Assembly (NCBI GenBank): GCA_963844965.1 | Contig: CAWJQC010000009.1 | Span: 32,001-96,000 of the forward strand | Length of the DNA stretch: 64,000 nt | Source of the DNA: an uncultured bacterium | Lineage (GTDB): Bacteria > Patescibacteriota > Minisyncoccia > UBA6257 > 2-01-FULL-56-20 | Direction: 5' to 3' | Shown here: positions 1 through 64,000 of the stretch, piece after piece | Layout: each line of letters begins with the position of its first letter | Position numbering within the stretch: position 1 is the first letter of the stretch | Made by a program: the position numbers and the translations under genes | The notes under the pieces: generated by a model | The model's database searches: none | Seen by the model: only the letters and a program-made list of their open reading frames with translations | Told to the model about the DNA's origin: nothing

Positions 1-404
1 TAGAACGGCCAGAAGTCATCGTCTTCCGGGTGGTAGTAAAAAGCTGGAAGCGCTTCTATCAAAAGCGCCAGGTGATGATCGCCCAAGCCGTCAGCGATAT
101 CTTTCAAGTTGCCGAGAAGCGCGTCGTTCTTCATAACGCCGCCGGCGTTTTTCAGATGCTTTTTACTGGAAGCGATTATTTGCGCGCAGTCGGGATTCTT
201 TGAAATTTCCTTTGAAATGGTATCTATGGCTGAATTCTCTATTTGTCTGATTCTTTCCCGCGTTACGTGCATTCTGTCGCCTATCGCCGCCAGCGTTTCA
301 TAATCGCCTTTGTTATTCAAACCAAAACGGCCGCAAATTACTTCCTTTTGGCGGCTATTTAAGACACTTATTAAACTATTGAACAACTTCTGTGCCGAAG
401 TCAT
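1..404 (-). CDS. Sigma-70 region-4-like HTH domain protein; N-terminus in window, 3' end runs off the window start
   Basis: Manual minus-strand translation from ATG (revcomp at 402..404) gives MTSAQKLFNSLISVLNSRQKEVICGRFGLNNKGDYETLAAIGDRMHVTRERIRQIENSAIDTISK... The 'TLAAIGDRMHVTRERIRQIE' stretch matches the sigma-70 region 4.2 HTH signature. It is absent from the ORF track because it is truncated. Confidence 0.5.
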   Translation of the reverse strand, partial: MTSAQKLFNSLISVLNSRQKEVICGRFGLNNKGDYETLAAIGDRMHVTRERIRQIENSAIDTISKEISKNPDCAQIIASSKKHLKNAGGVMKNDALLGNLKDIADGLGDHHLALLIEALPAFYYHPEDDDFWPF

Positions 405-487
405 ATGAGTTATTTGTTAGTTATTATACACCAGAGACCTTTTAAAAGTCAAGGGGGGGTTGCCCACACCCCATTTTTGGGCTTATT

Positions 488-1394
488 TTATAAGGATTTT
501 GAGGGGCTTTTACCGAATATGAGAAGGGCGGGGCTGGCAATGAAGATAGATGAGTAAATGCCGGTAGTAACGCCGACGAGAAGCGTCAAAATAAAGTACC
601 GCAGATTTATGGGACCCGTGAAGTACATGGCGACGAGCACCAAAATCAGCGTAAGAGAGGTGTTTATGGATCTCGCCAGGGTTTGATTGACGCTTGCGTT
701 TATAAGGGTCTCAAAGTCCTCCCTGCCTCTGCTTTTTAACAAATTTTCCCTTATTCTGTCAAATACCACGATTGTGTCGTGCACTGAGAAACCCATGACG
801 ACGAGGAGTGCGACCACGAAATTGCTGTCAATCTCAATTTTCAAAAAATGTCCGAGCAACGCGAGGAGACCGGCTGGAATGGCGACGTCGTGAAAAAGCG
901 TGAGTAGCGTCACGATGCCATACTTCCAGGAGCTCACCGGCCGCGACGCCTTTCTGAAAGCGAAGGCTATGTAAAGAGAAATGCCGATAAGGACGAGGCC
1001 GATGGCGATCAAAGCGTCCTTGCGGAGCTCCACGCCGATTGACGGTCCGATGGACTGGAAACTCAATTCGTCAAACGAAGGAATTTTGTTCTTAAGGACG
1101 CTCAAATATTTTTGGTGGTCGGTTTCGTTTATCTCCCCGGCCCGCACGAGGAATGTTCCGTTGGTTGTGTCGTAAGTAGCTACGGCATCCGGCAGGGCTG
1201 AGATCGGTATTGAAAATATTCTGGACGGCAGCCGGATCCGTATTGCCGCTCGCGGCCCGGAACTGCCAGAGCGTCCCGCCCGCAAAATCAACCCCTTCTT
1301 TAAACCTGAAGATGAGCATCGCGAGGATAGCTACGCCGACCAAGACACCGGAGAGCAAATAGAAATATTTTCGATTACCGATGATGTTTAACAT
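488..1394 (-). CDS. secF: Protein translocase subunit SecF, split by a frameshift near 1250-1291
   Basis: ORF 1092..1394 begins with a canonical SecF N-terminus (MLNIIGNRKYFYLLSGVLVGVAILAMLIFRFKEGVDFAGGTLWQFR). ORF 488..1291 in another frame carries the rest of SecF (TM-rich, ...SVHDTIVVFDRIREN...). The two overlap, which indicates a single indel. Confidence 0.8.
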
Positions 1395-1480
1395 AAATTT
1401 CTAATTTCTAATATCTAATTTCTAAACAATATGTTTGGGGTTTGTGATTTGGGTGTTGGGATTTATTTAGGAATTAGAAA

Positions 1481-2785
1481 TTAGGATTTAGGATTTGTTG
1501 TCTTGTCGTCTTTAATGAAGACCCTGAGGAACAGCCGCGTTGTCGTAATGGCGGAAAACAAGCTAACAAGAACGCCGATGAGGAGTGTCAGGGCGAAACC
1601 GCGAACAAAACTTGAAGTAAATTCATAGAGAATTATCGCCGTGATTATCGTGGACATGTTGGAATCGCGAATGGAGGGCCAGGCGCGCCGGAAGCCCTCT
1701 TCCATGGCGGATGTCTTTGAAAGTCCGTGTTTCAGTTCTTCTTTAATGCGTTCAAAGGTCAGGATGTTTGCGTCAACGGCCATACCGATGGTCAGGATAA
1801 ATCCGGCGAAACCGGCGAGACTTAGCGTTATTGGTATGAGTTTGAATACGCCGAGCGTGAGCGCGATATAAATAAGGAGCGCTAACGCGGCGTAAATGCC
1901 AAGCTTCCGATAGTACATGAGCATGAAAATAATTATAAGTACGGTGCCGATGATGCCGGCAATTATAACTTTGCGCAACGAGTCCGCTCCCAAGCTCGGG
2001 CTTATCGTCTGCTGATTGATAAGCGTGATCGGCGCGGGCAGCGCTCCGGCATTGAAACGCTCAACAAGTTTCTGCGCTTCGTCCACGGTGAAGCTGCCGG
2101 TAATCACGGCATGCCCTCCGGAAATCTGTTGCTGAACGACGGGGCAGGTCATAAGCTGATTGTCTATGAAAACAGGCAATGGCCTTTGAATATTTGCTCC
2201 CGTGAGATTTTCAAAAATCTTCGCGCCTTCGTCATTGAAAGTGATGGACACGCGCGGCGCGCGAGTTGTTTGGTCAAACTCCAGCTGTGCCCCCGTGACA
2301 TACCGTCCGGTCAGGTTTGTTACGACAAGAGTTGAACTTGCCGGGACGTTGCAGGCCGCGGCTATATCCGGCGGCATGGGGGCTACTTTCTCGCCCGGTG
2401 TGGGAGTTTCTATTTGTGCAAAATAAAGAAGCGGTGTTGAACCGATTTCCTTGATGGCGTCCGAAATATTCGTTACACCGGCCAGTTCCACGACGAGCTG
2501 GGCGTTGCCGCCTGACCTCGCGGTAAATATTTGCGGCTCACTCACACCAAATAAGTTCACTCTACGCTCTATCACGTCCCGCAGTCCGTTGATAACGGAA
2601 TCTTGGTCGGTAGCCGCTACTTGGGAGAGGTCAATCTGATAGACGAGGTGGCTGCCGCCGACCAAGTCCAGCCCCAGACGCCACGGCTGGTATCTGGCGC
2701 CGAGCCATTTCGGATAAACAAAAATCACGGCCGCGATAGCGACCAAAATTATGATTGTTAAAAACAAGCCCGGATTACGGCGCAT
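1481..2785 (-). CDS. secD: Protein translocase subunit SecD
   Basis: 434-aa ORF with the SecD periplasmic domain and C-terminal TM bundle (…GLDLVGGSHLVYQ…, …DANILTFERIKEEL…), immediately upstream of secF. Confidence 0.9.
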   Translation of the reverse strand: MRRNPGLFLTIIILVAIAAVIFVYPKWLGARYQPWRLGLDLVGGSHLVYQIDLSQVAATDQDSVINGLRDVIERRVNLFGVSEPQIFTARSGGNAQLVVELAGVTNISDAIKEIGSTPLLYFAQIETPTPGEKVAPMPPDIAAACNVPASSTLVVTNLTGRYVTGAQLEFDQTTRAPRVSITFNDEGAKIFENLTGANIQRPLPVFIDNQLMTCPVVQQQISGGHAVITGSFTVDEAQKLVERFNAGALPAPITLINQQTISPSLGADSLRKVIIAGIIGTVLIIIFMLMYYRKLGIYAALALLIYIALTLGVFKLIPITLSLAGFAGFILTIGMAVDANILTFERIKEELKHGLSKTSAMEEGFRRAWPSIRDSNMSTIITAIILYEFTSSFVRGFALTLLIGVLVSLFSAITTTRLFLRVFIKDDKTTNPKS

Positions 2786-2961
2786 ACCCAGTAGTGAAAC
2801 TGTGATTATTTATAAATCAAGCAATTCACGACGTAATTACTAATTGCCCATGCAATAAACCGTAGATGCCGCAAAGATGTTTTCCGCCTACGGCGTCGCA
2901 GTTCTACTACTGGGCATATGGAAATTAGTGTAACAGCATTCTAACAAAAAGTAAACACTTG

Positions 2962-3032
2962 TACCCCCACTAGGAATCGGACCTAGGTCAACTGCTTAAA
3001 AGGCAGCTGCTCTACCACTGAGCTATGGGGGC
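2962..3032 (-). tRNA. tRNA-Lys (anticodon UUU)
   Basis: Minus-strand sequence GCCCCCATAGCTCAGTGGTAGAGCAGCTGCCTTTTAAGCAGTTGACCTAGGTCCGATTCCTAGTGGGGGTA folds as a cloverleaf. It has a 7-bp acceptor stem, D-arm GCTC/GAGC, an anticodon loop CTTTTAA (anticodon TTT), and T-arm CTAGG/TCCGATT/CCTAG. Confidence 0.8.
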
Positions 3033-3156
3033 TGACCTGTATTATAACTTCTAATTTGGTTATTTTCAAACAAACAGAGCCGCTCTAAGGCGGCCTGAAG
3101 TGGATAGGTTTATTTAGACATTAATTCGATGATTTTTGTAACCCTATCCCACCGCG

Positions 3157-3687
3157 TTACTTGCTATTTCTCATTCGTTTTATCACTTCGCCAAATCTTC
3201 GCTCGAACTTATTTTTTGGTACTTGGCTACTATAGTGGAGAGCATAGTCCACTTTTATCTCTTTAGAAATTCGTGGCTCAATAAACGGCCCGAAGCTCGC
3301 CTCATAAGTTCTTCTACCCAAAACTACAATGGCTTTCGGTCGTATAATTTCTATTTCTTTAAGTAGGAATGGTAACCATTTCTGTATTTCTTTCTCTGTC
3401 GGTTGTCTTGGTCTATCTCCCGCCTTAACAATGTCGGTTACATAACTCCCGGCGACACCATATTTAACCATCATTTCTTGAAGAAATTTGTCTCTGGTTG
3501 TCCTGCTGAAATTGGGGTATTTATTTCTATTAGATTTTTCTTCGGGCTTATTCATAGACGGCATCTCTGCGACAAACATAAAATTAAACCGTTCCCGTGA
3601 GTCCTTTGGCAAAAATACCCCGCTCGATTCCCGTGATGGCTTTAGTTTTTTATTAAGATTTTTTAGTTTGTCTAGCTTACTGTTCAT
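3157..3687 (-). CDS. Uracil-DNA glycosylase superfamily-like protein (putative)
   Basis: 176-aa ORF. The segments ...FMFVAEMPS... and ...DIVKAGDRPRQPTEKEIQKWLPFLLKEIEIIRPKAIVVLGRRTYE... resemble UDG family 4/5 motifs, but the canonical GEGPG motif is not conserved. Confidence 0.35.
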   Translation of the reverse strand: MNSKLDKLKNLNKKLKPSRESSGVFLPKDSRERFNFMFVAEMPSMNKPEEKSNRNKYPNFSRTTRDKFLQEMMVKYGVAGSYVTDIVKAGDRPRQPTEKEIQKWLPFLLKEIEIIRPKAIVVLGRRTYEASFGPFIEPRISKEIKVDYALHYSSQVPKNKFERRFGEVIKRMRNSK

Positions 3688-3707
3688 AGAAAAACTCTTC
3701 TATCTTT

Positions 3708-3887
3708 TCATCTTTTCGATTCACTGATTTTCTTTTTGCAATCTTTGCAAATACCAGCCATTTGTTCGTCCCAATTGCTTAAATATTTTTTACAACTTAC
3801 ACACCGATTGGTTTCGGGAGTGGGAAGATGACACTTAGGACAAGAAGACATTCCGCCATATACAGCACCGCATTTGCAATTTGGCAT
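3708..3887 (-). CDS. Small zinc-ribbon protein with four CxxC pairs (59 aa)
   Basis: Manual translation gives MPNCKCGAVYGGMSSCPKCHLPTPETNRCVSCKKYLSNWDEQMAGICKDCKKKISESKR. It is below the 60-aa ORF-track cutoff. Confidence 0.45.
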   Translation of the reverse strand: MPNCKCGAVYGGMSSCPKCHLPTPETNRCVSCKKYLSNWDEQMAGICKDCKKKISESKR

Positions 3888-3935
3888 AATTTCGTATTTT
3901 TATTTTATATTTTTACTATATACGCGCGCGACCTT

Positions 3936-4493
3936 TCATCTATTTTTCCTTTCAAGACGCACAATCCACCTTATTTTTTCTTTTTCCACGTCGGTGGGTG
4001 GGTTAACAGATAAACCCTCGAGTTTTTTAGATATTAGATCTTCGGTAAGTCCGCTATTAAGTCCCTCGTCTATAATATCGGCGACTCTTTTAAACTCTGG
4101 ACGATGCGTTTTTTGATAGGCAAACAGCATGTCCGCGGCGTAATCAATAAACTTCTCACCATTAGACGAGAGAGTGCCCCCGTAATCGTCCAGTGGTAGA
4201 CCCCCCTCTTCGCTCTTTCCAGCTATATCATGCACGGTTTTGACAATCTCCTTGGCATCGGAATCGGAGAGGGCTTGGAAACGTTTTACCGCGGCATATA
4301 CTGATGTGATGATTTGATCCTCGGTAAGACCGCCGCGCAAACCCCTTCTTGCTATTCCCGAAAATACTTTCTTCGATTCGCCACCAGCTGATTGGAAAAT
4401 TTTAAATATTCCGTAAAGAAAACCAAAAATCAGCGAGAACACAACGGCGAAAAGACCGAAATCACTACCATCTTTTTTGTTTGATCCTGCCAT
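3936..4493 (-). CDS. Hypothetical membrane-anchored protein with duplicated GL(x)GLTED motif
   Basis: 185-aa ORF with an N-terminal TM helix and internal repeats RGLRGGLTEDQII and EGLNSGLTEDLIS. Confidence 0.5.
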   Translation of the reverse strand: MAGSNKKDGSDFGLFAVVFSLIFGFLYGIFKIFQSAGGESKKVFSGIARRGLRGGLTEDQIITSVYAAVKRFQALSDSDAKEIVKTVHDIAGKSEEGGLPLDDYGGTLSSNGEKFIDYAADMLFAYQKTHRPEFKRVADIIDEGLNSGLTEDLISKKLEGLSVNPPTDVEKEKIRWIVRLERKNR

Positions 4494-4583
4494 TGTTGAT
4501 TACATTCAAATTCTACCATTTTTTGCTTCGACCACCATGCTGTGCAATGACAAAAATATTGTTACTAAAGAGCAGTTTCTTTG

Positions 4584-5720
4584 CTATTCTTCTTTCTCCA
4601 ATTCTTCCAATAGTTTCTTCGCTTTCGGGCTTAATTTCTTCGGCGCCTTGACAGTGAAAGTCACGAGTAAATCGCCGCGGTTTACACCGAGCACCGTCGA
4701 GGTGCCAAATTTTGGCATTCCTTCCTCCGGAATCCGCAAGTTTTCCTTCAGATTGAAGTGCGCCGGGATTTCAATATTGATTTTCCCGCCGCCTATGGTC
4801 GGTATTTCTATTTTGCGTCCCAGAAGGAGGTCAAAAATATTCAGGTCCTTTTTGATGACGAGGTCGCTGCCGTGGCGTTCAAAGACCGGATGCTGGCGGA
4901 CGCGGACGCGGATATAGAGGTCGCCCGCCGCTGTGCCGCGCTCCCCCGCCTCGCCCATTCCTTTTATTTTTATAAGCTGGCCGTCATCAACGCCGGGCAA
5001 AATTTCAACTTTCACCTCGCGCTCGCCCGTGATTTTGCCGTTTCCTTTACAATAGCCGCAGACCTTGTTGGGAATCTGGCCCACGCCGTTGCATTTCGTA
5101 CAGGCCCTGATCTGCGAAAACGTGCCGAAAAAAGTCCTGCGTTGTTCGCGGATCTCTCCCTGCCCGCCGCAGACGGAGCAGGTCGTAAAGCCGGCAGAGG
5201 CGTCGCTCCCCTGCCCCTTGCAGTGCTCACAACGGAGCGATGTTTTTATTTTAAGGTCCTTCGTGACCCCGCGGAACGCTTCCTCAAGCGTCACCTCTTC
5301 CATCATTTCCAAATCCGAACCCCTCTCGTACGTGCGGCGGCGCGGCTTCACGCCGAGTCCCTCAAAGAAACTTTCAAAAATATCGCCAATGTCGCCGAAG
5401 TCCGAATAATTTCCGCCTTCGCTGCCGGGAAATCCAAAACCTTCCCAGTTAAATCCGCCGGGAAATCCACCCCACTCGGGCCCCGCGCCTCCTCCCCAGG
5501 AAAAGCCGCTAGCGGGCTCCGCCGTTCCGAAGCGGTCATAGTTGGCGCGCTTCGCTTTGTCCGACAGAACCTGATACGCTTCGTTTATTTCCTTGAATTT
5601 ATTTTCGTCGCCGCCGGCTTTATCCGGATGATACTGGTGTGCGAGCCGCCTGTAGGCCTTTTTAATCTCCTCTTCGGAGGCGTTTTTGGTCACGCCTAAA
5701 ATTTTATAATAATCTCTCAT
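4584..5720 (-). CDS. dnaJ: Chaperone DnaJ
   Basis: J-domain ([10 protein letters not shown]...HPDK), a G/F-rich region and four CxxCxGxG zinc-finger repeats. Confidence 0.9.
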
Positions 5721-5808
5721 AAAAATTTTTAATTTTAAAATTTTGCAATTTTCAATGATAACGCGTTTGAAAATTAAAAATTAGAAATTGAAAATTGGTC
5801 AGTATTCA

Positions 5809-6849
5809 TCAGTATTCTAAGACTTCGTGTGTCCGTGTCTCACCTAAAACGTGCATGAAATTGGACGCCAGAAGCATCTCGTATACCAGGAACGAAATAA
5901 GCCCGACGATAAGATAGAATATCACGCCGAGGATTCGGAGCACGATAAAGACCACAAGCACCCAGCCGATATCAAAAAAACTGCCGAAACGATCGCGCCA
6001 ACTGTTCAAGAACTTGATTATCACGTTATAGAGGACGTCGCTTGTCAGTTCGTCGCCGGTAATCGTTACGCCGAGACTCTTGCCCAGATTTTTTACCAGA
6101 TCGCCGGCGGTTTGCACTATGGCAGAATCCTGATCGGCGGCAGCCAGATTTTCAAATGTCGGATTATTTTTAAGCTCCACGCGCGCTATGCCTTCGGCAA
6201 ACTTTTCAAACGACGTGGAGGGGTTGATCTCCGGGTAGAAATTGGCCACAGATGCGGCAACCCAGTCGTAGAATTTCTGAAAATTGGCTTCCGAGACAAA
6301 CATGGTATTTTCATTCAATTGCGGCAAATAGAGGATGACAAACATCAGAAGAAGCGCCGTTGTCAATTTTTTAAGAACCGGTCTCGTCGTGCGGAAAAAA
6401 CTTATCTCCAAAACATTATCAAGTTCCCTGCGTCCAAATACGTCGCCGCAAAACATGAGCAAGAAGGTGAGCGCGGCGACGATGCCCAAAATTTTCAGAT
6501 TATAGGTATAGAACAATCCGAGGAGGGCAACTACCTCAAGGATAATGATCCAAAGCCGGTGCGCGAGTTCTTTCGTGAGTAGCATTGAGAGAACGGATAA
6601 AACCGAGAAAACGGTTACACCAAGTAAAAGCAGAGCGTAATTTACCGCTCCTACCAGGAACTGCCTGTAGAGGTATCCAACGCTGAACGCCGACGCGACC
6701 GTTAAGAGGTCCATAGCCAGCGGTTTATAAAAGTCGTGGCGCTTCACTGGGGCTTCGGGGTTAACCTGCCTGATCAGGTTTTGGGGAGACAATTTCGGTT
6801 CCATCCCGTTAGAAATAGGACGCGGACGAAAAAACTCCGTGCCTACCAT
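5809..6849 (-). CDS. Hypothetical polytopic membrane protein lying between dnaJ and dnaK
   Basis: 346-aa ORF with multiple predicted TM helices and no recognisable family. Confidence 0.55.
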   Translation of the reverse strand: MVGTEFFRPRPISNGMEPKLSPQNLIRQVNPEAPVKRHDFYKPLAMDLLTVASAFSVGYLYRQFLVGAVNYALLLLGVTVFSVLSVLSMLLTKELAHRLWIIILEVVALLGLFYTYNLKILGIVAALTFLLMFCGDVFGRRELDNVLEISFFRTTRPVLKKLTTALLLMFVILYLPQLNENTMFVSEANFQKFYDWVAASVANFYPEINPSTSFEKFAEGIARVELKNNPTFENLAAADQDSAIVQTAGDLVKNLGKSLGVTITGDELTSDVLYNVIIKFLNSWRDRFGSFFDIGWVLVVFIVLRILGVIFYLIVGLISFLVYEMLLASNFMHVLGETRTHEVLEY

Positions 6850-6940
6850 TATTGCTTAATATATTTCGACCGTTCAATAAATACGTCATTTGTAAAAGCG
6901 TCCGCGATTTCTAACGGGATTCCATCTTTTTCGTTATCTT

Positions 6941-9079
6941 TTATGCGGGCGGCTGTTGAGGTTTTTCTTCGCCTCTGCCTTCGTTCCCTTTATTATAGAA
7001 CGACTGGCCGATTTTTTGAACTTCCGCCGAAAGGGCGGCACTCGCGGATTTTATCGCTTCCAGGTCGCCGCTATCCTTAACCTTCTTGAGCGCTTCAACT
7101 TTTTCGTTCACCGCGTTCTTGATATCAGCGCCGATCTTATCTCCGGCGTCCTTCAAAGATTTTTCGGCGAGGTAAACCAGCGCTTCCGCCTGGTTGCGCG
7201 TATCGGCAAGTTCCTTTTTCCGCGCGTCGTCTGCGGCGTGTTCGGCGGCTTCCTTGCGCAACTTTTCAATTTCATCTTTGGACAAGTGGGTCGTCGCCTC
7301 AATTTTCACCGATTGCGATTTTCCCGACGCCTTGTCCTTGGCCGAGACGGAGAGTATCCCGTTGGCGTCAATGTCAAAAGTCACTTCAACCTGCGGAACG
7401 CCGCGAGGCGCGGGCGGTATGCCGTCCAGAATGAACCGCGCCAGGGTTTTGTTGTCCGCCGCCATTGGCCGTTCTCCTTGAAGAACGTGAACTTCCACCG
7501 ACGTTTGCATGTCCGCGGCCGTGGAGAAAACCTGTGTCTTCGCCGTCGGCACGGTGGTGTTTTTCTGGATCATCGGCGTCGCCACGCCGCCCAACGTTTC
7601 AATGCTTAAAGTGAGCGGCGTTACGTCCAAAAGCAAGATGTCCTTCACGTCGCCCTGGAGAATTCCCGCCTGCACGGCGGCTCCCACGGCTACGACCTCA
7701 TCGGGATTGATCCCCTTGTGCGGCTCCTTTCCGAAAAGTTTTTTCACCGCTTCCACCATCGCCGGCATTCTCGTCTGCCCGCCGACCAGAACCACTTCGT
7801 TGATGTCCGACAGTTTGAACCCGGCGCCTTTCGGCGGCGGGGCGGTCACCGTCTCGCGCGTAAGTTCTATGGAACGAGCTATGTAATCCTCAACGAGATT
7901 CTCCAATTTGGCGCGGCTGAGTTTTATCAGAAAATGCTTTGGGCCGGAAGCGTCGGAAGTAATATACGGAAGATTAATTTCGGTTTCCGTGGAAGTAGAA
8001 AGCTCGTGCTTCGCGCGTTCAGCAGCTTCTTTGAGACGCTGGAGCGCGAGCGGGTCCTTTGATATATCAATGCCTTCCCGCTTCTTGTATTCCGCGACCA
8101 AATATTCGTTGATACGCTTGTCAAAATCGTCGCCGCCCAGGTGCGTGTCGCCGCCGGTCGCCTTCACCTCAACGGTGTCGTCGCCGACCTCAAGGACGGA
8201 GATGTCAAAAGTTCCGCCGCCGAAATCGTAGACAATGATTTTTTCGCTTTTTTGGCGGTTCATCCCGTAAGCCAGGGCAGCCGCAGTCGGCTCGTTAATG
8301 ATTCGCCTAACCTTGAATCCCGCGATTTCCCCGGAATTTTTTGTCGCCTGCCGCTGCGAATCGTCAAAGTAAGCGGGCACGGTGATAACCGCCTCTTCCA
8401 CTTTTTCTCCCAGTTTCGCCTCTGCGTCGGCTTTAAGTTTTCCTAACATCATCGCGGACATTTCTTCCGGCGAATACCATTTATCGCCCATTTTTATTTC
8501 AACACCGCCGGATGCGCTTTGCTGGATGTCATAAGGCAGCCATGCCTTGTCGCGCTGGACTTCGGGGTCGGTCCATTTGCGGCCGATAAGGCGCTTTACG
8601 GAAAAAATCGTGTTCTTGGGATTCGTAATCGCTTGCCGCTTAGCGAGCAATCCGACGAGCCGCTCGCCGTTCTTTGAAATCGCGACTATGGAAGGCGTCG
8701 TGCGGTTGCCCTCGGGATTCTCAAGTATGCGCGGCTCGCCGCCTTCCGTTACGGCAACCGCGGAATTAGTTGTTCCCAAGTCAATTCCAATTATTTTTTT
8801 TCCCGTAGATTCACTGGCCGTAAATTCTGCCTCAAACGCACCTTCCCCGCTCGGCAGTAAAAACGGTTTTTCTTTCACCAAAAGAAAATCCCAATCTCCG
8901 AAATCGCCACCTTTAAAAAGATTCTCTAACCCGGATTTAGAAAATATCCCGGAGGGAGCTTTCTTAATTAAAACTGTTAAAATCCTTTTGCCGCCACCAC
9001 CGGTGGCAATAGCATCTTTCAGAACTTCTACTTCTAGACCTTTATTCTTACAAAATTTTTCAATTTTATCGTAGGACAT
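6941..9079 (-). CDS. dnaK: Chaperone DnaK (Hsp70) with an N-terminal extension of about 95 aa
   Basis: Canonical Hsp70 motifs ([29 protein letters not shown], substrate-binding domain and lid) are preceded in frame by [19 protein letters not shown]...FLLVKEKP... There is no alternative start next to KIIGIDLGT. Confidence 0.9.
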
Positions 9080-9114
9080 TTTATTATTTATTTTAATTAT
9101 TTTTCTAATTCGAC

Positions 9115-10041
9115 TTATTGCAGTTCCTCGACTTTATAGCTCCACGTTACGTCGTTAAACACCCCACTACTGACGGTTAAAAGGTACGTACCCGGACCAA
9201 ACCCATTATAGGTGCCACTTACTGTTTGGCCATCGGCAACTGGAATATTGTGAACGAACGTACCAAAAGGAATGGGATTTGAAGCATCCAGCAAACTCTT
9301 GATTCTCACAAAATCCAGGTCTTGCTTATTTTCTTCGGCGGTTGTTGGCCATGTATTTGAAGTTACATGATTTGTCATGGTCCATTGTACCCTCCATCGC
9401 TGAGAGGTTATTTGGAACGGCGGCGGATATTTTCTGTCTGTATAAGCTCGTGGGTCAGTTGACCTCGCTATACTGTTACCACGAGAAATCTCGACCCATA
9501 TCCCTGCTTGCGGGGTTGTAGACTGGGATATTACTTTATAAGTGGAGTCATCGGTAATTAGTATTGGTGTCGTTACAGATAAATTCGCTATTGTTTGGGA
9601 TGTATAGGAACTCGGATCACGCAAAGCATTGCCGTTATCGCTGCCAAGGGACCCCAAATACGTACCATTGAAAGAAATTTTATTACCGGGCATCAAATTC
9701 AAATTGTTGACTGTTTTAGGCAGGATGAAAGCAACTGCAGTATTACCTTGACTATCTTTAAGAACGAGACAGCAGTTCATCTCCATGCTTTGTATTGTGC
9801 CCTCGAATTGAGATGAATTCTCGGATGACAAATCTTGGCCAGAAAATTGTTCGATGGGAGATTGTTGCGTTGAGGCCAGAGGTGTTTTTGTCGTGGACGA
9901 TGCGGTTTGCAACTGATTTGTAGGCGTCGGAGATAAGGGCGGAGGTATTGCCACCGGAGTCTGGTTGTACAGTAGCCCGCCAGTTATAGCCACAACGAAA
10001 ATCGCACCGATTACTATAGACCATTTATATTTTGTCCACAT
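9115..10041 (-). CDS. Hypothetical membrane-anchored extracytoplasmic protein lying between dnaK and grpE
   Basis: 308-aa ORF with an N-terminal TM helix, a Pro/Thr/Ser-rich linker and a beta-rich C-terminus. Confidence 0.5.
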
Positions 10042-10064
10042 AGTATTTTTAAATGATAATCTAT

Positions 10065-10817
10065 TTACTTTCGCTTAAATTGAATTGACGGGCCAACTTC
10101 GTTGTGCTCCGAAAATCCGACCACGCGCCAGTCTTTAAATTGTGCCGCATCGAAAACATTTTTTATCTTCTCAAAAGAATCTGAAACAGAAAGCTCTAAC
10201 GGGACAGATAGAATTGACTTGTCATTAGTCCAAAGTGGATAAGGTGTCGTACGTTTAATGACTAAATTATGGCTTTTGCAAAATTCTTCAATCTCTTGAA
10301 CGTTGCCCTTGCTAACTTTAACCCTCGCCGGCCTTAATATTTTATCATAAATTCTGTAGCCGGGCTCTATTTCTTCCAAAACGGTCCCTTCTGGCTTATC
10401 GGATTCGGCGGCGGCAACCGCTTCGGCGGACGACGGGTCAAATTTGTCGCCGACCTTCACCTCAATCCGTTCCACGCCGCGCTTTCGCAAAATATCCTCT
10501 ATCTGCGTTCTAATCATATAAATTCCCTTATCCACAGAGCCGGATTTTTCCATAGCTCTCAATCCCAGGTCAAAATTATCAATAATCGCGATCAAATCTC
10601 TTATGAGTTCTACACTGCCGTAGCGCGCGATATCTTCCAAACGCTGCATTTCTTCCTTTTTATAGTTAATGAAGTCCGCTTTCGCTCTCTGCCAGCCGGC
10701 GAGATACTCAGCTTTTTCTTTCTCGCATTTCTCTAGTTTTTCTTTCAATTCTTTGACTTCGCCGCTGTCCGCGCCGCTTGCTTCCGAATTTTTCTTTTTA
10801 TCTTCTTCGTCTCCCAT
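10065..10817 (-). CDS. grpE: Nucleotide exchange factor GrpE with a C-terminal extension of about 80 aa
   Basis: GrpE coiled-coil and beta-sheet core (…AEYLAGWQRAKADFINYKKEE…, …IRTQIEDILRKRGVERIE…EAVAAAES…) followed by an extra domain EIEEFCKSHNLVIKR…FKDWRVVGFSEHN. Confidence 0.8.
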   Translation of the reverse strand: MGDEEDKKKNSEASGADSGEVKELKEKLEKCEKEKAEYLAGWQRAKADFINYKKEEMQRLEDIARYGSVELIRDLIAIIDNFDLGLRAMEKSGSVDKGIYMIRTQIEDILRKRGVERIEVKVGDKFDPSSAEAVAAAESDKPEGTVLEEIEPGYRIYDKILRPARVKVSKGNVQEIEEFCKSHNLVIKRTTPYPLWTNDKSILSVPLELSVSDSFEKIKNVFDAAQFKDWRVVGFSEHNEVGPSIQFKRK

Positions 10818-11446
10818 TATTTTTTATTGCTTAATTCTTTGAAAATACCCAGGACCTTTTTATAGTTCATTCTCTTCGGGCCGATAGCCAAAAGAAGAAC
10901 GCCGCCGCCGTTTGCCCCGTAGCTTCCCGAGATGACCGCCAAATCCCCACTTTTCGTCACCGGACTTTTCCTACCGATAAAGACCTGCGGCTCGGCGGAT
11001 TTTTTTAATTTTTTCTCCGCTCTGCCCAGTCGCTCGTCAAGCTCCGCGAAGTCGCGGACAATTTCTTTGATCGCGTCCGGCGTTTCCCACTCCGGCCGTT
11101 CCACGAGATTTTCAATCCCCTCTTTGTATATCTCGCCGCCTCCGCTCGCGACGCCCAAAAGTTCAAGTTCGTCCGAAAGGAATTCCGCGAGTCCCGCCAA
11201 GGCGTGCCTCGCGAACAAATTCCTCACGGACCACAAACCAAAAAACGATTCCTCCTCGGCAAGAATCCGATTGGCGAAAAATTCGTAACCGGCGTCGCTC
11301 GGGACCCTGCCGGCGGAGTGGTGTGGCTGTTCCAAAAACCCTTCGTTGGATAATTTCTCCAGTTCCAGCCGTATCATCGCCGGTTTAATGCCAAAATCGC
11401 AATGTTCGTAAAGCCAGCCGGAACTTATCGGCTCGTCTGAGTCGAC
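10817..11446 (-). CDS. hrcA: Heat-inducible repressor HrcA, 5'-truncated at the junction with the high-GC segment
   Basis: The ORF 10817..11377 ends with the HrcA C-terminus (LLLAIGPKRMNYKKVLGIF). In-frame translation upstream of the annotated Met continues HrcA (…DEPISSGWLYEHCDFGIKPAMIRLELEKLSNEGFLEQPHHSAGRVPSDAGYEFF). Homology is lost at about 11446, where GC content jumps. The first 20-25 aa of HrcA are missing. Confidence 0.7.
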   Translation of the reverse strand, partial: VDSDEPISSGWLYEHCDFGIKPAMIRLELEKLSNEGFLEQPHHSAGRVPSDAGYEFFANRILAEEESFFGLWSVRNLFARHALAGLAEFLSDELELLGVASGGGEIYKEGIENLVERPEWETPDAIKEIVRDFAELDERLGRAEKKLKKSAEPQVFIGRKSPVTKSGDLAVISGSYGANGGGVLLLAIGPKRMNYKKVLGIFKELSNKK

Positions 11447-13266
11447 AGCCGGCCGGAAATCGGCACCTGGAGCACAGCGGCAGCGCTACACATAGACACC
11501 AACGGCAACTCGATCTTCGATCCCGACAACCTCGATTTCACCAACCGCGACCTGGTCTACAGCTTCGGCTTCTCCACCGACAACATGTTCTCCGGCAACT
11601 TCAGCCCGATCGGGGCCGCAGCGGCCGACGGCTTCGACAAGCTGGCCGCCTACGGCAAGATCGGCACGCAATATCGTTGGATCGTCAACACCAATAACGA
11701 CGGCGTGCCGGACGATGGTGGTCAACGACCCGGCGAACATCAACGGCTTGCCGGTCGCCGGCAACTTCGACGGCAACGCCGCCAACGGCGACGAGGTCGG
11801 GCTGTTCGACGGCGCAACTGGTGGCTCGACACGAATCACGACTACAAAGTCAACACGAAAATCGTCAGCTCGTTGCGGGGTTATCCGATCGTGGGCGACT
11901 TCGACGGCGACCACAACTTCGACCTGGCGACCTACCAGGTCAACCCGGTCAACAAGTTCTTCTTCGAGTTGGAGCCGCTAGTGCCACGCCGGTGTTCAAG
12001 AGCATCGATGCCGCGAGCCAGTTCGGCTACATTGGCGTTCGCTCACGGCCGGTCGCGGCCGACATCGAGCGCGACGGCACGACCGACGTGGGGCTGTGGG
12101 TGCCGGACCGCACCGGCGCCACGGGCGACCACATCGGCGAATGGTCGTTCCTGCTCTCCAATTTCGTAGACGCAGCAAGGGCACGGTCAGTACGCTGGAC
12201 CATCAGTTTTCGCCGACGCCGTTGAGCACGACCTGCTTCGCCCGCTTCGGCAACGAGTTCCCTGCCGATGGTGGGTAATTTTGATCCGCCGCTGGCCAGC
12301 GTCAAGGCGGGGCCGGCGATTTCCGGCGTGGTGCTGACCGTTTCCGGGACGAAGCCGACGGTCACTTGGGCGGTGGACGCCGGCCGAGCATTGCCGCGGC
12401 GACGTTGTTGGTGGACGGCAAGGCGGTGGCGGTTTCCAAGCTATCGGGCAGCGCGACGCACGGCAGCTATTCCGCCGGCGCTGGCGGGGTTGAACCTGGC
12501 GGCGGGCAGTCACAGCTTTGTGATCAAGGCCACGGACTCGGCGGGCACGCCCGCCACGACGCAATGCACGGGCACGTTCGACGTCGTCGGGCCGACGATC
12601 AAGGGCGTGGCACTGTCGGTTGCGAAGGGCCTACTCACGTGGAACGCGGTTTCGCCGAACGGCATGGCCGGCGTTGCCCTGATGATCGACAACAAGTCGG
12701 TGTCGAAGATCGCGCTACGCCGTCGGAATTACGCTGGGACGATGGGTTTGCCGGGGATCGGCACCACAAGTACGTCATCACGGCCACCGACAAGACCGGC
12801 AAGAGCGTGACGCTAAGCGACAGTTTTGTCGTTACCGCCCCGACGATCAGCAACGTAGCGATAGCGGCTGCGAAGGGCTTGATCACGTGGACGGCTGCGG
12901 CTTCGCGGCGTGGCGAGTGTTGGTCTGACGATCGACGGCAAGCGAGTGTCGAACACAAGCGGTCCCAACGCGGCGGGGAACTGCTACGGGTTGGCGGGCA
13001 AGCTGCCGGCGGGCACGCACAAGTACGTCATCACGGTCACTGACAAGGGTGGCAAAGCGGTGACGCTTGGCGGTTCGTTCGTGGTGAGCAAGCCGTCCAA
13101 GGCTGTGCAGAGCACCGCGATATCGAGTGCAAGCCGGCTCTGCGTTGTCCGATTCGGCCAAGGTTGCCTGGCTTTACGATCTTGGCGGTTTGACCGGCAC
13201 ATCGTCGAGTACGACCAAAAAGAGCACGTCCGCCCAAGCCGCGGACACCGTTATTGCCCGCTACTG
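11447..13266 (+). pseudogene. High-GC FG-GAP / Ig-like repeat protein, 5'-truncated and fragmented across more than 8 frame changes
   Basis: Frames alternate (ORFs 11585, 11715, 11821, 12096, 12268, 12366 and 12910), each carrying real-looking repeat sequence (VAGNFDGN…, GDFDGDHNFDLATYQ…, KYVITATDKTGKSVTLSDSFVVTAPTISNVAIAAAKGLITW…). The reading frame is open back to the junction with no start codon. Confidence 0.5.
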
Positions 13267-13689
13267 AGCAGGGTTACAAGGATCGAGAAGCGGTTGAGGC
13301 GACAAGCGACATTGCCTTGTCGTAAGGATAGCATGCGTCGGGACGAGGGTTTCGAAATGGCACTATTTCGGGAGCGAACGCCTGGTCGCAGGATGGGTGC
13401 ATTTACTTACAGGATGTTTCGCCGTGAGAGTTCACCCGACAGGCGGTTGAGGATTTTTTTGAGGGTTGTGCCAACCATCTCCTGATTACCAATTGAGGTT
13501 TGGTGTTAAGAATAAGTGAAACTTGGCTCTCCGACTCGTCTGTATCGGGCGGGGATCGGCGAATCGGACGGGCCCGTCTGCCGGAGCCGTTGATCTTATA
13601 CCAGTCATTTAGAGTCGATCACCGCCGGCTCAGCCTTGCTCTGAGCCAGCCCAATAAGGGAGATTTCTGCCATGTGGTAACACCAAGCC

Positions 13690-16600
13690 ATGGGATTCCG
13701 TAACAACTCGCGACGTTCCTCCTCCGCCACGCGGCAGAAGTCGAAGCCATTCTCGATGCGAAACCGACACGCAGCATTTGAACCCCTCGAAGAGCGTCAG
13801 TTGCTGAGCGTCACGCTGACGGGCGTGCCGGATTGGGTCGCTAAGGGTACCGCCCCGATCGTTGCCGGCAACAGCGACAACGTTACGGGGATGACGCCCG
13901 CCACCAGCCTGGAAGTCGGCGCTGTGAACGCTCTGGCGGTCGACCCGACAAACACCAAGCATCTCTTTGCGGCCACCGTGAATGGCGGCATCTGGCAAAC
14001 CAACGACTTCACCGTGGCGAACCCGACCTGGACCACCAGCACGGATCTCATGCCGTCGCTGGCGATCAGCGCTATCGCCTTCAGCCCCACTAACAGCAGC
14101 GTCATCTATGCCGGAACGGGCAGCTACAGTTCCACGGGTGGCGGTGTGGGCGGGGCCGGCATGGGTGGCGGCTCTGTCGGGCTGTACAAGTCAATCAATG
14201 GCGGGGCCACCTGGCAGGTCATCGACCCGAATGGCATCTTCACCGGACTGCGCAGTCCGGCGAGTTGTCCCGAGACGCTTAACGGAGGCCAAACCGTCTT
14301 TGCGGCCGCGACCGATACGGCGGCCGGGAGCGGCGGCGTCTACCGCTCGGACGATGGCGGCGGCACCTGGACGCGGCTCTCGGGCGATAACGGCCTGCCC
14401 AACGCGGGCGTCACCGACCTGGTGGCTAATCCGGCCAACGCCAACCAGTTCTTCGCTGCGGTCGCCGGCGGATCCGGCGGCGCCGGCGGCACGGGCGGCA
14501 TCTTCAGCCTCGATCTATCGGTGAATACAACCTGGACGAACATTACGGGTAATATCAACACCATCAATCCCGGCGTGCTCAACAATGCGATCCGGGTGGA
14601 GTTGTCTGTCAGCATCGCCGGAGTGAATCCGATCTGGGCGAGCGTGATCAACAGCAGCGGCTTCTACGCCGACGTCTTCCGGGCGCCGAACGCCGCATCG
14701 CCCACATGGGCGGCCGTCGGACCCGGCGGTTTGCTTCCGGACGTTCTCCAAGGCAATCAGGGTGGCGTTCACGGCTCCATCGAGGCCGACCCCAACTCCG
14801 ACACGGTCGTGTACATCGGCGGCGATGCAAAGCAGACTGCCAGTCCCTTTAGCGGGTATCTTGCCCGAGGTGATTCCGGCACCAACACCTGAACCGGCAT
14901 GACCCCCGTCGATACCGTGACGGCGAACCCTGGCCTGACCGTCATCCCGACGGCTAATGGCGTCACCGCCGCCCCGCATCCGGACACCCGCAACCTGGTT
15001 TTTGCCTCTGGCGGAGTCCTGCTGGTATCGTGCGACGGCGGCGTCTACCAAGCCACAAACCCGACGGGGGCCGGGCCGGCGATGGCCTGGACTTCGATTA
15101 ACGGCACCCTCGAAGACAGCGAGTTTTACACGGTTTCCTATGACAACCGAAACACGGCAGCCACGGCCGACGATCTAATCGAGGGGGCCGCCCAGGACGA
15201 CAGCTCGAGTGAGCGGAACACGGCTGCCGTTTGGAACACCCAGACAGGCGGCGATGGCACCGTCGTGCTGGCTGACCCCATCAGCGACACACGCTATTTC
15301 TCGATGCAGAACTACTTCATGGGTAGTGTCATCGGCGGGGGCGGCGTCAATCGACCCGCCGGCACTGTCGCGGGCACGGGGGGCAAGGTTCTGAACGCGG
15401 CTAACGCCGGCACCAAGGCCGAGACGTTCCCCTTTACCCCCGCCTTCCAAATCAACCAGGGGGACATCGGCAGCGGGGCGGGCACGGCACGGGTTATCCT
15501 GGGGGGCAATCAGACGCTCTATGTCTCCAGCGACCAGGCAGCCAACTACACCTCGATCGGCGGCACAACTGCAAATAACCCCGACCCCGTGACCAACCTA
15601 ACCGCCCGGGTGATCACGATCGCGTTTGGTGCGGCGACCAATACGAATGCCTGCTACGTCGCTATGTCCGACGGCAACGTCACCAAGACGACGGACATCA
15701 CCACTGCCGGCGGTGGTTTCAGCCTCACGACCTTCCTTGCGACGGCCGGCGGTGAGGATGGCGCAGGGTATGGCGATCGATCCCAACGACGCGAATACGG
15801 TCTACGTAATCACTCTGACGCGCAGCCTGCGTGACCACGGACGGCGGCACTACGTGGGCCAACATCACGGACAACCTGGCATCCCTGTTCACTCCGGGCT
15901 TTGCCAGCAACGTGAGTCCGAGTCAGGAGCGGGGGATCACCCTGTTCAACAACGGCACGGCAACGAAGGCCGACGACGTGCTGTTGATCGGCGGTCCAGG
16001 CGGTGTCTTTCGGCGTCTGGCCGCATCGCCCCCGGGTGGCATTTGGAGCCAATATGGCGTTGATTTGCCCAACGTGCTGGTCGACAGTCTGCAATATGAC
16101 CAACTGAGCGATACGCTTCTGGCTGGCACTTTTGGCCGCGGCGACTGGACGGTTAGCAGCGTTGCCACCACAATTAACGCCGCTGGCGTGATGGTGATCT
16201 GCGGCGACCAGGATTTTGCCAACGAAGACGACACCTTTAAGCTGGTCCGCGACCCCGGCGATCCGTTGCTGTTGGATGTGTTTCAGAACAACACCACCAC
16301 TACCCCCGACTTCCAAGTGCCGTTGGCGGTGGTCCAGCAGATCGACGTCTTCGCCGCCGGCGGCAACGACAACTTGATTGTTGACAGCAGCAACGGCCTG
16401 ATCAGCGTCGCCGGCGGCATTCGTTACGACGCCGATCACGGCTGCCCGGGCGACACAGCCGCCGGAATCGGCGGTTTCGACCGCCTCACCCTCACCCAGA
16501 ATCTGACGGGTGGCCCCGCCATCGCTTCCGATCAATTGGCGCCGGGTGCCACCCCGGGCGACGGCATCAGCACCGTCAACGACACGGCCGGCAACGTCCA

Positions 16601-19223
16601 GACGATTGATTTCCAGTACCTCGAACCGGTTGTCGATAACGTCCCCTCGCCGACGTTCGATATCGCCGCCGTCCCCGGATTGGCGAGTCTGCTGGACGCC
16701 GACAACGCCATCGACTATACGGCCAGCCAGATTCTGCTTACCGGCGGCCGCGTGACGATCGACAATTTCGAGCCGATCGAGTTCGAGAACAAGGTCACCT
16801 TGGTCATCGACGCCGGGGCCGGCAGTGATGCGATCAATCTGAACAATCCCACCACGCCCACCGGCCTGGCGGCCATCACCGTCAACGGTGGCGACCCGTC
16901 GCTCGCCGATACGATCACCGTCAACGGCATCAAGGGGGCTACGGACCATTTCGTGGTGCTGCCCACGGCCGCAGGCAACGGAAACATTTTCGACACCGAC
17001 ACAGCGAGCGCCAAATATCGCCCCCGAGGTTCACTATTCCGGCATGCAAGGGGTCAACGTCGTGGGCCAAAACGCGGATGCGGACGCCTTGGCGGACGGA
17101 GGAACTGTGGGCGACGACTCGTTCACCTATAATCCTGGCACGACCGCGTCTTCCGGAGAGATTCACGGTTTCAACAGCGGTTTCTCCTTTGGGGCCTTGA
17201 CCTTTAACGGAATCACCGGCTGGGTCACGATGGGATCGCCTTTGGTGAACCTTACCGCAGGTTCGGCGACCGGCCTCCTCGTCCTCGGCGGCCACGACAC
17301 GGTGGTCATCGACGGGACGGCGGCTGACGATTCCTTCAATTGGGACAATTCTCTTGTATTCCTGCAGGTGCGAGTGGACACTGGCGGCGACCTTCACACC
17401 CCCATCGTCCTGGCCGGCGACCAAATCGTTGGATACGTTTCACACGTCATTGTGCAGGGGCTCGACGGCAACGACACGTTCAATGTGATTCCTGGGGGGG
17501 CCCCTGGCAGTGACTTGTTCGACATCCGCATCGAAGGAGGGGATTCCGATAGCTTTACCGACACACTAAACCTCAGCGGCGCCGTCGGCCCGGTGGGGGT
17601 GAATCTGGCCGACAGCACCGTGCCCTCCGACACCTCGATAACCGGCTACGGCAGCACCGTCACGCTCACCGGCGTCGAGTTGGTCCACATGGATGTCAAC
17701 GGCACAAACCCTGACGGTCACGGGCACGGCGGGCGCGGACCAGTTCAACTTCACGCCCACGGCGCTGGGCGTCGGCAGTTTCAAGGTCACGACCACCGGC
17801 GCCATCGTCGAGACCAGCCCGCAATTCACCTATACCGGCGTGGCGGCCACGGGCGTCACGCTCAACGGCGGTACGGGCGGATTCGACGTGCTGGGACTGA
17901 CGGCCACGGCCGGCAACGACACGATCAACGCCGTGCAGACCGACGCCACGCATTTGAGCTTCACCCTCAACGCGTTCACGCAGCCTTTCATTTTCGCCAC
18001 GCCGGCTTCGGTGCCAGGGGTCAACATCTACGCCGGCGCCGGCGATGACTTGATTCGCGTGAGCGTGACCAATGCGCTGGAAAGCACCACGCCGAGCGCC
18101 AGCCTGCGGTTCACGGTCGACGGCGGCGAGCCCAATGCCAGCGATCGGCTGCTCGTGAACGACGACGGCATTGGCGACCTGACTATCCTTCGCCAGGGCC
18201 CCGATGATCGAAGCGGCTCGGTGACGGTGGGCGTTCTGAATCCCGTTGTCTATGAAAACGTCGAGCGTCTCGACGTCACGCCGCTTAATCCCATCACCGG
18301 TGGGACCGGCACTGACGGCAACGGCCGCATCTTCGTCATGCATCAGAATCCGTTCGAGACCAACGACAGCCTCGCGAACGCACGGCGCAGATCGAGCGGC
18401 TGGCCGATTCGCCGACCAGCCCCACGATCGACCCGGCCGGCCTCAATACCCCTCCGTTTACGGTCAGCGGCGACGAAGATTGGTACGTCTTCCGTCCCAA
18501 GTTCACCACGGACTACCAAGTCCGCATCCTGTTCCATCGCATCGTGGCTTTGGCGAACGGCCGGCCTGGCCTGCCGGGCACCGGCGACTTGTCGCTCGAC
18601 ATCTACGACGCCAACGGGGCGTTGATCGTCTCCGGCGTGGCCGATGGAAACGGCGACAACCGCACGGCCATTTTCGGGGCCACGCCCACCGTGGCACAGT
18701 TCGCCACGATCTATATCCGCGTCAAAGGCGGAGAAGCGCCAGCTGGCGCCTCGGTCAATCTCTACGACTTCGACAACATCACCGCATTGACGTTCCCGGT
18801 GCCACCGGGGGTCGGCAACGTGGACGTGTTCGGTCCCCAGGTCACCGGCGTGGCCATCACCACCGCGCCGGCCTACAACTTGTTCGATCCCAAGGAATTC
18901 ACACATGGCGGCCTGGGCCCGACGCCATTGGTAAACGGCCTGACCATCAGTTTCAAGGATTTACCGGCACGCACCCCGGGCTTCGTCTATCCGGCCCTCG
19001 ATCCGGCCACGGCCAGCACCCGGGCACTTATGTGGTCAAGGGAGATGCCAACGGCATCGTTCAGATCTCGCAGATCATCGTGACCAACAACCCGCCGGCG
19101 GTGGGACAGGTGCCCACGGCGACGGTCCAACTGGTTTTCGCCCAGCCGTTGCCCGACGATCGCTTCACGTTGACGATCAACGACAATCTGCTCGATCCGG
19201 CCACCGCGTCTATAAATCCCTGA
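13690..19223 (+). pseudogene. Giant BNR/Asp-box repeat extracellular protein with a Planctomycetes-type N-terminus; contains 1 in-frame TGA and at least 4 frame changes
   Basis: The N-terminus MGFRNNS…MRNRHAAFEPLEERQLLSV matches the planctomycete 'LExLExRxLLS' signal-anchor motif. It has repeated SxDxGxTW boxes (SINGGATWQV, SDDGGGTWTR, TTDGGTTWANI). ORFs 13690, 14899, 15831, 16888, 17693 and 18246 are colinear pieces of one gene. Confidence 0.55.
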
Positions 19224-19275
19224 ACCGCCGCCTCCAAAATTTTCTGCGTTCTTTCCGTAAACATGGAGTAATCGC

Positions 19276-19346
19276 GAATAATGCGAATCTATTTTAAATA
19301 ATGCGAATATTATTATTAGTGTTATTTGCTATCATTCGCATTATTA
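19276..19346. repeat. AT-rich region with three copies of AATAATGCGAAT (two direct, one inverted); putative operator
   Basis: GCGAATAATGCGAAT at 19276, AAATAATGCGAATA at 19299 and the inverted ATTCGCATTATT at 19335. The region lies between the end of the high-GC segment and the gene at 19490. Confidence 0.4.
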
Positions 19347-19489
19347 GCGAACACTCCGAATTATAGTCCTATTGGCAATCTTGTCAAGCGATTGCTAATA
19401 CTTGACAGAAATATAATTCCATGCTAACATTACATCAGTACTTGCCCGAACGTGTTTGATGTTGGGCAAGAGAAAAGGAGAAGGGCGAC

Positions 19490-19825
19490 ATGAACTATCG
19501 TCTGAAAGTTTTGATTGCCGTGTTAATTGTGGTGCTTTCGGTCGTGGCGGCTTTGCTGTGCGGCTTTGCCAAGCTCTCGGTTGTGTTCGCGATCGCTGGC
19601 ACAGCCTTCGTTGTCAATCGGCACATCTGTCGGTGCCGCAACTGCTCAAGCTGGAGAACGCATTGGGATTTCCAGTACGTTGGGGATAATTGGAATCCTG
19701 GCCACGGAACAACACAGGAATTTAGGTGTTGCGCGGCATGTCACCAAACAACGCTTTTAGATACCCATTCAAGCTGCGCGGAGAATCCACTGAATGTTCC
19801 CGACGACTTAAACTCGAACTACTAG
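19490..19825 (+). CDS. Hypothetical small Cys-rich membrane-anchored protein
   Basis: 111-aa ORF with an N-terminal TM helix and 8 Cys. A TTGACA-N17-TAACAT promoter-like sequence lies upstream at 19404..19432. Confidence 0.4.
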   Translation: MNYRLKVLIAVLIVVLSVVAALLCGFAKLSVVFAIAGTAFVVNRHICRCRNCSSWRTHWDFQYVGDNWNPGHGTTQEFRCCAACHQTTLLDTHSSCAENPLNVPDDLNSNY

Positions 19826-19960
19826 CTTCGTCCTCCAATCCCGCTACGTCCCCCTGCTTTGGCAGAATGGACTTGGCGGGATTTTTATTTGACGGAATTG
19901 CCTATTTCCTATAAAATTTGTGCAGCTTTATCGGATTGATAATTTGCGAGGATGGTGTAA

Positions 19961-20524
19961 ATGAAAAGATTTTTTCTGCCCTGCTTTTTGCTGTTTCTAC
20001 TGCTTCCGTTTCCGTCCGTTCTCACTGCTCAAACTACGGCTCAAATAGAATCATGGAACGACGTTATCGGCGGTAAGATTGTGCCGCAGGTTGACGCCTA
20101 CGTGACGCACAAATCGTCAGAGCGTGTCGGCCAGTTTGCCTGGTTCGTTACGGGCCAGCACTGGTCCGAGGCCTACGCAGGATTGGAGCTTTATCCCAAA
20201 AAATGGATGACATTGGACATGGGCGCTGGCCTGGAGACAAACAAAAATCCATGGCGTCTCGGCGGCATTGTGTGGATGGGTAGCCAAAAACAGTCGCTTC
20301 TGACCGCATTGGAAACAGGCGGCAGCGGCTTCTGGTGGCGGAGCATATACAACCGAAAAGTTAGAAAATGTTTCGGCATCGGGATAATCGGCCAGGCGCA
20401 CAGGGGCGTCGGTCCGAGGGCGCAGTTTTGTATTCCCAGAACGCCAATCACAATATGGGCTGCCAATTTCTTCTGGAACGGCAAGCCTTCACAGGCGTTC
20501 GGGATTGTCTATGGTTTCAACTAA
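19961..20524 (+). CDS. Hypothetical secreted protein with a signal peptide, aromatic-rich and beta-rich
   Basis: MKRFFLPCFLLFLLLPFPSVLTAQ signal peptide, a W/Y/G-rich mature region, and a C-terminal …IVYGFN. Confidence 0.5.
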   Translation: MKRFFLPCFLLFLLLPFPSVLTAQTTAQIESWNDVIGGKIVPQVDAYVTHKSSERVGQFAWFVTGQHWSEAYAGLELYPKKWMTLDMGAGLETNKNPWRLGGIVWMGSQKQSLLTALETGGSGFWWRSIYNRKVRKCFGIGIIGQAHRGVGPRAQFCIPRTPITIWAANFFWNGKPSQAFGIVYGFN

Positions 20525-20551
20525 AAACGCCGAACAGCAATTTTCAAACGG

Positions 20552-20597
20552 CCGCCGGAGTTTTTCGTATAACGCGATAAAACTTCGGCGGTTTTTT
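20552..20597 (+). terminator. Intrinsic terminator
   Basis: CCGCCGGAGTTTT…AAAACTTCGGCGG stem of about 13 bp followed by T6. Confidence 0.5.
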
Positions 20598-20690
20598 ATG
20601 TTTGACATTTTAACGCGCTGTGCGCTATTGTTCTTCCCAGAAGAAGGCGAACCGCCTTCAGTTTGAAAGTAAAAAAGGGGGGGTAAGGTT

Positions 20691-21218
20691 ATGCAGGCGC
20701 TTGCTGGATTTTTTGGGTTCACGACATTGGCCGGCGTTATTTGGAACTCTGTTGCTTATTTGGCATTCATATTGATTATCATCGGCGTTTTCTCCGACCG
20801 GTACCGCAATATCCTTATGACTTTTGGCGCCGCCGTACTTGCACTATACGCAGCAATCTTCCTTCATAATCCTCTATTTGCCGCACTACAAACGCTGATT
20901 GTCGTTTCAGGATTTTTACAATTAGCGAAGGTTTCCAAACGCACGGCGATGGCTACTATGGTGATATTTACAGCTGTGGCATATCTCTTCCTGGCACTGA
21001 ACGGCTCTATAGCCAATATCTGGGCGCTGCTCGGCTCTCTTGGCCTGCTTGGCATTGCCTTTGGCTTGGTCGCTCTCCCGCAACATAATGGTTTTCTGCT
21101 GATGGCAACGGGGGGTGTGTTGCTGATTGTTTATGCGTTTACGGTGGCTGCCTGGGTATTTTTCCTACTCAACGTTTTCTTTACCGTTGCGAACATTCGC
21201 GTCTGGCGGAAAAGATAA
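20691..21218 (+). CDS. Hypothetical integral membrane protein
   Basis: 175-aa ORF with 5-6 predicted TM helices. A GC-hairpin plus T-run terminator follows at about 21230..21275. Confidence 0.5.
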   Translation: MQALAGFFGFTTLAGVIWNSVAYLAFILIIIGVFSDRYRNILMTFGAAVLALYAAIFLHNPLFAALQTLIVVSGFLQLAKVSKRTAMATMVIFTAVAYLFLALNGSIANIWALLGSLGLLGIAFGLVALPQHNGFLLMATGGVLLIVYAFTVAAWVFFLLNVFFTVANIRVWRKR

Positions 21219-21329
21219 ATTTGCGCAAAAGCTGGCCGCTTGCCCCTTGAGGTCGGCGGCTTTTTGTTTTCCTATCGCCGGTTGTTGAACTAATTTAAAT
21301 GCCCGCCTCAGAACGAAGCGGGCGCATTT

Positions 21330-21773
21330 TTAATGTTTACCCGAAGACAAACTTAACCCGACCACACCGATAATCGTGATGGCGAGGAACGCCGTCTCAC
21401 GCCACGTCAGCATTCTCCGGGACATAACCGATACCAATACGGCAACGACCAGTGGATATGTAGCGGAAATTGCCGTAACTATGGCTACCTGCGTGCCTTC
21501 CGCGCGCGCGTACATGTAGTTGAAACCGATTAGGGCGCAGACATACACTGTCGCGCACAAGATTGTGATAAGAAAACCCTGGCCGCTGGTCACGAATTTA
21601 TCGCCGCAAAATCTCAACTGGATTAAGCCGGCAAGACAATAGACGAAGCCGAGAATTATAAAAAATTCCCCGCCGCTTACTCTCTTAAGGGCCGCGGACC
21701 AAAGCATCACGGCTATGCCCAAAAGTACGGCAACAATAATGGCAACAAAATTCAGATTGAAACCGGAATTCAC
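21330..21773 (-). CDS. Hypothetical small membrane protein (4 TM, EamA/SMR-like)
   Basis: 147-aa hydrophobic ORF, convergent with the previous gene. A shared hairpin lies at 21305..21335. Confidence 0.45.
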   Translation of the reverse strand: MNSGFNLNFVAIIVAVLLGIAVMLWSAALKRVSGGEFFIILGFVYCLAGLIQLRFCGDKFVTSGQGFLITILCATVYVCALIGFNYMYARAEGTQVAIVTAISATYPLVVAVLVSVMSRRMLTWRETAFLAITIIGVVGLSLSSGKH

Positions 21774-22008
21774 AGTTATCCTCCGTCAAGTATTCTGACG
21801 AGAGAATAGCACCGAATTGATTGAACGGCAAGCACTGGTACGTTTTGCCCGCAGCGGCCGATTCGTTTATAATAATTACATGCCGGGTAGTGAAAATTCG
21901 ACCGTAAGTGTATATATCCAACAGCCCGGTTATTGATTATACAATCCAATAAAATTGTCAGAAAAAAGTCGCTGGTTATAAAAATAAGTCGAATTTCTAC
22001 TACCCGGT

Positions 22009-22884
22009 ATGCCCACAACAAAACCAAACGCGGAGTGGATTGATATCCTCCATCCCAAAGCCAGGGACTTGGAGATAATCGGAAAAAGATTTCATATCCA
22101 CCCGGTAATCTTAAAAGAATTGAGGGAGCCGTCGGCCAGGTCACGCGTTGAGGCCTATGACCACTATCTGTATCTGATTTACTATTACCCGGTTTACGAT
22201 CCGGTGGAACAAACGTCGCGGCGGACAGAGATTGACTTCCTGATAACGAAAGGCGCCGTGATAACGACGCACTACGAGCCGCTTGAAGCCATCAGGGACT
22301 TTACGCCGAAGCTAGCCGAAAACACTTTGAAGCTCACCTATTTTCTGATAGAAGCGCTCCTGGATTTTGAAGAACGGCAGTTGAGGCACATTCGGGAAAA
22401 GGTTGAGGCGGTAGGCGCGGAACTGTTCAAAGATAAGGAGAAAGAAGTTCTGCGCAAGGTCTCGCGGATGAAGCGAGATGTTTCCGAATACAGAATTATC
22501 GTCAAGCACCAAGGACCGATATTGAAATCGCTTTTCAGCAGAGGCACGAAATTCTGGGGCGAAGACGCGAATGTTTACCTTGAGGACCTGATCGGCGACC
22601 ATCTCAAGATTGTTAACCAAATTGAGGATTACAGAGACGCCATTTCGGACTTTGAAGACACCAACAACCAGCTTATGAACCTGAAAACGAACGCCGTCAT
22701 GAAAACTTTCACCACGCTTTCCTTTCTCACGTTCCCCTTCATGCTCCTTGCCGCGCTTTTCAGCATGAACACGCGCGATACCCCCGTAATCAGCATGCCG
22801 AATGCTTTTTGGATTGTCTTCGGATTTATGATTGTGGCGATGGTCTCGCTCACTGTTTACTTCAAGAGAAAAGATTGGTTCTAG
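22009..22884 (+). CDS. corA: CorA-family Mg2+/Co2+ transporter
   Basis: Cytoplasmic N-domain plus two C-terminal TM helices. It has a degenerate GMN-type motif (FSMNTRDTPVI) and a C-terminal basic tail. Confidence 0.7.
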   Translation: MPTTKPNAEWIDILHPKARDLEIIGKRFHIHPVILKELREPSARSRVEAYDHYLYLIYYYPVYDPVEQTSRRTEIDFLITKGAVITTHYEPLEAIRDFTPKLAENTLKLTYFLIEALLDFEERQLRHIREKVEAVGAELFKDKEKEVLRKVSRMKRDVSEYRIIVKHQGPILKSLFSRGTKFWGEDANVYLEDLIGDHLKIVNQIEDYRDAISDFEDTNNQLMNLKTNAVMKTFTTLSFLTFPFMLLAALFSMNTRDTPVISMPNAFWIVFGFMIVAMVSLTVYFKRKDWF

Positions 22885-22905
22885 GCGTCATCCAGCAGAC
22901 GGAGT

Positions 22906-23763
22906 TTGTGTGTTATAATGATTATTATGCATTTAAGCTTTGTGAAAAAAATTCTTTTGGTCGCAGTTGTATTACTGGTGTTGGCGCTTCTTTTGCCAAT
23001 CGTAGAACTGAAAAATATTGATTCTCTTTTGACGGCCACAACTTTTCTTTTTGGCGTTCTTTACGGTTTCGAAATATCGGTTGTTATTGCTAATTTCGTT
23101 GCTTTGAAAACTCAACTTGCTATAGAAAATGCTGGATTATTGTCCATCTACCATTTAGCTGACATCATGGGTGGTAAAACTGGCGAGGAAATAAAAGATC
23201 GAATAGAACTACACCTTCTTGAGCTAATAGATTATCCCCTAGAAAGACATCTTGAGACTGGCAAATCATATTTTAATATTTTTGAACCCCTTAAAAAAGC
23301 TCCTGATCCAAGGAGCGCAGCAAAGGGCCAGGCACTTCAATACCTCAATGAAGGGATCTATTATATTCCTCAGGCACGCAATCAAGTAGCCGATGTTGCT
23401 CCTCGATTTGTGAATAAGGCTGAGTGGATGATGCTGTCAGTTTTGGGATTATTCTTGATCGTAGCTCTATTTCTTGGCCGGGGACCAGATTTCTTTTCGC
23501 AGATAACAGCCGCAGCCTTTTCAACTTTGGTAATCGGCTCGCTACTTCTCCTTGATGAAATTGATTCTAATAGAATCATGGAGGCTTACCTTGAGTATGG
23601 CATGTTCAACGACACACTGAAATCAATTGGCAAAACACCTTACTATCCAGAATTTGCGATTGAACAGGGAGATATAAAAATTCCCAAAGGAGAAAAATAT
23701 CGGTTGGGCACTTTCCCAAACTATCCATCTCTTGAGGGTAGACGCATAAAAATTGTAGGGTAA
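22906..23763 (+). CDS. Hypothetical membrane protein
   Basis: 285-aa ORF with N-terminal and central TM segments and no recognised motif. Confidence 0.45.
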   Translation: MCVIMIIMHLSFVKKILLVAVVLLVLALLLPIVELKNIDSLLTATTFLFGVLYGFEISVVIANFVALKTQLAIENAGLLSIYHLADIMGGKTGEEIKDRIELHLLELIDYPLERHLETGKSYFNIFEPLKKAPDPRSAAKGQALQYLNEGIYYIPQARNQVADVAPRFVNKAEWMMLSVLGLFLIVALFLGRGPDFFSQITAAAFSTLVIGSLLLLDEIDSNRIMEAYLEYGMFNDTLKSIGKTPYYPEFAIEQGDIKIPKGEKYRLGTFPNYPSLEGRRIKIVG

Positions 23764-23791
23764 CACGGGTTCTGACGAATCTCCGGCGTAT

Positions 23792-23820
23792 TTGGTTTCC
23801 CACCCTTGCGGTGTTAAAAT
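23792..23820 (+). promoter_or_regulatory. Sigma70-like promoter (TTGGTT-N17-TAAAAT) with conserved spacer CCTTGCGGTG; leaderless start
   Basis: The 17-mer CCTTGCGGTGTTAAAAT ends 7 nt before the CaCA start codon. A near-identical 17-mer precedes cysS. Confidence 0.4.
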
Positions 23821-23827
23821 TTTTCTA

Positions 23828-24871
23828 ATGGATAGATTATTTCGGGGTTTATTGTTGTTTATACCCATCGCATTGGCCGCGCAATTTTTGCATTTTTCTC
23901 CCGTTGCGGTTTTCTTTCTTTCCGCCTTGGCGATAGTGCCGCTCGCAAAATTCATCGGCGAGGCAACCGAGGAGTTGAGCGTCCATGTGGGACCGGCCTT
24001 GGGCGGACTTCTAAATGCCACTTTCGGCAACGCCACCGAACTCATCATCGGGATTTTCGCGATAAGGGCTGGTTTGATCGAGGTGGTGAAGGCGTCCCTT
24101 ACCGGTTCAATTATAGGCAACTTGCTTCTCGTTTTGGGAATGGCGATGTTTGCCGGCGGCTTGCGACATAAAAAGCAGGAATCCAACCGTACCGCGGCCA
24201 TGGCCAGCGGCTCGTCGCTCTTTATAGCGGCGATAGCGCTCGTGATTCCCGCGATATTCTTGCAATCGGTTTCTTCAAGCGGCGGCGCCACCGAAGAACT
24301 AAGCGTTTTCGTATCCATTTGCATCATCCTGCTCTATGTCGCTGGTTTGTGGTTTTCACTTTTCACGCATAAACACCTCTACACGGAAGAAGTCGGAAAG
24401 TTGGAGGCGCGCTGGAGCATAAAAAAGAGTATTTTGATTCTGCTTCTTGCCACCATAGCCGTCGCTTGGATGAGCGAAATTCTCGTCGGTTCCATAAATC
24501 CGCTTGTCGCTGCCCTCGGCTGGAGCGAGCTTTTCGTAGGCGTGATTTTTGTGGCAATCATCGGCAACGCCGCGGAGCACACCTCCGCCATCATGATGGC
24601 GATGAAAAACCGGATGGATCTGGCACTACAAGTTTCAATCGGTTCCGCGACCCAAATCGCGATATTCGTCGTGCCTTTTCTGGTTCTTGTGAGTTCCTTC
24701 CTTTCAAACCCGATGAATCTGGCATTCAATATTTTTGAACTCGTATCAATAGTCCTCTCCGTTTTGCTTGTTAATCTGATAATCGCCGACGGCGAAAGCA
24801 ATTGGCTTGAAGGTCTGCAACTTATCACGGCTTATGTCATCATCGGCGTGGCGTTTTTCTTCTACCGCTGA
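23828..24871 (+). CDS. Ca2+/H+ antiporter (CaCA family, ChaA/CAX-like)
   Basis: Two alpha-repeat signature motifs, GNATELIIGIFA and GNAAEHTSAIMMA, and about 10-11 TM helices. The start is assigned to MDRLFRG. Confidence 0.8.
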   Translation: MDRLFRGLLLFIPIALAAQFLHFSPVAVFFLSALAIVPLAKFIGEATEELSVHVGPALGGLLNATFGNATELIIGIFAIRAGLIEVVKASLTGSIIGNLLLVLGMAMFAGGLRHKKQESNRTAAMASGSSLFIAAIALVIPAIFLQSVSSSGGATEELSVFVSICIILLYVAGLWFSLFTHKHLYTEEVGKLEARWSIKKSILILLLATIAVAWMSEILVGSINPLVAALGWSELFVGVIFVAIIGNAAEHTSAIMMAMKNRMDLALQVSIGSATQIAIFVVPFLVLVSSFLSNPMNLAFNIFELVSIVLSVLLVNLIIADGESNWLEGLQLITAYVIIGVAFFFYR

Positions 24872-24964
24872 AATAATCACTATACCGGTGTTTAGTAAAA
24901 CGGCCCGGACGCATAGATGCGTTCTGACTTGTTTTTTTACTTTCTCCCCTCCACGTTTAAAATT

Positions 24965-24993
24965 TTGGCTTTTTATCCTTGCGGTGTTAGAAT
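24965..24993 (+). promoter_or_regulatory. Sigma70-like promoter (TTGGCT-N17-TAGAAT) with the same conserved spacer; leaderless start
   Basis: TCCTTGCGGTGTTAGAAT ends 6 nt before the cysS ATG. Confidence 0.4.
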
Positions 24994-24999
24994 CTTCCT

Positions 25000-26445
25000 A
25001 TGCTGAAGCTTTACAATACTCTCACGCGGCAGAAGGAAGCGTTCAAACCAATCCACAGGAACCGGGTTGGGCTTTACACCTGCGGACCGACCGTTTACAA
25101 CTACGCGCACATCGGAAATTTGCGCACCTATATTTTTGAAGATATTCTCCAGCGGACGCTGGAATACGAGGGCTACGCGGTGAACCGCGTGATGAACATC
25201 ACCGATGTCGGCCATCTGACCGCGGATTCCGACACGGGCGAAGATAAGGTTGAAAAGGAAGCGAAAAAAGAGCGGAAATCCGTGATGGAAATCGTTCATT
25301 TCTACACGAAGGCGTTTTTTGACGATCTCCGCGAACTTAACATAAAAATTCCCGAAATTTTGGAGCCGGCGACAAAACACATAGACGAGGAACAGAAAAT
25401 CATAAAAAAGTTATTTGAAAACGGATTGGCCTACGAAACTGAGAGCGCCGTCTATTTTGACGTCGCGAAATACGGTCTGGAGAAATATCTGAAACTTTCG
25501 CGCCAGCCGCTTGACGAGAAACGCACTGGCGCGCGCGAAGAAGTGATAGTTGACCCGCAAAAAAAGAGTCCGGCGGATTTCGTTCTTTGGTTCAAGCTCG
25601 CCGGCAAATTCAAAAATCATATCCAGCACTGGCCGTCGCCTTGGGGAGAAGGTTTTCCGGGGTGGCACATAGAGTGCTCGGCGATCTCCTCAAAGTTTTT
25701 AGGCCAGCCGTTTGACATCCACGTTGGCGGCGTTGACCACATAGGCACGCACCACACGAACGAAATCGCGCAGTCGGAAGGAGCGTATGGCGTTCCTCTC
25801 GCGAATTTCTGGCTGCACGGGGAATTTTTGCTCATGAGCGACGCGAAAATGGCAAAGTCGGTCGGGAATTTTCTGACGCTCGGCGAACTGGAAAAGCGCG
25901 GCATTAATCCTCTTGCCTTCCGCTATTTCGTTCTGAACACGCATTACCGCTCCAAACTTAATTTCAGCTGGAAAGGTCTGGAAGGAGCGCAAGCCGGGCT
26001 GAAAAATTTATATCGCTCCGTATATCATCTACTGCTGGAGAAAAACAGACCGGCGCCGAATGCCAAAAAAGTTACCCGAAGACCAGACTACGACGCGCAG
26101 TTTTCGGATGCTCTGAACGACGACCTCAACGCTCCCCGCGCGCTTTCCTGGCTCCATGAAGCCGTCAGGGCGGAAAATTTCACGGCAAAGGAAAAGTTGG
26201 CGCTTATTGAAAAATTTGACCGCGTTTTGGGCTTGAAACTGTTGGAAACCGCGAAAGGCGTACTCAAAGCTAATCGCGGCGCGGAGACGGCAAATATCCG
26301 AAAACTGGTCGGGAACTATGAGAAATTCAGAGCCAGTAAACAGTTTATGAACTCCGACCGCTTGAGGAAAAAAATTCTTGAGTTAGGATATGAGGTGGAG
26401 GACACAAAAAGCGGAACTATTTTATGGCCAAAACATCCACTCTAA
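25000..26445 (+). CDS. cysS: Cysteine--tRNA ligase
   Basis: Class I aaRS HIGH motif (CGPTVYNYAHIGN), KMSKS motif (KMAKSVGN), and Zn-binding Cys/His residues. Confidence 0.9.
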   Translation: MLKLYNTLTRQKEAFKPIHRNRVGLYTCGPTVYNYAHIGNLRTYIFEDILQRTLEYEGYAVNRVMNITDVGHLTADSDTGEDKVEKEAKKERKSVMEIVHFYTKAFFDDLRELNIKIPEILEPATKHIDEEQKIIKKLFENGLAYETESAVYFDVAKYGLEKYLKLSRQPLDEKRTGAREEVIVDPQKKSPADFVLWFKLAGKFKNHIQHWPSPWGEGFPGWHIECSAISSKFLGQPFDIHVGGVDHIGTHHTNEIAQSEGAYGVPLANFWLHGEFLLMSDAKMAKSVGNFLTLGELEKRGINPLAFRYFVLNTHYRSKLNFSWKGLEGAQAGLKNLYRSVYHLLLEKNRPAPNAKKVTRRPDYDAQFSDALNDDLNAPRALSWLHEAVRAENFTAKEKLALIEKFDRVLGLKLLETAKGVLKANRGAETANIRKLVGNYEKFRASKQFMNSDRLRKKILELGYEVEDTKSGTILWPKHPL

Positions 26446-27791
26446 AAATTCCGCCGCAGAATCTTGAGGCCGAACAGGCGGTGCTCGGCTGTCTGCTTAT
26501 AGACAAAAACGCCATTGTCCAGGTGGCGGATTTGCTTGAGCCGGCGGACTTTTACGACCCGAGGCACGAAAAAATCTACGAGGTTATCCTGGAATTGTAC
26601 GCCAAACACCAGCCGATAGACCTTATCACGACCACAAGTCACCTTAAGGAAAAAGAGCTTCTGAAAGACATCGGCGGTTCGGCTTATCTCGCGGAACTTA
26701 CGAATCAGGTCGCCACGGCGTCGCACGTCGCAGAGTACGCGGCCACGGTCAAGGAGAAAAAAGTTCTGCGCGATCTCATCAAGGCGGCGGCCGAAATCGC
26801 CGAAGATGTCTTTGAACCGTCAAAAGAAGTGGAAGATCTCCTTGACGAAATTGAGCAGAAAATCTTTTCAATATCGCAGAAATCAATCCAGCAAAATTTC
26901 ATTCATCTCAAGGAAGAATTAAAGGGCGCCTATGAACGGATAGAAAAGCTTCATCAGGGCGGCGGCCGGTTGCGCGGAATCCCCACCGGTTTTGACGAAC
27001 TGGACGAACTTCTGTCTGGATTGCAGAAATCGGAACTTATCGTTTTGGGCGCCAGGCCATCGCTCGGAAAAACCACGCTCGTTTTGGATATCGCGAGGAA
27101 CGCGGCCATGAAGGGCGGCATTCCCGTCGGGATTTTTTCGTTTGAAATGTCGCACGAACAGGTCATTGACCGCTTGATCGCCGCTGAGTCGCAGGTTCCA
27201 CTGTGGCACATTCTGACCGGCCGCATAAAGGAGGATGTGGAATTTGAAATGATACAGGGCGCGCTTGACCGGCTTTCCAAAACAGCCATCTTCATTGATG
27301 ACTCGCCGTCCTCCAATATCAGGGAGATGCGTTCCAGGGCGCGCCGCCTGCAAGCCGAGCACGGCCTGGGGCTTCTCGTCGTGGATTATCTCCAGCTTAT
27401 AAAACCGCGCATAAATTTTGAGAGCATGGTCCAGCAGGTTACGGAAATATCGCGGGGACTCAAGGAGCTGGCGCGCGAGCTCAAGGTACCGGTTCTCGCC
27501 GTTTCCCAGCTTTCTCGCAACGTGGAACAGCGCGAGGAAAGGCGGCCGCGTCTTTCGGACTTGCGTGAGTCGGGCAGTATTGAGCAGGACGCCGACGTCG
27601 TGATGTTCATTTACCGGAAAGACAAAGACAAGACGGATGTTCCGCCGGAAGAACAGAATATTGCCGAGATAACCGTCGCGAAGCACAGAAATGGTCCCGT
27701 GGGCAGCATTAAATTGCGGTTTGACACGGAAAGGATTTCGTTCAGGCCGCTCGAAAAAAGATACGGAGAACCATCGCCGTTCGATTCATAA
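26424..27791 (+). CDS. dnaB: Replicative DNA helicase DnaB
   Basis: DnaB N-terminal domain (NLEAEQAVLGCLL), Walker A (GARPSLGKTT), and RecA-like core (…LLVVDYLQLI…SQLSR…). Confidence 0.9.
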   Translation: MAKTSTLKIPPQNLEAEQAVLGCLLIDKNAIVQVADLLEPADFYDPRHEKIYEVILELYAKHQPIDLITTTSHLKEKELLKDIGGSAYLAELTNQVATASHVAEYAATVKEKKVLRDLIKAAAEIAEDVFEPSKEVEDLLDEIEQKIFSISQKSIQQNFIHLKEELKGAYERIEKLHQGGGRLRGIPTGFDELDELLSGLQKSELIVLGARPSLGKTTLVLDIARNAAMKGGIPVGIFSFEMSHEQVIDRLIAAESQVPLWHILTGRIKEDVEFEMIQGALDRLSKTAIFIDDSPSSNIREMRSRARRLQAEHGLGLLVVDYLQLIKPRINFESMVQQVTEISRGLKELARELKVPVLAVSQLSRNVEQREERRPRLSDLRESGSIEQDADVVMFIYRKDKDKTDVPPEEQNIAEITVAKHRNGPVGSIKLRFDTERISFRPLEKRYGEPSPFDS

Positions 27792-27803
27792 ATTTATTAT
27801 CTA

Positions 27804-27849
27804 TTAACGAATTAACGGATTTGAATTTTTGATACGTTAATTCGTTAAT
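27804..27849. repeat. Perfect 15-bp inverted repeat (ATTAACGAATTAACG / CGTTAATTCGTTAAT) with a 16-nt T-rich loop; terminator or operator
   Basis: Read directly from the sequence between the dnaB stop and recR. It is followed by a further CCGTTAATTT copy. Confidence 0.5.
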
Positions 27850-27882
27850 CCGTTAATTTACCAATTTGATTTAATTAAAAGC

Positions 27883-28464
27883 ATGAAACTGCCTGAATCC
27901 ATCAATAATTTAAAAGAGGAGCTGGCGGAACTGCCGTCAATAGGGCCGCGTCAGGCGATACGGCTGGCGTTTTATCTGGTCGGTCGCGGCGAAAATTTTA
28001 TAAAGAATTTCGCCGAGGACATTGACGAACTGCGCCGCGTTAAAATCTGCGAGCGCTGTTTTTTTGTTCATCAAAACAACGGTTCTTTGTGCGATATCTG
28101 CAAGAACCCCGCACGGCGCAAAGACATCATAATGCTTGTTGAGAAAGAAACCGACTTGATATCGCTTGAGAATACCGGCAAATTTAACGGCAGGTATTTT
28201 ATCCTTGGCCCGATCCCGAAAACTGGACTTCTTGAAGATTGGCAGAAACTACGCCTGCAGAGTCTAAAAAATTTTATCCAAAAAGAATTGGGCGGCAAAG
28301 CCGAGGAAATAATTTTGGCGCTGAATCCGACGAGCGTGGGCGATTTCCATGCCTCTCTTCTTGCCAAAGAGCTTGGAGAATTAGCGAAAAAAATAAACCG
28401 CCTGGGACGAGGATTGCCCACTGGAGGTGAGATTGAGTTCGCGGACGATGAGAGCTTTAGGTAG
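27883..28464 (+). CDS. recR: Recombination protein RecR
   Basis: HhH (LPSIGPRQAIRLAFYL), C4 zinc finger (CERCFF…CDICKN) and Toprim domain. Confidence 0.85.
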   Translation: MKLPESINNLKEELAELPSIGPRQAIRLAFYLVGRGENFIKNFAEDIDELRRVKICERCFFVHQNNGSLCDICKNPARRKDIIMLVEKETDLISLENTGKFNGRYFILGPIPKTGLLEDWQKLRLQSLKNFIQKELGGKAEEIILALNPTSVGDFHASLLAKELGELAKKINRLGRGLPTGGEIEFADDESFR

Positions 28465-28516
28465 TGCGCTGGAGAAACGATTTTAGTTTTGCGCAAACAC
28501 CCAAAGTTAATAAAAC

Positions 28517-28546
28517 AAGCCGATTAGAATTCTAATCGGCTTTTTG
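28517..28546. terminator. Bidirectional intrinsic terminator
   Basis: AAGCCGATTAGAATTCTAATCGGCTT perfect hairpin followed by T5, between convergent genes. Confidence 0.6.
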
Positions 28547-28882
28547 TATCAGTTCTTTGACAATGGCCATTGCCCGAAAACGAATAATCGCGACGTAATC
28601 CTTATCGGCCAAATCGGTTAATGTTTTTCTTAATTTCTCCAGGCCTTCCTCACTAAATTTCGAGGCGCGCACGATTCGCGTTTTTTTCGTAATTCTCAGA
28701 AAGGTAAACCTACCATCGGGAAAAACTCCGAGGACAATTTCGTTTTTTGAGAAATCATAAAGATCCTCATCGTCTTTACAGGAGACAACACGAAAAACAA
28801 TCGCCTCCCTACCCCGGAGCAAATGCTCTTCAAGCGGGTGGCCCTCGTTCAGATTCAATCTCAACTTCCTGATCTTATCCAA
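28532..28882 (-). CDS. Hypothetical protein
   Basis: 116-aa ORF with no recognised motif. Confidence 0.4.
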   Translation of the reverse strand: MDKIRKLRLNLNEGHPLEEHLLRGREAIVFRVVSCKDDEDLYDFSKNEIVLGVFPDGRFTFLRITKKTRIVRASKFSEEGLEKLRKTLTDLADKDYVAIIRFRAMAIVKELIQKAD

Positions 28883-28947
28883 TGCGATCCTCCGAAATTT
28901 TATCTATCTGCTGATGATATTTTAACAAATAAAATTTTATTTGCAAA

Positions 28948-29952
28948 CTAACCGTGGCGCACGACAACCACGTCGCCGTCCTGAACCACATATTCTTTTC
29001 CTTCCAGCCGAATCTGCCCTTTTTGTTTCGCTTGCACCCAGCCGCCGAGTTCCAGAAGTTTTTGCCAGTTGATGACTTCGGCTCGGATGAAGTTCTTCTC
29101 AAAATCCGTATGAATGACGCCCGCCGCCTGCGGCGCCTTTGTACCGCGCTTTATCGTCCAGGCGCGCGTTTCGTCCTCGCCGGTCGTTAGAAAGCTTATC
29201 AAATCCAGAATTTTGTAGGCTTTCTCTATCAGAATCGGGAGCTTGTCGGACGCACCTAGGTCAGCCACGATATAATCCGCCCCCAACTCCCCTATTTTCT
29301 TTATCAATTCCGGCTTGACTTCATTTTCCTTACCGTTCAGGAGGTAAATCTGCCGCTTGGTGGTCAGTAAGTTCAACTCTTTCACGATTTCCTCGTCTTT
29401 ATGTTTCAAGATCAAATTGCCGCCGTTCAATTCCTTCCGCACCACCTCCAAGACAGCCAGGTTTTTCATCGCCTGCTTGTCGCCTGTGCGCGCTTCGCCC
29501 CCCAATTTTCCGAGGCGCTTATCAATCGTTTCCAAATCTTTCAAGGCAAGTTCGGAATTTGTAGTGATGAGATCGCGCAGGGCGTCAACTGAATTTTCCA
29601 CGTGTATAATTTCGGGGTTTTCAAATGTCCGAAGAACTAACACTATCGCCTGCGTGTCGCGGATGTGAGCCAAAAATTGGTTGCCTAACCCCTCGCCCTT
29701 GTAGGCGCCGCGCACGAGCCCGGCGATGTCGTAAAACTCAACGACCGCTGGCACAACCTTTTTGGAATTGCTCAATTTGGCGAGTTTTTCCAGGCGCTCG
29801 TCCGGAACCGACACAATGCCGACATTCGGGTCAATCGTCGCGAAAGGATAGTTGGCGATATTCACTTCTTGCTTCGTTAAAATTTTAAACAGGGTGGATT
29901 TGCCAACGTTGGGTAGTCCCACGATGCCGATTGAAAGTTTTTGACCCGACAT
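28948..29952 (-). CDS. ychF: Ribosome-binding ATPase YchF
   Basis: GIVGLPNVGKSTLF G1 motif, Obg-like GTPase core, and C-terminal TGS domain (…RLEGKEYVVQDGDVVVVRH). Confidence 0.9.
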   Translation of the reverse strand: MSGQKLSIGIVGLPNVGKSTLFKILTKQEVNIANYPFATIDPNVGIVSVPDERLEKLAKLSNSKKVVPAVVEFYDIAGLVRGAYKGEGLGNQFLAHIRDTQAIVLVLRTFENPEIIHVENSVDALRDLITTNSELALKDLETIDKRLGKLGGEARTGDKQAMKNLAVLEVVRKELNGGNLILKHKDEEIVKELNLLTTKRQIYLLNGKENEVKPELIKKIGELGADYIVADLGASDKLPILIEKAYKILDLISFLTTGEDETRAWTIKRGTKAPQAAGVIHTDFEKNFIRAEVINWQKLLELGGWVQAKQKGQIRLEGKEYVVQDGDVVVVRHG

Positions 29953-31523
29953 AGTTTAGATTTCTAATTGGTATACCGCCGTATACATGCAATTCTTCTT
30001 GAGTGCCTACGACTTTATCTATAACATCCCTAACTATCGTCTTTTTTCCCTCAAAATTCAAGCGTGCAACGACTTCCGCCGCGCACTCGGCAAATTCCCT
30101 TACCTCGTTCCATTGGGGCAAAATAAAGTCATTCTGGCGCTCTCCCGCCTCTGGCGGCTTTGGCATCCTGCTTTCCAGTAAAGCAACCCGTGCCCGTAAA
30201 TCGCTCTTGTATTCCTTCAGCTTCTCCATGCCTATCAGCCCCGCCCCGTATGCCCTGTCATAGCGAGCTTCCTCGTCTTTCAACTTCTCAACGTCCCTTT
30301 TGAAATTGAAAATGGATATATCGGGGCGCGCCGCGCTTTCTTTCTTTTTCCCGATAAACTTCTGCGCGTTTTTCATCATCAGTTCCGGCGAAGTCATAAT
30401 CCCTGCCGTCTTTTTCCATACGAGCGCATCGGCTATCCTCGCGTTTATTCCCCGCTCGGCGCACTTCGGAGGCAAGGGGAAGCTGTGAACCCTATCCGTG
30501 CAGCGATAATAAAGATGTTTCCCGCGCTGCGGGCCTTCTCCGGCCCGCCTTCTCCCGCATCCGCAGTAAATCTTCCCGCTCAAAAGATACTCGTTTTTCC
30601 GGTTTCGCTGGCACTCCGCGAAATTTACCGCAAGTTGCCGCGCCGCCCGCTCAAATAATTCTCGGCTGATGAGGGCGGGTGTCGTTATTTTTATCCACTC
30701 CTCCTCCGGCCTCACCTTGCGGCTCGTCTTTTTGATTCTCCGGTAGCCCTCTTTCTTAAACGGATTCTCCGGCACGACGGCATAAGAGCTTCCATAATGC
30801 CCTTCGCCTATGTAGGTTTTATTCCTCAAAAGCGTTGAAAGGGTGCTGGTATTCCAAACGCCCCGCGCGCTCCAGCGCGGCGCTATGCCCGCTTTCATAA
30901 GCTCCTTCACAACCTGCCGCAAAGTAAGCCCGTCATCGGCAATCCACGAAAATATCTTTTTAACAACGGTTGCCTCTTGTTCGTTGATTTCATAGCAGCC
31001 ATGTTTCCCATCCGTTTCTTTTTTCGGCTTAAAAATATAGCCGTAGGGAGCTTCGCTGGTAATAATATGCCCCTCTTTTGCCTTCCGCAGTTTCCCAAGC
31101 CGGAAGCGCTCGGCGATTTTCGCCCTCTCATACTCGGCAAAAAGCCCCCTAACACCGTGCAGGATTTTCTCCTCGCTATTTTTCGGACGGAATGGTAACG
31201 AACAATACTTCAACTCCCGCCTCCCGTAGTTCGTCCATCACCAATTCCTGATAAGAGTAGCGGCGGGCCAACCTATCTGGGTCATAAATCAAAACCGCTT
31301 CCCATATCTTCTTTTTCACGTCCTGCCGGAGCTGGTCGAGTTGAGGCCGCACGAGCGTGTCCCCGCTCCAGCCGTTATCAATGTATTCCTGCACGATGGT
31401 GTAGCCATTTTTCACGGCAAACTCCCGAACGGCGACAAGCTGGGTTTCAATAGTGCCTTCATCCGGCGAGGTGCTGACACGGGCGTATATGGCAATCAAT
31501 TTTATGATGGCGGCTTCGTTCAT
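29885..31523 (-). CDS. Large serine recombinase (resolvase catalytic domain + recombinase domain + zinc ribbon/coiled coil), split by a homopolymer frameshift near 31179-31183
   Basis: ORF 31176..31523 carries the catalytic domain with the YARVST serine motif. ORF 29885..31213 carries the recombinase domain and the C4 zinc ribbon (CGCG…CTDR…C). The two join if the A5/T5 run is one base shorter (…VTIPSE-NSEEKILHGV…). Its C-terminus overlaps the ychF start by 68 nt. Confidence 0.8.
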
Positions 31524-31747
31524 CGTTTCGTGTTCTTATGTTTGCTTAAAAACTTTTGATATTCGCTTTTCGGTATGCGCCAGAGCGCCGTCCCTTTGCC
31601 GAGTTTATACCCGACCAACAGCCCCTTTTGAAGCCAGCGTTGAACTGTGCGGGGATGTATCCGCAGATTTTTAGCGATTTCGTCTTTCGTGAGAAACTCC
31701 ATGCTTTTAATTCTATTCCCAATAGTCGCAGTTGTCAAAATTGTCAA
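31520..31747 (-). CDS. Excisionase-family HTH DNA-binding protein
   Basis: 75-aa ORF with …LTKDEIAKNLRIHPRTVQRWLQKGLL…, overlapping the recombinase start by 4 nt. Confidence 0.6.
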   Translation of the reverse strand: MTILTTATIGNRIKSMEFLTKDEIAKNLRIHPRTVQRWLQKGLLVGYKLGKGTALWRIPKSEYQKFLSKHKNTKR

Positions 31748-31807
31748 AAGTGGACATCTTACCCCACCACCCCACTCACTATATCGTAGGCGTAAAACAA
31801 TAGTGAG

Positions 31808-33334
31808 TTAGAGGGTGGGGTAAATGAGCATCCTCCTTCTATCGTCAGGGTCTGCTTCTTGGGCTATCAGTCCGGCATTTTCCAGCATCGGGATAATCTG
31901 TTGTCGCAAAAGCCAATCTGGGAGCGGCCGTCCATACACTTGGAAGTGTTTTTGCGTTATTTCCCGTCTTGTAAGCCCGCATGGGGCGCTCGCCATACCA
32001 TCATCATTCCTGCTTTGGTTCTTCTCCTCCCATAGAGGAATAATCACTTCGTTGAAAATCTGGTATACATACGGCGGCAGGTTCAGCTCTTGGCTTTCAG
32101 ATATAGCGTCCCACACTTTAAAGGCATTTTTGATGTCATCCTCATTCGCCACGATGGTTGAGCCGTCTCTCTCCCTGAACCAAACATTCAACAAGGCAAA
32201 TGCCTTAATAAGTGATAAAATACGTCCGATGTCTCGCTGGTGGCGCGGCTTCAACCTCTTGTTTGCGCTGAAAAATCCCTCCCCCACTTTTTCCGGCGTG
32301 CCTATTTTTATGTCGCTTATATGCGCCTGCCTAATTGCCAGTATCCGCTCTTTAAGAAGTTTGCGCTCCGGCTTTTCGTCCAACGCCAGTTGGTATGCTT
32401 CATTGTCGGCTTCTTTTCGTATTTTCTCATAAATTGCCTCCCGTATCTTTTCTTGGTCTGTCTGGGGACTTAACAATATAAATCTCGTCGTTTCCTGCTC
32501 GTCTGCTTTTAGTCCCGCCGTGCAAAAAATAACGGAGGGAAACCCCCTTAAAAATATATTTTTCGTTTTTAGCCCGCCTCGCTGTGTCTTATCGGTAATC
32601 TTGAGCTTTATCTCTTTTCTATCGTGCGAAAGTAGCGGGCGGAGATGTTGGAGAAGCAAGGTATGTGGCTGGTCAAGAAAAATGAGAATCTTACGGGACA
32701 AATCAACGACAAGTTCATTCGTCTCTTTTCTATACTCTTTTGCCTTATCGTGGAAAAATGCCGTTGGTGAGCAGTAGCCAAGTTCAATAATATCTTCTTG
32801 CGGAAATAATTGAGCAATTTCTGTTGGGATATAAGATTTACCAGTTGAAGAGGGGGCATTAAAACTGATATTGAGTTGTGCGTTCTCGGTATAGGCGGAA
32901 AGCTCGCAAAGGAAAGTAATGAGCTTATTCTCTTCGTCTTTTTTGATGGTTATGCCAAGTATTTTAAGAATCTCTTCGGATGAAAGCGGCTTGAATTGCG
33001 AGGTGTCAATCGGCATTTCCGGCGCTGGTTCGGAGTTTGTGTCCGCCAAAGGAGGTGTTTCGGCTGCATCTGCTATCGCCCTTCTCTCTTTAGGAATGGT
33101 CTCTTGGGTTTCCTCAATTCCCATTTCCTTCAGGATTTCGGTCAGTTCTGCTTCTTTTCTACAAAACCAACAAGTGCCACGCCCAGTTTCTGTATTGATA
33201 TGTAGCGCATCCTTCGTGCCAGAGACAGCATCGGCGCAATAAGGACAGCCGATTCTTAAGAAGTTGCCCACGACTTCATACTCTATCTTATTTTTGTTGA
33301 GTAGTTTCTTTAGGTCTATTAGATTTATTTTCAT
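31808..33334 (-). CDS. Primase-helicase-like replication protein (N-terminal zinc-binding motif + P-loop NTPase)
   Basis: CPYCAD…CWFC zinc motif, Walker A FNAPSSTGKSY, and a Walker-B-like ILIFLDQ. Confidence 0.55.
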   Translation of the reverse strand: MKINLIDLKKLLNKNKIEYEVVGNFLRIGCPYCADAVSGTKDALHINTETGRGTCWFCRKEAELTEILKEMGIEETQETIPKERRAIADAAETPPLADTNSEPAPEMPIDTSQFKPLSSEEILKILGITIKKDEENKLITFLCELSAYTENAQLNISFNAPSSTGKSYIPTEIAQLFPQEDIIELGYCSPTAFFHDKAKEYRKETNELVVDLSRKILIFLDQPHTLLLQHLRPLLSHDRKEIKLKITDKTQRGGLKTKNIFLRGFPSVIFCTAGLKADEQETTRFILLSPQTDQEKIREAIYEKIRKEADNEAYQLALDEKPERKLLKERILAIRQAHISDIKIGTPEKVGEGFFSANKRLKPRHQRDIGRILSLIKAFALLNVWFRERDGSTIVANEDDIKNAFKVWDAISESQELNLPPYVYQIFNEVIIPLWEEKNQSRNDDGMASAPCGLTRREITQKHFQVYGRPLPDWLLRQQIIPMLENAGLIAQEADPDDRRRMLIYPTL

Positions 33335-33502
33335 CTTAATTTTTGATTATTTTGTTAAAATCTTTCATCTTTCGCGCCCGCCACAACTCTAACGCCTTCT
33401 CAAACACCCGATTATAGGCCCGCTCCACTCTGCATCTGCGCTCCATATCCTCATCCTCCGTCATCCCTGCGGGCTCGTGATAAAATATTTTCAATGGCGT
33501 TC

Positions 33503-33754
33503 TCATTGGCTTTCGTAGAGCCGCCCCTTAATAATCCGCATCGCGTTGAAGTAGGCCGCCGGCTCGACCTTTAGCTCCCCGCGCCAGTAGCCCGTAATCA
33601 GTTCGTCCAATTTGGCATCCCGCTTGAAAATGAACTGCGCCTTGCGTGGATTCTCGCGGTCTATTGCTTCGAGCGGATAGAAAAGCGAAAGTGCCGTCGC
33701 GAGGGCGAGGTCTTGTGTCTTTACCAAATCATTTTCGTTTAATCGCGGAATCAT
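33503..33754 (-). CDS. Hypothetical protein
   Basis: 83-aa ORF. Confidence 0.4.
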   Translation of the reverse strand: MIPRLNENDLVKTQDLALATALSLFYPLEAIDRENPRKAQFIFKRDAKLDELITGYWRGELKVEPAAYFNAMRIIKGRLYESQ

Positions 33755-33855
33755 TCATGGCGATGACTCCGGCGAAATTAAAAAGCCGAAGCTCATCATG
33801 CTTCGACTTTACTAAATCGTCAGGTGAGTCAATTACGACTCAATTGCTTCACATC

Positions 33856-34632
33856 TTAATAATTCCGTTTTATTGTTTTTTCTTGCCAAGTAAATAATTC
33901 GTCATCTGTGTTGCACACTTCTTTTATCCGTTTGTTCAGGGCATCCATAGCGTCATAAACCACTCGCCAGTTTTCTCTGGTTGCTGGCGGTTTCCCGAAA
34001 AATGCTTTGTAATATCCGACTATTCCCTCATAAATTTTAGACCAATCTATGGGTTCGCTCGCTCTATACTCATACATCGCACGACAAAGAAAATGCTCAT
34101 TTTTATAGGGTGGAATTTGGCAATTTTGAGTTCCAATGTACAACAGCGCCTTATCATCGTCATATTTTATCCCCATAGATTTTAGGCTAATTTTTGGTTT
34201 TGTGGTATTTTCTATCGTTTCTTTTTCATCGCCATCCGGTTTTGGAGCGATGGCATCAAATTTTTCCGTGTCAATCTCCAAAATATAAACCGGCTTATCG
34301 TAATCCTTATCTGGAGAAGAAACGAAGTTTGGCCGCTTTGGATAGGTGGGTTGCGGCGCATGAGGCGCAAACATGTGTATCTTTTTAAGAACAACGCGAC
34401 CTTGCGCCATCCTCTCAAATCCTAATTTTATATCTTGGTCATCTAAACCCTCACTTAAGAGTTTCTCATGATATATCGGAATGTGAAGCGTTTTAATGCC
34501 AAACGGCCTCCGGTATTCCAGCGCATCATCTATTACTCCTAAAAGTATTTCATATTTATTCTTCATTTTCATTGTCATTATTGCCTTTATTTTACCACCT
34601 TTTCCGCGCTCCGGCAACATAAAATCAGACAA
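33856..34632 (-). CDS. Hypothetical protein
   Basis: 258-aa ORF with no recognised motif. Confidence 0.4.
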   Translation of the reverse strand: MSDFMLPERGKGGKIKAIMTMKMKNKYEILLGVIDDALEYRRPFGIKTLHIPIYHEKLLSEGLDDQDIKLGFERMAQGRVVLKKIHMFAPHAPQPTYPKRPNFVSSPDKDYDKPVYILEIDTEKFDAIAPKPDGDEKETIENTTKPKISLKSMGIKYDDDKALLYIGTQNCQIPPYKNEHFLCRAMYEYRASEPIDWSKIYEGIVGYYKAFFGKPPATRENWRVVYDAMDALNKRIKEVCNTDDELFTWQEKTIKRNY

Positions 34633-34827
34633 AAAACCGCCCCTTGCCGGCGGAAAATTCTCCCATTACGGATTACAGAAGGGGGTGGCAGGAGGGGCTG
34701 GAGATACCCTTTTTAGCGCCCCCATCATATCACTGGTGCTCATACGCACGCATCCCCTTAATATCGGGGGCATTGATACATACCCGATCCGATACCTGAC
34801 CCTATGCTGTTTCCTTATAAAACCGCA

Positions 34828-35103
34828 CTAACGCCAAACGAGGGGAAAAACCGCCATCGCGCCCTTTGAGGCCTGCTTTTTCTTTGGCTTTTTTCGCTCC
34901 TCCTTCGGAAGTTCGGGAATCCCATGCTCATCCGCCAGCATCACCTCGCTATGGTATATGCGCCATTTCCTGCCTATCTTAAAGCCCCGCAACTGCCCTC
35001 TTTCAAGGAAGCGGCGAATAGTTTTGATACTCACGGCCCAATGCCGCGCTAAATTTCTGGTCGTCCAAGAGCGTTGGACAATAAGCGCTTCGTCTCTGTC
35101 CAT
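34828..35103 (-). CDS. Excisionase/MerR-like HTH protein
   Basis: …WTTRNLARHWAVSIKTIRRFLERGQLRGFKIGRKWRI…. Confidence 0.55.
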   Translation of the reverse strand: MDRDEALIVQRSWTTRNLARHWAVSIKTIRRFLERGQLRGFKIGRKWRIYHSEVMLADEHGIPELPKEERKKPKKKQASKGAMAVFPLVWR

Positions 35104-35333
35104 GGATTGACTTCCTCCTTTGGGGCTTCGGCCAAGCCCTCGCGGGTTAATCGTAGCGCCTCCTCGTAGGGTATGCGGCGCAATTTTCCGAGCTTCACGC
35201 TTCTTATCTTCTGGCTTTTAATCCACCGGTTAATGGTCGCTATGCTGACGGAAAGCTGACGGGCGAGTTCCTTTGTTTTCCACGCGCGCTCCACAAAGTA
35301 TTCGTTGTAGCTCATGGTATAATTATACTCCAT
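35049..35333 (-). CDS. Excisionase/MerR-like HTH protein
   Basis: …WKTKELARQLSVSIATINRWIKSQKIRSVKLGKLRRI…; paralogous to the previous gene. Confidence 0.55.
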   Translation of the reverse strand: MEYNYTMSYNEYFVERAWKTKELARQLSVSIATINRWIKSQKIRSVKLGKLRRIPYEEALRLTREGLAEAPKEEVNPWTETKRLLSNALGRPEI

Positions 35334-35405
35334 GCGAGCATCATCTTATCCCCATCCACATCCACAACGCTTTACTTTAGCCCACAGATTGCTATTATTC
35401 AAATC

Positions 35406-35993
35406 ATGGCAGAGCCAATATCGCAGGAGAAGGAGGTTGTTTACATCAATTATTTTGACGGAATTGATATGGAAAGGGTGCGCCTCTTGATGGGCGTTTG
35501 CACACAAATTTTAGGCCAACTCAAACCAAAAACTTTATATTTTCTTTTCGCATCTCCTGGGGGACAGGTGGATGCAGGTATCGCTTTGTATAATTTTCTT
35601 AAAGCCATTCCTCCAAAAATCGTGATGCACAATATGAGTTCGGTGGATTCAATTGGAACTGTAGTTTTTCTTGCTGGGGATGAACGATACGCCTCTCCAA
35701 ACACCACTTTCCTTTTCCATGGTGTGAGTACTCAATTCCAGAAAGAAGCTGCCCTTAATTTAAGTCAAATCAAAGAAATAGAAAGCCGGCTCTCGGAAGA
35801 CCAAAATAAAATAGCTGGTATCATTGCTGACAACAGCCAAATTACAAAAGAAGAGGTGCAAAGGTTATTCGCTCAAGGAGAAACTAAATCCTTGGACTTC
35901 GCCAAGCAAAAAGGGTTCATCACTGACATTAAATCCCTCCGCCTCTCTCACGAGGATGTTCTTATCAATGTTGGTTTCCAAAGTAAGGGATAG
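35406..35993 (+). CDS. ClpP-like (S14 family) serine protease
   Basis: FASPGGQVDAGIALYNFL (ClpP SPGG box), a catalytic Ser context in NMSSVDSIGTVVFLAG, and His in FLFHGV. Confidence 0.6.
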   Translation: MAEPISQEKEVVYINYFDGIDMERVRLLMGVCTQILGQLKPKTLYFLFASPGGQVDAGIALYNFLKAIPPKIVMHNMSSVDSIGTVVFLAGDERYASPNTTFLFHGVSTQFQKEAALNLSQIKEIESRLSEDQNKIAGIIADNSQITKEEVQRLFAQGETKSLDFAKQKGFITDIKSLRLSHEDVLINVGFQSKG

Positions 35994-36136
35994 CTTTTCC
36001 CGTTCTAAATAGGGAAATCCCGCATAGAAGTAATTGGTGTCAGACAACTTTTTTTCTTTTTCCGGCATAGTCATGTACCCAGTATACCAAATCTCCACAA
36101 CGGTGCAAATGCGTCCACGGTTTTAATTTAATTGCG

Positions 36137-38115
36137 CTAATTACTGAAAAAACGATAGCAAACTCCATGTATTGTCTGGATACTTATCGTCTCGTTATAT
36201 ATGTTATTATCCCCTATACTGGCGCAATCTACCTCCTCAAATATGCCCGTAGAATAAGTCCCATTATTATCGTGAATGGTATTATACATAATTGTGTTTG
36301 CATCAAAAATACCATCGCCATTATTTTGAATATTGTTTAGCAGTACCTTGTCGCCGTCAAAAATTCCCGCATAATGGCGGCCTGTCCCACCGGACCCATC
36401 GGGAGCTTGCCATATACATACCCGCCTTTAGCTGAATTTTGAATTGTTAAATATTGAATTGTGCTGTTTTTTGCCCCCACTACTGTATTCCCGGTATTAC
36501 TACCGTCTATTATTGTTTTATTTTCATCTTCTCCGTAAATACTAACTCCATCTTTTAGCACAACATTTTCATAATAAGTACCGTCGGCTATTTTAATATT
36601 ATCTCCGCTTTGAGCGGCGTTTATTGCCGCTTGAATTGTTGGATAATCGGCTGGCACATTAATGACATTTTGCAATTGCGTAGAAAAAGATTTTTGATCG
36701 CTCGTAGCCGTATTACCACTTTTATCAGAAGCGTTTATTTTATAATTATAAATTGTCCCCGGTAATAATCCTGTAACAGAAATACTGTGGCTCGTTGAAA
36801 GCGTGGAATCAGATAATACTAATACGTCATAATCTCCAAAGGGAGAATATGATAATTGGATGGTACTGGGTTCGTCTGTTGTGAGTGAAATCACCGCAGA
36901 ATTTGTGGTTGTATTAGATGATTGGATATTAGATATTACGGGTGGCATGCTATCGCAAGAGGTCGTCTCGTCAGGTTTTCCAGTAGTAATTCCACAATGC
37001 ATCAAATCGTTGCAGGTTCGTGTTTGTTGAGAATTTGCACAAGTGCTCCATGAGCCACATTGCCAGTTAGGAGTACACGTACATGATTGCGTCAAAGCCG
37101 GTTCTCCGGTTGAAACGCCGCAACTGTTTGAATCGTTGCAGGTTCGTGTTTGCATAGAATTCAAGCAGGTGTTCCAATTTGTGCATTGCCAATTTGGGGT
37201 ACAATTAACCGTTGTTGAACAACTGGTAGTTTGAGTTTGCCCGCCAAAATTAACAGTAAGATTGGCTGTTTTAGTACCTGCTTGAGAAAAAGAATTTGAA
37301 CAGCTTGATTTAGACCCAACACAATCACCAGTCCAAGAATAAATATAAGTACCAGTTCCTCCTAAAATTGCGACAGAGGAAGAAAATGTTACCGATTGGT
37401 TTGTTTGGTATGAGTTTGAATTTGCCGAACAAGAAACGGAAAGCGTTGCTGTGGGCGGAGTGCACGATTGAGTTAAAATTGGCTCTCCGGTTGCAACTCC
37501 ACAATTATTTGAATTGCTACAAGTCCTCATTTGTTGGGAATTTGCACAAGTGCTCCATGAGCCACATTGCCAATTTGGAGTACATGCTGGTGGCGTAGTA
37601 TTTTGTTGAATTTGCTGAAGCGTTTGATTTGTTTGCTGTTGGGCCGCTAACTGTTTTTGCAACAAGGCAACCTGCTGCAGAAGTGCGCTCAATTGCGACT
37701 GCAGTGAATTATTAATGTCATTCGTAGTTGCGGGCGGCGTTGGAGTTGGCGGCGTTGAACTGGTTTCCGCAATCGCCTGCGCGTTGGATGCCGAAAGCTG
37801 TTGCGACAATATCGCGTTTGCTGCCGTTCTTGTGAGCGGCCCGAAATATCCCGCGGGTGGCGTTATGTCTTGAGTAGTTTGGAATTGCTTGACCCCCGCG
37901 AGCGTCAAAGAAAAGAAATTGCCGCTGATTGGGCCGGAATATACGCCTTGAGATGTAAGAAATTCTTGGAGCTTGGTAACGTCGGAATCGCCCTGTATGC
38001 CGAAATATAAATCTTTTGTGAATAAGGTTTGCGCCTTGACCACTGGAATACCAAAGGAAGCCACGAGAAGAACTGCGATAACAAATTTTTTCATATTCAT
38101 TTTCATTGTTTTCAT
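36137..38115 (-). CDS. Secreted multidomain protein: signal peptide, peptidoglycan-binding domain, 3 Cys/Trp-rich repeats, FN3-like domain and right-handed beta-helix; split by a homopolymer frameshift near 36359-36363
   Basis: PG_binding_1-like LQEFLTSQGVYSGPISGNF…, three copies of CTPNWQCGSWSTCANSQQTRTCNDSNSCG, and PbH1-type repeats (IKIADGTYYENVVL…). After the annotated stop the other frame continues with beta-helix repeats (…FDGDKVLLNNIQNNGDGIFDANTIMYNTIHDNNGTY…). Lengthening the T5 run to T6 joins the two frames. Confidence 0.6.
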
Positions 38116-38128
38116 GGCACTCTTTTTT

Positions 38129-38332
38129 CTAACGAACAACATTAACCATCGCACAATCTCCTTCGTAACACTTTAGAAGGTCTAATATACTGCCTGCAGG
38201 GTTGTTGCTGTAAATATCGGATGTTGTTTTATAAATCTTTTCCAACTGCGAGGAAATGCGAAACAGTAAAACAATCGCCACTATCAGCAAAGCGACTATT
38301 ACCCATAGGGGGCTCGTAGATTTTAAATCCAT
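38129..38332 (-). CDS. Small membrane protein (holin-like, speculative)
   Basis: 67-aa ORF with 1 TM helix. Confidence 0.35.
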   Translation of the reverse strand: MDLKSTSPLWVIVALLIVAIVLLFRISSQLEKIYKTTSDIYSNNPAGSILDLLKCYEGDCAMVNVVR

Positions 38333-38338
38333 AAAAAT

Positions 38339-38554
38339 TTATTTTTTATCAGCCCAAAGTTTGTAAAGAATGAAGGTAATAATTCCAAAGAAAATAAAGA
38401 AGAATGGAACAGTGATTAAGCTCCCAATTATAACTGTATAGCCGTTGAGAGAATATCTCCCATCAAGAACGCCCAGAAAATATGAAGAATAGAACCCAAC
38501 AATCGGAGATAAAATTAAATAAATAGTGATGATTATTTTTTGAGATTTATTCAT
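38339..38554 (-). CDS. Small two-TM membrane protein (holin-like, speculative)
   Basis: 71-aa ORF with two hydrophobic helices. Confidence 0.4.
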   Translation of the reverse strand: MNKSQKIIITIYLILSPIVGFYSSYFLGVLDGRYSLNGYTVIIGSLITVPFFFIFFGIITFILYKLWADKK

Positions 38555-39095
38555 ATAATTTTATTTTTCCATATTTTAAATCTAACCAAAAAGGGACTAA
38601 CCGCACCACCTTGCGTCCCACAGTTTCAGACACCACGAGGGCATCTTTAGTGGAAGATGGGCGATTAGCCCCTTCCTGCACTAAAGAAAAACCCTCTGGC
38701 GACACAAAACCGTAGGACGCACCTTTACTATACCACGATAGCCCCGCAAGGCAACAAAAGCAACCGCCCGTTCGTGGGGCGATGTCCCACTCTTTTTTGA
38801 AACTCCAAAGAAAACTAACCCTATGGGGTTAAATCAAAAAGCCGGCGCGGACTTTCCCGCCGGCCCGAAACCGCGCCGAAATTGAATCACCGCCCCGCCC
38901 CCGCCGTGCCGCTCAAAGCCGGTCTGCGCCCTCTCGCTGGAAACGGCATCCTAATCGTAAATTCAAATGGAATCAGTTTTAATCTGCCTTCGCTCTCAAC
39001 CCCGTGTCGTGTTGTGTTCGCTCCATACCTATGGATAGTTTCATTTGTGTTAATATTAAAGAAAAGTCGCGTAATTAACAAATAGTATAAACGAT

Positions 39096-40490
39096 ATGAA
39101 TAAAAAAATTGTTTTTACGGCCGCTTCGGCCGCATTTCTGCTCGTAGTTTTATTGGCAAACGCCCAAATGCCGGTTCCTGCCGCTAATAACGCAGAAGCG
39201 TCTGGTGTCGGCACGGTGGCATCGAGCGCAACCGCAACGGTTGTTCCTGGAGCCATGAATCCAACTTTTATCATCAACCCGGTATCTCCAACGCTTGGCG
39301 GAAGTAATTCTTCGGGAACACCGGTCATGAATCCGCCGATTATAGCAAGACCCATATTGCCGCCGACGCAGGGCAATAATATTATCCAATTCAACAACCT
39401 AACCGTACAAAGCGTTTCGGCAACCACCCCGCCGGCAGAAATTGTAGCCAATGGCGGTATCTATAACATTCAGAGCGGCGGCACAACACCGCCAACGATG
39501 CAGCCGATGAATGCGCAAGTTTTCCCGCAAGCCACGCAGACATCTTCAATGAATTATTTGCAATCCAAATGTTTGAGGTATGAAAGTTTAGAGTCAAATT
39601 CCCCGATGGTAATCGCCTGCCCTGTTCCTCAAACTTCCGCTCCCGCGAGTTCAACCGTCACTGTCTCGCCCGGAGCAACCGCAATAATGCCAGTAGTGCC
39701 ACCGATATATCGCGGCGGACAATATCGTCTTGAGGTATCCACAACGACCCACCTCATGTTTAATGACCGTACATCGGCGGCATTAACCGATTTCTCGCCC
39801 GGCGATCAAATAAACGTTTACGGCATATACAATGAGGACGGAACCGTAGACGCGCTTATCGTTCGCAATCTTTCCAAGCCGTTCACAAAGCAGTTTGTCC
39901 AGCTCAACAACGTTAATTTGGTTTCGGTCTCGGCGACAACCACTCCGGCAACGCTTGTGGTCGCGCAGCAAATCGCCAATCCCTGTTACGGTTTCGGCAC
40001 CGATGGTAACACTAGGCAGGGAGCCATAGCCTGCCCCACGGGACTGCAATCGTTATCCGACAATGCCGCGTCGCAGAATGTCACGGTGCCGCAAGCCATA
40101 ATGCCCATTTTCAACCAATCGCGGAAGTATGTGATACAAATCGACACGCAAACAATACTGATGGACCGTGAGCGGGGTACACTCGCGCTTGGTGATCTCA
40201 AGATTGGTGATCAATTGAATATTTACGGCGCGACGCTGGACACAAACGGCGCGACGATTAATGCGGATATCGTCCGCGACCTCACGCAACCTCCGGTGGC
40301 GCAGAACTACAGTGGCCGCGTTACTCAGGTGAACGCCGACGGCTCGTTCGTGATTCAGAACTGACGGCGGCGAAACGTACACGGTGCAAAATCCGATACA
40401 AGTCGGCGCGACGGTCCAGCTCAAGGGGTTATTGGACCAGCTGCAAAAAATTATATCGCAGGTTTCTCAGATTATATTGCAGTGAATAAC
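39096..40490 (+). CDS. Secreted repeat protein with a signal peptide, a Pro/Thr-rich region and three beta-rich repeats of about 55 aa; the last repeat is split by a frame change at about 40362
   Basis: MNKKIVFTAASAAFLLVVLLANA signal. The repeats are …SPGDQINVYGIYNEDGTVDALIVRNLS… and …LGDLKIGDQLNIYGATLDTNGATINADIVRDLT… After TGA (40362..40364) the +1 frame continues …DGGETYTVQNPIQVGATVQLKGLLDQLQKIISQVSQIILQ*. Confidence 0.5.
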
Positions 40491-40550
40491 GGGCGAGAAT
40501 CACCCAACCAAAAAAGAAGGCGGAAACTAGGCAACGTTTCCGCCTTTTGG

Positions 40551-40724
40551 CTTACACCGCCCAGCCATAGCCATCTTCCCATTGTTCACTGCCGTCTTCG
40601 AGCGGATTTATCACCCCGGTTTCTTCCGCTTCCAGCTTCTTCGTTTCTGGAGTTTCATTTTTTGGCCGTACTTCAACCGTCTTTCCATTCGATGTCGACT
40701 GATCGTAAGGTCTTGACATTGTTC
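40551..40724 (-). CDS. Small acidic hypothetical protein (57 aa)
   Basis: MSRPYDQSTSNGKTVEVRPKNETPETKKLEAEETGVINPLEDGSEQWEDGYGWAV, with a GGAGGTGAACA-ATG Shine-Dalgarno. The upstream region at 40725..40870 contains three palindromes. Confidence 0.35.
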
Positions 40725-41049
40725 ACCTCCCAAAGAGCTATCTGCGATTCAGACCGTTTTCTGGTCTGAAAATTGATTATTTTCCAAACAATCAATTTTC
40801 AGGCCGGCATTGATTTAAAAAACCTCCTTTGGCGGGGAGGTCTTTTGCATTTTGATTTTGATATTTTATCGGTTTTTTACATATATGCAAGACCCCCTCG
40901 CCGTTTTCGGAGAATAAGTACAAGCAGAAGGCCAAGAAGACTCCGGGAGGACAAGGGCAAACTTTGAATTGCGAGATATGGCGTGTTCATTGTCATTTAG
41001 GTTCAGTTTATAGTGTTTGTCGGCTATGTCAAGAGCGCCCTGTGGAAAA

Positions 41050-41415
41050 TTAAATGCCGCTGTTTTTCTTTACGCCTCGCGCCATTTCAAAAAGCGCGAG
41101 CGCTCCCATCAAAAGCCCGACGTCCCTGAACGTGATGTCCAAGATGTTCAAATTCAGAACAACTATCGCCGCGAGCGTTATGGCGGCGAGGAGCGAAACC
41201 CAAACGAGCTTGCGGCCCCAGAAAAGAAAAGCTGCGAGTATTATCTCATAAACGGAAAATGCGGCGGAGAGTAAGTTTGAGAACGGCATGTTCTGCAAAA
41301 ACTGGGGAAAATATCCGGCCCAGTCGTCGGATTTAATAAGTCCGGCTATGGCGGCGTAGAAGAAAACAAATGCCAGTCCCCAGCGCAAAATAATCTCGGC
41401 GGAATTTCTGTTCAT
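41050..41415 (-). CDS. DoxX-like small membrane protein (putative)
   Basis: 121-aa ORF with 4 TM helices. Confidence 0.4.
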   Translation of the reverse strand: MNRNSAEIILRWGLAFVFFYAAIAGLIKSDDWAGYFPQFLQNMPFSNLLSAAFSVYEIILAAFLFWGRKLVWVSLLAAITLAAIVVLNLNILDITFRDVGLLMGALALFEMARGVKKNSGI

Positions 41416-41425
41416 CCGTTTGTAT

Positions 41426-42433
41426 TTACATTATACCTTTCGGGGTCTTACTTATTCGCACCTCCGAACCTGGCACGGTCACCCACTCGTCGTTAACCAA
41501 TTCCTGGGTTGCCTTGAAAGATACGACCGCTTCCTCTTTGGGATGAACTCGGTCTTCTCCTTTTACCATTCTACTAAAAATTACGTCGCGCAGTTCCCGT
41601 TTCTGGTCGTCTTCGTACTTGTGTAATATCTCGCAATCGCTCAAGAAAATTTTATGCCAGCTGCCACTGGGGTAGCCTGGCTCCCCGATAATTTCTTCCT
41701 CAACTTCTTCAACGTCGTGTTCAGCTGGATTCGCGGGGGTGGAAGATATTTCCCTTATAAGACGACGTCGCTTATCGCCCTCACGCCATTCCCTGATGAC
41801 TTGATATTCTTCTTTTTTCGGTTCATCCACGCCTGCTTGTTCCATGTTTTTTATTATCTTTGATACAGCCCGACAAGATACCGCTTGTGCAAGTAAATAC
41901 CTATTTATCTCCGCCTCAAGAGATTTTTTGTCCGAACCCGACTTTAAGTCAATTACAGCGCTTAGCGCGTAAATTGTAAAGTGATAGTGGTGAACTCCGG
42001 ATGGCGGGCAGGGACCGACGTAAGAAATCGTACCCGAACCATTTTTCCCTTCAATACTGCCGGCCGGCAAATCGCCATCCTCAATAACGGACGTCTTCGG
42101 GTCAATGTTCCAAACCAGCCAGTGCGTGAAGCCGCCGGCCATCGGCGCGTCCGGATCGTGCATTATGAGCGCCAAGCTTTTTGCTCCGGCCGGCACGCCG
42201 GAAATATCCAACTCGGGAATTGTATTTTCCCCGTCGCAGGTGAATCTCCTTGGAATATAGCCGTTATTTTCAAATGAGGTGCTTGTGATAGTCATAGAAT
42301 TATTTATTGGGTTATTGTTGATGGTTGATGTTGCTGGAGTCGTCGTTATCCGAGACGCACGAAAAATATAAGCCGATACGAAGATTATAGCAAAAATTAT
42401 GAATATTACGGTAATTCTCCGCGTTTTAGACAT
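41426..42433 (-). CDS. YbhB/YbcL-family PEBP (Raf-kinase-inhibitor-like) protein with an N-terminal TM anchor and a C-terminal acidic extension of about 150 aa
   Basis: …CDGENTIPEL…ALIMHDPDAPMAGGFTHWLVWNI…GPCPPSGVHHYHFTIYAL…. Confidence 0.7.
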   Translation of the reverse strand: MSKTRRITVIFIIFAIIFVSAYIFRASRITTTPATSTINNNPINNSMTITSTSFENNGYIPRRFTCDGENTIPELDISGVPAGAKSLALIMHDPDAPMAGGFTHWLVWNIDPKTSVIEDGDLPAGSIEGKNGSGTISYVGPCPPSGVHHYHFTIYALSAVIDLKSGSDKKSLEAEINRYLLAQAVSCRAVSKIIKNMEQAGVDEPKKEEYQVIREWREGDKRRRLIREISSTPANPAEHDVEEVEEEIIGEPGYPSGSWHKIFLSDCEILHKYEDDQKRELRDVIFSRMVKGEDRVHPKEEAVVSFKATQELVNDEWVTVPGSEVRISKTPKGIM

Positions 42434-42522
42434 TGTTTTAGACTATCAATTTATCAGTATATTACCTTCAAAATTAATGTTAAGTGCCGAAAAATTCAGT
42501 AAAATCAGGAAAAAATCGGCTG

Positions 42523-42550
42523 TTGACAAATATATAGAATCTGCTACAAT
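42523..42550 (+). promoter_or_regulatory. Near-consensus sigma70 promoter, TTGACA-N16-TACAAT
   Basis: TTGACA at 42523..42528 and TACAAT at 42545..42550; no protein gene follows. Confidence 0.6.
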
Positions 42551-42556
42551 ATGAGC

Positions 42557-43128
42557 AGCACCACCGAGAAGATTCCGGTGGGCCAAAATCTGTAAACCGT
42601 CGCTTATCAAAGGCGACGGGACGAAGGAGGATGCCATGGCGGCAAAAAAGGGAGTACCTGCTTTTCTGATTTCTTACGGCCAAGCTGGACGGGAACGGAA
42701 CAATATCCGGACCGCAGAGGTTGTGGTGTGCGTGTTGGGTCGTTCCACTACCCACCACCTTGAACTTCGGGGTGGAAAGTGGCTTGGCAAGAACGGTGTG
42801 GAATACAAAATCAACGACCGCATCAGAAATCGTAAGAACTGAGAGGGTCCAAAAGCCCACCACCCAGGACCCTAATCGAGGAGAGTGAGCTGTGCCAAGT
42901 AGGTAGACCCGCCGCCGAGGCCTAAGTCGGGGGGTTGAGAGACCAAAAATTCAGTCAAAATAAAAACAAATCCCGCGCTGACCCCAGCCGGTTGTATCCA
43001 GGGTGATACCGGTCAAACAAAAATCCACACTGGCTCCGCGAAAGCGAGGCGAAGTCTGTAGAAGATAGCACTCTACAGAAGGCAGGGCGGCAGTGCCCCA
43101 GGAGAGTTGGAAGACTCTCCTTTTTTTA
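42557..43128 (+). ncRNA. Candidate structured ncRNA of about 570 nt, identity unknown (RNase P RNA-like, OLE-like or novel)
   Basis: The interval runs from the promoter to a strong terminator with no credible protein gene. It contains many perfect stem-loops: CCGTCGC…GCGACGG, GGGTCC…GGACCC, CCGGT…ACCGG, TCTGTAGA…TCTACAGA, a GAAA tetraloop, and CCACTACCCACC / GGTGGAAAGTGG. Confidence 0.45.
43101..43128 (+). terminator. Intrinsic terminator
   Basis: GGAGAGT-TGGAAG-ACTCTCC hairpin followed by T7. Confidence 0.7.
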
Positions 43129-43430
43129 TTGTTCACTCGCAAGAATACCCTATACCTTCTTGCAACGTGATGAGAAGGTGTAGGGATGAATTGCGATGTG
43201 TGAATAATAAACCCCTCCCCATTTGTGGCAGGGGTTTGGTGATAACACCCAGCGAGAGCCGTAAGGCGACTTCGTCTTTGTATGTCGTGTGCGCATAGTT
43301 TTTGCGGCAAATGGAGAGGGGTGAATAACCGCAAGACCGCAGAGCGGCTTGGATACCGCACCGCTCTGCGGTGCGGTTATTCATTTTCTTTTCGGGAAAA
43401 AGGTGGCGATAGCAGGTTTAGTGGCCCAAA

Positions 43431-43766
43431 CTACGCCGCCGTTTTCATGTAATCGTTGTATGCCTGCCTGATCAAGTCGGTCGCAATCTCGCTCCTCGGT
43501 TTTGTCCGGCCCGGATACCGCCAGGCGCTGATAATCCTGCGGCGGGTTTTCGCGTCCTGGATCATCGTCCAGAGTTCATAGGGATGCTTTTTGCTGCCTC
43601 TGACCTGCATATAGGCGACCGTTCTCGGCGCGATCCCCTCTTCCACGCGCGCCGGTGAGTGGAGAATATTTTTCACCCGCTGTTCCGACAGACCGTAAAA
43701 CCGCATCTTGGAACGCACGTGATTGGTCCAGTACAAAATTCTCGGCTTATTGATTATAAGCGGCAT
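43431..43766 (-). CDS. DUF4258/RelE-like toxin-family protein (putative)
   Basis: …WTNHVRSKMRFYGLSEQRVKNIL… resembles the H-x3-RM-x2-RGI motif of DUF4258. Confidence 0.35.
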   Translation of the reverse strand: MPLIINKPRILYWTNHVRSKMRFYGLSEQRVKNILHSPARVEEGIAPRTVAYMQVRGSKKHPYELWTMIQDAKTRRRIISAWRYPGRTKPRSEIATDLIRQAYNDYMKTAA

Positions 43767-44201
43767 GGAGGGTTAGAAGTATTACCGCTTATTCATATTA
43801 ACCTCAAATCCGCATCTTGGAAAACAAATAACTGCGGACATAAAAATGCCTGATGATTATGGATAGGCCCCCATAAGAATGGGGGCTGGGCCGCACCCGG
43901 AGGCGACTTATCGCGGCATATCTCCATTTTCAACTCTTCTGATCGCTGGTTGTTGGGCGCGGCGGCTGGGTCGCTACTCCACTTTTTCATTTTCATTAAA
44001 TTTATTTGACTTGTTTGCTTGGCTGACCTTTGTTTTTGTTATTATTGCTTTCTTGACGAACTGGTTCTCATAAATTGTCGGCGATTTGTTTTTTATTATT
44101 ATCATGAAAGAATTTTAGAATGCTGGCAGTGAATATTGGATGAAAACACAAAAAAGGACCCCGTGATTGGATCCTTTTTTGATTTCCGATTTCCCGCACA
44201 A

Positions 44202-45290
44202 CTATGCGGCGTGCGGGAAAGTGACACGCACGATTGTGCCCTTATTAAGCTTGCTTTTTATGTTTATGCGCCCGCGGTGCAGTCGCACGATTTCGTTCAC
44301 GAGCGCCAGGCCCAAGCCGGCGTGACCAGTGACTTTCGCGTCTTCTTTTTCGCTGCCTTCGCCCGTTCGGCCGGCGCGATAAAACGGTTCCATAATTTTG
44401 GGAAGGTCTTCGGGACTTATGCCCCTGCCGTTGTCTTTGACCGTCAATTCAACTTCGCCCTGATTATTTTTAACCACGGAAACCATGACGGAACCGCCGG
44501 CGGGAGTGTAAGAAATGGCGTTATCCAGTAGATTTTTGACCATTTGTTCCAGCGCTGCGGGATTCCCCCAGATCTGCACCCAGTCGTATTTCGCGGACGC
44601 CAGCCTTATTCTTTTCTCCTTTATCGTTTTTGACCACTCCGTTTCTCTTTTTACCATCAACGAAACAAGCTCCGAAAAATTCAGCTTATAAAAAGGCGTC
44701 TGCGAGCGATTCGCGTATCTGGCGATGAACAGGAGATTCTCAATGATCTTCGCCATCCTGTCCACTTCCTCCACGTTGCTCTTTACAAGCTTTACGGCGT
44801 CAGCAAGCGTCTCATCTGACGCGCCGCCGCGCAAAAAAATTTCCGAACTTGTTTTAATGATGCTGAGGGGCGTGCGGAGCTCGTGCGCGGCGTCCGCCAT
44901 AAACCTTTTTTGGTCCTCCATCGTCTTTTTTACCGGCCGCAGAACCACGTTCGTGGCGAAATACAGGAGAACACTCGCTGCCGCACCGATAAAAACTTCA
45001 ATGTAATTTTCCCTCCTGTCGATTTCGTTGAATTCCGCGGCCAACAGGCCCCTTTCTTCCTGACTGAGAGCGCGCGAATTTTCTATGGTTACCAGCGCCT
45101 GCTGCCTTTCGTAGCCGAACACGGCGTCCACGACGAGCGTGAAGACGATTATGCTCAAAATCGCCGCTATGACCAGCTTAAATCTTGCGGATTGCAAAAC
45201 TTCTTCCCTGAAAAACCGCTCGCTCCCCCTCCAAGTCCTATCCTTTGAACTTGTAGCCCACGCCGTGAATTGTTTCCAGTAGGTCCTCAT
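44202..45290 (-). CDS. Sensor histidine kinase
   Basis: Two TM helices, H-box (AAHELRTPLSII), and N/G1/G2 ATPase boxes (…DNAISYTPAGG…DNGRGI…GLGLAL…). Confidence 0.8.
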   Translation of the reverse strand: MRTYWKQFTAWATSSKDRTWRGSERFFREEVLQSARFKLVIAAILSIIVFTLVVDAVFGYERQQALVTIENSRALSQEERGLLAAEFNEIDRRENYIEVFIGAAASVLLYFATNVVLRPVKKTMEDQKRFMADAAHELRTPLSIIKTSSEIFLRGGASDETLADAVKLVKSNVEEVDRMAKIIENLLFIARYANRSQTPFYKLNFSELVSLMVKRETEWSKTIKEKRIRLASAKYDWVQIWGNPAALEQMVKNLLDNAISYTPAGGSVMVSVVKNNQGEVELTVKDNGRGISPEDLPKIMEPFYRAGRTGEGSEKEDAKVTGHAGLGLALVNEIVRLHRGRINIKSKLNKGTIVRVTFPHAA

Positions 45291-45909
45291 GCCCCGCGAG
45301 TTTTTTCCTCAAATTTTTTATATGCACGTCTATCACATTGCTGAATGAACTGTCGGCGAAATCCCAAATATGGTCGTGAAGCTCCTCGCGATTTATCACG
45401 CGGTTAGGATTTCTCATAAAATATTCCAGAAGCGAAAATTCCTTGAGCGTCAGGGAAATTTTCTTCCCGCCCAGAACCACGTCGCGAGTCGCCGTGTTCA
45501 AGGCAAGGTCGCCCGCCGTAAGGGTCGTGGGCAGGAGAGATTTCTTCGGCCTGCGCAGAAGCGCTCTCACTCTCGCCACCAGCTCTTCAAAGGCGAACGG
45601 CTTCACGAGGTAATCGTCCGCGCCGCTATCAAGGGCAGTGGTCTTGTCCTCCACTGAGGGCCGCGCGGTAAGGACAAGAATGGGAATAGTTATCTCGCGT
45701 TCACGAATGCTCTTGCACACGGCAAACCCATCTTTTTTTGGAAGCATTAGGTCAAGAAGCACGAGGTCGTAATCATTGTGCGAAACGAGTATCCGCCGTT
45801 CCGCGGTTTGCCCGTCCGTCACGTAATCGGCCGCGTATCCCTCTTTCTCCAAACCGCTTTTAATGGCTTGAGCTAATTTTTCTTCGTCCTCAACTATCAA
45901 TATACGCAT
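45238..45909 (-). CDS. OmpR-family response regulator
   Basis: Receiver domain (MRILIVEDE…DLVLLDLMLP…) and winged-helix domain (…GVGYKFK). Confidence 0.85.
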   Translation of the reverse strand: MRILIVEDEEKLAQAIKSGLEKEGYAADYVTDGQTAERRILVSHNDYDLVLLDLMLPKKDGFAVCKSIREREITIPILVLTARPSVEDKTTALDSGADDYLVKPFAFEELVARVRALLRRPKKSLLPTTLTAGDLALNTATRDVVLGGKKISLTLKEFSLLEYFMRNPNRVINREELHDHIWDFADSSFSNVIDVHIKNLRKKLAGHEDLLETIHGVGYKFKG

Positions 45910-46054
45910 GTTTTTTTCTGATGGATATATTTTAATATAATTTAAACCAATTGTGTCAAGGAGGGGGCCGTGCCGTAAACCACCCCATATTATTGCCCCA
46001 GCTCCACCTTAAATCAATTATGTAAAATAATCATGAATTAATCATGAATCCCAC

Positions 46055-46118
46055 ACCTAATTGAGGAGCAACGCCTTATGTGTTGTTACCAATACTCCTC
46101 GTTAGGTGTGGGGATAAA
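46055..46118. repeat. Palindromic intergenic repeat element, copy 1 (CCCACACCTAA … TTAGGTGTGGGGATAAA)
   Basis: Outer 11-12-bp inverted repeat around an inner GAGGAG…CTCCTC hairpin; a second copy lies at 63635..63690. Confidence 0.5.
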
Positions 46119-46157
46119 TCTCTGCTTGGGGTCAGGAAGCTGATGGCTTCGCAACAT

Positions 46158-47159
46158 CTACCGCCCCGCAATTAATTTTTTGAATTCTTCCACCATCGGC
46201 ACCTCCTCGGGTTCAACCCCATAAAGCTTGGCGGTATAATACGCCGTCCAATCCGCCAAACTCAGGGACGAAAAGATTTTTTCCCAGACGTTTCCGCCAC
46301 GCAGAGGCAGGATTTCTGACTTGAATCCGCGCTTGGCAAAGATTTTTCGCATCACACTCATCCTTTTCGCGATTCGCGGCCCATCTTCCTTATCTGTTAG
46401 AAATATAAAATGGAAATTCCGCGAGAGCCGCGCCGTGCTCCGTTTGGCGTCCCCGCCAGAGGCGGGTCCGCCTCTGGCGGAAAAGCCGGTCATCTCGTTG
46501 TGATTCGCCTCCGGCAAGACATTGCAAAACGCCGGAATTTTCCCTGTCTCGTTGAATTTTATCTTCCAGTTGTAAGCGATCGCGCGGTTGCGGAAAGAGG
46601 CATAAATCACGGGCACGTTGCCCCTTAATCTCCTCGCAAGTTTTTTTCCTTCCTGCTCGCGGCGGGACGGATGAAACGTTTCGGCAAGCTCGCTCAAATC
46701 CGCGAGCGCCTTTTTCTCACCCATTATTTTCAAAATTGCTTTCAAGCTGTAGCCAAGCGCCATTCTCGGCTGCATGTGCGAAGGCACGACAATGTGCGGC
46801 ACTTTGAGCATATGCGCCATTGTTATCAATTTCCCGCCCGAAGCAACCGCGGCAACGTTCAGTTTCTTTTTTATCGCCATCTCAAACGCGTCAATCGTTT
46901 CTTCCGTGTTCCCCGAGTAAGAACTCGCTATAATCAAACGCTCTTTCAACTCCTTGAGCGACAATGGTGGCAAACCATAATTTGACCAGACAATCACATC
47001 AAAATCGGGCCGCCAGGTTTGTATTAAATCAGCCGCCAAATGCGACCCGCCCATACCGGCGACGATGAATTTTTTATACCCGCTCAATTTCTCGACGTTC
47101 TCAACCTGCGGTTCCCAAGCGAATTGCTTACTAAAATTTTTTATGTCGTCGTAGATCAT
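46158..47159 (-). CDS. Bifunctional phosphoglucose/phosphomannose isomerase (SIS domain)
   Basis: …FIVAGMGGSHLAADL… and a double SIS layout. Confidence 0.7.
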   Translation of the reverse strand: MIYDDIKNFSKQFAWEPQVENVEKLSGYKKFIVAGMGGSHLAADLIQTWRPDFDVIVWSNYGLPPLSLKELKERLIIASSYSGNTEETIDAFEMAIKKKLNVAAVASGGKLITMAHMLKVPHIVVPSHMQPRMALGYSLKAILKIMGEKKALADLSELAETFHPSRREQEGKKLARRLRGNVPVIYASFRNRAIAYNWKIKFNETGKIPAFCNVLPEANHNEMTGFSARGGPASGGDAKRSTARLSRNFHFIFLTDKEDGPRIAKRMSVMRKIFAKRGFKSEILPLRGGNVWEKIFSSLSLADWTAYYTAKLYGVEPEEVPMVEEFKKLIAGR

Positions 47160-47197
47160 GGCTGCGGTTCAGATAAATTATAACAAAACTATGCGAA

Positions 47198-48397
47198 TCA
47201 GAAAACCGTTTTTCTTTTTCCAGAAGCTTTCAAAACTTTTTCTTTCGCGATTTCCATTGCCACTTCGCGCGGATTTCTTTTGTCGGCCAGGCTCTTTTTC
47301 ATCACTTTGCGAGTCGCTTTCGTCACTTTCTCTTCCACCAACTCAAACATTTTTTCCGGCGAATAGCCTATATATTCAGCGTAGGAAGATATCACGCCGC
47401 CAGCGTTAGCGACGAAATCAGGTACGATAATAATCCCCTTCCTGAACAATTCGTCTTCAATATTTTCACGCATTGGAATATTCGCGCCTTCAACTATGAT
47501 TTTCGCCCTTATCTTGTCTTTGTTTTTCTCGTTTATAACATCGGTCACGGCCGCCGGTATCAGAATATCCACAGGTAGGGCGAACATTTCATCGCTCGTC
47601 AGTTTTTTCGCCTGTCCCGAGCCTTGTCGAGGGACGCCCTGATAATCGGCCACGGATTTTTTCCTTGCTTTCAGGTCATGTAGAACTTTTTCATCCAATC
47701 CAGATTCCAAATACGCCGCGCCGCGGCTGTCGGATACCGCCACTATTCTCGCACCCATTTCCTTCAAGTACTTGAACGCAAAACTGCCGACATTGCCGAA
47801 ACCTTCAATGGCGACGGTCGCTTGCCCTGAGCCTGTCGAATGGGCGCCTTTCATATTCACGCCCGCGAGTTCCGCGGCTATCTTCACCGAGTGCGCGACG
47901 CCAAAGCCGGTGCTGCCGAGTTCGTGGGGTAAGCCGCAACTCCTCGTCTCTCCTCCGCCGGTCACAACGCAAAAATTGGCCGGCTTTCCAGTTGCGGCAC
48001 GCCTGTCACCCACCGCTTCGGCGAACCATTGCATTTCACGCTCGCCGGAATTGACGTCAGGTCCGGCAATATATTTTGACGGGATCAACGGTTTCAACGC
48101 ACGCGCGAAACTCTGCACATGAAGCTTTTTTTCTTCATCCGATTTCCACTTCGCGACCAGTCCCGCCTTTGCTCCGCCGAAGGGAATATCGGCAAGCGCG
48201 TTTTTCCACGTCATCGTTCTAGCGAGACGCCGCACTTCATCAATCGTAACGTTCGGCGTCATGCGAATGCCGCCTTTTCCCGGTCCGAGTGCGGTGTTGT
48301 CAATGACCAAAAAGCCCTCCATACCAACCTCCGCATCGTACACATGAATCAAATACTCCGGCCCAAATTCGTCGTTTTTGCCCAAATTGGCGCTCAT
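47198..48397 (-). CDS. Glu/Leu/Phe/Val dehydrogenase (glutamate dehydrogenase-like)
   Basis: …GPGKGGIRMTPNVT…PFGGAKAGL… and a Rossmann domain GFGNVGSFAF. Confidence 0.85.
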   Translation of the reverse strand: MSANLGKNDEFGPEYLIHVYDAEVGMEGFLVIDNTALGPGKGGIRMTPNVTIDEVRRLARTMTWKNALADIPFGGAKAGLVAKWKSDEEKKLHVQSFARALKPLIPSKYIAGPDVNSGEREMQWFAEAVGDRRAATGKPANFCVVTGGGETRSCGLPHELGSTGFGVAHSVKIAAELAGVNMKGAHSTGSGQATVAIEGFGNVGSFAFKYLKEMGARIVAVSDSRGAAYLESGLDEKVLHDLKARKKSVADYQGVPRQGSGQAKKLTSDEMFALPVDILIPAAVTDVINEKNKDKIRAKIIVEGANIPMRENIEDELFRKGIIIVPDFVANAGGVISSYAEYIGYSPEKMFELVEEKVTKATRKVMKKSLADKRNPREVAMEIAKEKVLKASGKRKTVF

Positions 48398-48520
48398 TTG
48401 GTTAATTATATACCAAACCTAATTCGCCCGAAACCCTACCGAAACCGTGTTTATACATCAATTTATGTGCACCTTTTGTAAACTTTACGCCGTATATATG
48501 TTAAAATCTAATAAGAAAAC

Positions 48521-49689
48521 ATGGCAGAGACCAAGAAGTCAAGAACGGTCAAGAAGAGGGTTGCGACAAGATCAAAGCGAAAGTCCCGAGTTTCCTCTGC
48601 GGCGAAGAGAACAAAAAAAACGGCTGGACGCCGACGTGTTTTGCCGCGCAAACATATTGAACATATCCTGGAGAGATTCCCCGGCAATCCGATCATTCAG
48701 CCAAACGCCGAGAACCAGTGGGAAAGCAAAGCGACCTTCAACCCGGCGGCTCTCCACGACAAAGGAAAAATCCACATCGTCTACAGAGCGATAGGCGACA
48801 ATGACGTGTCCGTCCTGGGCTACGCCACAAGCACCGACGGCACGAACATAGAAGAAAGATTGCCTCATCCAATTTACGCCAAAAAAGTGAGCGCCGCGGA
48901 CAATTCGGAGCGGTGTCTTCGGGATTTACAATCGCCGATCTTTTACATTTCGGGGGGCGGCTGGAACGGCGGCTGCGAAGATCCGCGCCTCACGCGCATA
49001 GGTGACACCGTCTATATGCTCTACACGGCTTTTGACGGCTGGGGGTCGCTCCGAATAGCGCTGACCTCAATAAAGACGAATGACTTCCGCAACAGAATTT
49101 GGAAATGGAAAGAACCGGTCCTGATTTCCCCGCCCGGAGAAATACACAAGAACTGGGTGATTTTCCCGGAGAAAATAAACGGCAAGTTCGCCATCCTGCA
49201 CAGCATATCGCCGAAAATCATGATTGACTATTTTGACGGTTTGGACGACTTAGATAACGGGATTTTCATTCGCAGCCGTTACGGCGGGGAAATGCGAAAA
49301 AATAAATGGGACAGCCACCCGCGAGGAGCCGGTCCCCGCCGATAAAAACGGGATATGGCTGGCTTCTCCTCTATCACGCGATAGACCATAAAGACCCCGG
49401 CAAATACAAGCTTGGGGCTATGATTTTAGACCTCAAAGATCCGACAAAAATCCTTTATCGCTCGAAAAAACCGGTTTTGGAACCGGATGAATATTATGAA
49501 AACGAAGGGTTCAAAGCCGGCGTGATATATTCCTGCGGCGCAGTCGTCGTCAACGGCCGGCTTATCGTTTACTACGGCGGAGCCGACTCGGTAAGCTGCG
49601 TGGCCACCGCCAAACTTGACGAATTCCTGAAAGGGCTCATTTCCGACAAAGAACCGAAACTTACGCGCCTGCAGCGATTAAAAAGCTAA
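48521..49689 (+). CDS. GH130-family glycoside phosphorylase/hydrolase, split by a C-run frameshift at about 49334-49337
   Basis: ORFs 48521..49345 and 49306..49689 join as …NKWDSHPRGAGP-PPIKTGYGWLLLYH… if the C4 run is C5. GH130 motifs GGCEDPRLTRIGDTVYMLYTAFDG and GYGWLLLYHAI are present. Confidence 0.7.
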
Positions 49690-49724
49690 GACCCCGCTTA
49701 ATTTGTGCCTTCTCTAATTCCAAG

Positions 49725-51649
49725 ATGTTCGTCTTCAAACGTTCGGAGGAAAATCCGATATTAATACCGCAAACCGAAAATTTATGGGAAGCTGAGGCAA
49801 CCTTCAACGGTTGCCCTGTTCCCGACGGGAAAAAAACTCATCTCCTCTACCGGGCGGTTTCCTCGGGGCAAATAGTGGACGGAAAAGAAATCAAAATATC
49901 TTCCATCGGCTGCGCCCTGTCCGATGACGGCGTGCATTTCAAAAACCGCAGGCAGTTTATCAAGCCGGAATACGAATGGGAACGCTTCGGCTGCGAAATC
50001 TGCGCGTGACCAAGCTCGGCGACAAATATTATATTTTCTACACAGCACTTTCCCAGTATCCCTTCAGGGCGGATGGGATAAAGATAGGCGTAGCGATAAC
50101 GAAGGACTTCAAGAAAATAGACGCGAAGTACCCGGTGACAACTTTCAATTCAAAAGCGATGGCGCTTTTCCCCGAAAAAATCGGCGGGAAGATCACGGCG
50201 GTGCTCACAGTGAACACCGATAAGCCACCGGCCAGAATTTGCCTTGCGCAATTCGACAGAGAAGAACAAATCTGGTCCAGCGAATACTGGGAAGAATGGT
50301 ATGGTAAGCTTGATTACCATGTATTGCCGCTCGCGCGGAAGTCAACCGACCACACCGAAGTCGGCGCGCCGCCCATTAAAACCAAATATGGATGGCTTCT
50401 GATTCTACCATATATTTCCAACTATTTCTTGCCGCCGCCCATATTCGGCATAGAGGCGGCGCTTCTGGACCTGAAAAATCCGAGAAACATAATTGCCGCA
50501 ACGACCAGCGCGCTGCTCTACTCGCGCGAAGAATACGAGAAATTCGGGAACGTGCCCAATGTCATCTTTCCGTCGGGAGCTCTTGTCAGTCACGGCAATC
50601 TCAACTTATATTATGGCGCGGCGGACACAACTTGCGCTTTAGCCACCGGAAAATTAAACGAGCTGCTGGAAGACCTGCGCTCGAAGCGGCCGCGCGCGGC
50701 GCGGCTCAAACGCTTTGCCGGCAACCCGATAATCAAACCGAAACCGGAAAGCGCGTGGCAGTCAAAAGCAACTTTCAATCCCGGAGCCATATACGCCGGT
50801 GACAAAATACACCTTCTCTACAGAGCCATGGACAAAGACAACACTTCAACCTTCGGATACGCGGCAAGTTCGGATGGTTACACGATGGATTACCGGCTGC
50901 CGCAACCGGTTTACACGCCGCAAGCCGATTTTGAAAAAAAACTGGTTCCCGGAGCGAATTCCGGCTGCGAAGACCCGCGACTCACGCTCATCGATAAAAC
51001 GATCTATGTGTGTTACACCGCTTTTGACGGCAAAAATCCATGGCGTATAGCTCTGACCTCCATATCGTTGGACGATTTCCTGAGCAGGCGCTGGAACTGG
51101 AAACGCCCGGTTCTCATTTCTCCGCCGGGAATTGACGACAAAGACGCCGTTCTATTTCCCAAAAAAATTGGCGGCAAATATGTGTTTCTGCACCGCCTTG
51201 GCGCGGACATCTGGATAGATTTTGTTGACTCACTGGAATTTGACGGCAAGAGATGGCTGCAGGGGAAAATAATATTGACGCCGCAATCCGGACCACAGGC
51301 CTCAAAAAAAATAGGCACCGGCGGGCCGCCCATAGAAACAAAGTATGGCTGGCTTCTCATATACCACGGCATATCCAGAGATGAGGACAATCATTACCAC
51401 CTCCGCGCCGCTCTTTTAGATAAAAAGGATCCTGCCAAGATTATCGCGAGGACCCACGAACCCATTCTGGAAACCACGGAATATTATGAAAAAGGCGGTA
51501 ATGTGAACAACGTTGTCTTCACCTGCGGTTCCGTCGTCGTCAACAACACTCTTTTTGTCTATTACGGCGGCGCGGATACGGTCGTCGGCGTCGCCACGGC
51601 GAATTTTGATGATTTTATGAAAAAATTATCCCGCGAGAAATATGCTTAG
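49725..51649 (+). CDS. Tandem double-GH130-domain protein, split by a frameshift at about 49995-50000
   Basis: ORFs 49725..50009 and 49976..51649. The GH130 signature occurs twice (…KLGDKYYIFYTA…KYGWLLILPY… and …CEDPRLTLIDKTIYVCYTAFDG…KYGWLLIYHGI…). Confidence 0.7.
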
Positions 51650-51702
51650 GGCCGGTTCCCCCAACCTACCTTGTTTCAAAATCAGTGAAGTTCTTAACTT
51701 CG

Positions 51703-51936
51703 TCACCGAACTCTTTTTCTAATCTTTCCACGTTGGCAAGCGCCGGTCCTTTGCGGCACCATCCCAAAAATTTCTCCAGTATCTTTTTCCTCGCCTTCGG
51801 CTTCAATATAAACCGAGCCGTCGGCCTCGTTGCGCACAAATCCTTTTACGCCAAGTTTGTCGGCCGTAAGTTTCGCCTCAAAACGGAAGTTGACACCCTG
51901 CACATCGCCATAGATTTTGATTATCAGATTTTTCAT
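51703..51936 (-). CDS. acyP: Acylphosphatase
   Basis: …IYGDVQGVNFRFEAKLTADKLGVKGFVRNEADGSVYIEAEG…. Confidence 0.75.
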   Translation of the reverse strand: MKNLIIKIYGDVQGVNFRFEAKLTADKLGVKGFVRNEADGSVYIEAEGEEKDTGEIFGMVPQRTGACQRGKIRKRVR

Positions 51937-52517
51937 TTCAAAGTTGATGTCGCCGGTGCTCCGAAAAACGGACAGGAGCCCCACAATCCCTTTTTGGCTT
52001 CGCGCGCTTCCTTCTCCGCAGTCACGAACTCTGCCGCATATTTTACATCCGGCGGAAAAGTTAACGCCGCCGCGTATCCTTCTTTGACCAATTCCAAATT
52101 AACGAAAGTGTCGTCTTGAAGGTAAACGTATCGCAGAAGCCGGCCATATTCGTCGCGTTCGCTCACATCTTTTACCAAGCGAACCGACCTTCCTTCCACC
52201 AATTCCTTGTTTCGCCGCGACGCCTCGGCTCCAAAACATTCAACTGGCTTCCGAGGGTCAACGGTTTCCGGCGCGTCCATGCCGATGTAACGAACACGCT
52301 CGCCGCCCGCGAGTTCAATTGTGTCGCCGTCAATCACGCGGGTAACCAAAGATAATGTTTGTTGACCGACTGCCGGCTCGGCAATTGAAACCGTGCTGCT
52401 CGCGCCCGATACAAAAACAGCGGATTGCGGCGCGCTCTTTGGCGATAAGAACCTTCCGGCAAAGAACCCGGCGATCGCCACGCCCGCGAACAACAGAAAA
52501 AATGGAACGCGCTTCAT
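51933..52517 (-). CDS. Secreted thermonuclease (SNase-like)
   Basis: Signal/TM helix, then …VIDGDTIELAGGERVRYIGMDAPE…RLLRYVY…. Confidence 0.75.
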   Translation of the reverse strand: MKRVPFFLLFAGVAIAGFFAGRFLSPKSAPQSAVFVSGASSTVSIAEPAVGQQTLSLVTRVIDGDTIELAGGERVRYIGMDAPETVDPRKPVECFGAEASRRNKELVEGRSVRLVKDVSERDEYGRLLRYVYLQDDTFVNLELVKEGYAAALTFPPDVKYAAEFVTAEKEAREAKKGLWGSCPFFGAPATSTLK

Positions 52518-53107
52518 CTACCAGATTGTAAGCGATTCAAACCACATTTCAAGTTTCCGCCAACCTTTTTACAAAGAAGGGTCTCGTGGCGAACAGAGAG
52601 CTATTGTGGGATTGAATGGGCCGGCGCGAGGGACGGAGAATATTTTTCTCGTAACTTCTGCCCAGATTTTACGTTTTCTCTGTTATAGAAATATTGCAAG
52701 CGACCATGGAGGTAAAAATTAAAAGTCGAGCCTCCTAAAGTCGTTGAGATAAACCGCCGAAAGGCAAAAATATCTCATCGGTTGTATGTCTACACAATTA
52801 TTTGGTCCGGAATTTGCCGCCGCCTTTATGAAGGCTACTTGGGATGGTGTGCGGCTTGGTTTCGGTCTCGTTTGGCAAATCTTCGCTGCCGCCTGGCCGC
52901 TATGGCTAATCCTTATCGTCGTCACTGCCGTTGCTTATCGTCTTAGGTAATTATTGAGCTTGGCACTATGCGAACTTGTCGAAAAAAGGTCGGGGAAAAA
53001 TCTTGTTCGTGATAGACGATAATGAAATCTCTTGAGCGAAATTAGCCGCCAACGAAAATAAAAAACTGTTGGCGGCTTTTCGTTTTTATAAGGCGGGGAG
53101 GCGCGCT

Positions 53108-53497
53108 TTATTCTTTGGGAAAAGATTCCTTCACGATAATGTCGTTCTTCTCGTATGGCCCAGAACTGGGCGGCTCAATTTCATTGCAGAGCTTAGTCTT
53201 GCCATGATTATTATACAAACCAAACTCTATATCCAATCTATTGTTCTCATCTGAAACCTTGGCGTATCTATAATATGGCGACCTGCCACTTTTAAAAACC
53301 TTGTCTTTTATGCACTTATTGTTTTTATAATGATCTGATAATCTGTCCTTTATTAAGTCCTGACCGACATAAACAGGGAATCTCTTGTCTGTTTCTAGAT
53401 TGCGGTAGCCAATCAAATAAACTCCATCAAAATTTAGATTGGCAAAATTGTCATCATTAAATTTTTTTGGACCAGACCAAGTAACGGTGAACTCCAT
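53108..53497 (-). CDS. GIY-YIG nuclease domain protein
   Basis: GVYLIGYRN…KRFPVYVGQD…RLSDHY… matches GIY-(x9-11)-YIG-(x)-R-x3-H, with downstream conserved E and N. Its start overlaps the hsdS stop. Confidence 0.55.
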   Translation of the reverse strand: MEFTVTWSGPKKFNDDNFANLNFDGVYLIGYRNLETDKRFPVYVGQDLIKDRLSDHYKNNKCIKDKVFKSGRSPYYRYAKVSDENNRLDIEFGLYNNHGKTKLCNEIEPPSSGPYEKNDIIVKESFPKE

Positions 53498-53498
53498 C

Positions 53499-54869
53499 TT
53501 ATTTTTTACTCTCTATCATTTCTTCGACCTTTAGCTTGGCTTCTTCTAATAATTCTTTTGCTTTTTTGCGGGCGGCGTGAGATTCGCGAATAAGTTCGGC
53601 GATTTTTTGCTGGGTTGGTTTGGGCAAAATTGGAATTACAATATTCTCAACATCTTGATCGGTAATAGTTGGATAAGATGTGCCCGTTGTTGGTTTTTCC
53701 ATTTGCAACTTACCGATGACGGACCGCAAAACAACCTGTAGATATTCGCGCGTCGGAGACGGGACTTCAAAAACCGAGAAGGCGCCACTCGCAACAAAGT
53801 TTTTGCTCCAGCTATCGGGCACGATTGCGATGGCACCACGAGTGGGTCGAACTTTTGAAATCAACAGCTCGCCCCCGACAATTTTAATCTTGGCATTTGC
53901 GGGCAACTCTTTACCCAAGATCAAGTTACTAGAAATTGCTCCGTTTCCAACGTTAACGTCGCTAATCTCGATATATTCGTATTGGACATCGGGCGCAAGC
54001 CCTGCCCGCCTTGCTGTTCGCTTAGCAATTTTGCCAAGAGGTTTTACATTTTCCCCCAAGAGTTTTATTAACTTTTGATACTTCGGCTGGAAAAATTCGG
54101 CGTCAATGCGATTCGCTTTTTTTGCTTCGGACAAATTAACCACGCTCCATAATTCATTTTCCGATTCAAAATTCTTAAGCCCCAATTCTTCCAAAAGTAA
54201 ATTTTCTGCTTGAGAGTATAGGGCATTTGCTTGATCCAAAGTGTTCTTGGCCCCAATCACCACATTGTTGATATCTTTGACGAATGCTTCTGATGGAATC
54301 GGATAAATCAAATCATAAACATCCTGGACATTTAATTTGGGTTGAGCGTTCCCGCTAATTCTCCTCATAATCTGAGCAAAACCAAACCTAGAATTTAGAA
54401 AGGTTAACAGAAATATTTTTTGCTCCGGCATCACTTTCGAGTTTTTGAACTTGATACCGATGTTATTCTCACTTATATTACAAACTTCAAATTCTTCTGG
54501 CACGGCAGATACAATACCAATCGTGTTGCCAACTTTAGACATTATCAAGTCGAAGGGAGAAAGCTGAGATTGCTTTAGTCGGTCATTGTCCTTTTTTGAA
54601 ATATATATGAGCTCGGTTTTATCAAGAAAAAAGTTTTGCAAATCAGAAATTCTCAAAAAAGGAATACCACTACTTACATAGGCACTACTTTTTAACGAGG
54701 AGCCGAAAGGGCCACTAACAACAACAGCGCTTTCTTTTAAGGTTTGTGTTCCGCCAGAAAATGATTTTATTTCGTTTATTAATTTCAAATACTCCGGCTG
54801 ATAATATTCCGCATCCAGCCGGTACGCACCCTCCAGTTGAGATTTTTGGATGATAGAATAACTAACCAT
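53499..54869 (-). CDS. hsdS: Type I restriction-modification specificity subunit HsdS (two target-recognition domains)
   Basis: 456-aa ORF with two TRD-like halves separated by conserved coiled-coil spacers (…LEELGLKNFE…, …KAKELLEEAKLKVEEMI…). Confidence 0.8.
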   Translation of the reverse strand: MVSYSIIQKSQLEGAYRLDAEYYQPEYLKLINEIKSFSGGTQTLKESAVVVSGPFGSSLKSSAYVSSGIPFLRISDLQNFFLDKTELIYISKKDNDRLKQSQLSPFDLIMSKVGNTIGIVSAVPEEFEVCNISENNIGIKFKNSKVMPEQKIFLLTFLNSRFGFAQIMRRISGNAQPKLNVQDVYDLIYPIPSEAFVKDINNVVIGAKNTLDQANALYSQAENLLLEELGLKNFESENELWSVVNLSEAKKANRIDAEFFQPKYQKLIKLLGENVKPLGKIAKRTARRAGLAPDVQYEYIEISDVNVGNGAISSNLILGKELPANAKIKIVGGELLISKVRPTRGAIAIVPDSWSKNFVASGAFSVFEVPSPTREYLQVVLRSVIGKLQMEKPTTGTSYPTITDQDVENIVIPILPKPTQQKIAELIRESHAARKKAKELLEEAKLKVEEMIESKK

Positions 54870-55523
54870 TTATTTTCTATTCTCTTTTTTGAATTTAACC
54901 AGCTTGGCCATTATTGAATCATTTAAAACTATAGCTTTTTCAATAAATCTTTCGCAAAGCCTTATCTCTTTTCGCATTGTTTCCAGCCACGTCTTTTTGG
55001 TTAAAGATTTTTTTGATATTGGCCTAAAACTCCTGTCATAACCAGAAACAGCGGTGTCATAATAAATACGGTGAGTTAACATCTTTCGCTTTACTAATAT
55101 CTCATGCATAACTTTGTCTTCGTTGAATTTCTCTAGATCTTTTTTAACCGAAGATTTTCTGACCATAGAATCTTCAGTAAGTTTATTGAATAAAGAAGCT
55201 TTTTCTGAAAATTGCAGATCAAGAGAGGCGTTTATAAGTTGGCAAATTTTTTCCCTATACGAAAACGCTCTCAACCAAAAATTTTCCAGGTGGTAGCCCA
55301 GGGATTCAAAATCAGTTTCCTGATGAATCGGTGATAGCCAGCCCTTGCCTGTCATAATTATTTTCGCAGTCCTTTCACAAAGCAGGTACGTCCTGGCTGC
55401 CCTACTATAAACGTCAATCAAATCGGATATTTCTTGACGGACCTCATTGTGATAGGCTTTCGCTTTCTTGGGAAACAATCGCCTATCAAAATCAAAAAAT
55501 GGTTGCCCTTTTGTTTTTTTCAT
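54870..55523 (-). CDS. Unknown 217-aa protein embedded between hsdM and hsdS (possible HEPN/Abi-like effector)
   Basis: Contiguous with hsdS (no gap) and 11 nt from hsdM. It is alpha-helical and basic, with an R-x4-H arrangement (RKMLTHRIYY). Confidence 0.5.
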   Translation of the reverse strand: MKKTKGQPFFDFDRRLFPKKAKAYHNEVRQEISDLIDVYSRAARTYLLCERTAKIIMTGKGWLSPIHQETDFESLGYHLENFWLRAFSYREKICQLINASLDLQFSEKASLFNKLTEDSMVRKSSVKKDLEKFNEDKVMHEILVKRKMLTHRIYYDTAVSGYDRSFRPISKKSLTKKTWLETMRKEIRLCERFIEKAIVLNDSIMAKLVKFKKENRK

Positions 55524-55534
55524 TATTTTTTATC

Positions 55535-56842
55535 TCAAAAATCGAATTTTTGTTCCTTGGTAAATTTCACGAATGCCTCGGCGATTTCGTCCAAGTCGTG
55601 GTCAAGCACCTTACGGCCTTTAGAGCCGTGCACATAACTACCGTTCGCGTCTTTTTTATAAATATAGTCACCAGAATTATCTTTGCTACCTTTTTTAGAG
55701 ACCGCCATGAAAATTGGATAATCCTTTTGCGGTTTGCCAGTGTCGCCGCCCCATTTTTGTAAAAAGAGCACGCTTGTTTTTGTGCCGGTATGCGGCTTGA
55801 ACGTGTTACCGTGAAGCCCGACGACGGCAAGAATACGCGCTTTTTCAAAAAGCCACTCACGGATATATTCCATGTTGGTGTTGTTAAGCACGCCTTGCGG
55901 CAGAACGATTGCCAAGCGGCCGCCGGGACGGAGCATGTCCAATGCGCGTTCAATAAATAAAATGTGTCGCTCAACGTTATTGCGAAGCTTACCTCCTTCT
56001 TTTTTTGCCAGTTCGTACTGGCGCAGAAGTCCCTGCTCCGGATTTTCTCCGGCGAAGGGCGGATTCGTGAGCAATATATCAAAATTCAAATGCCGATAGG
56101 TCAGATGATTTTCCTTGTCGCTTTCGCTATTATCCAAGGTTTGCAACAGAGGTTTAAGCGCCACGCGTGCTTCTTCCGCCTCCGGACCAGTCCACTCCCG
56201 CGAATCCAACGAATCACGTTTGAAAATATGGTGCTTGCCATCGCCAGCGATAAGCATTAATGCCTGCGATATCCGGCGCATGTTGTCGTCAAAGTCAATG
56301 CCAAAAAGATATTTTGCGGCGTAGGATTTTTTCGCCGCTTCGGTTTTTGAAAAATTGTCCCAGACATGATACATCGCGTGAAGGAGGAATCCGCCAGAGC
56401 CGCATGCCGGATCTACCACGTATTCGTTTTCTTTCGGGCTGAGCATCTTTACGCACATTTTAATGACATGCCGCGGCGTGAAATACTGCCCCTTTTTTCC
56501 CTTAGAAACTTCGGTGATGAGATGCTCAAACGCTCCATCCACAATCTCGTATTCGCCCTGCCCAAGCTCAAATAAGCGAATATTTTCCACGAACGGCACG
56601 CAGATGTTAAGGCGTGCGGCGGTAAGCTTGATTTTATCCGATGGTTCGAATGTGTCGGGCCACTCCTTGACCGCTTCCTTAAAAAGCCCGTTTACAACCT
56701 CGTAGGTTTTTTCGGCGTCTTTATATCTTCTAAACAACACCTCCCTACTTTCCCTTTCTCGGATAGCCATTTGCTCATCGTAGAGCTTGGCGTAAATAAG
56801 CTTGAAGATTCTCTTCAAAAACATTACCGCCGGAGCCGGCAA
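55535..56842 (-). CDS. hsdM: N6-adenine DNA methyltransferase, HsdM-like
   Basis: …GQYFTPRHV…DPACGSGGFL…NPPFAG… The true start may be the internal Met at 56770, which would avoid the overlap with the upstream gene. Confidence 0.85.
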   Translation of the reverse strand: MPAPAVMFLKRIFKLIYAKLYDEQMAIRERESREVLFRRYKDAEKTYEVVNGLFKEAVKEWPDTFEPSDKIKLTAARLNICVPFVENIRLFELGQGEYEIVDGAFEHLITEVSKGKKGQYFTPRHVIKMCVKMLSPKENEYVVDPACGSGGFLLHAMYHVWDNFSKTEAAKKSYAAKYLFGIDFDDNMRRISQALMLIAGDGKHHIFKRDSLDSREWTGPEAEEARVALKPLLQTLDNSESDKENHLTYRHLNFDILLTNPPFAGENPEQGLLRQYELAKKEGGKLRNNVERHILFIERALDMLRPGGRLAIVLPQGVLNNTNMEYIREWLFEKARILAVVGLHGNTFKPHTGTKTSVLFLQKWGGDTGKPQKDYPIFMAVSKKGSKDNSGDYIYKKDANGSYVHGSKGRKVLDHDLDEIAEAFVKFTKEQKFDF

Positions 56843-57488
56843 GCGCTAATTCTTCTATACGCTTGACGACTTTTATGAAGTCAAACTTCGGGGTCAAATC
56901 GCTCCACGTTTTCTTAATTTCAAACAAATCGTCCACTGTTTGATCGGCCGTTGGAATCTCGCTCAATGATTCATATTCTTTCGGATAGGGACGATATAAA
57001 ATTACTTTATCCGTGCCGTTAGACCAGATGCCGATCTCCGACCCCTCCGCGCTCAAATACGCTTTTAATTGTTCCTGCCCTTTCTTTTCGCTGGGCGCCT
57101 TAACTTCGACAATAATGTACGGTGTGATTTTATCTTTCTTGTAAACAACGATGTCCGCGGCCTTTGCGTGAATTTCTCGTCCAAAGTGGATGCTTTTTTC
57201 TGTTTCCATTCGCTCAAACGGATATTTGTAGTTGGTGTGAAGTTTATATAACCAGAGTTGGCGGACGATTTCCTCCGGCCTGCCTGCGTTTTTCTTGGCA
57301 TCAAAAACTAAACGTTTTTTACCGCTTTTCAGGTCGGCGATGAAAAAACGGCTTGGTTCGTCTTCGGTAATTTCGAGCGCCGCGTTAAATTCTACGCCCT
57401 CAAACTCTTTGAGACCGTAGAGCAGCTCGGTATCCTTAAAAATCTTTCCAATTATTTCCTCTGCTTTGTTTTGTTTTTTGGTGGGCAT
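56775..57488 (-). CDS. Standalone PD-(D/E)xK nuclease resembling the HsdR N-terminal domain (no helicase motifs)
   Basis: …AADIVVYKKDKITPYIIVEVKAPSEKKGQEQLKAYLSAEGSEIGIWSNGTDKVILYRP… gives the D…EVK PD-(D/E)xK layout of HSDR_N-type domains. It is only 237 aa, with no GxGKT/DEAH motif. Confidence 0.55.
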   Translation of the reverse strand: MPTKKQNKAEEIIGKIFKDTELLYGLKEFEGVEFNAALEITEDEPSRFFIADLKSGKKRLVFDAKKNAGRPEEIVRQLWLYKLHTNYKYPFERMETEKSIHFGREIHAKAADIVVYKKDKITPYIIVEVKAPSEKKGQEQLKAYLSAEGSEIGIWSNGTDKVILYRPYPKEYESLSEIPTADQTVDDLFEIKKTWSDLTPKFDFIKVVKRIEELALAGSGGNVFEENLQAYLRQALR

Positions 57489-57489
57489 A

Positions 57490-58131
57490 TTATCTTATCG
57501 GTTGCCAATAGTTATTTTTAAGCACCGAGATAATTTTTCCTTTGAGTTCCATCTCGTGGGTAAAAGGAATCAGCTCGTACTTTGGGTTTTCGGGCTTAAG
57601 GTACACGTATGGCGGTTTGTCGTCGGACATGAATCGCTTTATCGTGCCCTCGTCGCCGATTTGGGCATAGACTATTTCACCGGATACGAATTCTTTTTTT
57701 GTTTGAACTAGCACGGCGTCGCCGTCGTCAATACCCGCGTTTATCATCGAATCGCCGGAGACTTTGAGCATAAACACCTCTTCCGCCAATCTGGAAATCT
57801 CTTGAGAAACTGGCTGCCATTCACCGGAAATTTCTATCGACTGAATCGGAGCCCCGGCGCTTGTTATGCCAAGAAAGGCCGCGAGGGGCGGTCTACCGAG
57901 CATCTCATACCCCAAAGGCAATATGGCTAATCCTCTAGCAGCTCCTTCTTTTCTTTGTATTATTTTATTTTTCTCAAGCTTATTGAGAAGATCTAAAACT
58001 GATTGATTTGAGGAAACGCCTAGACTTTCTCGCATTTCATCAAAAGTCGGTGGATGGCCATCGCTCTTAATATATGAGTAAATAACCTCTAAAAGCTGCT
58101 TTTGTCTTGGTGTTGTTATATTTTTCATCAC
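57490..58131 (-). CDS. lexA: LexA repressor
   Basis: N-terminal wHTH, Ala-Gly cleavage site (ITSAGAP), S24 peptidase Ser (GDSM) and Lys (TIKRF). The stop lies 1 nt before the start of the downstream nuclease gene. Confidence 0.85.
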   Translation of the reverse strand: MMKNITTPRQKQLLEVIYSYIKSDGHPPTFDEMRESLGVSSNQSVLDLLNKLEKNKIIQRKEGAARGLAILPLGYEMLGRPPLAAFLGITSAGAPIQSIEISGEWQPVSQEISRLAEEVFMLKVSGDSMINAGIDDGDAVLVQTKKEFVSGEIVYAQIGDEGTIKRFMSDDKPPYVYLKPENPKYELIPFTHEMELKGKIISVLKNNYWQPIR

Positions 58132-58135
58132 TTAC

Positions 58136-58164
58136 ATTATACCCGACTATATATTCAGTTACAA
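58136..58164 (-). promoter_or_regulatory. Putative lexA promoter, TTGTAA-N17-TATAAT
   Basis: On the minus strand, TATAAT lies 8 nt upstream of the lexA ATG, and TTGTAA lies 17 nt further upstream. Confidence 0.4.
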
Positions 58165-58301
58165 TGCGGGTTTATGCACAACCCCTTTTTGGCTGTTTTT
58201 TCCAGTAACTCCCACTTTTCCGCGGATTTTTCCGGAGTAGTAGAAACTCGACAGGCTGGCGCTGGAAGAAAAAGTCGAGTTTCACCACCCCGCATAGCAC
58301 C

Positions 58302-58904
58302 CTAGCGCACCCTTACCGCACCTTTGCGCAAAATTTTCAGATGCCCGTCATTAATCGCCACGAGCGTTGAGGGTTCGGAAACGCACCGGCCGGTGTCAAT
58401 ATAAAAATCCACCTTGTCTCCGAAATAGCGCCGTGCTTCGCGAACCGTCCGCGCCGGCTTCTCACCTTCCCAATTGGCACTCGGAGCCACAAGTGGCCCG
58501 ACATTAACCAATAGTCGTCTTAGCCAATAGGGCTTAGGCAGACGGAATGCCAGAGTTTTAGTCCCGCGATGAAGGTATTTAAATTTTTTAATTTTTAATT
58601 TTGAATTTCCAATTTTCAATATCACGCTTACCTTGTTGGGCCAAACCCGATTCAAAATTTTCCTCTCTTTAGCTCCGATTTTCACGCCGAATTTTTTTGG
58701 GTCGGCCAGCGAAGCGATAAGAACGATCATCGGCTTCCGCGGATTCCGCCGCCTCAACTTGTAAATCCTTTCAACCGTTTTCTTGTTCAAGGCCGAGCCG
58801 ACGATGCCATAAATGGTGTCGGTAGGCAAAATTCCCACGCCGCCGGCAAGCAGTATATCTTTTGTTTTTTTATCTTTATCTAATGAACGGCTGATCTTGG
58901 GCAT
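58302..58904 (-). CDS. tsaC: L-threonylcarbamoyladenylate synthase TsaC/YrdC
   Basis: …ILLAGGVGILPTDTIYGIVGSA…; the start is assigned to the internal Met (MPKISRSL). Confidence 0.75.
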   Translation of the reverse strand: MPKISRSLDKDKKTKDILLAGGVGILPTDTIYGIVGSALNKKTVERIYKLRRRNPRKPMIVLIASLADPKKFGVKIGAKERKILNRVWPNKVSVILKIGNSKLKIKKFKYLHRGTKTLAFRLPKPYWLRRLLVNVGPLVAPSANWEGEKPARTVREARRYFGDKVDFYIDTGRCVSEPSTLVAINDGHLKILRKGAVRVR

Positions 58905-58960
58905 ATTAGCTCTTGACCCGCAAAATTGCGGTTTGCTTGAAATTATCGTACAATACAAAG

Positions 58961-59788
58961 ATGCAAAACACAAAACAAACGATAACCATTGCGGTCGTTT
59001 TGATAGTGGTCGTCGCGGTTCTCTGGTGGGTGTTCGGGACACAGAACGGTGCCCAAAATACAGCCGCTCCGCCCGGAAACGGCTTGCCTACAGCCGGCGT
59101 TACCGTGGAAAGCTCGTCTACCGCCTCTTCTACGTCGCCGTCAGTACCAACGACGGCGACCCAACCGAAATCCCCGACTACAGCCGCACAACCCAAATCG
59201 TCAGCGTCAATTGCCATAATTCATCCCGCCTCCGGAGAAAAATTCGTCGTAGGCCAGAATAATCTCATCCAATGGAGCAAAGAGGGCGGGGTCAGCGGCA
59301 GTATCTACCTTGTGAACAGCGCCGACAAATCAACCGTTGGCTGGATAAATTCCGAAATTGCCGTACACCAGACATCGTATACTTGGGACACACGCGACGT
59401 TTTTTTGAGCCGTTCCAATCCGTCCAAGAAAGATATCGTCCCGGGCACATATATAATAAAACTTCAGTTTGATTCCGCTCGTCTCGCCACGGTATCGAGC
59501 GCGCCCTTCCAGATAATTTATCCGAGCCAAGTGCAAACGCCGTCTTACGCAATCAGCATCAAAAACTTCACATTTTCGCCGGACAATATCACCGTAACCA
59601 AGGGAACGCTCCTCGTTTTCACGAACAACGACGCGGTTACCCACCGGATAATTCTGCAAGGATTCAGTCCCTTCACCGTCACGCCCGGCGCAACTTTAAC
59701 CTTTGACACCTCGGTTCTCGCGCCGAGCCCCTACAGTTTTTACTCCGACGTTTACTCCACGATGCGGCTCACGGTTACGGTGCAGTAA
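58961..59788 (+). CDS. Membrane-anchored secreted protein with a C-terminal cupredoxin-like domain
   Basis: TM helix, a Thr/Ser/Pro-rich linker, then a beta-sandwich region (…ISIKNFTFSPDNITVTKGTLLVFTNNDAVTHRI…). Confidence 0.5.
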   Translation: MQNTKQTITIAVVLIVVVAVLWWVFGTQNGAQNTAAPPGNGLPTAGVTVESSSTASSTSPSVPTTATQPKSPTTAAQPKSSASIAIIHPASGEKFVVGQNNLIQWSKEGGVSGSIYLVNSADKSTVGWINSEIAVHQTSYTWDTRDVFLSRSNPSKKDIVPGTYIIKLQFDSARLATVSSAPFQIIYPSQVQTPSYAISIKNFTFSPDNITVTKGTLLVFTNNDAVTHRIILQGFSPFTVTPGATLTFDTSVLAPSPYSFYSDVYSTMRLTVTVQ

Positions 59789-59803
59789 ATTATTTTCGTA
59801 AAA

Positions 59804-60406
59804 GTGAAATTACTGAAGAGGGTTGATTCGCTGGAAGTCAAACGCTGTTTTGTCGTATCGCAATACGGAAGGGGCAGGAAAGATAAAAGGGACATACCGA
59901 CGTTCACCAAGCGAGCGTTCGCAAGAAGACTGAGTCGGGCGAAAAATTGGGCCAAAAAACTTTCCCAAAAACAACTGGATCGCATCATCGCCTCCGATTG
60001 GAAGCGCCGCCTCCGCGCTTACGATAGCGCCAGCTGGTGGCTAGGACAAGTAAATATAAACGAAGTCGGAGTATGGAGACGTGCCGGCGGCCTGCCGCTC
60101 TCCTGGACTAATTGCTCGCTTCAAGAAACGGCGAAAAAAGTCGCGAAAGCCCTTCCGGCTGGAGGCCGCTCAAGCGCCTTAAAAACGATACCAAAAATTT
60201 TGAAAACCTCAATTGGCTTCGTGCAAAAAGAAAAATTACTGTTTCCGATCGTTTTTCAGGGTGGCACTGGCACGCGAGGCAGAAAGGGGTTGAAAAAAAT
60301 GCGCGGCGACATTGATAACGGCTGCATGAGGGCTATCGCGCTCGCTATGACGGGCAAAAAATCTTTTAAGGCGTATATCGGTGTCAAGCTTCAACCTCAC
60401 AACTAA
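59804..60406 (+). CDS. Hypothetical basic protein
   Basis: 200-aa K/R-rich ORF. Confidence 0.35.
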   Translation: MKLLKRVDSLEVKRCFVVSQYGRGRKDKRDIPTFTKRAFARRLSRAKNWAKKLSQKQLDRIIASDWKRRLRAYDSASWWLGQVNINEVGVWRRAGGLPLSWTNCSLQETAKKVAKALPAGGRSSALKTIPKILKTSIGFVQKEKLLFPIVFQGGTGTRGRKGLKKMRGDIDNGCMRAIALAMTGKKSFKAYIGVKLQPHN

Positions 60407-61701
60407 AATCTGTCCCCGATAAACGCTCTGCCGCGCAGTTTTTTGTGATAGCTTATCGCAAAGCGGTGGGCTTCGTTCCTGACTCTTACGAGCGTGTTTT
60501 TGCTTACGCCGCGCGGGATTTCGCCGATTATGTCGTTGCGCTTGCGCTCTGGGCCCTTGGCGATGCCAACTATAGGAATTTTCAGTCCGAATTCCGCGAG
60601 CACGCTCTTCGCGGCGTTCACCTGTCCCCTGCCGCCGTCAATTAAAATCAAGGCGGGCAATGGCCAATTATTATGGAAGCGCCGGCGCAAAATTTCTTTG
60701 AGCATGCCAACATCGTCGGATTGAGTTATGGTTCTGATTCTGAATTTACGGTATTCGTTACTGTCGGGTTCATTTCTGCTGAACACAACCATAGAGCCGA
60801 CGGCCGAAGTGCCGGAGATATTGGAGATGTCATAACCCTCGACTCTCGTGGGTGGTAGGTGGCGAGTAGTAGGTAGTAGGTCGGAATCAGAGATCAGGGC
60901 AACGTCGCGGATGTGCTGCAACGCGAAAATCTGGCGACGGAATTTTTCGGCTTTTTCAAATTCAAGGTTTTTGCTTGCGGCGGTCATCTCTTTTTCCAGA
61001 TTCCGCAGAATCTGTTTTTTCTTGCCCCCGAACAACAATTTGAGATTTCTGATGTTTTTCATATAATCCCCGCGGCTTATCGCGCCGATGCACGTGCCAG
61101 GGCAAAGCCCCAGTTCGTATTCAAAACATGGACGCCTGCGGCTCAACCAACCCGAAGCAACAAATTTATCCGAATGCTCCGAATTTTTATTTGTAGATTC
61201 GGATGTAATCCGTAGTTTCGGATCGCACGCATCGGCATGAGTGCTCCACGGAAAAATCCGCCGCAGGATTCGTAACGCCTCGCGGATGCTTGACGCCGAA
61301 GTAAACGGACCATACTGCTTCGCCGCTGACTTACGCGGACTAGACGCAGACTTAACTTCTCGTCCACGGACGAGCAGCACACGCGGGAATTTTTCTTTTG
61401 TAATTTCCACGTACAAAAAACTTTTATCATCCCGTTCGCGCACATTGAAGGGCGGCGAGTATTTTCTTATAAGCTCCGCCTCCAAAATCAACGCTTCAAG
61501 CGCCGTATCGGTTTTTCTATGGTCAATTTTTTTGATTTTTCCGACCAATGTTTCAATGCGCGTGTCGTGCGCCCGCATGAAATAACTTGAAACCCGCCGG
61601 CGCAAATTTCCAGCCTTGCCGACATAGAGAATATGGCCGCCTCCGTCCCTGAACAAATAAACGCCCGGCTCGTCGGGCAGGTTTTTATACGAATTATCCA
61701 T
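60403..61701 (-). CDS. uvrC: Excinuclease ABC subunit C (short form lacking the C-terminal HhH domain)
   Basis: GIY-YIG (GVYLFRD…ILYVGKAGNLRRRV), UVR motif, and the RNaseH-like endonuclease domain (…GYDISNISGTSAVGSMVVF…YRKFRI…). Confidence 0.8.
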   Translation of the reverse strand: MDNSYKNLPDEPGVYLFRDGGGHILYVGKAGNLRRRVSSYFMRAHDTRIETLVGKIKKIDHRKTDTALEALILEAELIRKYSPPFNVRERDDKSFLYVEITKEKFPRVLLVRGREVKSASSPRKSAAKQYGPFTSASSIREALRILRRIFPWSTHADACDPKLRITSESTNKNSEHSDKFVASGWLSRRRPCFEYELGLCPGTCIGAISRGDYMKNIRNLKLLFGGKKKQILRNLEKEMTAASKNLEFEKAEKFRRQIFALQHIRDVALISDSDLLPTTRHLPPTRVEGYDISNISGTSAVGSMVVFSRNEPDSNEYRKFRIRTITQSDDVGMLKEILRRRFHNNWPLPALILIDGGRGQVNAAKSVLAEFGLKIPIVGIAKGPERKRNDIIGEIPRGVSKNTLVRVRNEAHRFAISYHKKLRGRAFIGDRF

Positions 61702-61710
61702 TAATTTATT

Positions 61711-62607
61711 TTAATCCTCTTTCTCGCTGTGAAACAGGAAATCCAGAAACTTTTCGCCAAACGTCTTGGGAAGTTCAGGGTAACCGGTCGCCCTCCTTAT
61801 CTCGCGCAGATGCAGTCTTGTCTCTTCGGCCCCGATGCCGATGATCTCCCGCGCGCTGCCGAAGCTGAAGGTGCCAAAACCAAAGATCTGCGGCTTAATG
61901 ACCACGTCCGCCTGCTTCAGTATGTTCTTGGCGAGCTGATACTCAACGATGCCCAGCGAGCTTGAGATAGCGGCATACATGCTTTTTGTATCTATCGCCT
62001 CGTCCGGCGAATCAGCCCATCGCGAAGAAACGTCAACGGCTATAACATATTCAGCACCCATTTCCCTCACAATGTCCGCCGGCACCGGATTCACGAGGCC
62101 GCCATCCATCAGTAATTTGCCGCCGGCTTCAACTGGACTGAAAATCAACGGCAGGGCGATGCTCGCATCCACGGCATCCATCAACTTACCGCTCTTCAAG
62201 ATCACCTCATCCCCATTTCTCGCGTCAGTGGCCACGGCCACGAAAGGAACTTTACAATCCTTAAAACTAAGGTTATGGAATGACGATTTCAGCAAGTGGC
62301 TCACGGAATCGCCCTTAAAGAGCGCGCCTTTTTTATGCCTCAGCATCTCCGTAACCGGGAAAATCTCGCGTGGCTTGATCTTTAAAAACAAATCTTCCAG
62401 AAATTCTATGTCTTCCGTGGCTGCGTACCAGGCGCCAACGAGCGCGCCCATGCTGGTTCCCGCAATAAAATCAATGGAGATGCCGGCGTTTTTTAAAACC
62501 TTAATAACGCCGATGTGCGCCAGACCCTTGGCTCCGCCGCCGCCGAGAGCGAGCCCCGTAGTGAGCCGAGCACCTCTTTTTTCTTTGCGCACCCGCGACA
62601 AGTTCAT
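61711..62607 (-). CDS. Patatin-like phospholipase
   Basis: GGGAKG oxyanion motif, GTSMG nucleophile elbow, and DGG; the start is assigned to the internal Met (MNLSRVRK). Confidence 0.75.
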   Translation of the reverse strand: MNLSRVRKEKRGARLTTGLALGGGGAKGLAHIGVIKVLKNAGISIDFIAGTSMGALVGAWYAATEDIEFLEDLFLKIKPREIFPVTEMLRHKKGALFKGDSVSHLLKSSFHNLSFKDCKVPFVAVATDARNGDEVILKSGKLMDAVDASIALPLIFSPVEAGGKLLMDGGLVNPVPADIVREMGAEYVIAVDVSSRWADSPDEAIDTKSMYAAISSSLGIVEYQLAKNILKQADVVIKPQIFGFGTFSFGSAREIIGIGAEETRLHLREIRRATGYPELPKTFGEKFLDFLFHSEKED

Positions 62608-62731
62608 GATTTTTTTATAGGAATACGCACGACACAAATTCCAAATAGAACAAAACTGGCCAGTGCTCGGTCTACTACGGGGCGAGACCGATTTTTTTCG
62701 TTTTGGGTGCTTTGGCCATGCCGACCGATGT

Positions 62732-63013
62732 TCAATCGCCCAGAAGCACGTATACCGCGCATTTGCCAATCATGGGAAGCACGCCGCCTTCAATCTCCTC
62801 ATCAACCTTATCCAGGGGAACGCTCACGCTGCCGCCGGCGGAAAATAAATGGTCGCCCACGATATAAGCAGTCTTATGCCCGTCTCTGTCGTAAATGAAA
62901 TTTCCCGCAAAGTAGCCGAGTTTTTTGTCGTCGTGGGCGCGGATGTGGCTTCCATCAATCCAGCCGACTTTTTCCCCGCCCCGCCAGATATCCCTGCCAA
63001 CTATTTTAAGCAT
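62732..63013 (-). CDS. Hypothetical small protein
   Basis: 93-aa ORF. Confidence 0.35.
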   Translation of the reverse strand: MLKIVGRDIWRGGEKVGWIDGSHIRAHDDKKLGYFAGNFIYDRDGHKTAYIVGDHLFSAGGSVSVPLDKVDEEIEGGVLPMIGKCAVYVLLGD

Positions 63014-63094
63014 GTCTTTTATGATTATTATAACAAAATCCTTTTAGAAAACAAGGCCGCGGTAAAATACTCCGCGGCCTGCGCATTTCGCGCG

Positions 63095-63517
63095 CTAAGA
63101 CGTTTCAAGCCGGTTCTGGTCGTCAACAAGCGCGAGAAGAACTTTGTTGAGGCTTTTGCTAATGCCACGCTTGTTTTCACTCTCAACAACCCTTTCAATC
63201 TCGGCGCGATTTACGAGAACGATCCTCTTTACCCTATTCATCAAGAAAAATACAGCAAATGCCATGCCAAATCTGAATCTTGAATCTTCAGAACCGATAA
63301 CCGGCAAAATGTGGACTTCATCCGACCGGGCTATGTCGCCCAACTCATTCATGTAATTCTGCAAGCCAACCGGATCGTCCTGTTTCATGTCGCGCGCTGG
63401 CCAATAAACCTCATGACCGTCGCGTTCCAATTCATCAACGTGCTCCCTTGCGGCTGTATGTTCGAGACCTCTATCACAAATCAGAAAGATTTTTTTCTTT
63501 CTTTTCTCGTTTTTCAT
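63095..63517 (-). CDS. Hypothetical protein
   Basis: 140-aa ORF. Confidence 0.4.
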   Translation of the reverse strand: MKNEKRKKKIFLICDRGLEHTAAREHVDELERDGHEVYWPARDMKQDDPVGLQNYMNELGDIARSDEVHILPVIGSEDSRFRFGMAFAVFFLMNRVKRIVLVNRAEIERVVESENKRGISKSLNKVLLALVDDQNRLETS

Positions 63518-63634
63518 AAGCTCCCAGCGGTAACTTTAAAACGGCTGAATATAATATAGGTTACCGCGGGAATTTTTGCAAATAAACAAAAGCGTTTCCC
63601 TACGCTATACCAGCACCTTCCTCAAATATTGCCC

Positions 63635-63690
63635 GGTAAATCCCCACACCTAACAGCGAGCAGGTTTTACTCTGTTACTCGCCATTAGGT
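63635..63690. repeat. Palindromic intergenic repeat element, copy 2 (CCCCACACCTAA … TTAGGTGTGGGGATAAA)
   Basis: Same outer arms as the copy at 46055..46118, with a different inner hairpin. Confidence 0.5.
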
Positions 63691-63712
63691 GTGGGGATAA
63701 AACTTCCCATCA

Positions 63713-64000
63713 TTAAACCAATACCTTCCTAAGATACTGTCCGGTGAAGCTCCCTGCCCTGCGGCTGATTTGCTCCGGCGTGCCTAGGGCGACAATCTTG
63801 CCGCCCTTCTCGCCGCCTTCGGGACCGAGATCAACCACCCAGTCGGCGCATTTAATAACGTCCAAGTTATGTTCAATCACAACGACCGTGTTGCCGCGGT
63901 CAACAAGCTTTTGCAGAACCAAAAGCAGTTTATCCACGTCGTCAAAATGTAGGCCGGTCGTCGGCTCGTCCAAAAGATAAAGGGTGCGGCGCGTGTCACG
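63713..64000 (-). CDS. uvrA: Excinuclease ABC subunit A, C-terminal end (gene continues beyond the window)
   Basis: …[57 protein letters not shown]…GTPEQI… is the UvrA C-terminal ABC signature. Confidence 0.85.

Follow-up and report, generated by a model that had tools for sequence, protein, structure and literature searches.

An orphan domain fused to both DnaK and GrpE in a Patescibacteriota chaperone operon

Introduction

Where does a domain come from that is fused to both DnaK and GrpE of one bacterial operon, and what might it do there? The question is raised by the chaperone operon of an uncultured Patescibacteriota bacterium. It lies in a stretch of 64,000 nt (assembly GCA_963844965.1, contig CAWJQC010000009.1, positions 32,001-96,000) that we analyzed as a whole and refer to as the window. 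The original prediction for this locus described a homologous domain of about 75 aa at the N-terminus of DnaK and the C-terminus of GrpE. We find extensions of 94 and 80 aa, respectively, which are copies of one domain that we term X. The explanation that we favor as a whole (probability roughly 0.6) combines an account of the anatomy and evolution of the locus, in which we have high confidence, with a mechanism in which X might tether GrpE to DnaK, which is tentative.

Results

The gene order hrcA-grpE-dnaK-(membrane ORF)-dnaJ is canonical, in a Parcubacteria-type CPR bacterium. A putative insertion interrupts hrcA, within the span 11441-19207. The grpE-dnaK spacer, which normally measures 64-168 bp, is here filled by about 1.5 kb of low-GC accessory DNA encoding a membrane-anchored protein, ORF308, and the X domain. 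The features of the region are the following.

10308-10817, minus strand: grpE core, residues 1-170; PF01025, canonical nucleotide-exchange factor
10068-10307, minus strand: E-X, the X copy on the GrpE C-terminus, residues 171-250; stop codon at 10065-10067
9115-10041, minus strand: ORF308, anchored in the membrane by an N-terminal transmembrane segment, which is followed by a linker rich in Pro, Ser and Thr and a beta-rich domain without family
9080-9114, minus strand: AT-rich leader from the ORF308 stop to the ATG of X-dnaK; 34 of 35 positions identical between the window and a second genome, L006
8798-9079, minus strand: K-X, the X copy on the DnaK N-terminus, residues 1-94, preceding the Hsp70 profile
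8794-8801, minus strand: A8 run at the X/DnaK junction, codons GGA AAA AAA ATA
6941-8797, minus strand: dnaK core, residues 95-712 plus stop codon; PF00012, NF001413

DnaK is a 712-aa ORF (6941-9079, minus strand) in which the Hsp70 profile begins at residue 95-96. It is a member of the Hsp70 family by PF00012 (807.7 bits, profile positions 1-598 of 599, residues 96-695), and the NCBIfam DnaK equivalog models match from residue 94/95 with 924 bits for NF001413 (cutoff 648) and 902 bits for TIGR02350 (cutoff 822.55). The core shares 93% identity with the DnaK of a related locus, L002, which is 620 aa long. GrpE is a 250-aa ORF (10065-10817, minus strand) and belongs to PF01025 (127.9 bits against a gathering threshold of 25.8, profile positions 8-165 of 165, residues 16-170). 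The NCBIfam GrpE equivalog models also match, ending at residue 169-172, but score under their strict per-model cutoffs. The GrpE core is 68-82% identical to relatives of 161-179 aa. E-X follows directly after the natural GrpE end ...RPARVKVSKG, with AAG GGC AAC GTT across the junction, and the stops of the relatives come 1-8 codons further. Both extensions are in frame and, as predicted, lie outside canonical Hsp70 and GrpE.

The usual ATG of dnaK is missing. In an alignment with four relatives an ACG stands in its place, with ACG GGA AAA AAA ATA ATT aligned under ATG NNN AAA ATN ATN. The prediction had also noted that DnaK lacks an alternative start by the junction, and an in-frame scan for ATG, GTG and TTG from X-DnaK codon 68 to the KIIGIDLG motif was indeed empty. 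In the GrpE extension, no in-frame start codon occurs before its codon 62. Because in-frame start codons are missing at both places, K-X and E-X are not separately translatable. In shuffled sequence the two frames would be open by chance with probabilities of 0.0006 (K-X) and 0.0024 (E-X). Both copies are low in GC, with 40% for K-X against 55% for the dnaK core and 39% for E-X against 46% for the grpE core. Directly upstream of X-dnaK a CIRCE element is absent, and the promoter-like matches there are only those expected in AT-rich DNA.

The DnaK and GrpE extensions are homologous. Our alignment reproduced each of the three segment pairs given in the original prediction, and the similarity is significant under the statistical test that had been proposed as a check. 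BLASTP of K-X against E-X gives 18 identities in 62 positions (E 7e-7 for the pair). The Smith-Waterman score of 63 was reached by none of 20,000 shuffles (mean 23.4, sd 4.2), and a Gumbel fit to the shuffle scores gives P ~2.4e-6. In a six-frame tblastn search over the 64-kb window the GrpE copy was the sole non-self match (E 0.001; next E 0.1). The copies are strongly diverged, with 28% identity. Their DNA shares short chance matches only, and by this measure the duplication is old. E-X keeps the hydrophobic core positions, and a Cys in helix 1 (FCK/FCR) is conserved. Taken alone it is not significantly similar to the X copy of L006 (P 0.16) and matches the K-X of the window far better; its segment SIQFKRK matches the C-terminal strand IRIQFSKGK of the L006 domain through a shared IQF strand. 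We infer that the GrpE copy arose via duplication of X. The earlier idea of a duplicated mini-gene that became fused to each partner is compatible with these data.

With a length of about 85 aa, X is predicted to fold in two layers as an (alpha-beta-beta)x2 sandwich. The AF2 model of K-X, built from two sequences, has the order alpha-beta-beta-alpha-beta-beta (pLDDT 78.9, pTM 0.72). In the model, DnaK residues 81-88 form a fourth beta strand, so what looks like a linker would mostly be part of the fold. The (alpha-beta-beta)x2 dimerisation domains of PilO, GspL and GspM, which are periplasmic and ferredoxin-like, are a candidate comparison. By family, X is an orphan domain. Searches of curated families with three X sequences stayed at chance level in Pfam (best E 0.14) and PHROGs (best E 0.043), gave zero matches in NCBIfam and PADLOC, and the fold search returned generic matches only. 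The sole PDB sequence match is 2l2q_A (E 0.019, X residues 1-55). We rejected a HicA-like identity (dsRBD-like fold) on the missing Pfam match and the alpha-beta-beta-alpha-beta-beta topology of the AF2 model, and a PTS IIB identity of the cellobiose type on topology, X having hairpins and not alternating beta-alpha units.

A word-indexed search with the DnaK extension as query returned nothing, the query itself included; in the searched collection the 712-aa DnaK is represented by the 620-aa cluster representative without the extension. When a two-copy X profile was run exhaustively as an HMM against 1.84 billion representatives, four matches came up, all judged spurious: each consists of 5-6 short stretches, and the two that were retrieved are long repetitive proteins. 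This search also missed the L006 DnaK, so its negative outcome rules out X homologues that stand alone, while fused copies may escape it. Scans of GTDB representative genomes, JGI metagenomes and IMG/VR with degenerate DNA patterns found no further X copies, and tblastn of X against phage genomes found nothing. X-bearing DnaKs are masked in clustered databases by X-less representatives, namely the 620-aa DnaK and a 130-aa N-terminal fragment. Because such representatives stand for both X-bearing DnaKs, terminal add-ons on highly conserved proteins are systematically under-detected.

The original prediction suggested a lineage-specific module and proposed to look for the same extensions in related CPR genomes. 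This expectation did not hold. X is absent from ten related loci, and none of the 120 best GrpE relatives is extended at the C-terminus; the GrpE copy of X is known from the window assembly alone. In L003, L004, L005 and L007-L011, grpE is directly followed by a dnaK of 616-644 aa, and two near-identical DnaK cores (at least 90% identity) begin with the canonical MPK. The grpE-dnaK slot of L002 holds a 97-aa Lys/Glu-rich ORF without relation to X; we rejected it as a relative since there is no likeness by eye and a scan of L002 with the X profile is empty. On all other fetched loci the profile found no remnants. DnaK cores at least 90% identical occur both with and without X in each of the two X-bearing lineages, which suggests that X and its neighbor probably move or are lost through recombination among related strains. 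Since closely related strains live without it, X is dispensable.

The second X-bearing genome, GCA_041643115.1 (locus L006), is more distant from the window genome. Its DnaK carries X fused in frame at the N-terminus, and X is found there on DnaK only. K-X and the L006 DnaK extension are 41% identical (E 4e-17). The sole homologue of ORF308, P0131 (55% identity, 95% coverage), occupies the same grpE-dnaK slot of L006. ORF308 has no match in Pfam, PHROG, PADLOC or NCBIfam, and its AF2 model with one homologue is unusable (pLDDT 42). Its N-terminus MW(T/A)KYKW, short and cytoplasmic by prediction, is conserved. With a GC content of 44% for ORF308 and a range of 39-44% across X and ORF308, against 55% for the dnaK core, the region stands out in composition, and L006 shows the same contrast. 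Judged from sequence, X and ORF308 form a low-GC cassette that was inserted into the grpE-dnaK spacer and is not ancestral. The link of X to a membrane-anchored ORF had not been mentioned in the original prediction.

The AT-rich leader is conserved more strongly than any other stretch of the cassette; the proteins encoded on either side of it share 41-55% identity. Together with the last part of ORF308 and the first part of X, the leader makes up one block, in which the identity between the window and L006 is 87-97%. X itself shows 36-41% amino-acid identity with an intact frame, compared with 83% for the DnaK core. In the dnaK core, identity at four-fold degenerate sites is only 43%, where the random expectation, by arithmetic from third-position base frequencies, is ~28%. 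These comparisons indicate that X is under constraint. Because the arrangement of ORF308 and X-DnaK recurs in L006, the X-DnaK fusion is an old, maintained allele and no error.

Discussion

We propose, tentatively, that X binds to itself and thereby tethers GrpE to DnaK or co-localises the two. The GrpE copy would pair with the DnaK copy, and this pairing might keep the GrpE dimer beside the DnaK nucleotide-binding domain or take both proteins to one site; tethering would enrich the exchange factor locally. Where only DnaK has X, as in L006, the domain might dimerise DnaK or bind another partner. Since X in L006 is on DnaK only, the tethering of GrpE is not its original role. Against the proposal stand the dispensability of X in closely related strains and the dependence of the GrpE fusion on a single assembly. 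A stricter version appears unlikely to us, namely that the diverged copies form a specific heterodimer which permanently tethers the GrpE dimer to the nucleotide-binding domain. A hard-wired complex of Hsp70 and exchange factor would then have arisen in a minimal-genome bacterium when an orphan domain able to self-associate was copied from DnaK onto GrpE, and slippage on the A8 run might let some free X or X-less DnaK be produced.

Could the fusions themselves be sequence artefacts? The true junction would then be A9, with X as a separate gene, or the grpE stop would have been lost by an assembly error. The computed A9 variant indeed gives two neat genes, a 100-aa X ending ...KKNNWN before its stop and a GTG in frame with DnaK, which would start VNLREKKIIGID; the A7 variant gives an immediate stop. 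Moreover, the GrpE-X junction is seen in the window assembly only, because an independent Logan contig (L001, run ERR10755942) stops at window position 9948. However, this contig comes from another run, is 99.7% identical to the window with SNPs and indels elsewhere, and has the same A8 as well as an identical X sequence and X-DnaK junction. An assembly-specific indel in the homopolymer, against which the original prediction had cautioned, is thereby dismissed. In L006 the fusion is in frame without a homopolymer, the A-run being absent from its junction SKGKSRGKIIGID. At the GrpE junction there is no homopolymer either, E-X lacks its own start codon, and misassembly cannot create a paralogue of 28% identity. 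We regard an artefact as highly improbable. The A8 run does place A_AAA_AAA in the slippery register at the X/DnaK junction, where slips would free X; no stimulatory element for frameshifting or slippage was found at the run, which is missing in L006.

About equally likely as the tether is that X is a tolerated passenger, the neutral remnant of a small cassette gene without a role in the chaperone cycle. Loss of a start codon would have joined X to dnaK and loss of a stop codon would have joined it to grpE, leaving appendages that do no harm. The patchy distribution, in which X is present on some and absent from other DnaK cores of at least 90% identity in either lineage, fits this well, as do the foreign-looking low-GC composition, the failure of protein and DNA searches to find homologues, and the much weaker conservation of X (36-41%) than of the DnaK core (83%). 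On the other hand, X has kept an open frame, a foldable sequence and 41% identity at a divergence where silent sites are near random. The second copy is also open (chance 0.0024) and retains its hydrophobic core positions, and no part of the cassette is better conserved than the leader before the X start. X might instead serve ORF308 as a dedicated client or localisation module that recruits DnaK, and here also GrpE, to the membrane or to nascent ORF308. ORF308 and X-DnaK occur together and in the same order in both X-bearing genomes, joined by the 87-97% identical block, and the N-terminal MW(T/A)KYKW is conserved. But the predicted cytoplasmic part of ORF308 is only some 7 residues long, the protein has neither a family match nor a usable model, and co-occurrence in two genomes may be no more than co-insertion; we consider this reading improbable.

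The locus suggests a route of domain accretion in which a cassette enters an operon spacer, start and stop codons are lost, and the domain is duplicated. If the X copies bind each other, as the tether proposal holds, the operon would be a natural experiment in tethering an exchange factor to Hsp70. This significance is bounded by the occurrence of X in two metagenome-derived genomes, with the GrpE copy in one, and by close relatives that manage without it.

Hsp70 systems usually diversify via J-domain proteins, and in eukaryotes also via modular exchange factors. To our knowledge, the architecture of bacterial DnaK and GrpE is regarded as invariant, and here one orphan domain is grafted onto both. 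The only Hsp70 extension returned by a term search of a 2021 review of bacterial Hsp70 machines is the ~17-residue N-terminal one of HscA, the significance of which is not known (PMC8215388). The window proteins share with the canonical DnaK-GrpE pair (hrcA-grpE-dnaK-dnaJ operon, CIRCE/HrcA control) their full-length, high-scoring cores and the gene order of their relatives. They differ in the additional N-terminal domain of DnaK, the additional C-terminal domain of GrpE and the membrane-protein gene in between.

If X tethers, the closest functional analogue might be DafA, a small polypeptide encoded in a dnaK operon. In Thermus thermophilus DafA is part of a stable DnaK3-DnaJ3-DafA3 complex, from which substrate expels it (PMC3727329). 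As X would, this lineage-restricted accessory protein holds DnaK and a co-chaperone together. DafA differs in being free-standing and in bridging DnaK and DnaJ, not GrpE, whereas X is covalently attached to both partners. Modular exchange factors of eukaryotes, such as BAG-family proteins with Ubl domains or membrane anchors, carry add-ons that are thought to localise or couple the factor. We know of no case among them in which the add-on domain was duplicated onto the Hsp70. The families of nucleotide-exchange factors have been reviewed (PMC4753570), and Snl1 is described as an ER-anchored BAG-domain protein (PMC3962485). Like GrpE-X, the BAG-family factors combine an exchange-factor core with an add-on domain, while their core folds are unrelated.

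Results

Two canonical chaperone proteins, DnaK and GrpE, each carry one copy of an orphan domain, X (K-X on the DnaK N-terminus, E-X on the GrpE C-terminus). All genes discussed lie on the minus strand.

Features of the chaperone operon in the window
10817-11440, minus: 3' part of hrcA, HrcA from residue ~20
10065-10817, minus: grpE, 250 aa
10068-10307, minus: E-X, 80-aa GrpE C-terminal extension, past the GrpE profile
9115-10041, minus: ORF308, 308 aa, membrane-anchored
6941-9079, minus: dnaK, 712 aa
8798-9079, minus: K-X, 94-aa DnaK N-terminal extension, outside the Hsp70 profile
8794-8801, minus: A8 run at the X/DnaK junction
5809-6849, minus: conserved hydrophobic ORF, no family, 346 aa
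4584-5720, minus: dnaJ, 378 aa

The extensions measure 94 and 80 aa because the Hsp70 profile starts at DnaK residue 95-96 and the GrpE profile ends at GrpE residue 170. The similarity between them claimed by the original prediction was borne out: BLASTP aligns K-X with E-X at E 7e-7, and their Smith-Waterman score of 63 was reached by none of 20,000 shuffles (23.4±4.2). A six-frame search of the window returned the other X copy as the sole non-self match (E 0.001). Both extensions are open frames in 40% GC DNA, an outcome obtained in 0.06% and 0.24% of shuffle trials, and the alternative frames of both contain stop codons throughout. From the named GrpE relatives (Liptonbacteria, Ryanbacteria, Paceibacterota) the organism is classed as a Parcubacteria/Paceibacteria-type CPR bacterium.

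At the DnaK junction it had been feared that an indel in the A8 run artificially joins a separate small ORF to dnaK. This concern was reasonable, since in a hypothetical A9 version a separate 100-aa X gene would be followed by a GTG in frame with DnaK; in an A7 version X would stop at once. However, an independent Logan contig (L001, 1823 bp, run ERR10755942), 99.7% identical to window 8124-9948, has the same A8 run and the same X-DnaK junction, and its three substitutions and two indels all lie away from it. The in-frame fusion also recurs in a second genome (L006, GCA_041643115.1), where the N-terminal 96 aa of a 716-aa DnaK share 41% identity with K-X (E 4e-17) and the junction, ...IQFSKGKSRGKIIGID, has no homopolymer. 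Moreover, an ACG of the window aligns exactly under the dnaK ATG of four relatives, and a conserved internal start is absent from both genomes. That the fusions are artefacts is very improbable. The register of the A8 run is that of a classical slippery A_AAA_AAA: +1 slippage, like an A7 transcript, would give an immediate stop, whereas after -1 slippage, or in an A9 transcript, X would end four codons later. The A9 transcript would also have the GTG in the DnaK frame. No counterpart of the run is kept in L006.

The GrpE/E-X junction, covered by the window assembly only, has no homopolymer, and E-X lacks its own start codon. E-X begins right behind GrpE ...RVKVSKG, and the stop of the relatives lies 1-8 codons further. 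E-X resembles K-X of the window far more closely (P 2.6e-6) than the L006 copy (P 0.16), with which it nevertheless shares a terminal IQF strand; a DNA-level repeat between K-X and E-X was not found. E-X may have arisen by duplication within the lineage of the window, followed by fast divergence, or by an older duplication that was afterwards lost in L006.

With the two window copies as the only input, AF2 predicts a compact alpha-beta-beta-alpha-beta-beta fold for X (pLDDT 78.9, pTM 0.72), residues 81-88 forming the fourth strand. Most positions invariant in the three X copies belong to the hydrophobic core; one Cys in helix 1 is invariant as well. Foldseek gave no match to PDB or BFVD at E <= 0.001, and Pfam, NCBIfam, PHROGs and PADLOC gave none either. 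A PDB sequence-profile match to PTS IIB (E 0.019) was rejected, as the predicted topology contradicts it.

By composition and gene order, X is part of an inserted cassette together with ORF308. A search of 5.8 billion representative protein sequences gave one homologue of ORF308, the 55% identical P0131. Its gene occupies the grpE-dnaK slot of L006, directly ahead of X-dnaK. Third-position G+C is ~35% in X versus 64-72% in the dnaK core fused to it.

GC content of the cassette and its neighbours (window; L006)
K-X: 40%; 35%
E-X: 39%; absent
ORF308 / ORF289: 44%; 42%
grpE core: 46%; 51%
dnaK core: 55%; 58%

The best-conserved stretch of the cassette comprises the end of ORF308, an AT-rich leader and the first X codons, which argues for the ATG at 9079 as a used, constrained start. 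In the 35-nt leader upstream of X-dnaK (window 9080-9114; L006 2254-2288) the two genomes agree at 34 of 35 positions, whereas the proteins encoded on either side share only 41-55% identity. The leader may serve in translation initiation or as a promoter. Between the window and L006, X retains 36-41% identity, compared with 43% for four-fold degenerate positions in the dnaK core and a random expectation of ~28% computed from base frequencies, pointing to moderate purifying selection. The window has the intact version of ORF308, as its alignment with P0131 spans the full length. Two 1-bp deletions within ORF308 of L001 (~296 and ~427; window ~9652 and ~9520) reflect either decay in that population or Logan contig errors.

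X is very rare. The best 120 of 1388 GrpE relatives all have lengths of 147-199 aa, and none covers more than 69% of the query. In L003, L004, L005 and L007-L011, related loci, grpE is directly followed by a 616-644-aa dnaK. The closest relative, L002 (DnaK 93%, DnaJ 83%, HrcA 80%), has a canonical 620-aa DnaK and, in the grpE-dnaK slot, a Lys/Glu-rich 97-aa ORF unrelated to X (7744-8037), so that accessory genes seem to settle in this spacer repeatedly. An X profile detected no remnant in any fetched locus, and no further copies turned up when GTDB representatives, JGI metagenomes and IMG/VR were scanned with patterns. The protein searches were confined to cluster representatives, and each X-bearing DnaK is hidden behind one that lacks X: a 620-aa canonical DnaK for one, a 130-aa fragment for the other, the L006 DnaK clustering at >=90% identity with a fragment starting MPKILGIDLG. 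Clustered databases can therefore systematically miss terminal add-on domains on conserved proteins.

Elsewhere in the operon, dnaK and dnaJ are separated by a 331-346-aa ORF without Pfam family in the window (5809-6849, many hydrophobic stretches), L002, L005, L006, L007 and L008/L009. In some loci this ORF overlaps the dnaK 3' end; it looks like a lineage-specific chaperone-operon member. L010 and L011 have a 403-aa ORF after dnaK in its stead. In the window assembly hrcA, the repressor gene heading the operon, is split after codon 19.

Features of the split hrcA region
11441-19207: 7,767-bp island, 58-66% GC in a genome of ~47% GC
10817-11440 and 19208-19264, minus: hrcA fragments on either side
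19372-19398: CIRCE-like inverted repeat, TTGGCAATC-N9-GATTGCTAA, upstream of the detached hrcA 5' end

The joined hrcA halves have exactly the length of L002 HrcA, and beyond the island synteny with L002 resumes (ORF150, corA, cysS, dnaB, recR). The island has a 3-bp GTC at both junctions, no terminal inverted repeats and no Pfam matches, and its plus strand reads like frameshift-broken FG-GAP/VCBS-type repeats; it is either a real or an assembly insertion. The CIRCE-like repeat has a matching element at the corresponding position in L002, and its location would put the putative operon operator 7.8 kb from grpE and dnaK.

Discussion

The original prediction had read the shared domain as a lineage-specific regulatory or localisation module, or as a duplicated mini-gene fused to each partner. 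The observation itself is confirmed and the interpretation is supported in part; the double DnaK/GrpE fusion is limited to one genome, and the DnaK fusion occurs in two. Because the same small domain sits on both binding partners, self-association is the simplest explanation: the GrpE copy would pair with the DnaK copy and so tether the GrpE dimer to DnaK or co-localise the two. We regard this as tentative (probability roughly 0.3). The weak fold neighbours of the modelled X, PilO, GspL and GspM, known as dimerisation modules, are compatible with self-association, though not diagnostic. About as likely is that X is a tolerated passenger, given that close relatives dispense with it and that in L006 only DnaK bears it. 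We consider it rather unlikely that the role of X is bound up with ORF308, its companion in the cassette.

The proposed X tether has its closest functional analogue in the Thermus thermophilus protein DafA, by which DnaK and DnaJ are brought together in a stable complex (PMC3727329); DafA, however, joins DnaK to DnaJ, whereas X would link DnaK to GrpE.

Follow-up and report, generated by a model that had tools for sequence, protein, structure and literature searches.

Within the 64,000-nt stretch of DNA analysed here (hereafter, the window), which appears to derive from the chromosome of a member of the Patescibacteria (Parcubacteria/Paceibacteria-like), the heat-shock repressor gene hrcA is interrupted by a block of DNA that, judging by its homologs, would be of Planctomycetota type. 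The insertion is exact: no host base is lost, and the trinucleotide GTC is found at each edge (Table 1). The inserted DNA consists of a single secreted-protein gene of about 2,480 codons and a spacer, circularly permuted. In our estimate, the chances are about even that this is a real but rare, non-functional insertion that arose by illegitimate recombination, with the frame disruptions of the insert being mostly consensus errors of a few reads.

Table 1 Features of the insertion locus, in window coordinates.
Feature	Position	Strand	Basis or remark
dnaK	6941-9079	-	Pfam HSP70, full length
308-aa secreted protein gene	9115-10041	-	Operon member
grpE	10065-10817	-	Pfam GrpE, full length
Remaining operon	6941-10817	-	Full-length Pfam GrpE and HSP70 matches; synteny with L001 and L011
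hrcA 3' part, codon 19 to stop	10817-11443	-	Pfam HrcA C-terminal domain, E = 2e-12
GTC, left junction copy	11441-11443		Sequence reading; target duplication or microhomology
Foreign insert, 7,767 bp, GC 0.628	11444-19210	+	Coding all on + strand
Giant gene, C-terminal ~610 codons	11444-13268	+	tblastn to L010 residues 1572-1958 and to L009; codon-model path
421-bp lower-GC spacer, from the gene's end to its own probable start	13269-13689		GC 0.52-0.56; stops in all frames
Giant gene, N-terminal ~1,840 codons	13690-19210	+	53-60% identity to P0002-P0013; colinear tblastn
GTC, right junction copy	19208-19210		Sequence reading
hrcA 5' part, 18 codons, MFTERTQKILEAAVQGFI	19211-19264	-	Translation; aligns with N-termini of relatives' HrcA
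hrcA promoter TTGACA-16-TATAAT, 12/12 sigma-70	19360-19398	-	Sequence; overlaps the CIRCE-like operator
CIRCE-like operator, TTGGCAATC-N9-GATTGCTAA	19372-19398	-	Overlaps the 12/12 promoter

The insert stands out sharply by composition. Its GC content steps abruptly away from that of the host (0.474), and in tetranucleotide usage it lies 0.58–0.61 away from the host mean, compared with 0.13–0.27 elsewhere. The initial annotation of this DNA was right to report a GC jump but overstated it, at 67%, and its edges (11447 and a stop codon at 19223) have to be moved to 11444 and 19210, both with a 3-bp ambiguity; the TGA at 19223 is host sequence. The host requires only one GTC (GAC, Asp19, on the minus strand), and in the homologs of the giant gene, too, a valine (GTC) precedes DSRPEIGTW. 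The junctions have GTC alone in common, and these 3 bp could equally be a target duplication, microhomology, or chance.

The best homologs of the insert gene, 53–60% identical, are encoded on contigs of 63–65% GC, and no donor closer than 60% amino acid identity was found in the collections searched. Placement among the Planctomycetota comes from the gene adjacent to one homolog, at locus L010, for which all organism-named matches are from this phylum (Bythopirellula, Gemmatales, and ‘Planctomycetes bacterium’), the donor itself being absent from the databases searched. Homology and composition together thus support the conclusion that the insert is foreign to its CPR host and has a Planctomycetota-type affinity, as initially proposed.

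Contrary to the initial view that hrcA had lost its first 20–25 codons along with its promoter and operator, the 5' piece of the gene and its control region lie beyond the opposite edge of the insert, on the minus strand (19211–19398). The gene is divided after codon 18–19. The translation of the 3' part, which is annotated in public data as a truncated product of 186 aa, extends upstream to ...DSDEPISSGWLYEHCDFGIKPAMIR; the 5' part aligns with the HrcA N-termini of relatives at loci L001, L007, and L011, with equal spacing to the EP(I/V)SS motif. When position 11443 is joined to 19211, an in-frame HrcA of 226 aa results (227–233 aa in the relatives), which is 57–77% identical to CPR HrcA proteins. 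The nearest intact relative, at 77% identity, aligns without gaps and has the same synteny. In the DNA alignment with the intact hrcA of L011, there is no gap at the junction, and the gene order at that locus, CorA-x-x-hrcA-grpE-x-dnaK-x-dnaJ, matches that of the host.

The regulatory region is of the HrcA-CIRCE type. The CIRCE-like operator differs from the consensus TTAGCACTC-N9-GAGTGCTAA at 3 positions but forms a perfect 9-bp inverted repeat (0.02 expected by chance), and the same arrangement, a CIRCE with TTGACA in its spacer, is present upstream of the intact hrcA of L011. As in the known regulon, an HrcA C-terminal domain is encoded with grpE and dnaK downstream, in a canonical hrcA-grpE-dnaK operon with a short, CPR-type HrcA and a CIRCE-like repeat over the promoter. 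Unlike in that regulon, the repressor gene is split and the operon body has been displaced, so that grpE-dnaK now lies 7.8 kb away from its promoter. The insertion thus both splits hrcA and parts grpE-dnaK from the CIRCE-controlled promoter.

A simple end-to-end chimeric join was considered and rejected: after 7,767 bp, the host resumes at 19211 with the very next base of hrcA, and synteny is preserved on both sides. The sign on which this reading had been based in the initial annotation, a 5'-truncated hrcA with no promoter, was misread, given that the two pieces rejoin in frame and gap-free against an intact relative. The structure is part of the public record, given that the insert ORF (P0001) and the truncated HrcA (P0131, 100% identical) share one NCBI/ENA contig of 126,036 bp. 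This is the only public contig that carries it, and no second assembly of this species was found in the databases (the best HrcA match being 77% identical).

The second apparent truncation at the left junction, that of the high-GC ORF, is likewise not an independent event: the gene that leaves the insert through its right edge has its C-terminal part in this ORF. The C-terminal part opens with VDSRPEIGTW..., continues into FG-GAP-like GDFDGD repeats, includes three Ig-like repeats of about 83 aa at 12330–13080, and probably ends as ..AADTVIARY-TGA at 13266–13268. It is followed by the spacer, in which the closure point would fall if the fragment circularised; of the spacer region, only 13659–13746 matches the 5' end of a homolog. 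The N-terminal part, for which homology suggests a start, probably, at 13690, begins MGFRNNS...MRNRHAAFEPLEERQLLSV (this signal motif, already recognized in the initial annotation, is found at 13756), proceeds through a BNR/Sortilin-like propeller and repeat regions, and stops at the insert edge as ..TLTINDNLLDPATAS. The domain labels initially attached to the segment have only below-threshold counterparts in Pfam (Sortilin-Vps10/BNR, Big_13, and PF07595). Big_13 scores 26.1 bits against a cut-off of 27, and PF07595 (the ‘Planctomycete extracellular’ N-terminal motif), the sole family matching the N-terminus, scores 18.6 bits against 25.5 (E = 0.0015); for this family, the homolog P0013 scores exactly 25.5.

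The two ends of the insert are adjacent in the intact gene. In the 2,156-aa homolog at L010, residues 1473–1546 correspond to the right end of the insert and residues 1572–1625 to the left end, and both L010 and a second homolog, at L009, are uninterrupted and colinear across the end-to-end joint of the permuted sequence. Only about 26–33 conserved residues, in a protein of about 2,500, are absent between ..TLTINDNLLDP and VDSRPEIGTW. That the insert ends are only about 30 residues apart in two homologs from high-GC contigs suggests an intermediate of unit length, either circular or head-to-tail.

Frame disruptions, noted from the outset, were called by a codon-model dynamic-programming path, which placed them to within about 12 nt either way and produced no false events in an intact homologous ORF of 6.4 kb. 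The insert contains about 15 frameshifts and one in-frame TGA (14890–14892), which replaces a conserved W. The frameshifts are distributed unevenly, with at least 9 in the C-terminal part (5.4 per kb) and about 6, together with the TGA, in the N-terminal part (1.3 per kb). In the 56 kb of host sequence, 2 frameshifts were found (33 host ORFs compared with Pfam, rather than the whole flank). Both are single-base homopolymer errors, in an A5 run (31179–31183) and a C4 run (49334–49337), which points to error-prone long reads; the contig indeed looks like a long-read assembly. A homolog on an ENA contig_* assembly presents the same picture, with 12 frameshifts and no stops.

These disruptions might instead be genuine pseudogenizing mutations, TGA included, in an older horizontal transfer that is fixed in the population, is present at the depth of the flanks, and is truly decaying. 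We regard this as unlikely. The exactness of the insertion would fit such a history, loss of HrcA is tolerable in principle, and the still donor-like composition is compatible with divergence of only about 1–2% after transfer. The ratio of nonsense codons to frameshifts does not exclude natural decay either: with 10 substitutions per frameshift, the probability of one or fewer nonsense codons is 0.17–0.22. Spontaneous single-base indels, however, cluster in homopolymer runs, whereas for 13 of the 15 frameshifts in the insert, the nearest run of at least 4 is more than 12 nt away. Further evidence against decay comes from the four-fold difference in frameshift density within one gene (p = 0.004), from the absence of any damage to the two halves of hrcA (681 nt), the 12/12 promoter, and the CIRCE repeat, and from the two host frameshifts, which are typical homopolymer consensus errors. 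The overall pattern resembles long-read error at low coverage more than it does mutational decay, and the frame disruptions of the insert are most likely consensus errors. Of the initially suggested ‘decayed HGT island’, a genuine insertion comes closer to what is observed, but both ‘island’ and ‘decayed’ are doubtful for a single permuted gene with read-error-like frameshifts. The insert seems to be backed by very few reads, in which case a rare structural variant would have been taken as the assembly backbone; variants resting on a single read are a documented output of long-read metagenome assemblers (bioRxiv 10.1101/2025.04.22.649783).

A further alternative is an assembly or library artefact, in which one or more planctomycete reads were spliced into the host sequence in silico or in vitro (through chimeric reads, template switching in amplification, or gap filling) without any such molecule having been present in a cell. 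The sharp shift in GC content and taxonomy, the far higher error density in the insert, and the single public contig bearing the structure all speak for this scenario, and multi-phylum chimeras produced by metaFlye and metaMDBG are documented (bioRxiv 10.1101/2025.04.22.649783). Nevertheless, we assign it a low probability. Apart from 3 bp, no base is lost or duplicated, the host sequence continuing directly with its following nucleotide; an artefact would require two chimeric junctions, independent of each other, that agree to the base; because these 3 bp are all that the junctions have in common, there is no repeat or k-mer that could have misled the assembler; and random ligation or gap filling would not yield a unit-length permuted gene. 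Long-read inter-phylum chimeras resemble the present case in the shift of GC content and taxonomy inside a contig, and the minority-variant class among them (Fig. 4B of the same preprint) matches the low support that we infer for the insert and its raw-read-like errors. Classical chimeras differ in that they switch genomes without returning to the same base, whereas here the host is continuous across the insert.

For the favored real insertion, the most economical history has three steps. The donor gene region would first have given rise to a unit-length circular (or head-to-tail) copy. This copy would then have been opened within the gene with the loss of about 100 nt, leaving the insert about 0.1 kb short of the full unit, and finally a break in hrcA would have taken it up through homology-independent recombination, by end joining or microhomology, giving two junctions that each carry GTC and costing the host no base. 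Being a permuted and broken gene, the insert is predicted to have no function.

The near-coincidence of the insert ends could also be explained without a circle, by real insertion of a linear fragment spanning two tandem paralogous giant genes, that is, the C-terminus of one, the spacer, and the N-terminus of the other. The left and right parts cover separate stretches of the protein, so they could belong to two genes, and different frameshift densities would be natural if the first gene were the older pseudogene. But even given that arrangement, the ends would have to fall within about 30 residues of each other in a protein of about 2,500, a chance of about 2–3%, and both L009 and L010 carry the gene in a single copy, with no tandem paralog and with a different upstream neighbor, an outer-membrane-protein gene on the opposite strand. 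We consider this arrangement quite improbable.

A mobile element (a transposon, integron-like cassette, or integrative element) carrying the giant gene as cargo and generating a 3-bp target duplication is highly implausible: GTC is present at both edges, and circular intermediates with 2–4-bp duplications are known for IS3- and IS30-type elements, but there is no Pfam match to a transposase, integrase, or recombinase in any insert piece or frame-corrected protein, no terminal inverted or direct repeats join the two insert ends, neither att-like repeats nor any direct repeat beyond GTC linking flanks to insert ends were found, searches on plasmids and viral contigs recovered no relatives of the insert, and each insert end breaks off in the middle of a coding sequence, the content being one permuted, broken gene rather than several intact cargo genes. 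The only tRNA is at 2961–3032, and the closest recombinase, which is frameshifted, is 10 kb off.

The favored insertion by illegitimate recombination has partial parallels in known systems. During natural transformation of Acinetobacter baylyi, foreign DNA is integrated through double illegitimate recombination mediated by microhomology. The case described here is similar in that the insert is fully heterologous, the overlaps are 3 bp, mobility genes are lacking, the donor gene is cut arbitrarily, and a host gene is disrupted, but differs in the length of the insert (7.8 kb) and in its circular permutation, for which uptake of a single linear strand offers no explanation. To our knowledge, such illegitimate integration is undocumented in CPR bacteria. 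A related short-patch mechanism, SPDIR, is described in a preprint (bioRxiv 10.1101/2023.11.22.568220). The topology, in which a circle opened at the crossover point lies between host-left and host-right, GTC flanks it on either side, and the host loses nothing, is that of Campbell-type integration of a circle through one crossover. Unlike in the latter, the insert has neither homology nor an att site, the putative circle lacks replication and integration genes, and about 0.1 kb is missing at the opening point, which argues against a simple reciprocal crossover. In eukaryotes, end joining at double-strand breaks captures organellar or extrachromosomal DNA (NUMTs and NUPTs), which likewise involves non-functional filler DNA from another genome, 0–4-bp microhomology, and often circular sources, but in the present case the host is a bacterium and the donor belongs to another phylum.

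For genome curation, this locus demonstrates that a GC jump beside a seemingly truncated gene does not prove a chimeric join: inspection of the opposite edge, on the opposite strand, revealed that the supposed ‘chimera’ is an exact insertion, and a cut of the contig at the junction would mistakenly divide a genuine CPR locus in two. If read support is as low as we infer, the locus is also an example of how a minority structural variant can pass from a long-read assembler into a published MAG while retaining the error level of raw reads. If reads confirm the structure, this would be a rare example, resolved to the nucleotide, of a Patescibacterium capturing another phylum's DNA independently of homology, unusual in that the insert resembles a unit-length circle and that the target is a heat-shock repressor gene. 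A more specific scenario, which we put forward as a long shot, is that a unit-length circular copy of the giant surface-protein gene from a Planctomycetota cell entered the CPR cell and was incorporated into hrcA by end joining, which de-repressed the chaperone regulon; the Planctomycetota donor would then possibly be the physical host or a neighbor of the episymbiont. If this is true, the insert would be a natural tag for the partnership of an uncultured Patescibacterium with a member of the Planctomycetota, and it would be evidence that bacteria of this group can acquire genes from circular DNA as well as from linear single strands.

Viewed alone, the HrcA-domain open reading frame at 10817-11443 appears 5'-truncated: its translation reaches ...DSDEPISSGWLYEHCDFGIKPAMIR and is nonsense beyond that point. 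The missing part lies at the other edge of the high-GC segment, where translation of the minus strand, starting at 19264, gives MFTERTQKILEAAVQGFID..., which is typical of HrcA N-termini (cf. MILEDRKAKILNAAIESFITRGEPVSS in the relative L001 and MLETRKRDILFALINEFIKKGEPISS in the relative L007). When 19211 is joined to 11443, a 226-aa HrcA results (...GFIDSDEPISS...), with the three-residue FI-EP spacing of its relatives (227-233 aa). The nearest of these, P0132 (77% identity, 227 aa), is encoded by locus L011 (GCA_040960625.1, JBFOMW010005559.1), which shares with the window, read across the insert, the gene order CorA-x-x-hrcA-grpE-x-dnaK-x-dnaJ and has the same promoter/CIRCE-like design upstream of hrcA; the DNA of the rejoined gene aligns with L011 gap-free over the junction. 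Given the N-terminus, the intact promoter and CIRCE-like repeat beyond the right edge and this alignment, the loss of codons and promoter claimed by the initial annotation has not occurred: hrcA is complete but split. The insertion measures exactly 7,767 bp (11444-19210), with GTC at both edges (11441-11443 and 19208-19210), one copy of which suffices for the host. The apparent 'AV' repeat that flanks the insert at the protein level is not a target duplication because the codons differ (GCG GTG vs GCT GTC). No second host of the same species was found in protein searches including JGI.

Features of the split heat-shock locus and of the restriction-modification cluster
Feature	Position	Strand	Context
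dnaK	6941-9079	-	heat-shock operon
308-aa ORF	9115-10041	-	heat-shock operon, between grpE and dnaK
grpE	10065-10817	-	heat-shock operon
HrcA-domain ORF (3' part of hrcA)	10817-11443	-	heat-shock operon
hrcA sigma-70 promoter, 12/12	19387-19360	-	upstream of 5' piece, overlaps CIRCE-like repeat
CIRCE-like inverted repeat TTGGCAATC-N9-GATTGCTAA	19372-19398		overlaps hrcA promoter
S subunit	53499-54869	-	Type I restriction-modification
N6 methylase	55535-56842	-	Type I restriction-modification
HsdR N-terminal fragment	56775-57488	-	Type I restriction-modification
LexA-like repressor	57490-58131	-	adjoins Type I restriction-modification genes

The heat-shock locus has further peculiarities. Within the hrcA 5' UTR (19265-19357) lie a repeated AATAATGCGAAT motif and a 24-nt inverted repeat whose arms, 88% complementary, are separated by 45 nt; both are distinct from the CIRCE-like operator. 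GrpE carries a C-terminal extension of ~78 aa (10065-10300, minus strand) and DnaK an N-terminal one of ~93 aa (8800-9079, minus strand); these extensions are paralogous to each other (59 aa aligned at 31% identity, E 3e-7, common motif IE[EK]FCK...F.DW), and neither is present in L001 or L011. The 308-aa ORF, which starts with a hydrophobic signal/anchor-like segment and has no Pfam match, is absent from L001, where dnaK directly follows grpE, and its place in L011 is taken by an unrelated 97-aa coiled-coil ORF. Elsewhere in the window, the ORF pair at 21330/21776 resembles a split EamA gene, but a half-size transporter of the kind in L011 is the likelier identity, and the restriction-modification cluster (53499-58131, minus strand) lies in a low-GC stretch (0.37-0.41).

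The sharp compositional step is borne out. In 1-kb windows, GC content is 0.37-0.56 in the flanks vs 0.58-0.66 at 12-19 kb; at 200-nt resolution, it rises from ~11.45-11.6 kb and falls at 19.1-19.3 kb, and the exact insert has 0.628 vs 0.474 in the remaining 56 kb. In tetranucleotide usage, the distance to the host mean is 0.58-0.61 within the insert and 0.13-0.27 elsewhere. The plus strand of the insert consists of stop-free stretches with repeated changes of frame, and the previously noted N-terminal motif MRNRHAAFEPLEERQLLSV is present at 13756.

The best database relatives of the insert ORFs are giant proteins with 53-60% identity. The ORF P0001 is the window's own, on a 126,036-bp NCBI/ENA contig, and P0131, the truncated HrcA product, is recorded on a contig of identical length, so that the insert/hrcA structure is already in the public record. 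In a tblastn search of the insert with the intact 2,156-aa homologue from the high-GC contig L010, residues 216-573 matched 15831-16988, residues 1332-1382 matched 18820-18972 and residues 1473-1536 matched 19014-19202, the right insert end, whereas the subsequent residues 1572-1625 matched the left end (11441-11605), followed by 1713-1903 at 11615-12162. Both L010 and an independent homologue, L009, are colinear with the permuted sequence (13483..19210 + 11444..13482) over the end-to-end joint, which indicates that the insert is one gene; the giant extracellular proteins that the initial annotation read in the segment are pieces of its product. Between the motifs at the right (..PLPDDRFTLTINDNLLDPATAS) and left (VDSRPEIGTWS...) insert ends, L009 has ~33 residues (..INDANVIDLPGNQLAGWSNGAEPSGQPPLTSGGQSGNFVARFTVDSRPEIGTW..) and L010 ~26. 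The giant gene thus extends from its start at 13690 (placed by homology) to 19210 and resumes at 11444, ending at ~13268, and a 421-bp spacer completes the unit, which is circularly permuted and ~0.1 kb short of full length. The spacer was compared with the homologues' upstream and downstream regions without locating a circle closure point, the sole match being the gene's 5' end. Just within the right insert end, a 17-nt direct repeat (16/17 identical; 18997-19013 and 19191-19207, 194 nt apart) encodes LDPAT in each copy.

The Planctomycetes-type origin proposed initially is supported by the homologue contigs, which have 63-65% GC and outer-membrane and efflux genes and are unlike CPR. Among the top 120 matches of the sigma-54 response regulator beside the L010 homologue, all that name an organism are Planctomycetota (Bythopirellula, 69%; Gemmatales, 67%; 'Planctomycetes bacterium' twice). 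PF07595 (Planctomycete extracellular) is the sole Pfam family on the N-terminus, at 18.6 bits (cut-off 25.5), and reaches 25.5 bits on the homologue P0013. For the FG-GAP, BNR and Ig labels, Pfam scores stay sub-threshold even after frame correction; Sortilin-Vps10, BNR and Big_13 are all below threshold. Protein searches including JGI yielded no donor at >60% identity.

Frames were traced by dynamic programming on codon usage, with skips of 1 or 2 nt permitted and stops penalised; within an intact 6.4-kb homologous ORF, the procedure made 0 false calls. It placed nine frameshifts in 11444-13100 and six, together with one TGA (at 14890, replacing a conserved Trp), in 13690-19210, a four-fold uneven density (5.4 vs 1.3 per kb; binomial p = 0.004). 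For 13 of the 15 frameshifts, no homopolymer of >=4 falls within 12 nt; in the background, 22% of positions have one that near. The giant gene's nearest homologues, both in public long-read-style assemblies, are also interrupted: the one in L009 (ENA ERZ25039466 contig_35398, 7184-16467) is fragmented by 12 frameshifts with 0 stops, and the one in L010 (ERZ25039519 contig_12698, 10001-18152) has one frameshift; their protein clusters include many partial products of the single giant gene.

The flanks are cleaner, as initially noted. Among 33 host ORFs scanned against Pfam, those with family matches (including DnaK, GrpE, DnaJ, CorA, CysS and DnaB) give alignments that stop no more than a few positions short of the profile ends, and only two genes are split, each through a single-base homopolymer error. 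A large serine recombinase (29885-31523, minus strand) is divided between an N-terminal catalytic ORF of 115 aa (31176-31523) and an ORF of 442 aa (29885-31213), with the frameshift at an A5 run (31179-31183) where A4 would restore the frame; a GH130 (mannoside phosphorylase-like) gene (48521-49689, plus strand) is shifted at a C4 run (49334-49337) where C5 would give ..GAGPPPIKTGYGW.., the sequence of the intact paralogue (49976-51649). These splits suggest a long-read assembly with consensus errors at homopolymers. The stretch adjoining the recombinase (31.2-39 kb), given its lower GC and ORFs mostly of no known function, may be an integrated element. From random indels near raw-read density in the insert vs systematic homopolymer errors in the well-supported host part, we infer a long-read assembly in which a single read, or a few, underlie the insert. 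Contigs with a single-read-supported variant, as well as multi-phylum chimeras, are documented in long-read metagenome assemblies (preprint 10.1101/2025.04.22.649783).

The observations of the initial annotation were thus partly confirmed (GC step, motif, frame disruptions), whereas the 5' truncation of hrcA and the truncation of two genes at the left junction were not. Its preference for an end-to-end chimeric join or a contaminant finds no support in the form given: host sequence resumes exactly, which excludes such a join. The alternative that it offered, a genuine insertion, is closer to the evidence, and a physically real insertion would be the simplest reading of the sequence. We prefer to view the event as a rare variant. 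An insertion fixed in the population and decaying, the other part of that alternative, is a possible rival; the nonsense:frameshift ratio of 1:15 leans toward sequencing error but is not decisive against natural decay. A laboratory or assembly artefact is possible too, although the junctions have no more than 3 bases in common, which makes an assembly graph error implausible, and two independent chimeric junctions matching to the nucleotide are implausible as well.

The unit length together with the permutation argues for a circular or head-to-tail intermediate. Such an intermediate of the giant-gene unit would have formed, opened inside the gene with loss of ~100 nt, and become linked to the broken ends of hrcA with a 3-bp overlap. 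Tandem paralogues in the donor could possibly yield the same arrangement without a circular intermediate, but a 2-3% coincidence would be required and none are seen in L009 and L010, where the giant gene occurs once and has an outer-membrane-protein gene upstream of it on the opposite strand. A purely reciprocal crossover leaves the missing 0.1 kb unexplained. Mobile-element readings fail: no terminal repeats of the insert, no transposase or integrase domains (Pfam, also frame-corrected) and no relatives on plasmids, phages or in IMG/VR were found.

The insert itself is functionally inert. The consequence of the insertion would be the loss of HrcA, with grpE-dnaK cut off from the CIRCE-controlled promoter. 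Homology-independent capture of foreign DNA is a known kind of event, of which this would be a new example, unusual in its permuted-unit structure.

Follow-up and report, generated by a model that had tools for sequence, protein, structure and literature searches.

A probable plasmid-like element placed by a large serine recombinase in the first codons of ychF in a CPR bacterium

How does a recombinase gene come to overlap the start of ychF, and how much of the DNA behind it is mobile? We addressed these questions in a 64-kb stretch of DNA (the window), whose source is a Paceibacteria-type CPR bacterium. In agreement with the original prediction, the large serine recombinase (LSR) ORF at 29885..31213 shares 68 nt, about 22 codons, with ychF at 28948..29952; both lie on the minus strand and are read in different frames. 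We found that the mobile element comprises 29929..39029, about 9.1 kb, within the first codons of ychF, and it is very probably an integrated plasmid-like, that is non-phage and non-conjugative, element, which the LSR placed in the Gly codon ending the MKLSIG motif of ychF. To our knowledge, mobile elements of CPR bacteria (Patescibacteria) have barely been catalogued, and there are almost no genetic tools for these bacteria. The sites and the target gene are as follows.

28948..29952, minus strand: ychF, a hybrid gene (Pfam MMR_HSR1 and YchF-GTPase_C)
29903..29952, minus strand: ychF-proximal junction (P arm, GG, B' arm), from comparison with L089 and relatives
29952..29929, minus strand: P arm ATGTCGGGTCAAAAACTTTCAATC, followed by the crossover GG (29928..29927) and the host B' arm CATCGTGGGACTACCCAACGTTGG
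39004..39044, minus strand: far junction (B arm, GG, P' arm), from comparison with L089 and relatives
39044..39030, minus strand: B arm, the displaced native ychF start ATGAAACTATCCATA, followed by GG (39029..39028)
39027..39004, minus strand: P' arm TATGGAGCGAACACAACACGACAC

At the far junction, the native ychF start ATGAAACTATCCATAGG (MKLSIG) is joined at GG to element DNA, and a degenerate pattern for this start has its single match across both strands of the window at this very place. In an unintegrated relative (L089), whose LSR gene is intact, the P arm, GG and the P' arm are contiguous where this gene ends and form a 50-bp dyad attP, with symmetry about GG at 20 of 30 positions. The attP reconstructed from the window is symmetric at 14 of 30 positions (12 in the inner 25; shuffle p ~0.007). 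Short sites (attP ~50 bp, attB ~40 bp), an imperfect dyad and a central dinucleotide, all features of LSR-type att sites, are thus present, and the two junctions have in common only GGYAT and scattered codon-level identity, with no long direct repeats. Symmetry and identity to L089 point to GG, not the adjacent AT, as the probable crossover dinucleotide, and its positions at 29928-29927 and 39029-39028 give the element its size of about 9.1 kb. The exact empty-site pattern of the source strain was not found in the searched metagenome_contigs, which leaves the contiguous attP of L089 as the sole stand-in for an excised form. The LSR domains, the att junctions and this attP together bear out the proposal that the element is integrative and carries a large serine recombinase.

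Integration at the 5' end of ychF, with a start rebuilt by the element, had also been proposed and is strongly supported by the start types found at occupied and empty sites, the displaced native start and the attP of L089. The element contributes codons 1-8 together with the first two bases of Gly9 (29952..29927), and the remainder of the gene is host sequence. The YchF N-terminus here reads MSGQKLSIG, versus MKLSIG in most empty-site relatives; the latter mostly start MKLSIGIVGLPNVGKS, and element-bearing relatives start MSGxKLSIG or MGYKLSMG. The left attP arm is dual-coding, as one frame encodes the LSR sequence ...NYVGSKTFNR and another the YchF N-terminus MSGQKLSIG, so that ychF stays open after integration. 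The native start and its upstream intergenic DNA have been displaced by 9.1 kb, and the integrated ychF lies directly downstream of the HTH_17 and recombinase genes of the element.

The recombinase itself is encoded in three pieces.

31176..31523, minus strand: LSR N-terminal fragment, resolvase catalytic domain with the YARVSTS motif (PF00239, E=1.6e-23)
29885..31213, minus strand: LSR C-terminal fragment with the end of the catalytic domain, recombinase domain (PF07508 Recombinase), Zn ribbon (PF13408 Zn_ribbon_recom) and coiled coil
38887..39027, minus strand: detached LSR 3' end of 46 codons and a stop, beginning YGANTTRHGVESEGRLKLIPFEFTIRMPFPARG, an in-frame continuation when joined at GG

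Fold and domains are those of a large serine recombinase. The N-terminal resolvase domain has the nucleophilic serine, and across 40 homologues the Y-R-V-S columns of the YARVSTS motif do not vary. Long helices (385-470) lie between the Zn-ribbon strands in the AF2 model of homologue P0016, and the best PDB matches are the serine integrase-att complexes of PhiC31 and Bxb1 and 4kis. The attP sits inside the 3' end of the gene, with the crossover 13 codons ahead of the present stop. From the crossover through the stop, the LSR frame runs out of frame through host ychF: the tail RGTTQRWQIHPV before the stop fits an out-of-frame GIVGLPNVGKS. The tail lost by integration (RYGANTTRH…IPFEF) is conserved. 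In one uninterrupted homologue modelled with AF2, a disordered linker leads into a confident strand (pLDDT ~85) formed by the IPFEFRI segment of this tail. The joined attP ORF reads ...NRYGANTTRHGVESEGRLKLIPFEFTI..., the same tail as in 20 uninterrupted LSR homologues. The detached remnant (39027..38887) still has an open frame with its conserved motifs, is identical to L089 at 19 of 19 nt, and is followed by terminator-like hairpins at 38832..38815 and 38783..38763 (terminator scan). The split-gene architecture of LSR and attP is thus well supported.

The LSR frame is interrupted a second time. It is split between the N- and C-terminal fragments by an indel (net -2/+1) that lies at or beside an A5 run (~31183-31189) in the catalytic domain / helix E region, and this point is unbroken in all 119 homologues listed besides the window's own protein (P0001, a public record of the identical 442-aa fragment). 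The present copy may therefore be immobile; unless the frameshift is an assembly error, the sequence implies an element that would currently be immobile or reliant on a recombinase in trans. The element could then be a dead, fixed remnant, whose LSR was inactivated after integration, whose DNA is now ordinary chromosome and whose overlap with ychF lacks a present function. The frameshift favours this reading, as do LSR-less remnants at the same site in two relatives (L006, L111), and we give it a real, if lesser, chance. However, there is only one lesion, which lies at or beside a homopolymer and may reflect an assembly error; both junctions are intact, the untranslated 46-codon tail is still open with conserved motifs, and attL and attR could still be recombined by an enzyme supplied in trans. 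A recombinase degraded beyond one homopolymer error had been named beforehand as evidence against a mobile element. This applies in part: the gene is interrupted, but we found no second defect, and att junctions and tail remnant are intact.

The genes between the recombinase and its detached tail suggest what kind of element was integrated.

31520..31747, minus strand: HTH_17/excisionase-like protein directly upstream of the LSR (Pfam and PHROG excisionase matches)
31808..33334, minus strand: 508-aa protein with Zn ribbon and P-loop (NAPSSTGKS), from motifs
33336..33754, minus strand: conserved module of a 56-aa ORF and a DUF5659 protein (PF18903)
33856..34632, minus strand: 258-aa protein without a family match, placed by gene order
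34828..35333, minus strand: two more, overlapping HTH_17 proteins (Pfam, PHROG)
35406..35993, plus strand: ClpP/S14-like protease, variable cargo (PF00574, E=2.3e-16)
36337..38154, minus strand: secreted protein with PG_binding_1, Cys-rich repeats, fn3 and a borderline DUF1565 beta-helix (domain matches)
38129..38554, minus strand: two small hydrophobic peptides of 67 and 71 aa, from sequence, without family matches

Pfam and PHROG confirmed the three predicted Xis-type HTH proteins. The first of these is kept at its position in five relatives (L024, L062, L083, L086, L087), has a promoter-like site at 31738..31710 (promoter scan 11/12) and is a candidate recombination directionality factor. 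Its neighbour, the 508-aa protein, may be a replication helicase; it has no Pfam match, no PDB sequence match and no primase domain, and its family of 2550 homologues, many of them fused to Toprim domains, was not found in the phage (INPHARED), plasmid or IMG/VR collections. Of the earlier label 'primase-helicase', the Zn ribbon, the P-loop and the Toprim-fused homologues stand, but the primase part is missing in this copy. DUF5659 also occurs in L062, L083, L024 and L114, and L083 and L087 carry a protein of similar size at the position of the 258-aa gene. Most cargo genes are without recognisable function.

Could these genes belong to a small temperate phage or satellite, with the ClpP-like protein as prohead protease and the PG-binding protein and membrane peptides as lysis cassette? 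The ClpP-like protein, a predicted protease that PF00574 confirmed, matches PHROG head-maturation-protease families, and the PG_binding_1 protein, whose PG_binding_1, fn3 and DUF1565-like domains agree with the exoprotein originally described, adjoins the two hydrophobic peptides. These are indeed small membrane peptides, but their description as holin-like is conjecture. However, among the element ORFs neither Pfam nor PHROGs detected capsid, portal, terminase or tail genes, the lack of capsid and terminase having been noted before. At 9.1 kb, the element is also too small for a tailed phage, the cargo is not common to the related elements examined, among which the ClpP-like gene is absent, and neither INPHARED nor IMG/VR yielded a member of the helicase-like family. 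A phage or satellite origin is thus unlikely. Relaxase, T4SS and coupling-protein genes were not detected within 29929..39029, and no element ORF matches piPolB or another polymerase family. In two relatives with an uninterrupted LSR, TrwB-like, DUF87 and Replic_Relax genes (L089) or a DUF87/TrwB-like gene (L115) are present. We call the element in the window 'plasmid-like' because it has one helicase-like protein and lacks genes for phage particles and for conjugation.

The original prediction had drawn one element of about 14 kb, from 29885 to 44130, with the secreted DUF5666 repeat protein, PEBP and DUF4258-like genes as cargo. These genes adjoin the 9.1-kb block, and the ORF-poor stretch 42434..43430 is about 1 kb longer than the corresponding spacer of relatives, which would fit a larger insertion. 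In a sample of 80 related species-level ychF loci, however, ychF is preceded by DUF4258-like, PEBP or DUF5666 genes in unchanged order at 41 loci where no LSR was detected, and the precise B-GG-P' junction puts the right-hand end at 39029. The ychF-like repeat expected near 43770..44130 is not there; a displaced ychF start lies at 39044..39028 instead. The larger element is therefore very improbable, and the approximately 5 kb of 39096..43766 are, judging by conserved synteny, ancestral host neighbours of ychF rather than cargo. This host DNA includes the DoxX gene and the ORF-poor kilobase. A noncoding RNA had been listed with the cargo; the ORF-poor stretches have no match to any Rfam family.

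That the LSR is a domesticated host invertase or switch regulating ychF, as its tight, overlapping coupling to this gene and the modulation of ychF expression by a neighbouring pneumococcal prophage might suggest, is very improbable, since the LSR is missing in some relatives, the junctions are attL and attR and not inverted sites, and cargo varies between copies.

Related elements recur at other loci. The LSR is present at three of the 80 sampled loci, a presence/absence polymorphism at a fixed site, and homologous LSRs run into ychF at seven loci other than that of the window (L024, L048, L062, L083, L086, L087, L088). Nine additional far junctions have a matching architecture. Among the 120 closest LSR homologues, 75 by strict patterns and about 95 by a looser one carry a tail of out-of-frame ychF, which makes this a large CPR element family. 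Cargo differs between element copies in relatives, and inserts without an LSR behind a far junction of the same kind (L006, L111) indicate that such elements decay in place. The target, the coding sequence of the YchF P-loop N-terminus (…LSIG|IVGLPNVGKS), is conserved across sampled relatives, and this could be why the family is so widespread.

Insertion into the Gly codon closing the MKLSIG motif at the ychF start has thus also swapped the conserved, structured 46-codon C-terminal tail of the LSR for 13 out-of-frame ychF codons. We propose that the element promoter at ~31738..31710 would now drive transcription of ychF. The HTH_17 protein next to the LSR may act as excision factor; once the element is excised, native ychF and full-length recombinase would both be re-formed, and the Zn-ribbon/P-loop protein could support replication of the excised circle. 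Tentatively, we see here a large and apparently undescribed CPR family, whose LSR occurs in two integration-state isoforms that help to set directionality or stability, as a serine counterpart of Mx8 IntP/IntX; a regulatory role for the tail swap is speculative.

The locus gives base-pair-resolved attP, attB, attL and attR for a recombinase family of many CPR lineages, and the conserved target could serve as an existing landing site when DNA is to be integrated site-specifically in these intractable organisms. The overlapping frames and the integration-dependent LSR C-terminus could be informative on the control of direction by serine integrases. In annotation, an LSR tail overlapping ychF should be read as host sequence, and a ychF start of the MSxxKLSIG type as the sign of an occupied site.

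Among known systems, the dusA islands, attributed to work of Farrugia et al. in 2015, reportedly also integrate at the 5' end of a housekeeping gene and supply a replacement, so that the gene stays intact; they differ in their tyrosine integrase, target gene, direct repeats at the ends and unsplit integrase gene. SPbeta in spsM, skin in sigK and Listeria phi10403S in comK are, like the present element, LSR elements within host protein-coding genes. They inactivate the gene until excision, whereas the present element would keep ychF functional through its new start.

In the Myxococcus phage Mx8 (IntP/IntX), attP lies inside the integrase gene, and the recombinant gene formed on integration ends differently and encodes a changed protein (PMC6070905), much as the coding sequence of the present LSR is altered. 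Mx8, however, uses a tyrosine integrase, its target is not the 5' end of a protein-coding gene, and it has no dual-coding arm that rebuilds a host gene. Integrases of the SSV type target tRNA genes. In Sulfolobus fuselloviruses, their int gene is interrupted on integration by its in-gene att site (PMC5861418), as the LSR gene is split here. These are archaeal tyrosine recombinases with an interrupted gene, whereas only the last ~46 codons are detached in the LSR. Since both families are tyrosine recombinases, the resemblance of Mx8 and SSV to our element is functional only.

Two systems share the target region. A Streptococcus pneumoniae prophage between dnaN and ychF (Chen et al. 2019, PMC6375853) likewise has its integrase gene immediately upstream of ychF, whose expression depends on whether the prophage is integrated, but it inserts at a 14-bp direct repeat within the promoter region and leaves the ychF coding sequence untouched. 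As far as the pipolin passages of Mateo-Caceres et al. (NAR 2024, PMC11551731) go, pipolins of Actinobacteria are a previously described case of an LSR that targets ychF, and are LSR elements at ychF as here. Pipolins bear piPolB and reside in Actinobacteria, whereas the present element has no polymerase match and a host of another phylum. An att structure, a rebuilt 5' end and a split recombinase gene do not appear in those passages and are features of the present element.

We found a real integrative element with exact boundaries at the start of ychF, shorter than the 14 kb (29885..44130) of the original prediction. The core of that prediction, a recombinase gene whose end overlaps the start of ychF, was borne out by the ORF listing and Pfam scans: the first 68 nt of ychF (28948..29952, minus strand; MMR_HSR1 and YchF-GTPase_C domains) are overlapped by the 3' end of ORF 29885..31213, which has two domains typical of large serine recombinases (LSRs), Recombinase and zinc ribbon, and the resolvase catalytic domain lies on a separate ORF, 31176..31523. 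A YchF scan with one genome per species gave 80 loci, all from Paceibacteria/Liptonbacteria-type CPR bacteria (YchF identity 63-74%), against which the window proteins were compared for gene order. The usual order is (GDH, SIS) - DUF4258-like - PEBP - (DoxX) - (DUF5666 protein, divergent) - ychF - recR - dnaB - cysS, and in 41 of the 80 loci one or more of the DUF4258-like, PEBP and DUF5666 genes stand upstream of ychF, with a recombinase detectable in none of these 41. Judged by this synteny, the window genes at 39096..43766 are thus ancestral host genes rather than cargo, and the predicted extent to 44130 did not hold. A homologous, uninterrupted LSR runs into ychF at three of the 80 loci (L024, L048 and L062). 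On four further long contigs, reached by way of recombinase homologues (L083, L086, L087 and L088), the LSR likewise overlaps ychF in every case; the arrangement recurs across CPR lineages.

Among the host genes outside the element, the PEBP gene (41426..42433) encodes 335 residues, of which only 60-184 form the PBP domain; the C-terminal 150 residues matched no family. It is separated from the DUF4258-like gene by roughly 1 kb devoid of long ORFs (42434..43430); in relatives such as L001 the two genes stand only about 130 bp from each other. This stretch, which may be the 'ncRNA' formerly counted as cargo, had no Rfam match at E<=1, and its positions 43318..43388 are 86% identical to L031:1154-1224. 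Rfam searches over the whole window and, at a permissive threshold, over 38500..39100 and 42350..43500 returned only tRNA-Lys (2962..3032) and one chance-level match. Elsewhere, a 7.7-kb stretch adjoining hrcA/grpE (10065..11377) has a GC content of 0.58-0.66, compared with about 0.48 in the rest of the window; none of its eight long plus-strand ORFs matched Pfam, and this stretch (11500..19200) could be a foreign island.

The junctions define where the element ends. YchF begins with MKLSIGIVGLPNVGKS in most empty-site relatives and with MSGQ-, MSGT- or MSGL-KLSIG or MGYKLSMG in element-bearing ones. The native start has been displaced: a degenerate ATG-K-L-S-I-G pattern has only one match across both strands of the window, at 39044. 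This lies 51 nt away from the divergent DUF5666 gene, at the position that synteny leads one to expect for the old ychF start. No direct repeats of the ychF 5' region were found near 43770..44130, where the original prediction would have had them; blastn-short and tblastn over the whole window returned one weak match, rightly placed at 39053..39024, whose uniqueness the degenerate pattern confirmed.

Junction sequences, with the slash marking the point of joining.
Far junction, at 39044: ATGAAACTATCCATAGG / TATGGAGCGAACACAACACGACAC
ychF-side junction: ATGTCGGGTCAAAAACTTTCAATCGG / CATCGTGGGACTACCC
attB junction, predicted: …ATGAAACTATCCATAGG-CATCGTGGGACTACCC…, the joined host arms
attP junction, predicted: …AAACTTTCAATCGG-TATGGAGCGAACACAAC…, the joined element arms

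The 19 nt GGTATGGAGCGAACACAAC occur identically in L089, a contig whose uninterrupted LSR (62% identical) lies away from ychF, and there they directly follow …ATGTCAAAATGTGCTCTCTCGATC at the 3' end of the recombinase gene. attP is thus in one piece in L089, and in the window its halves are separated by 9.1 kb. Both versions form imperfect dyads about GG, ATGTCG.GT … AC.CGACA(C/T), with 20 of 30 symmetric positions in L089 and 14 of 30 in the window reconstruction (12 within its inner 25; shuffle p about 0.007). Because the dyads centre on GG, we infer crossover there (29928-29927 and 39029-39028) instead of at the neighbouring AT, which would give an element of about 29929..39029, roughly 9,101 bp. 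Metagenome contigs scanned for the P' arm, the element half at the far junction, yielded nine further far junctions, each with 5-6 codons of a native ychF start fused at GG to this arm; a separate metagenome scan for the empty site of the window's strain gave no match. A strict MKLSIG pattern did not locate the far ends of the L062, L083, L086, L087 and L088 elements inside 10 kb. Six unrelated metagenome contigs (L097, L099, L102, L105, L106 and L108) contain the 18-nt P' core GGCATGGAGCGAACACAAC as well, preceded by …AA(A/T)(A/G)AGGCG in five and by …GATGAGTGC in L105; they may represent a different conserved element that has this core by chance.

One DNA arm is read in two frames, as recombinase residues and as the rebuilt YchF start MSGQKLSIG. 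When the arms are joined at GG, the recombinase frame goes on as …NYVGSKTFNRYGANTTRHGVESEGRLKLIPFEFTIRMPFPARG…* for 46 codons, ending at 38887 and followed by terminator-like hairpins. The open tail frame is kept at six of the nine further far junctions and at the window's own. Its motif, R[YH]G.NT.RH … [IV]PFEF.I.LP.P, ends 20 of the 120 closest LSR homologues, and about 95 of the remainder end in an out-of-frame reading of the GIVGLPNVGKS codons of ychF, R[HN][RC][RGW]x[ATSP][KQE][RC][RGW][KQE][IV]. Among homologues with such a non-native tail, 55 read through and 20 stop at a TAA derived from CCT-AAT; the remaining 25 are mostly visible variants with stops at other codons. In the AlphaFold model of P0016, a homologue with an uninterrupted frame, the LSR domains are canonical, and serine integrase-att complexes are the model's closest matches in the PDB. 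The att-encoded residues 525-550 appear as a linker of low confidence, after which IPFEFRI makes a confident beta-strand at 551-559 (block pLDDT 85). Integration thus takes away a C-terminal element that is conserved and probably structured, and puts 13 host-origin residues in its place.

In the window the recombinase gene is also split by a frameshift at '…CCGTCCGAAAAATAGCGAGG…'. Homologues read TCG CCG AAA AAC GGA at this point, which indicates a net -2 (or +1) indel at or adjoining the A run. Programmed frameshifting at this run was rejected, since all listed homologues except the window's fragment carry the Resolvase and Recombinase domains in a single protein; the frame is unbroken in every one of the 119 listed, that fragment excepted. 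The public protein record for the locus, P0001, is the identical 442-aa fragment. Exact-protein look-up of the window's ychF, LSR fragment and 508-aa protein gave no record, and cluster look-up no accession or name. Matches of the LSR in IMG/VR reached 25% identity only.

Genes of the element.
HTH_17/excisionase-like gene, directly upstream of the LSR, a place conserved in five related elements
31808..33334, 508-aa Zn-ribbon/P-loop protein
56-aa ORF
DUF5659 protein
258-aa protein, function not assigned by family
Two more HTH_17 proteins
ClpP-like protease
Secreted PG_binding_1/fn3/beta-helix-like protein
Two small hydrophobic peptides

None of these genes matched a capsid, terminase, portal, relaxase, T4SS or polymerase family. 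For the 508-aa protein, 2550 homologues were found at E ≤ 1e-5, many fused to Toprim and some on contigs labelled Planctomycetota or Margulisbacteria. Identity to the best 119 of the 2550 is 59-77%, the upper values being over about 80% of the query, the part covered by Toprim-fused homologues. The protein belongs to a very large, highly conserved family with members on contigs assigned to several phyla. It matched nothing among PDB sequences or, at the sensitivity used, among INPHARED phages, PLSDB plasmids and IMG/VR (single and profile searches), and it has no similarity to the same-position proteins of L083, L087 and L088. The same DUF5659 - helicase-like - HTH_17 - LSR module, with AbiE and NERD cargo, occupies a non-ychF site in L114. 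The Zn-ribbon/P-loop protein (L114:10001-11614) travels there with a different LSR and the AbiE/NERD genes. The window's element is probably a small plasmid-like integrative element with exchangeable cargo. In L089:1-14684 and L115, the uninterrupted LSR with contiguous attP adjoins DUF87/TrwB-like ATPase genes, in L089 also Replic_Relax and RuvC genes, an association that points to use of this ychF-directed recombinase by larger and possibly conjugative elements as well.

A promoter-like TTGACA-17-TAGAAT stands at 31738..31710, and the stretch from there to ychF showed no terminator-like site on the minus strand; in the integrated state, ychF is probably transcribed from this site along with the LSR and HTH_17 genes. 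The HTH_17 protein may act as directionality factor, and excision would restore both ychF and the recombinase gene. That the change of tail tunes the activity or direction of the recombinase is speculative and rather unlikely. Whether this copy can still move is a separate matter. Recombinase-less inserts of 4.3 kb (L006:5708-9998, equal to L098) and 2.3 kb (L111:4007-6355) lie between a like far junction (native ychF start, P' arm and tail remnant) and ychF, with near-identical ychF starts at both ends. They indicate that such elements decay in place, may themselves be decayed or non-autonomous relatives, and lend some weight to the idea that the window's copy is already immobile. The frameshift is the only lesion found in that copy. 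Its junctions are intact, as is the untranslated remnant of the tail, and this speaks for either recent damage or an error of assembly; we consider immobility possible, if somewhat improbable.

In dusA-associated islands, too, the 5' end of the target gene is replaced by the element. A limited literature search, which is not proof of absence, brought up nothing relevant on serine recombinase genes that span their attP, and no account of the dual-coding arm or of the CPR family of LSR elements. LSR-encoding pipolins of Actinobacteria are reported to integrate at ychF (PMC11551731). In pneumococcus, ychF expression is altered by a prophage that has its integrase gene next to ychF (PMC6375853, PMC8637289). 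In Mx8, attP lies inside the integrase gene, whose 3' end is changed once integrated (PMC6070905), and SSV-type integrase genes are interrupted by the att site (PMC5861418). The Mx8 and SSV-type enzymes are tyrosine recombinases, whereas the window element encodes a serine recombinase.

Follow-up and report, generated by a model that had tools for sequence, protein, structure and literature searches.

Peptidoglycan-binding domains of the PG_binding_1 type (PF01471) are frequent in cell wall hydrolases and endolysins, among them SleB-type hydrolases and phage endolysins, and they also occur in the 'peptidoglycan-binding domain-containing proteins' of Patescibacteria. Polysaccharide lyases and hydrolases are usually built on a right-handed β-helix, and right-handed parallel β-helices are likewise found in NosD/CASH-type proteins (NosD PF05048, DUF1565 PF07602, TIGR04247 and TIGR03805). 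The thrombospondin type-1 repeat (TSR; Pfam TSP_1 clan) is a small extracellular domain of 50–60 residues found in animal and apicomplexan adhesins, including TSP-1, properdin, C6–C9, F-spondin and MIC2/TRAP. It contains six cysteines, paired C1–C5, C2–C6 and C3–C4 in group-1 TSRs, has conserved Trp and Arg residues on neighbouring strands, and is used in tandem in adhesive or stalk regions. According to an evolutionary review (PMC3417536), TSP1 is a domain of the animal lineage that was passed to the apicomplexans.

Here we describe a gene that combines a PG_binding_1 domain and a short NosD/CASH-type β-helix with three copies of a 41-aa cysteine-rich module whose predicted fold resembles that of the TSR. 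It lies in a 64,000-nt window, the whole stretch of DNA that was analysed. The host's CysRS has its best matches in Parcubacteria, Minisyncoccia and other Patescibacteria (∼60% identity), in agreement with the CPR bacterium proposed by an earlier, sequence-only reading of this DNA.

Domain organization of the exoprotein

The gene is on the minus strand, in an ORF of 605 codons (38154..36337). The public gene call begins with MKK at 38094 and gives 585 aa ending at 36337, exactly as in the protein on record; the ATG at 38115, used as the start in the sequence-only reading, is also in frame. After a 1-nt repair (see below), the reconstructed gene spans 36137..38094 and encodes about 652 aa. The encoded order is signal peptide, PG_binding_1, Q-rich helical stalk, Cys module, PKD-like Ig domain, two Cys modules, FN3 and a short NosD/CASH-type β-helix. 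The sequence-only reading of a secreted multi-domain protein, with the domains that it listed, is supported.

The putative Sec-type signal peptide (MKKFVIAVLLVASFGIPVVKA/Q; 38029..38094, minus strand) was read from the sequence, and the N termini of the related proteins P0001 and P0002 show the same pattern. The PG_binding_1 domain (37822..37989, minus strand; residues 56–111, profile positions 2–56 of 57), which the sequence-only reading had placed at the N terminus, matches PF01471 with an E value of 2.2e-6 and 28.2 bits, above the gathering cut-off of 23. In the AlphaFold model it is predicted to be a compact helical bundle, with helices at 44–55, 69–81 and from 93 onwards and a pLDDT of 94–98 in the ten-residue blocks 31–100. 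The Q-rich α-helical stalk (37621..37839, minus strand; predicted helices 93–118 and 131–165, pLDDT 52–81) is a possible coiled coil, and its coiled-coil-type matches in Pfam are weak, at noise level.

The N-terminal 115 aa, PG_binding_1 included, match 98 of the 250 proteins compared, with identities of up to 77%. Since this part is so widespread, while the β-helix is common to P0001 only and the PKD block to 4 proteins, the anchor and stalk form a conserved cassette that is joined to many unrelated C termini. A paralogue on the same 126-kb contig (P0008) has an N terminus 74–81% identical to that of the exoprotein and a different distal part. The homologues that carry names belong to Staskawiczbacteria, Jorgensenbacteria, the Parcubacteria group and other Patescibacteria. 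Unlike SleB-type hydrolases and endolysins, the exoprotein has no hydrolase domain, and its PG_binding_1 domain is partnered instead by adhesin-type spacers and a β-helix.

The closest full-length relative is P0001, a 609-aa metagenomic protein (Logan SRR22388283) that shares the order signal peptide, PG_binding_1, Q-rich helix, FN3 and NosD-type β-helix and is 48% identical over its N-terminal region and 65% identical over FN3 and the helix start. Exactly where the exoprotein has module-PKD-module-module, P0001 has a Pro/Thr-rich linker, which argues that this block is a spacer. The PKD-like Ig domain (∼85 aa; 37207..37461, minus strand), which was absent from the domain list of the sequence-only reading, lies between module 1 and modules 2–3. 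Its Pfam scores are sub-threshold (PKD_4, PF18911, E 0.003, 18 bits against a cut-off of 27; PKD, PF00801, E 0.013, 16 bits against 23.5), so it is named only as PKD-like; AlphaFold predicts a β-sandwich at a pLDDT of about 70–82, and stretches 59–78% identical occur in P0020, P0002 and P0037. The FN3-like domain (36694..36933, minus strand), also named in the sequence-only reading, scores just under the gathering cut-off of Pfam (PF00041, E 1.3e-4, 22.5 bits against 25; Pur_ac_phosph_N, E 7.6e-4) and has an AlphaFold pLDDT of only 45–56. This block is 64% identical to the FN3 of P0001 and matches 33 of the proteins compared at E≤1e-3. P0001, P0099, P0115 and P0062 give the best of these matches, and the last three carry precomputed PF00041.

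The β-helix falls into a first part in the annotated frame (36425..36681, minus strand) and a second part in the −1 frame (36137..36375, minus strand), the latter with three GIF-type rungs followed by TAG at 36139–36137. Its start matches positions 1–68 of the NCBIfam model NosD_copper_fam (TIGR04247; E 1.7e-10, 40 bits against a whole-protein cut-off of 300), and the helix also matches beta_helix_1 (TIGR03805; E 1.2e-3) and Pfam DUF1565 (PF07602; E 5e-4, 19.8 bits, just under the cut-off of 20.3). The N-terminal cap and first rungs thus match those of NosD/CASH-type proteins, and 'NN..GIF' rungs are visibly repeated in the sequence. In contrast to those families, the helix is only about 170 aa long, with scores far under the whole-family cut-offs, and has no link to nitrous-oxide reductase maturation. 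The P0001 helix exceeds the Pfam NosD cut-off (25.2 against 23.6 bits). The AlphaFold pLDDT is 32–56 in most blocks of the β-helix, and over FN3 and the β-helix the full-length model lacks the quality needed for a fold search. The earlier label of 'pectate-lyase-like' thus holds insofar as this is a generic right-handed helix of the NosD/DUF1565 type, but not as to the family, since neither a pectate-lyase match nor catalytic evidence was found.

A β-helix of this kind could act in a depolymerase or lysin that attacks the host, with PG_binding_1 docking on the host wall and the helix cleaving surface polysaccharide like phage tailspikes, so helping the episymbiont or its element to reach the host surface. 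The scaffold is that usual for lyases and hydrolases and has a NosD/beta_helix_1-type match at its start, the gene is in an apparent mobile element, and PG_binding_1 is a frequent domain of wall hydrolases and endolysins, with a weak SleB-type match here. However, searches of Pfam and NCBIfam at E≤1 gave no pectate-lyase, glycoside-hydrolase or other catalytic family, no relative of even the longer P0001 helix was found among PDB sequences, and the region is shorter than that of P0001, with only about six rungs. Moreover, most fusions of this N-terminal cassette are to non-enzymatic Ig/FN3 arrays, and IMG/VR viral contigs contain neither relatives nor a CTPNWQC-coding motif. The depolymerase role raised in the sequence-only reading is unsupported; the P0001 helix is about 100 aa longer, which makes the role speculative, and we regard it as improbable.

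A frame break within the β-helix

The sequence-only reading held that the helix continues past the annotated stop in another frame, and alignment to P0001, whose β-helix is unbroken, confirms this as far as the stop at 36139–36137. In a tblastn search with P0001, the match follows the ORF frame until 36424 and the −1 frame from 36376, with 65% identity over the HSP spanning FN3 and the first helix part, and 45% identity to P0001 residues 427–509 in the −1 frame part. The change of frame is thus confined to 36376..36424 (minus strand) and corresponds to the loss of 1 nt from an intact gene. Repair tests showed that one inserted base restores a single ORF at any of four 3-nt runs (G3 at 36421–36423, C3 at 36401–36403, G3 at 36395–36397 and G3 at 36386–36388). 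The T-run at 36359–36363, to which the frameshift had been ascribed, was rejected since the homologous 'HYAGIF' upstream of it is already in the new frame. Programmed −1 frameshifting was rejected as well: inspection by eye of the ORF frame over 36376–36424 revealed no X XXY YYZ slippery heptamer, and the frame breaks elsewhere in the window point to indel noise.

The window contains no fewer than four further frame breaks, and two of them can be placed at short homopolymers: a serine recombinase gene is broken at an A5 run (31178–31182), a GH130 gene outside the element is broken at a C4 run near 49337, and a repeat protein at 12.3–13.5 kb, in a GC-rich block also outside the element, has at least two further frame changes. 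Because of these, an assembly indel is more plausible than a separate gene and is the most likely origin of the break. If the break is real, the product of this copy carries only the first helix rungs, and the gene could then be a decaying pseudogene in a dead element, with a short C terminus and no functional full-length protein. Such decay would account for a frame break inside the β-helix, for the lack, in any frame, of a counterpart to the ∼100 further residues of the P0001 C terminus, and for the element's recombinase being out of frame too. Against it, the breaks outside the element (the GH130 homopolymer and the GC-rich block) are better explained by technical indels than by independent decay, no stop interrupts the 585 upstream codons, and none of the 18 module cysteines, the Trp residues or the Arg has been lost. 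We consider decay unlikely and regard an assembly indel as the better explanation.

The six-cysteine module and the thrombospondin type-1 repeat

Three copies of the module are encoded on the minus strand: module 1 (CTPNWQCGSWSTCANSQQMRTCSNSNNCGVATGEPILTQSC) at 37462..37584, module 2 at 37081..37203 and module 3, which directly abuts module 2, at 36955..37077. Each unit comprises 41 aa with 6 Cys and 2 Trp, and the consensus is CTPNWQCxxWSxCxNxxQTRTCxDxNxCGxxTGKPxxxQSC. The sequence-only reading was right as to three copies with six cysteines and conserved Trp, but they are not near-identical, with mutual identities of 66–73% in protein and 69–79% in DNA over 104 nt. A tandem-repeat finder run on the gene returned trivial short repeats only, the modules escaping it because they are dispersed or abutting and too diverged in DNA. 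No further copies were found elsewhere in the window.

The module is not special to this gene, given that its profile matched 8,488 protein-cluster representatives at E≤1e-3; among 150 matches listed, there were 1–18 matched stretches per protein. A single-protein scan of genome contigs gave 5 loci only. A hydrophobic N terminus is present in 104 of 127 module-bearing proteins, and the co-occurring domains are S-layer, PG_binding_1, Ig-like, CARDB, FG-GAP and protease. Neither the module nor the whole protein revealed a family for the module in Pfam, NCBIfam or PHROGs, and the module profile matched PDB sequences only at noise level (HSTX-I and scytovirin, E 0.08–0.26). Judged by these profile matches, the module family is very large and is undescribed in the copies of Pfam and NCBIfam searched.

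Across 858 copies of the module, each of the six cysteines is conserved at 84–98%, W at position 7 at 95%, W at position 12 at 92% and R at position 22 at 87%. Cysteine loss is paired: 671 copies retain all six, 99 are without exactly C2 and C4, and smaller classes are without C1 and C5 or keep only C3 and C6. Because cysteines are lost in pairs, the pattern supports the disulfides C1–C5, C2–C4 and C3–C6 and the earlier suggestion that the repeat is a disulfide-bonded extracellular module.

The AlphaFold model of the module (pLDDT 89.8) is predicted to be an elongated three-stranded antiparallel fold, as in the TSR. With this model, the top four PDB matches and the top BFVD match in Foldseek were TSRs, at E values of 0.5–5, and the predicted fold therefore resembles the TSR of animals. 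Like the TSR, the module is small and extracellular, has six cysteines in what would be three disulfides, shows conserved Trp and Arg residues on adjacent strands and occurs in tandem in adhesive or stalk regions. An hhalign comparison with seven TSRs confirmed against PDB entries aligned W-S-x-C...Q-T-R-x-C of the module with the equivalent TSR segment, over 19 columns only and with a probability of 18% (P 0.0013). The differences are also clear. The module is shorter (41 aa), has, by conservation across the 858 copies, a Trp pair as W-x4-W with a Cys between and a single Arg in place of the WxxWxxW Trp ladder and RxRxR Arg ladder of the TSR, and has no CSxTCG hairpin. Its Cys positions and proposed pairing differ from those of group-1 TSRs, and among carriers with names it is found in CPR bacteria and a single Micrarchaeota (DPANN) archaeon rather than in eukaryotes.

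No TSP_1-type HMM of Pfam matched the window modules at E≤1, 74 modules gave single noise-level matches only to TSP1 HMMs (TSP1_ADAMTS, E 0.11; TSP1_CCN, E 0.41), and the module profile found no TSR among PDB sequences at E≤10. The likeness consists of a predicted fold and low scores, and convergence is possible. The repeat thus matched no well-known domain of unrelated function, and its TSR-like predicted fold fits the binding role proposed in the sequence-only reading, as the TSR is a known adhesive domain. A bolder proposal makes the module a genuine relative of the TSR in prokaryotes and the main surface-adhesion unit of ultra-small CPR/DPANN episymbionts, gripping host-cell glycans. This is a long shot, and our literature search found no paper joining TSR-like domains with CPR or Patescibacteria. 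If true, the animal and apicomplexan TSR would gain a prokaryotic counterpart or origin, and thousands of proteins would become candidates for host attachment.

Genetic setting and proposed function

The exoprotein gene looks like cargo of a serine-recombinase integrative element, whose insertion would be beside ychF. At the left end of this putative element is a large serine recombinase (29885..31535, minus strand; PHROG integrase) with Recombinase, Zn_ribbon_recom and partial Resolvase domains (Pfam), split over two frames by the change at the A5 run. The putative element also has HTH_17 excisionase-like genes, a Zn-finger/P-loop protein and a ClpP-like protein, together with 508-aa and 258-aa proteins that have no Pfam or PHROG match; neither attachment sites nor a right-hand border was found. 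The recombinase and these neighbours support the earlier assignment of the gene to an element, as does P0001, whose gene is 24 nt from a large serine recombinase in a neighbourhood otherwise unrelated to that of the window. Carriage by an element is not a family trait, since other members have ordinary chromosomal settings (P0009).

Two small membrane-protein ORFs (67 and 71 aa; 38129..38554, minus strand) lie directly upstream of the exoprotein gene and are possibly co-transcribed with it. Upstream of these are a promoter-like site (38754–38727) and a terminator-like hairpin (38783–38763), while promoter and terminator scans at the 3′ end of the gene gave nothing above chance. Two small TM ORFs on the same strand, a downstream protein with a PG_binding_1 domain as in endolysins, and a ClpP-like neighbour that matches PHROG head-maturation proteases could together be taken for a prophage lysis cassette, in which the small proteins would be holins and the exoprotein an endolysin-like wall binder. 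However, the exoprotein has its own signal peptide, no catalytic domain and 650 aa of adhesin-type modules, the scan of element ORFs with Pfam and PHROG recognised no genes for capsid, portal, terminase or tail, and neither the exoprotein nor the 508-aa protein has relatives in IMG/VR viral contigs. We consider a lysis cassette very improbable.

We propose instead, with modest confidence, that the exoprotein is a peptidoglycan-anchored, Sec-secreted and non-covalently held surface fibre of a Parcubacteria-type CPR bacterium, carried as cargo by an apparent small serine-recombinase element. PG_binding_1 would hold the protein on the cell's own peptidoglycan, and the Q-rich helical segment would point outwards and may oligomerise. 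The TSR-like module, PKD-like Ig domain, two further TSR-like modules and FN3 would form an extended, rigid, disulfide-stabilised stalk, whose modules are possibly adhesive too and which may bind glycans. The short NosD/CASH-type β-helix at the tip would be the likely glycan-binding head, facing the host cell or the environment. Counting against a fibre, PG_binding_1 could equally bind the host's wall rather than the bacterium's own, and the β-helix, which in P0001 is ∼100 aa longer, is weakly supported.

In its own right the gene loses value through its frame break and short β-helix, and its product is an unexceptional representative of the many modular surface proteins that carry a PG_binding_1 anchor. 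CPR attachment to hosts is still poorly understood, and the majority of CPR surface proteins are without annotation. What the gene brings to light is a disulfide module of 41 aa that occurs in no fewer than 8,488 protein clusters. If this module were defined as a family, with its proposed disulfide map and TSR-like predicted fold, thousands of proteins could be annotated as extracellular, and structural and glycan-binding study would have a concrete target.

Reading frame of the exoprotein gene

The exoprotein gene encodes a multi-domain, predicted secreted surface protein and lies on the minus strand from 38094 to 36137. The coordinates of the sequence-only reading (36137-38115) were correct, as judged from the ORF list and frame translations. 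The ORF comprises 605 codons (38154..36337), and the public gene call, which starts with MKK at 38094 and gives 585 aa, has its exact sequence recorded on a 126,036-nt contig. Downstream, translation of the three minus-strand frames placed the ORF-frame stop at 36339-36337. The earlier claim that the beta-helix continues in another frame was borne out: no stop interrupts the −1 frame between ∼36430 and a TAG at 36139-36137, its translation reads 'HYAGIFDGDKVLLNNIQNNGDGIFDANTIMYNTIHDNNGTYSTGIF...' and it contributes three further rungs like those of the annotated C-terminus. P0001, a 609-aa metagenomic protein (Logan SRR22388283) and the closest full-length relative, matched the gene by tblastn as two pieces in different frames, the first in the ORF frame through '...LTIQNSAKG' (36424; 65% identity) and the second in the −1 frame starting with 'HYAGIF' (36376; 45% identity). 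The frame change is therefore within 36376-36424, upstream of the T-run at 36359-36363 previously proposed as the frameshift site. This interval contains four 3-nt G/C runs, and one additional base in any of them yields a single ORF of ∼652 aa from the MKK at 38094, or 659 aa from an ATG at 38115, and no in-frame slippery heptamer was seen at the frame change. The beta-helix ends ∼100 aa short of that of P0001, and tblastn gave no trace of the remainder in any frame. Only 144 nt separate the −1 frame stop from a convergent ClpP-like gene.

At least five frame breaks, including this one, are present in the 64-kb window, and both of those that can be placed are at short homopolymers. A large serine recombinase gene (29885-31535) loses its frame within an A5 run (31178-31182), and removal of one A restores 'VTIPSENSEEKIL'. 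A GH130 gene (mannooligosaccharide phosphorylase-like; 48521-49689) falls into two ORFs, the break being at a C4 run near 49337; one more C there restores 'GAGPPPIKTGYGW', matching the intact double-GH130 gene that adjoins it (49976-51649). A repeat protein in a GC-rich block has at least two frame changes. Because of the number of breaks and the homopolymers at the placeable ones, assembly indels are a better fit than independent decay. The interrupted frame and shorter beta-helix might be read as those of a dead pseudogene, which we consider unlikely.

The GC-rich block (11500-19300) has a GC content of 0.56-0.64 versus 0.42-0.51 elsewhere in the window and gave no match in Pfam. It encodes pieces of Asp-box-like (SxDxGxTW) and Ig-like repeats, the repeat units are spread over three different frames, and the N-terminus 'FEPLEERQLLSV' recalls secreted proteins of Planctomycetota. 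The distance from HrcA to CorA is 1.4 kb in a related Parcubacteria contig versus 10.6 kb here. On these observations, the block is either inserted foreign DNA or a chimera created in assembly.

Domain architecture and proposed function

A signal peptide, read from the sequence, is followed by a PG_binding_1 domain (28.2 bits against a cut-off of 23; pLDDT 94-98 with AlphaFold) and a Q-rich stalk modelled as two long helices. Next come the first of three Cys modules (41-aa units with six Cys and two Trp; 37584-37462), a PKD-like Ig domain that had been overlooked earlier (Pfam E 0.003, below cut-off, with a beta-sandwich in the AlphaFold model), and modules 2 (37203-37081) and 3 (37077-36955), which abut one another. 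An FN3-like domain (22.5 bits against a cut-off of 25) precedes the predicted beta-helix, the start of which matches positions 1-68 of NCBIfam NosD_copper_fam (E 1.7e-10) and Pfam DUF1565 (E 5e-4); the longer beta-helix of P0001 scores above the Pfam NosD cut-off.

Conservation of the N-terminal anchor and stalk is high, at 62-77% in the best matches, and the distal parts of those proteins are unrelated. P0001 has a Pro/Thr linker in place of the module-PKD-module-module block. This pattern points to a display scaffold, in which a wall anchor and helical stem would carry an exchangeable rigid spacer and an exchangeable tip. Hence the reading that we somewhat favour is that of a surface fibre anchored to peptidoglycan, with a beta-helix at its tip that would bind glycans. 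A beta-helix acting instead as an enzyme would make the protein a host-directed depolymerase, which is rather improbable; no match to a pectate-lyase or other catalytic family was found in Pfam or NCBIfam. P0008, a paralogue on the same 126-kb contig outside the window, has a signal peptide, PG_binding_1 domain and stalk 74-81% identical to those of the exoprotein and a different distal part, an FN3/Ig array, which suggests that distal domains are exchanged cassette-like within one genome.

Host and genomic neighbourhood

The best matches of its CysRS mark the host as a CPR bacterium of the Parcubacteria/Minisyncoccia type. The genes on the left side of the exoprotein gene are, in order, ychF, the split serine recombinase, a small HTH gene, a 508-aa Zn-finger/P-loop protein, a 258-aa protein without a family match, two HTH_17 excisionase-like genes and the ClpP-like protease. 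At its 3′ end the recombinase gene runs 68 nt into the start of ychF, suggesting that an element is integrated at the 5′ end of ychF. The 508-aa protein (31808-33334) carries a CxxC...CxxC zinc finger at its N-terminus and a Walker-A-like 'APSSTGKS'. It matched nothing in Pfam or PHROG, viral contigs gave no relatives of it, and it may be the replication protein of the element. Directly upstream of the exoprotein gene, also on the minus strand, are ORFs for two small proteins predicted to be in the membrane (67 and 71 aa; 38129-38554), with a promoter-like site and a hairpin ahead of them; beyond are apparently chromosomal genes. Such small membrane proteins might bring to mind a lysis cassette, of which the exoprotein gene is very unlikely to be part; no phage structural genes were recognised among the ORFs scanned in the putative element, and IMG/VR yielded nothing related. 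The P0001 gene, too, has a large serine recombinase close by, at a distance of 24 nt, and the two neighbourhoods otherwise have nothing in common. P0009, another family member, has a plain chromosomal setting. The exoprotein gene is plausibly cargo of the putative element, and the family in general is not specific to such elements.

The Cys module

The exoprotein combines parts of known kinds in a new way, with the Cys module as the notable item. Its three copies share 66-73% protein and 69-79% DNA identity, and 118 distinct 41-aa copies from homologues give the consensus CTPNWQCxxWSxCxNxxQTRTCxDxNxCGxxTGKPxxxQSC. Among 858 HMM-detected copies each Cys is conserved at 84-98% and 671 retain all six. 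Exactly C2 and C4 are missing in 99, no class lacking C2 alone or C4 alone is among the twelve commonest patterns, and smaller classes lack C1 and C5 or retain only C3 and C6. As far as co-variation can indicate, this paired loss speaks for a set of three disulfides (C1-C5, C2-C4 and C3-C6) and not for a metal cluster.

An AlphaFold2 model from a 74-sequence alignment (pLDDT 89.8) has short strands and is TSR-like in predicted fold. The top four PDB matches with Foldseek are thrombospondin type-1 repeats (TSRs) and the best viral match, from a phage, bears the name 'Thrombospondin type-1 (TSP1) repeat', all with E > 0.1. The sequence-level link is weak (18% probability with hhalign against seven TSRs verified against PDB). 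Membership of TSP_1 was also considered. That family is defined by a Trp ladder, an Arg ladder and an HMM match, whereas the module has none of these and so is not filed there.

A 74-copy profile run against 1.84 billion cluster representatives matched 8,488 proteins at E≤1e-3, falling to 2,893 at E≤1e-10, with 1-18 matched stretches per protein among the 150 matches listed. Ten clusters looked up yielded four named members, one from Gracilibacteria, one from Komeilibacteria and two Micrarchaeota entries of one cluster (P0159/P0250), so that the module is also present in a DPANN archaeal protein. Homologues of the whole exoprotein bear the names Staskawiczbacteria, Jorgensenbacteria, Wolfebacteria, Parcubacteria and Patescibacteria. 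In 78 proteins found via the module alone, partners include archaeal-type S-layer (PF07752; 8 of 78) and PG_binding_1 (5 of 78) domains, Ig-like domains, CARDB, FG-GAP and proteases. Since most of the module-bearing proteins surveyed also have a hydrophobic N-terminus, the module is a general extracellular building block, and the DPANN protein together with the PF07752 co-occurrence indicates that it spans the bacteria/archaea divide among ultra-small lineages. It is abundant and unrecognised by the copies of Pfam (newest models 2025) and NCBIfam (release 20) used and by PDB sequences, although PROSITE, SMART or SUPERFAMILY TSP1 signatures may already catch it. The module is apparently concentrated in ultra-small episymbiotic lineages, and is predicted to adopt a TSP1-like fold; one evolutionary review treats TSP1 as animal-lineage (PMC3417536).
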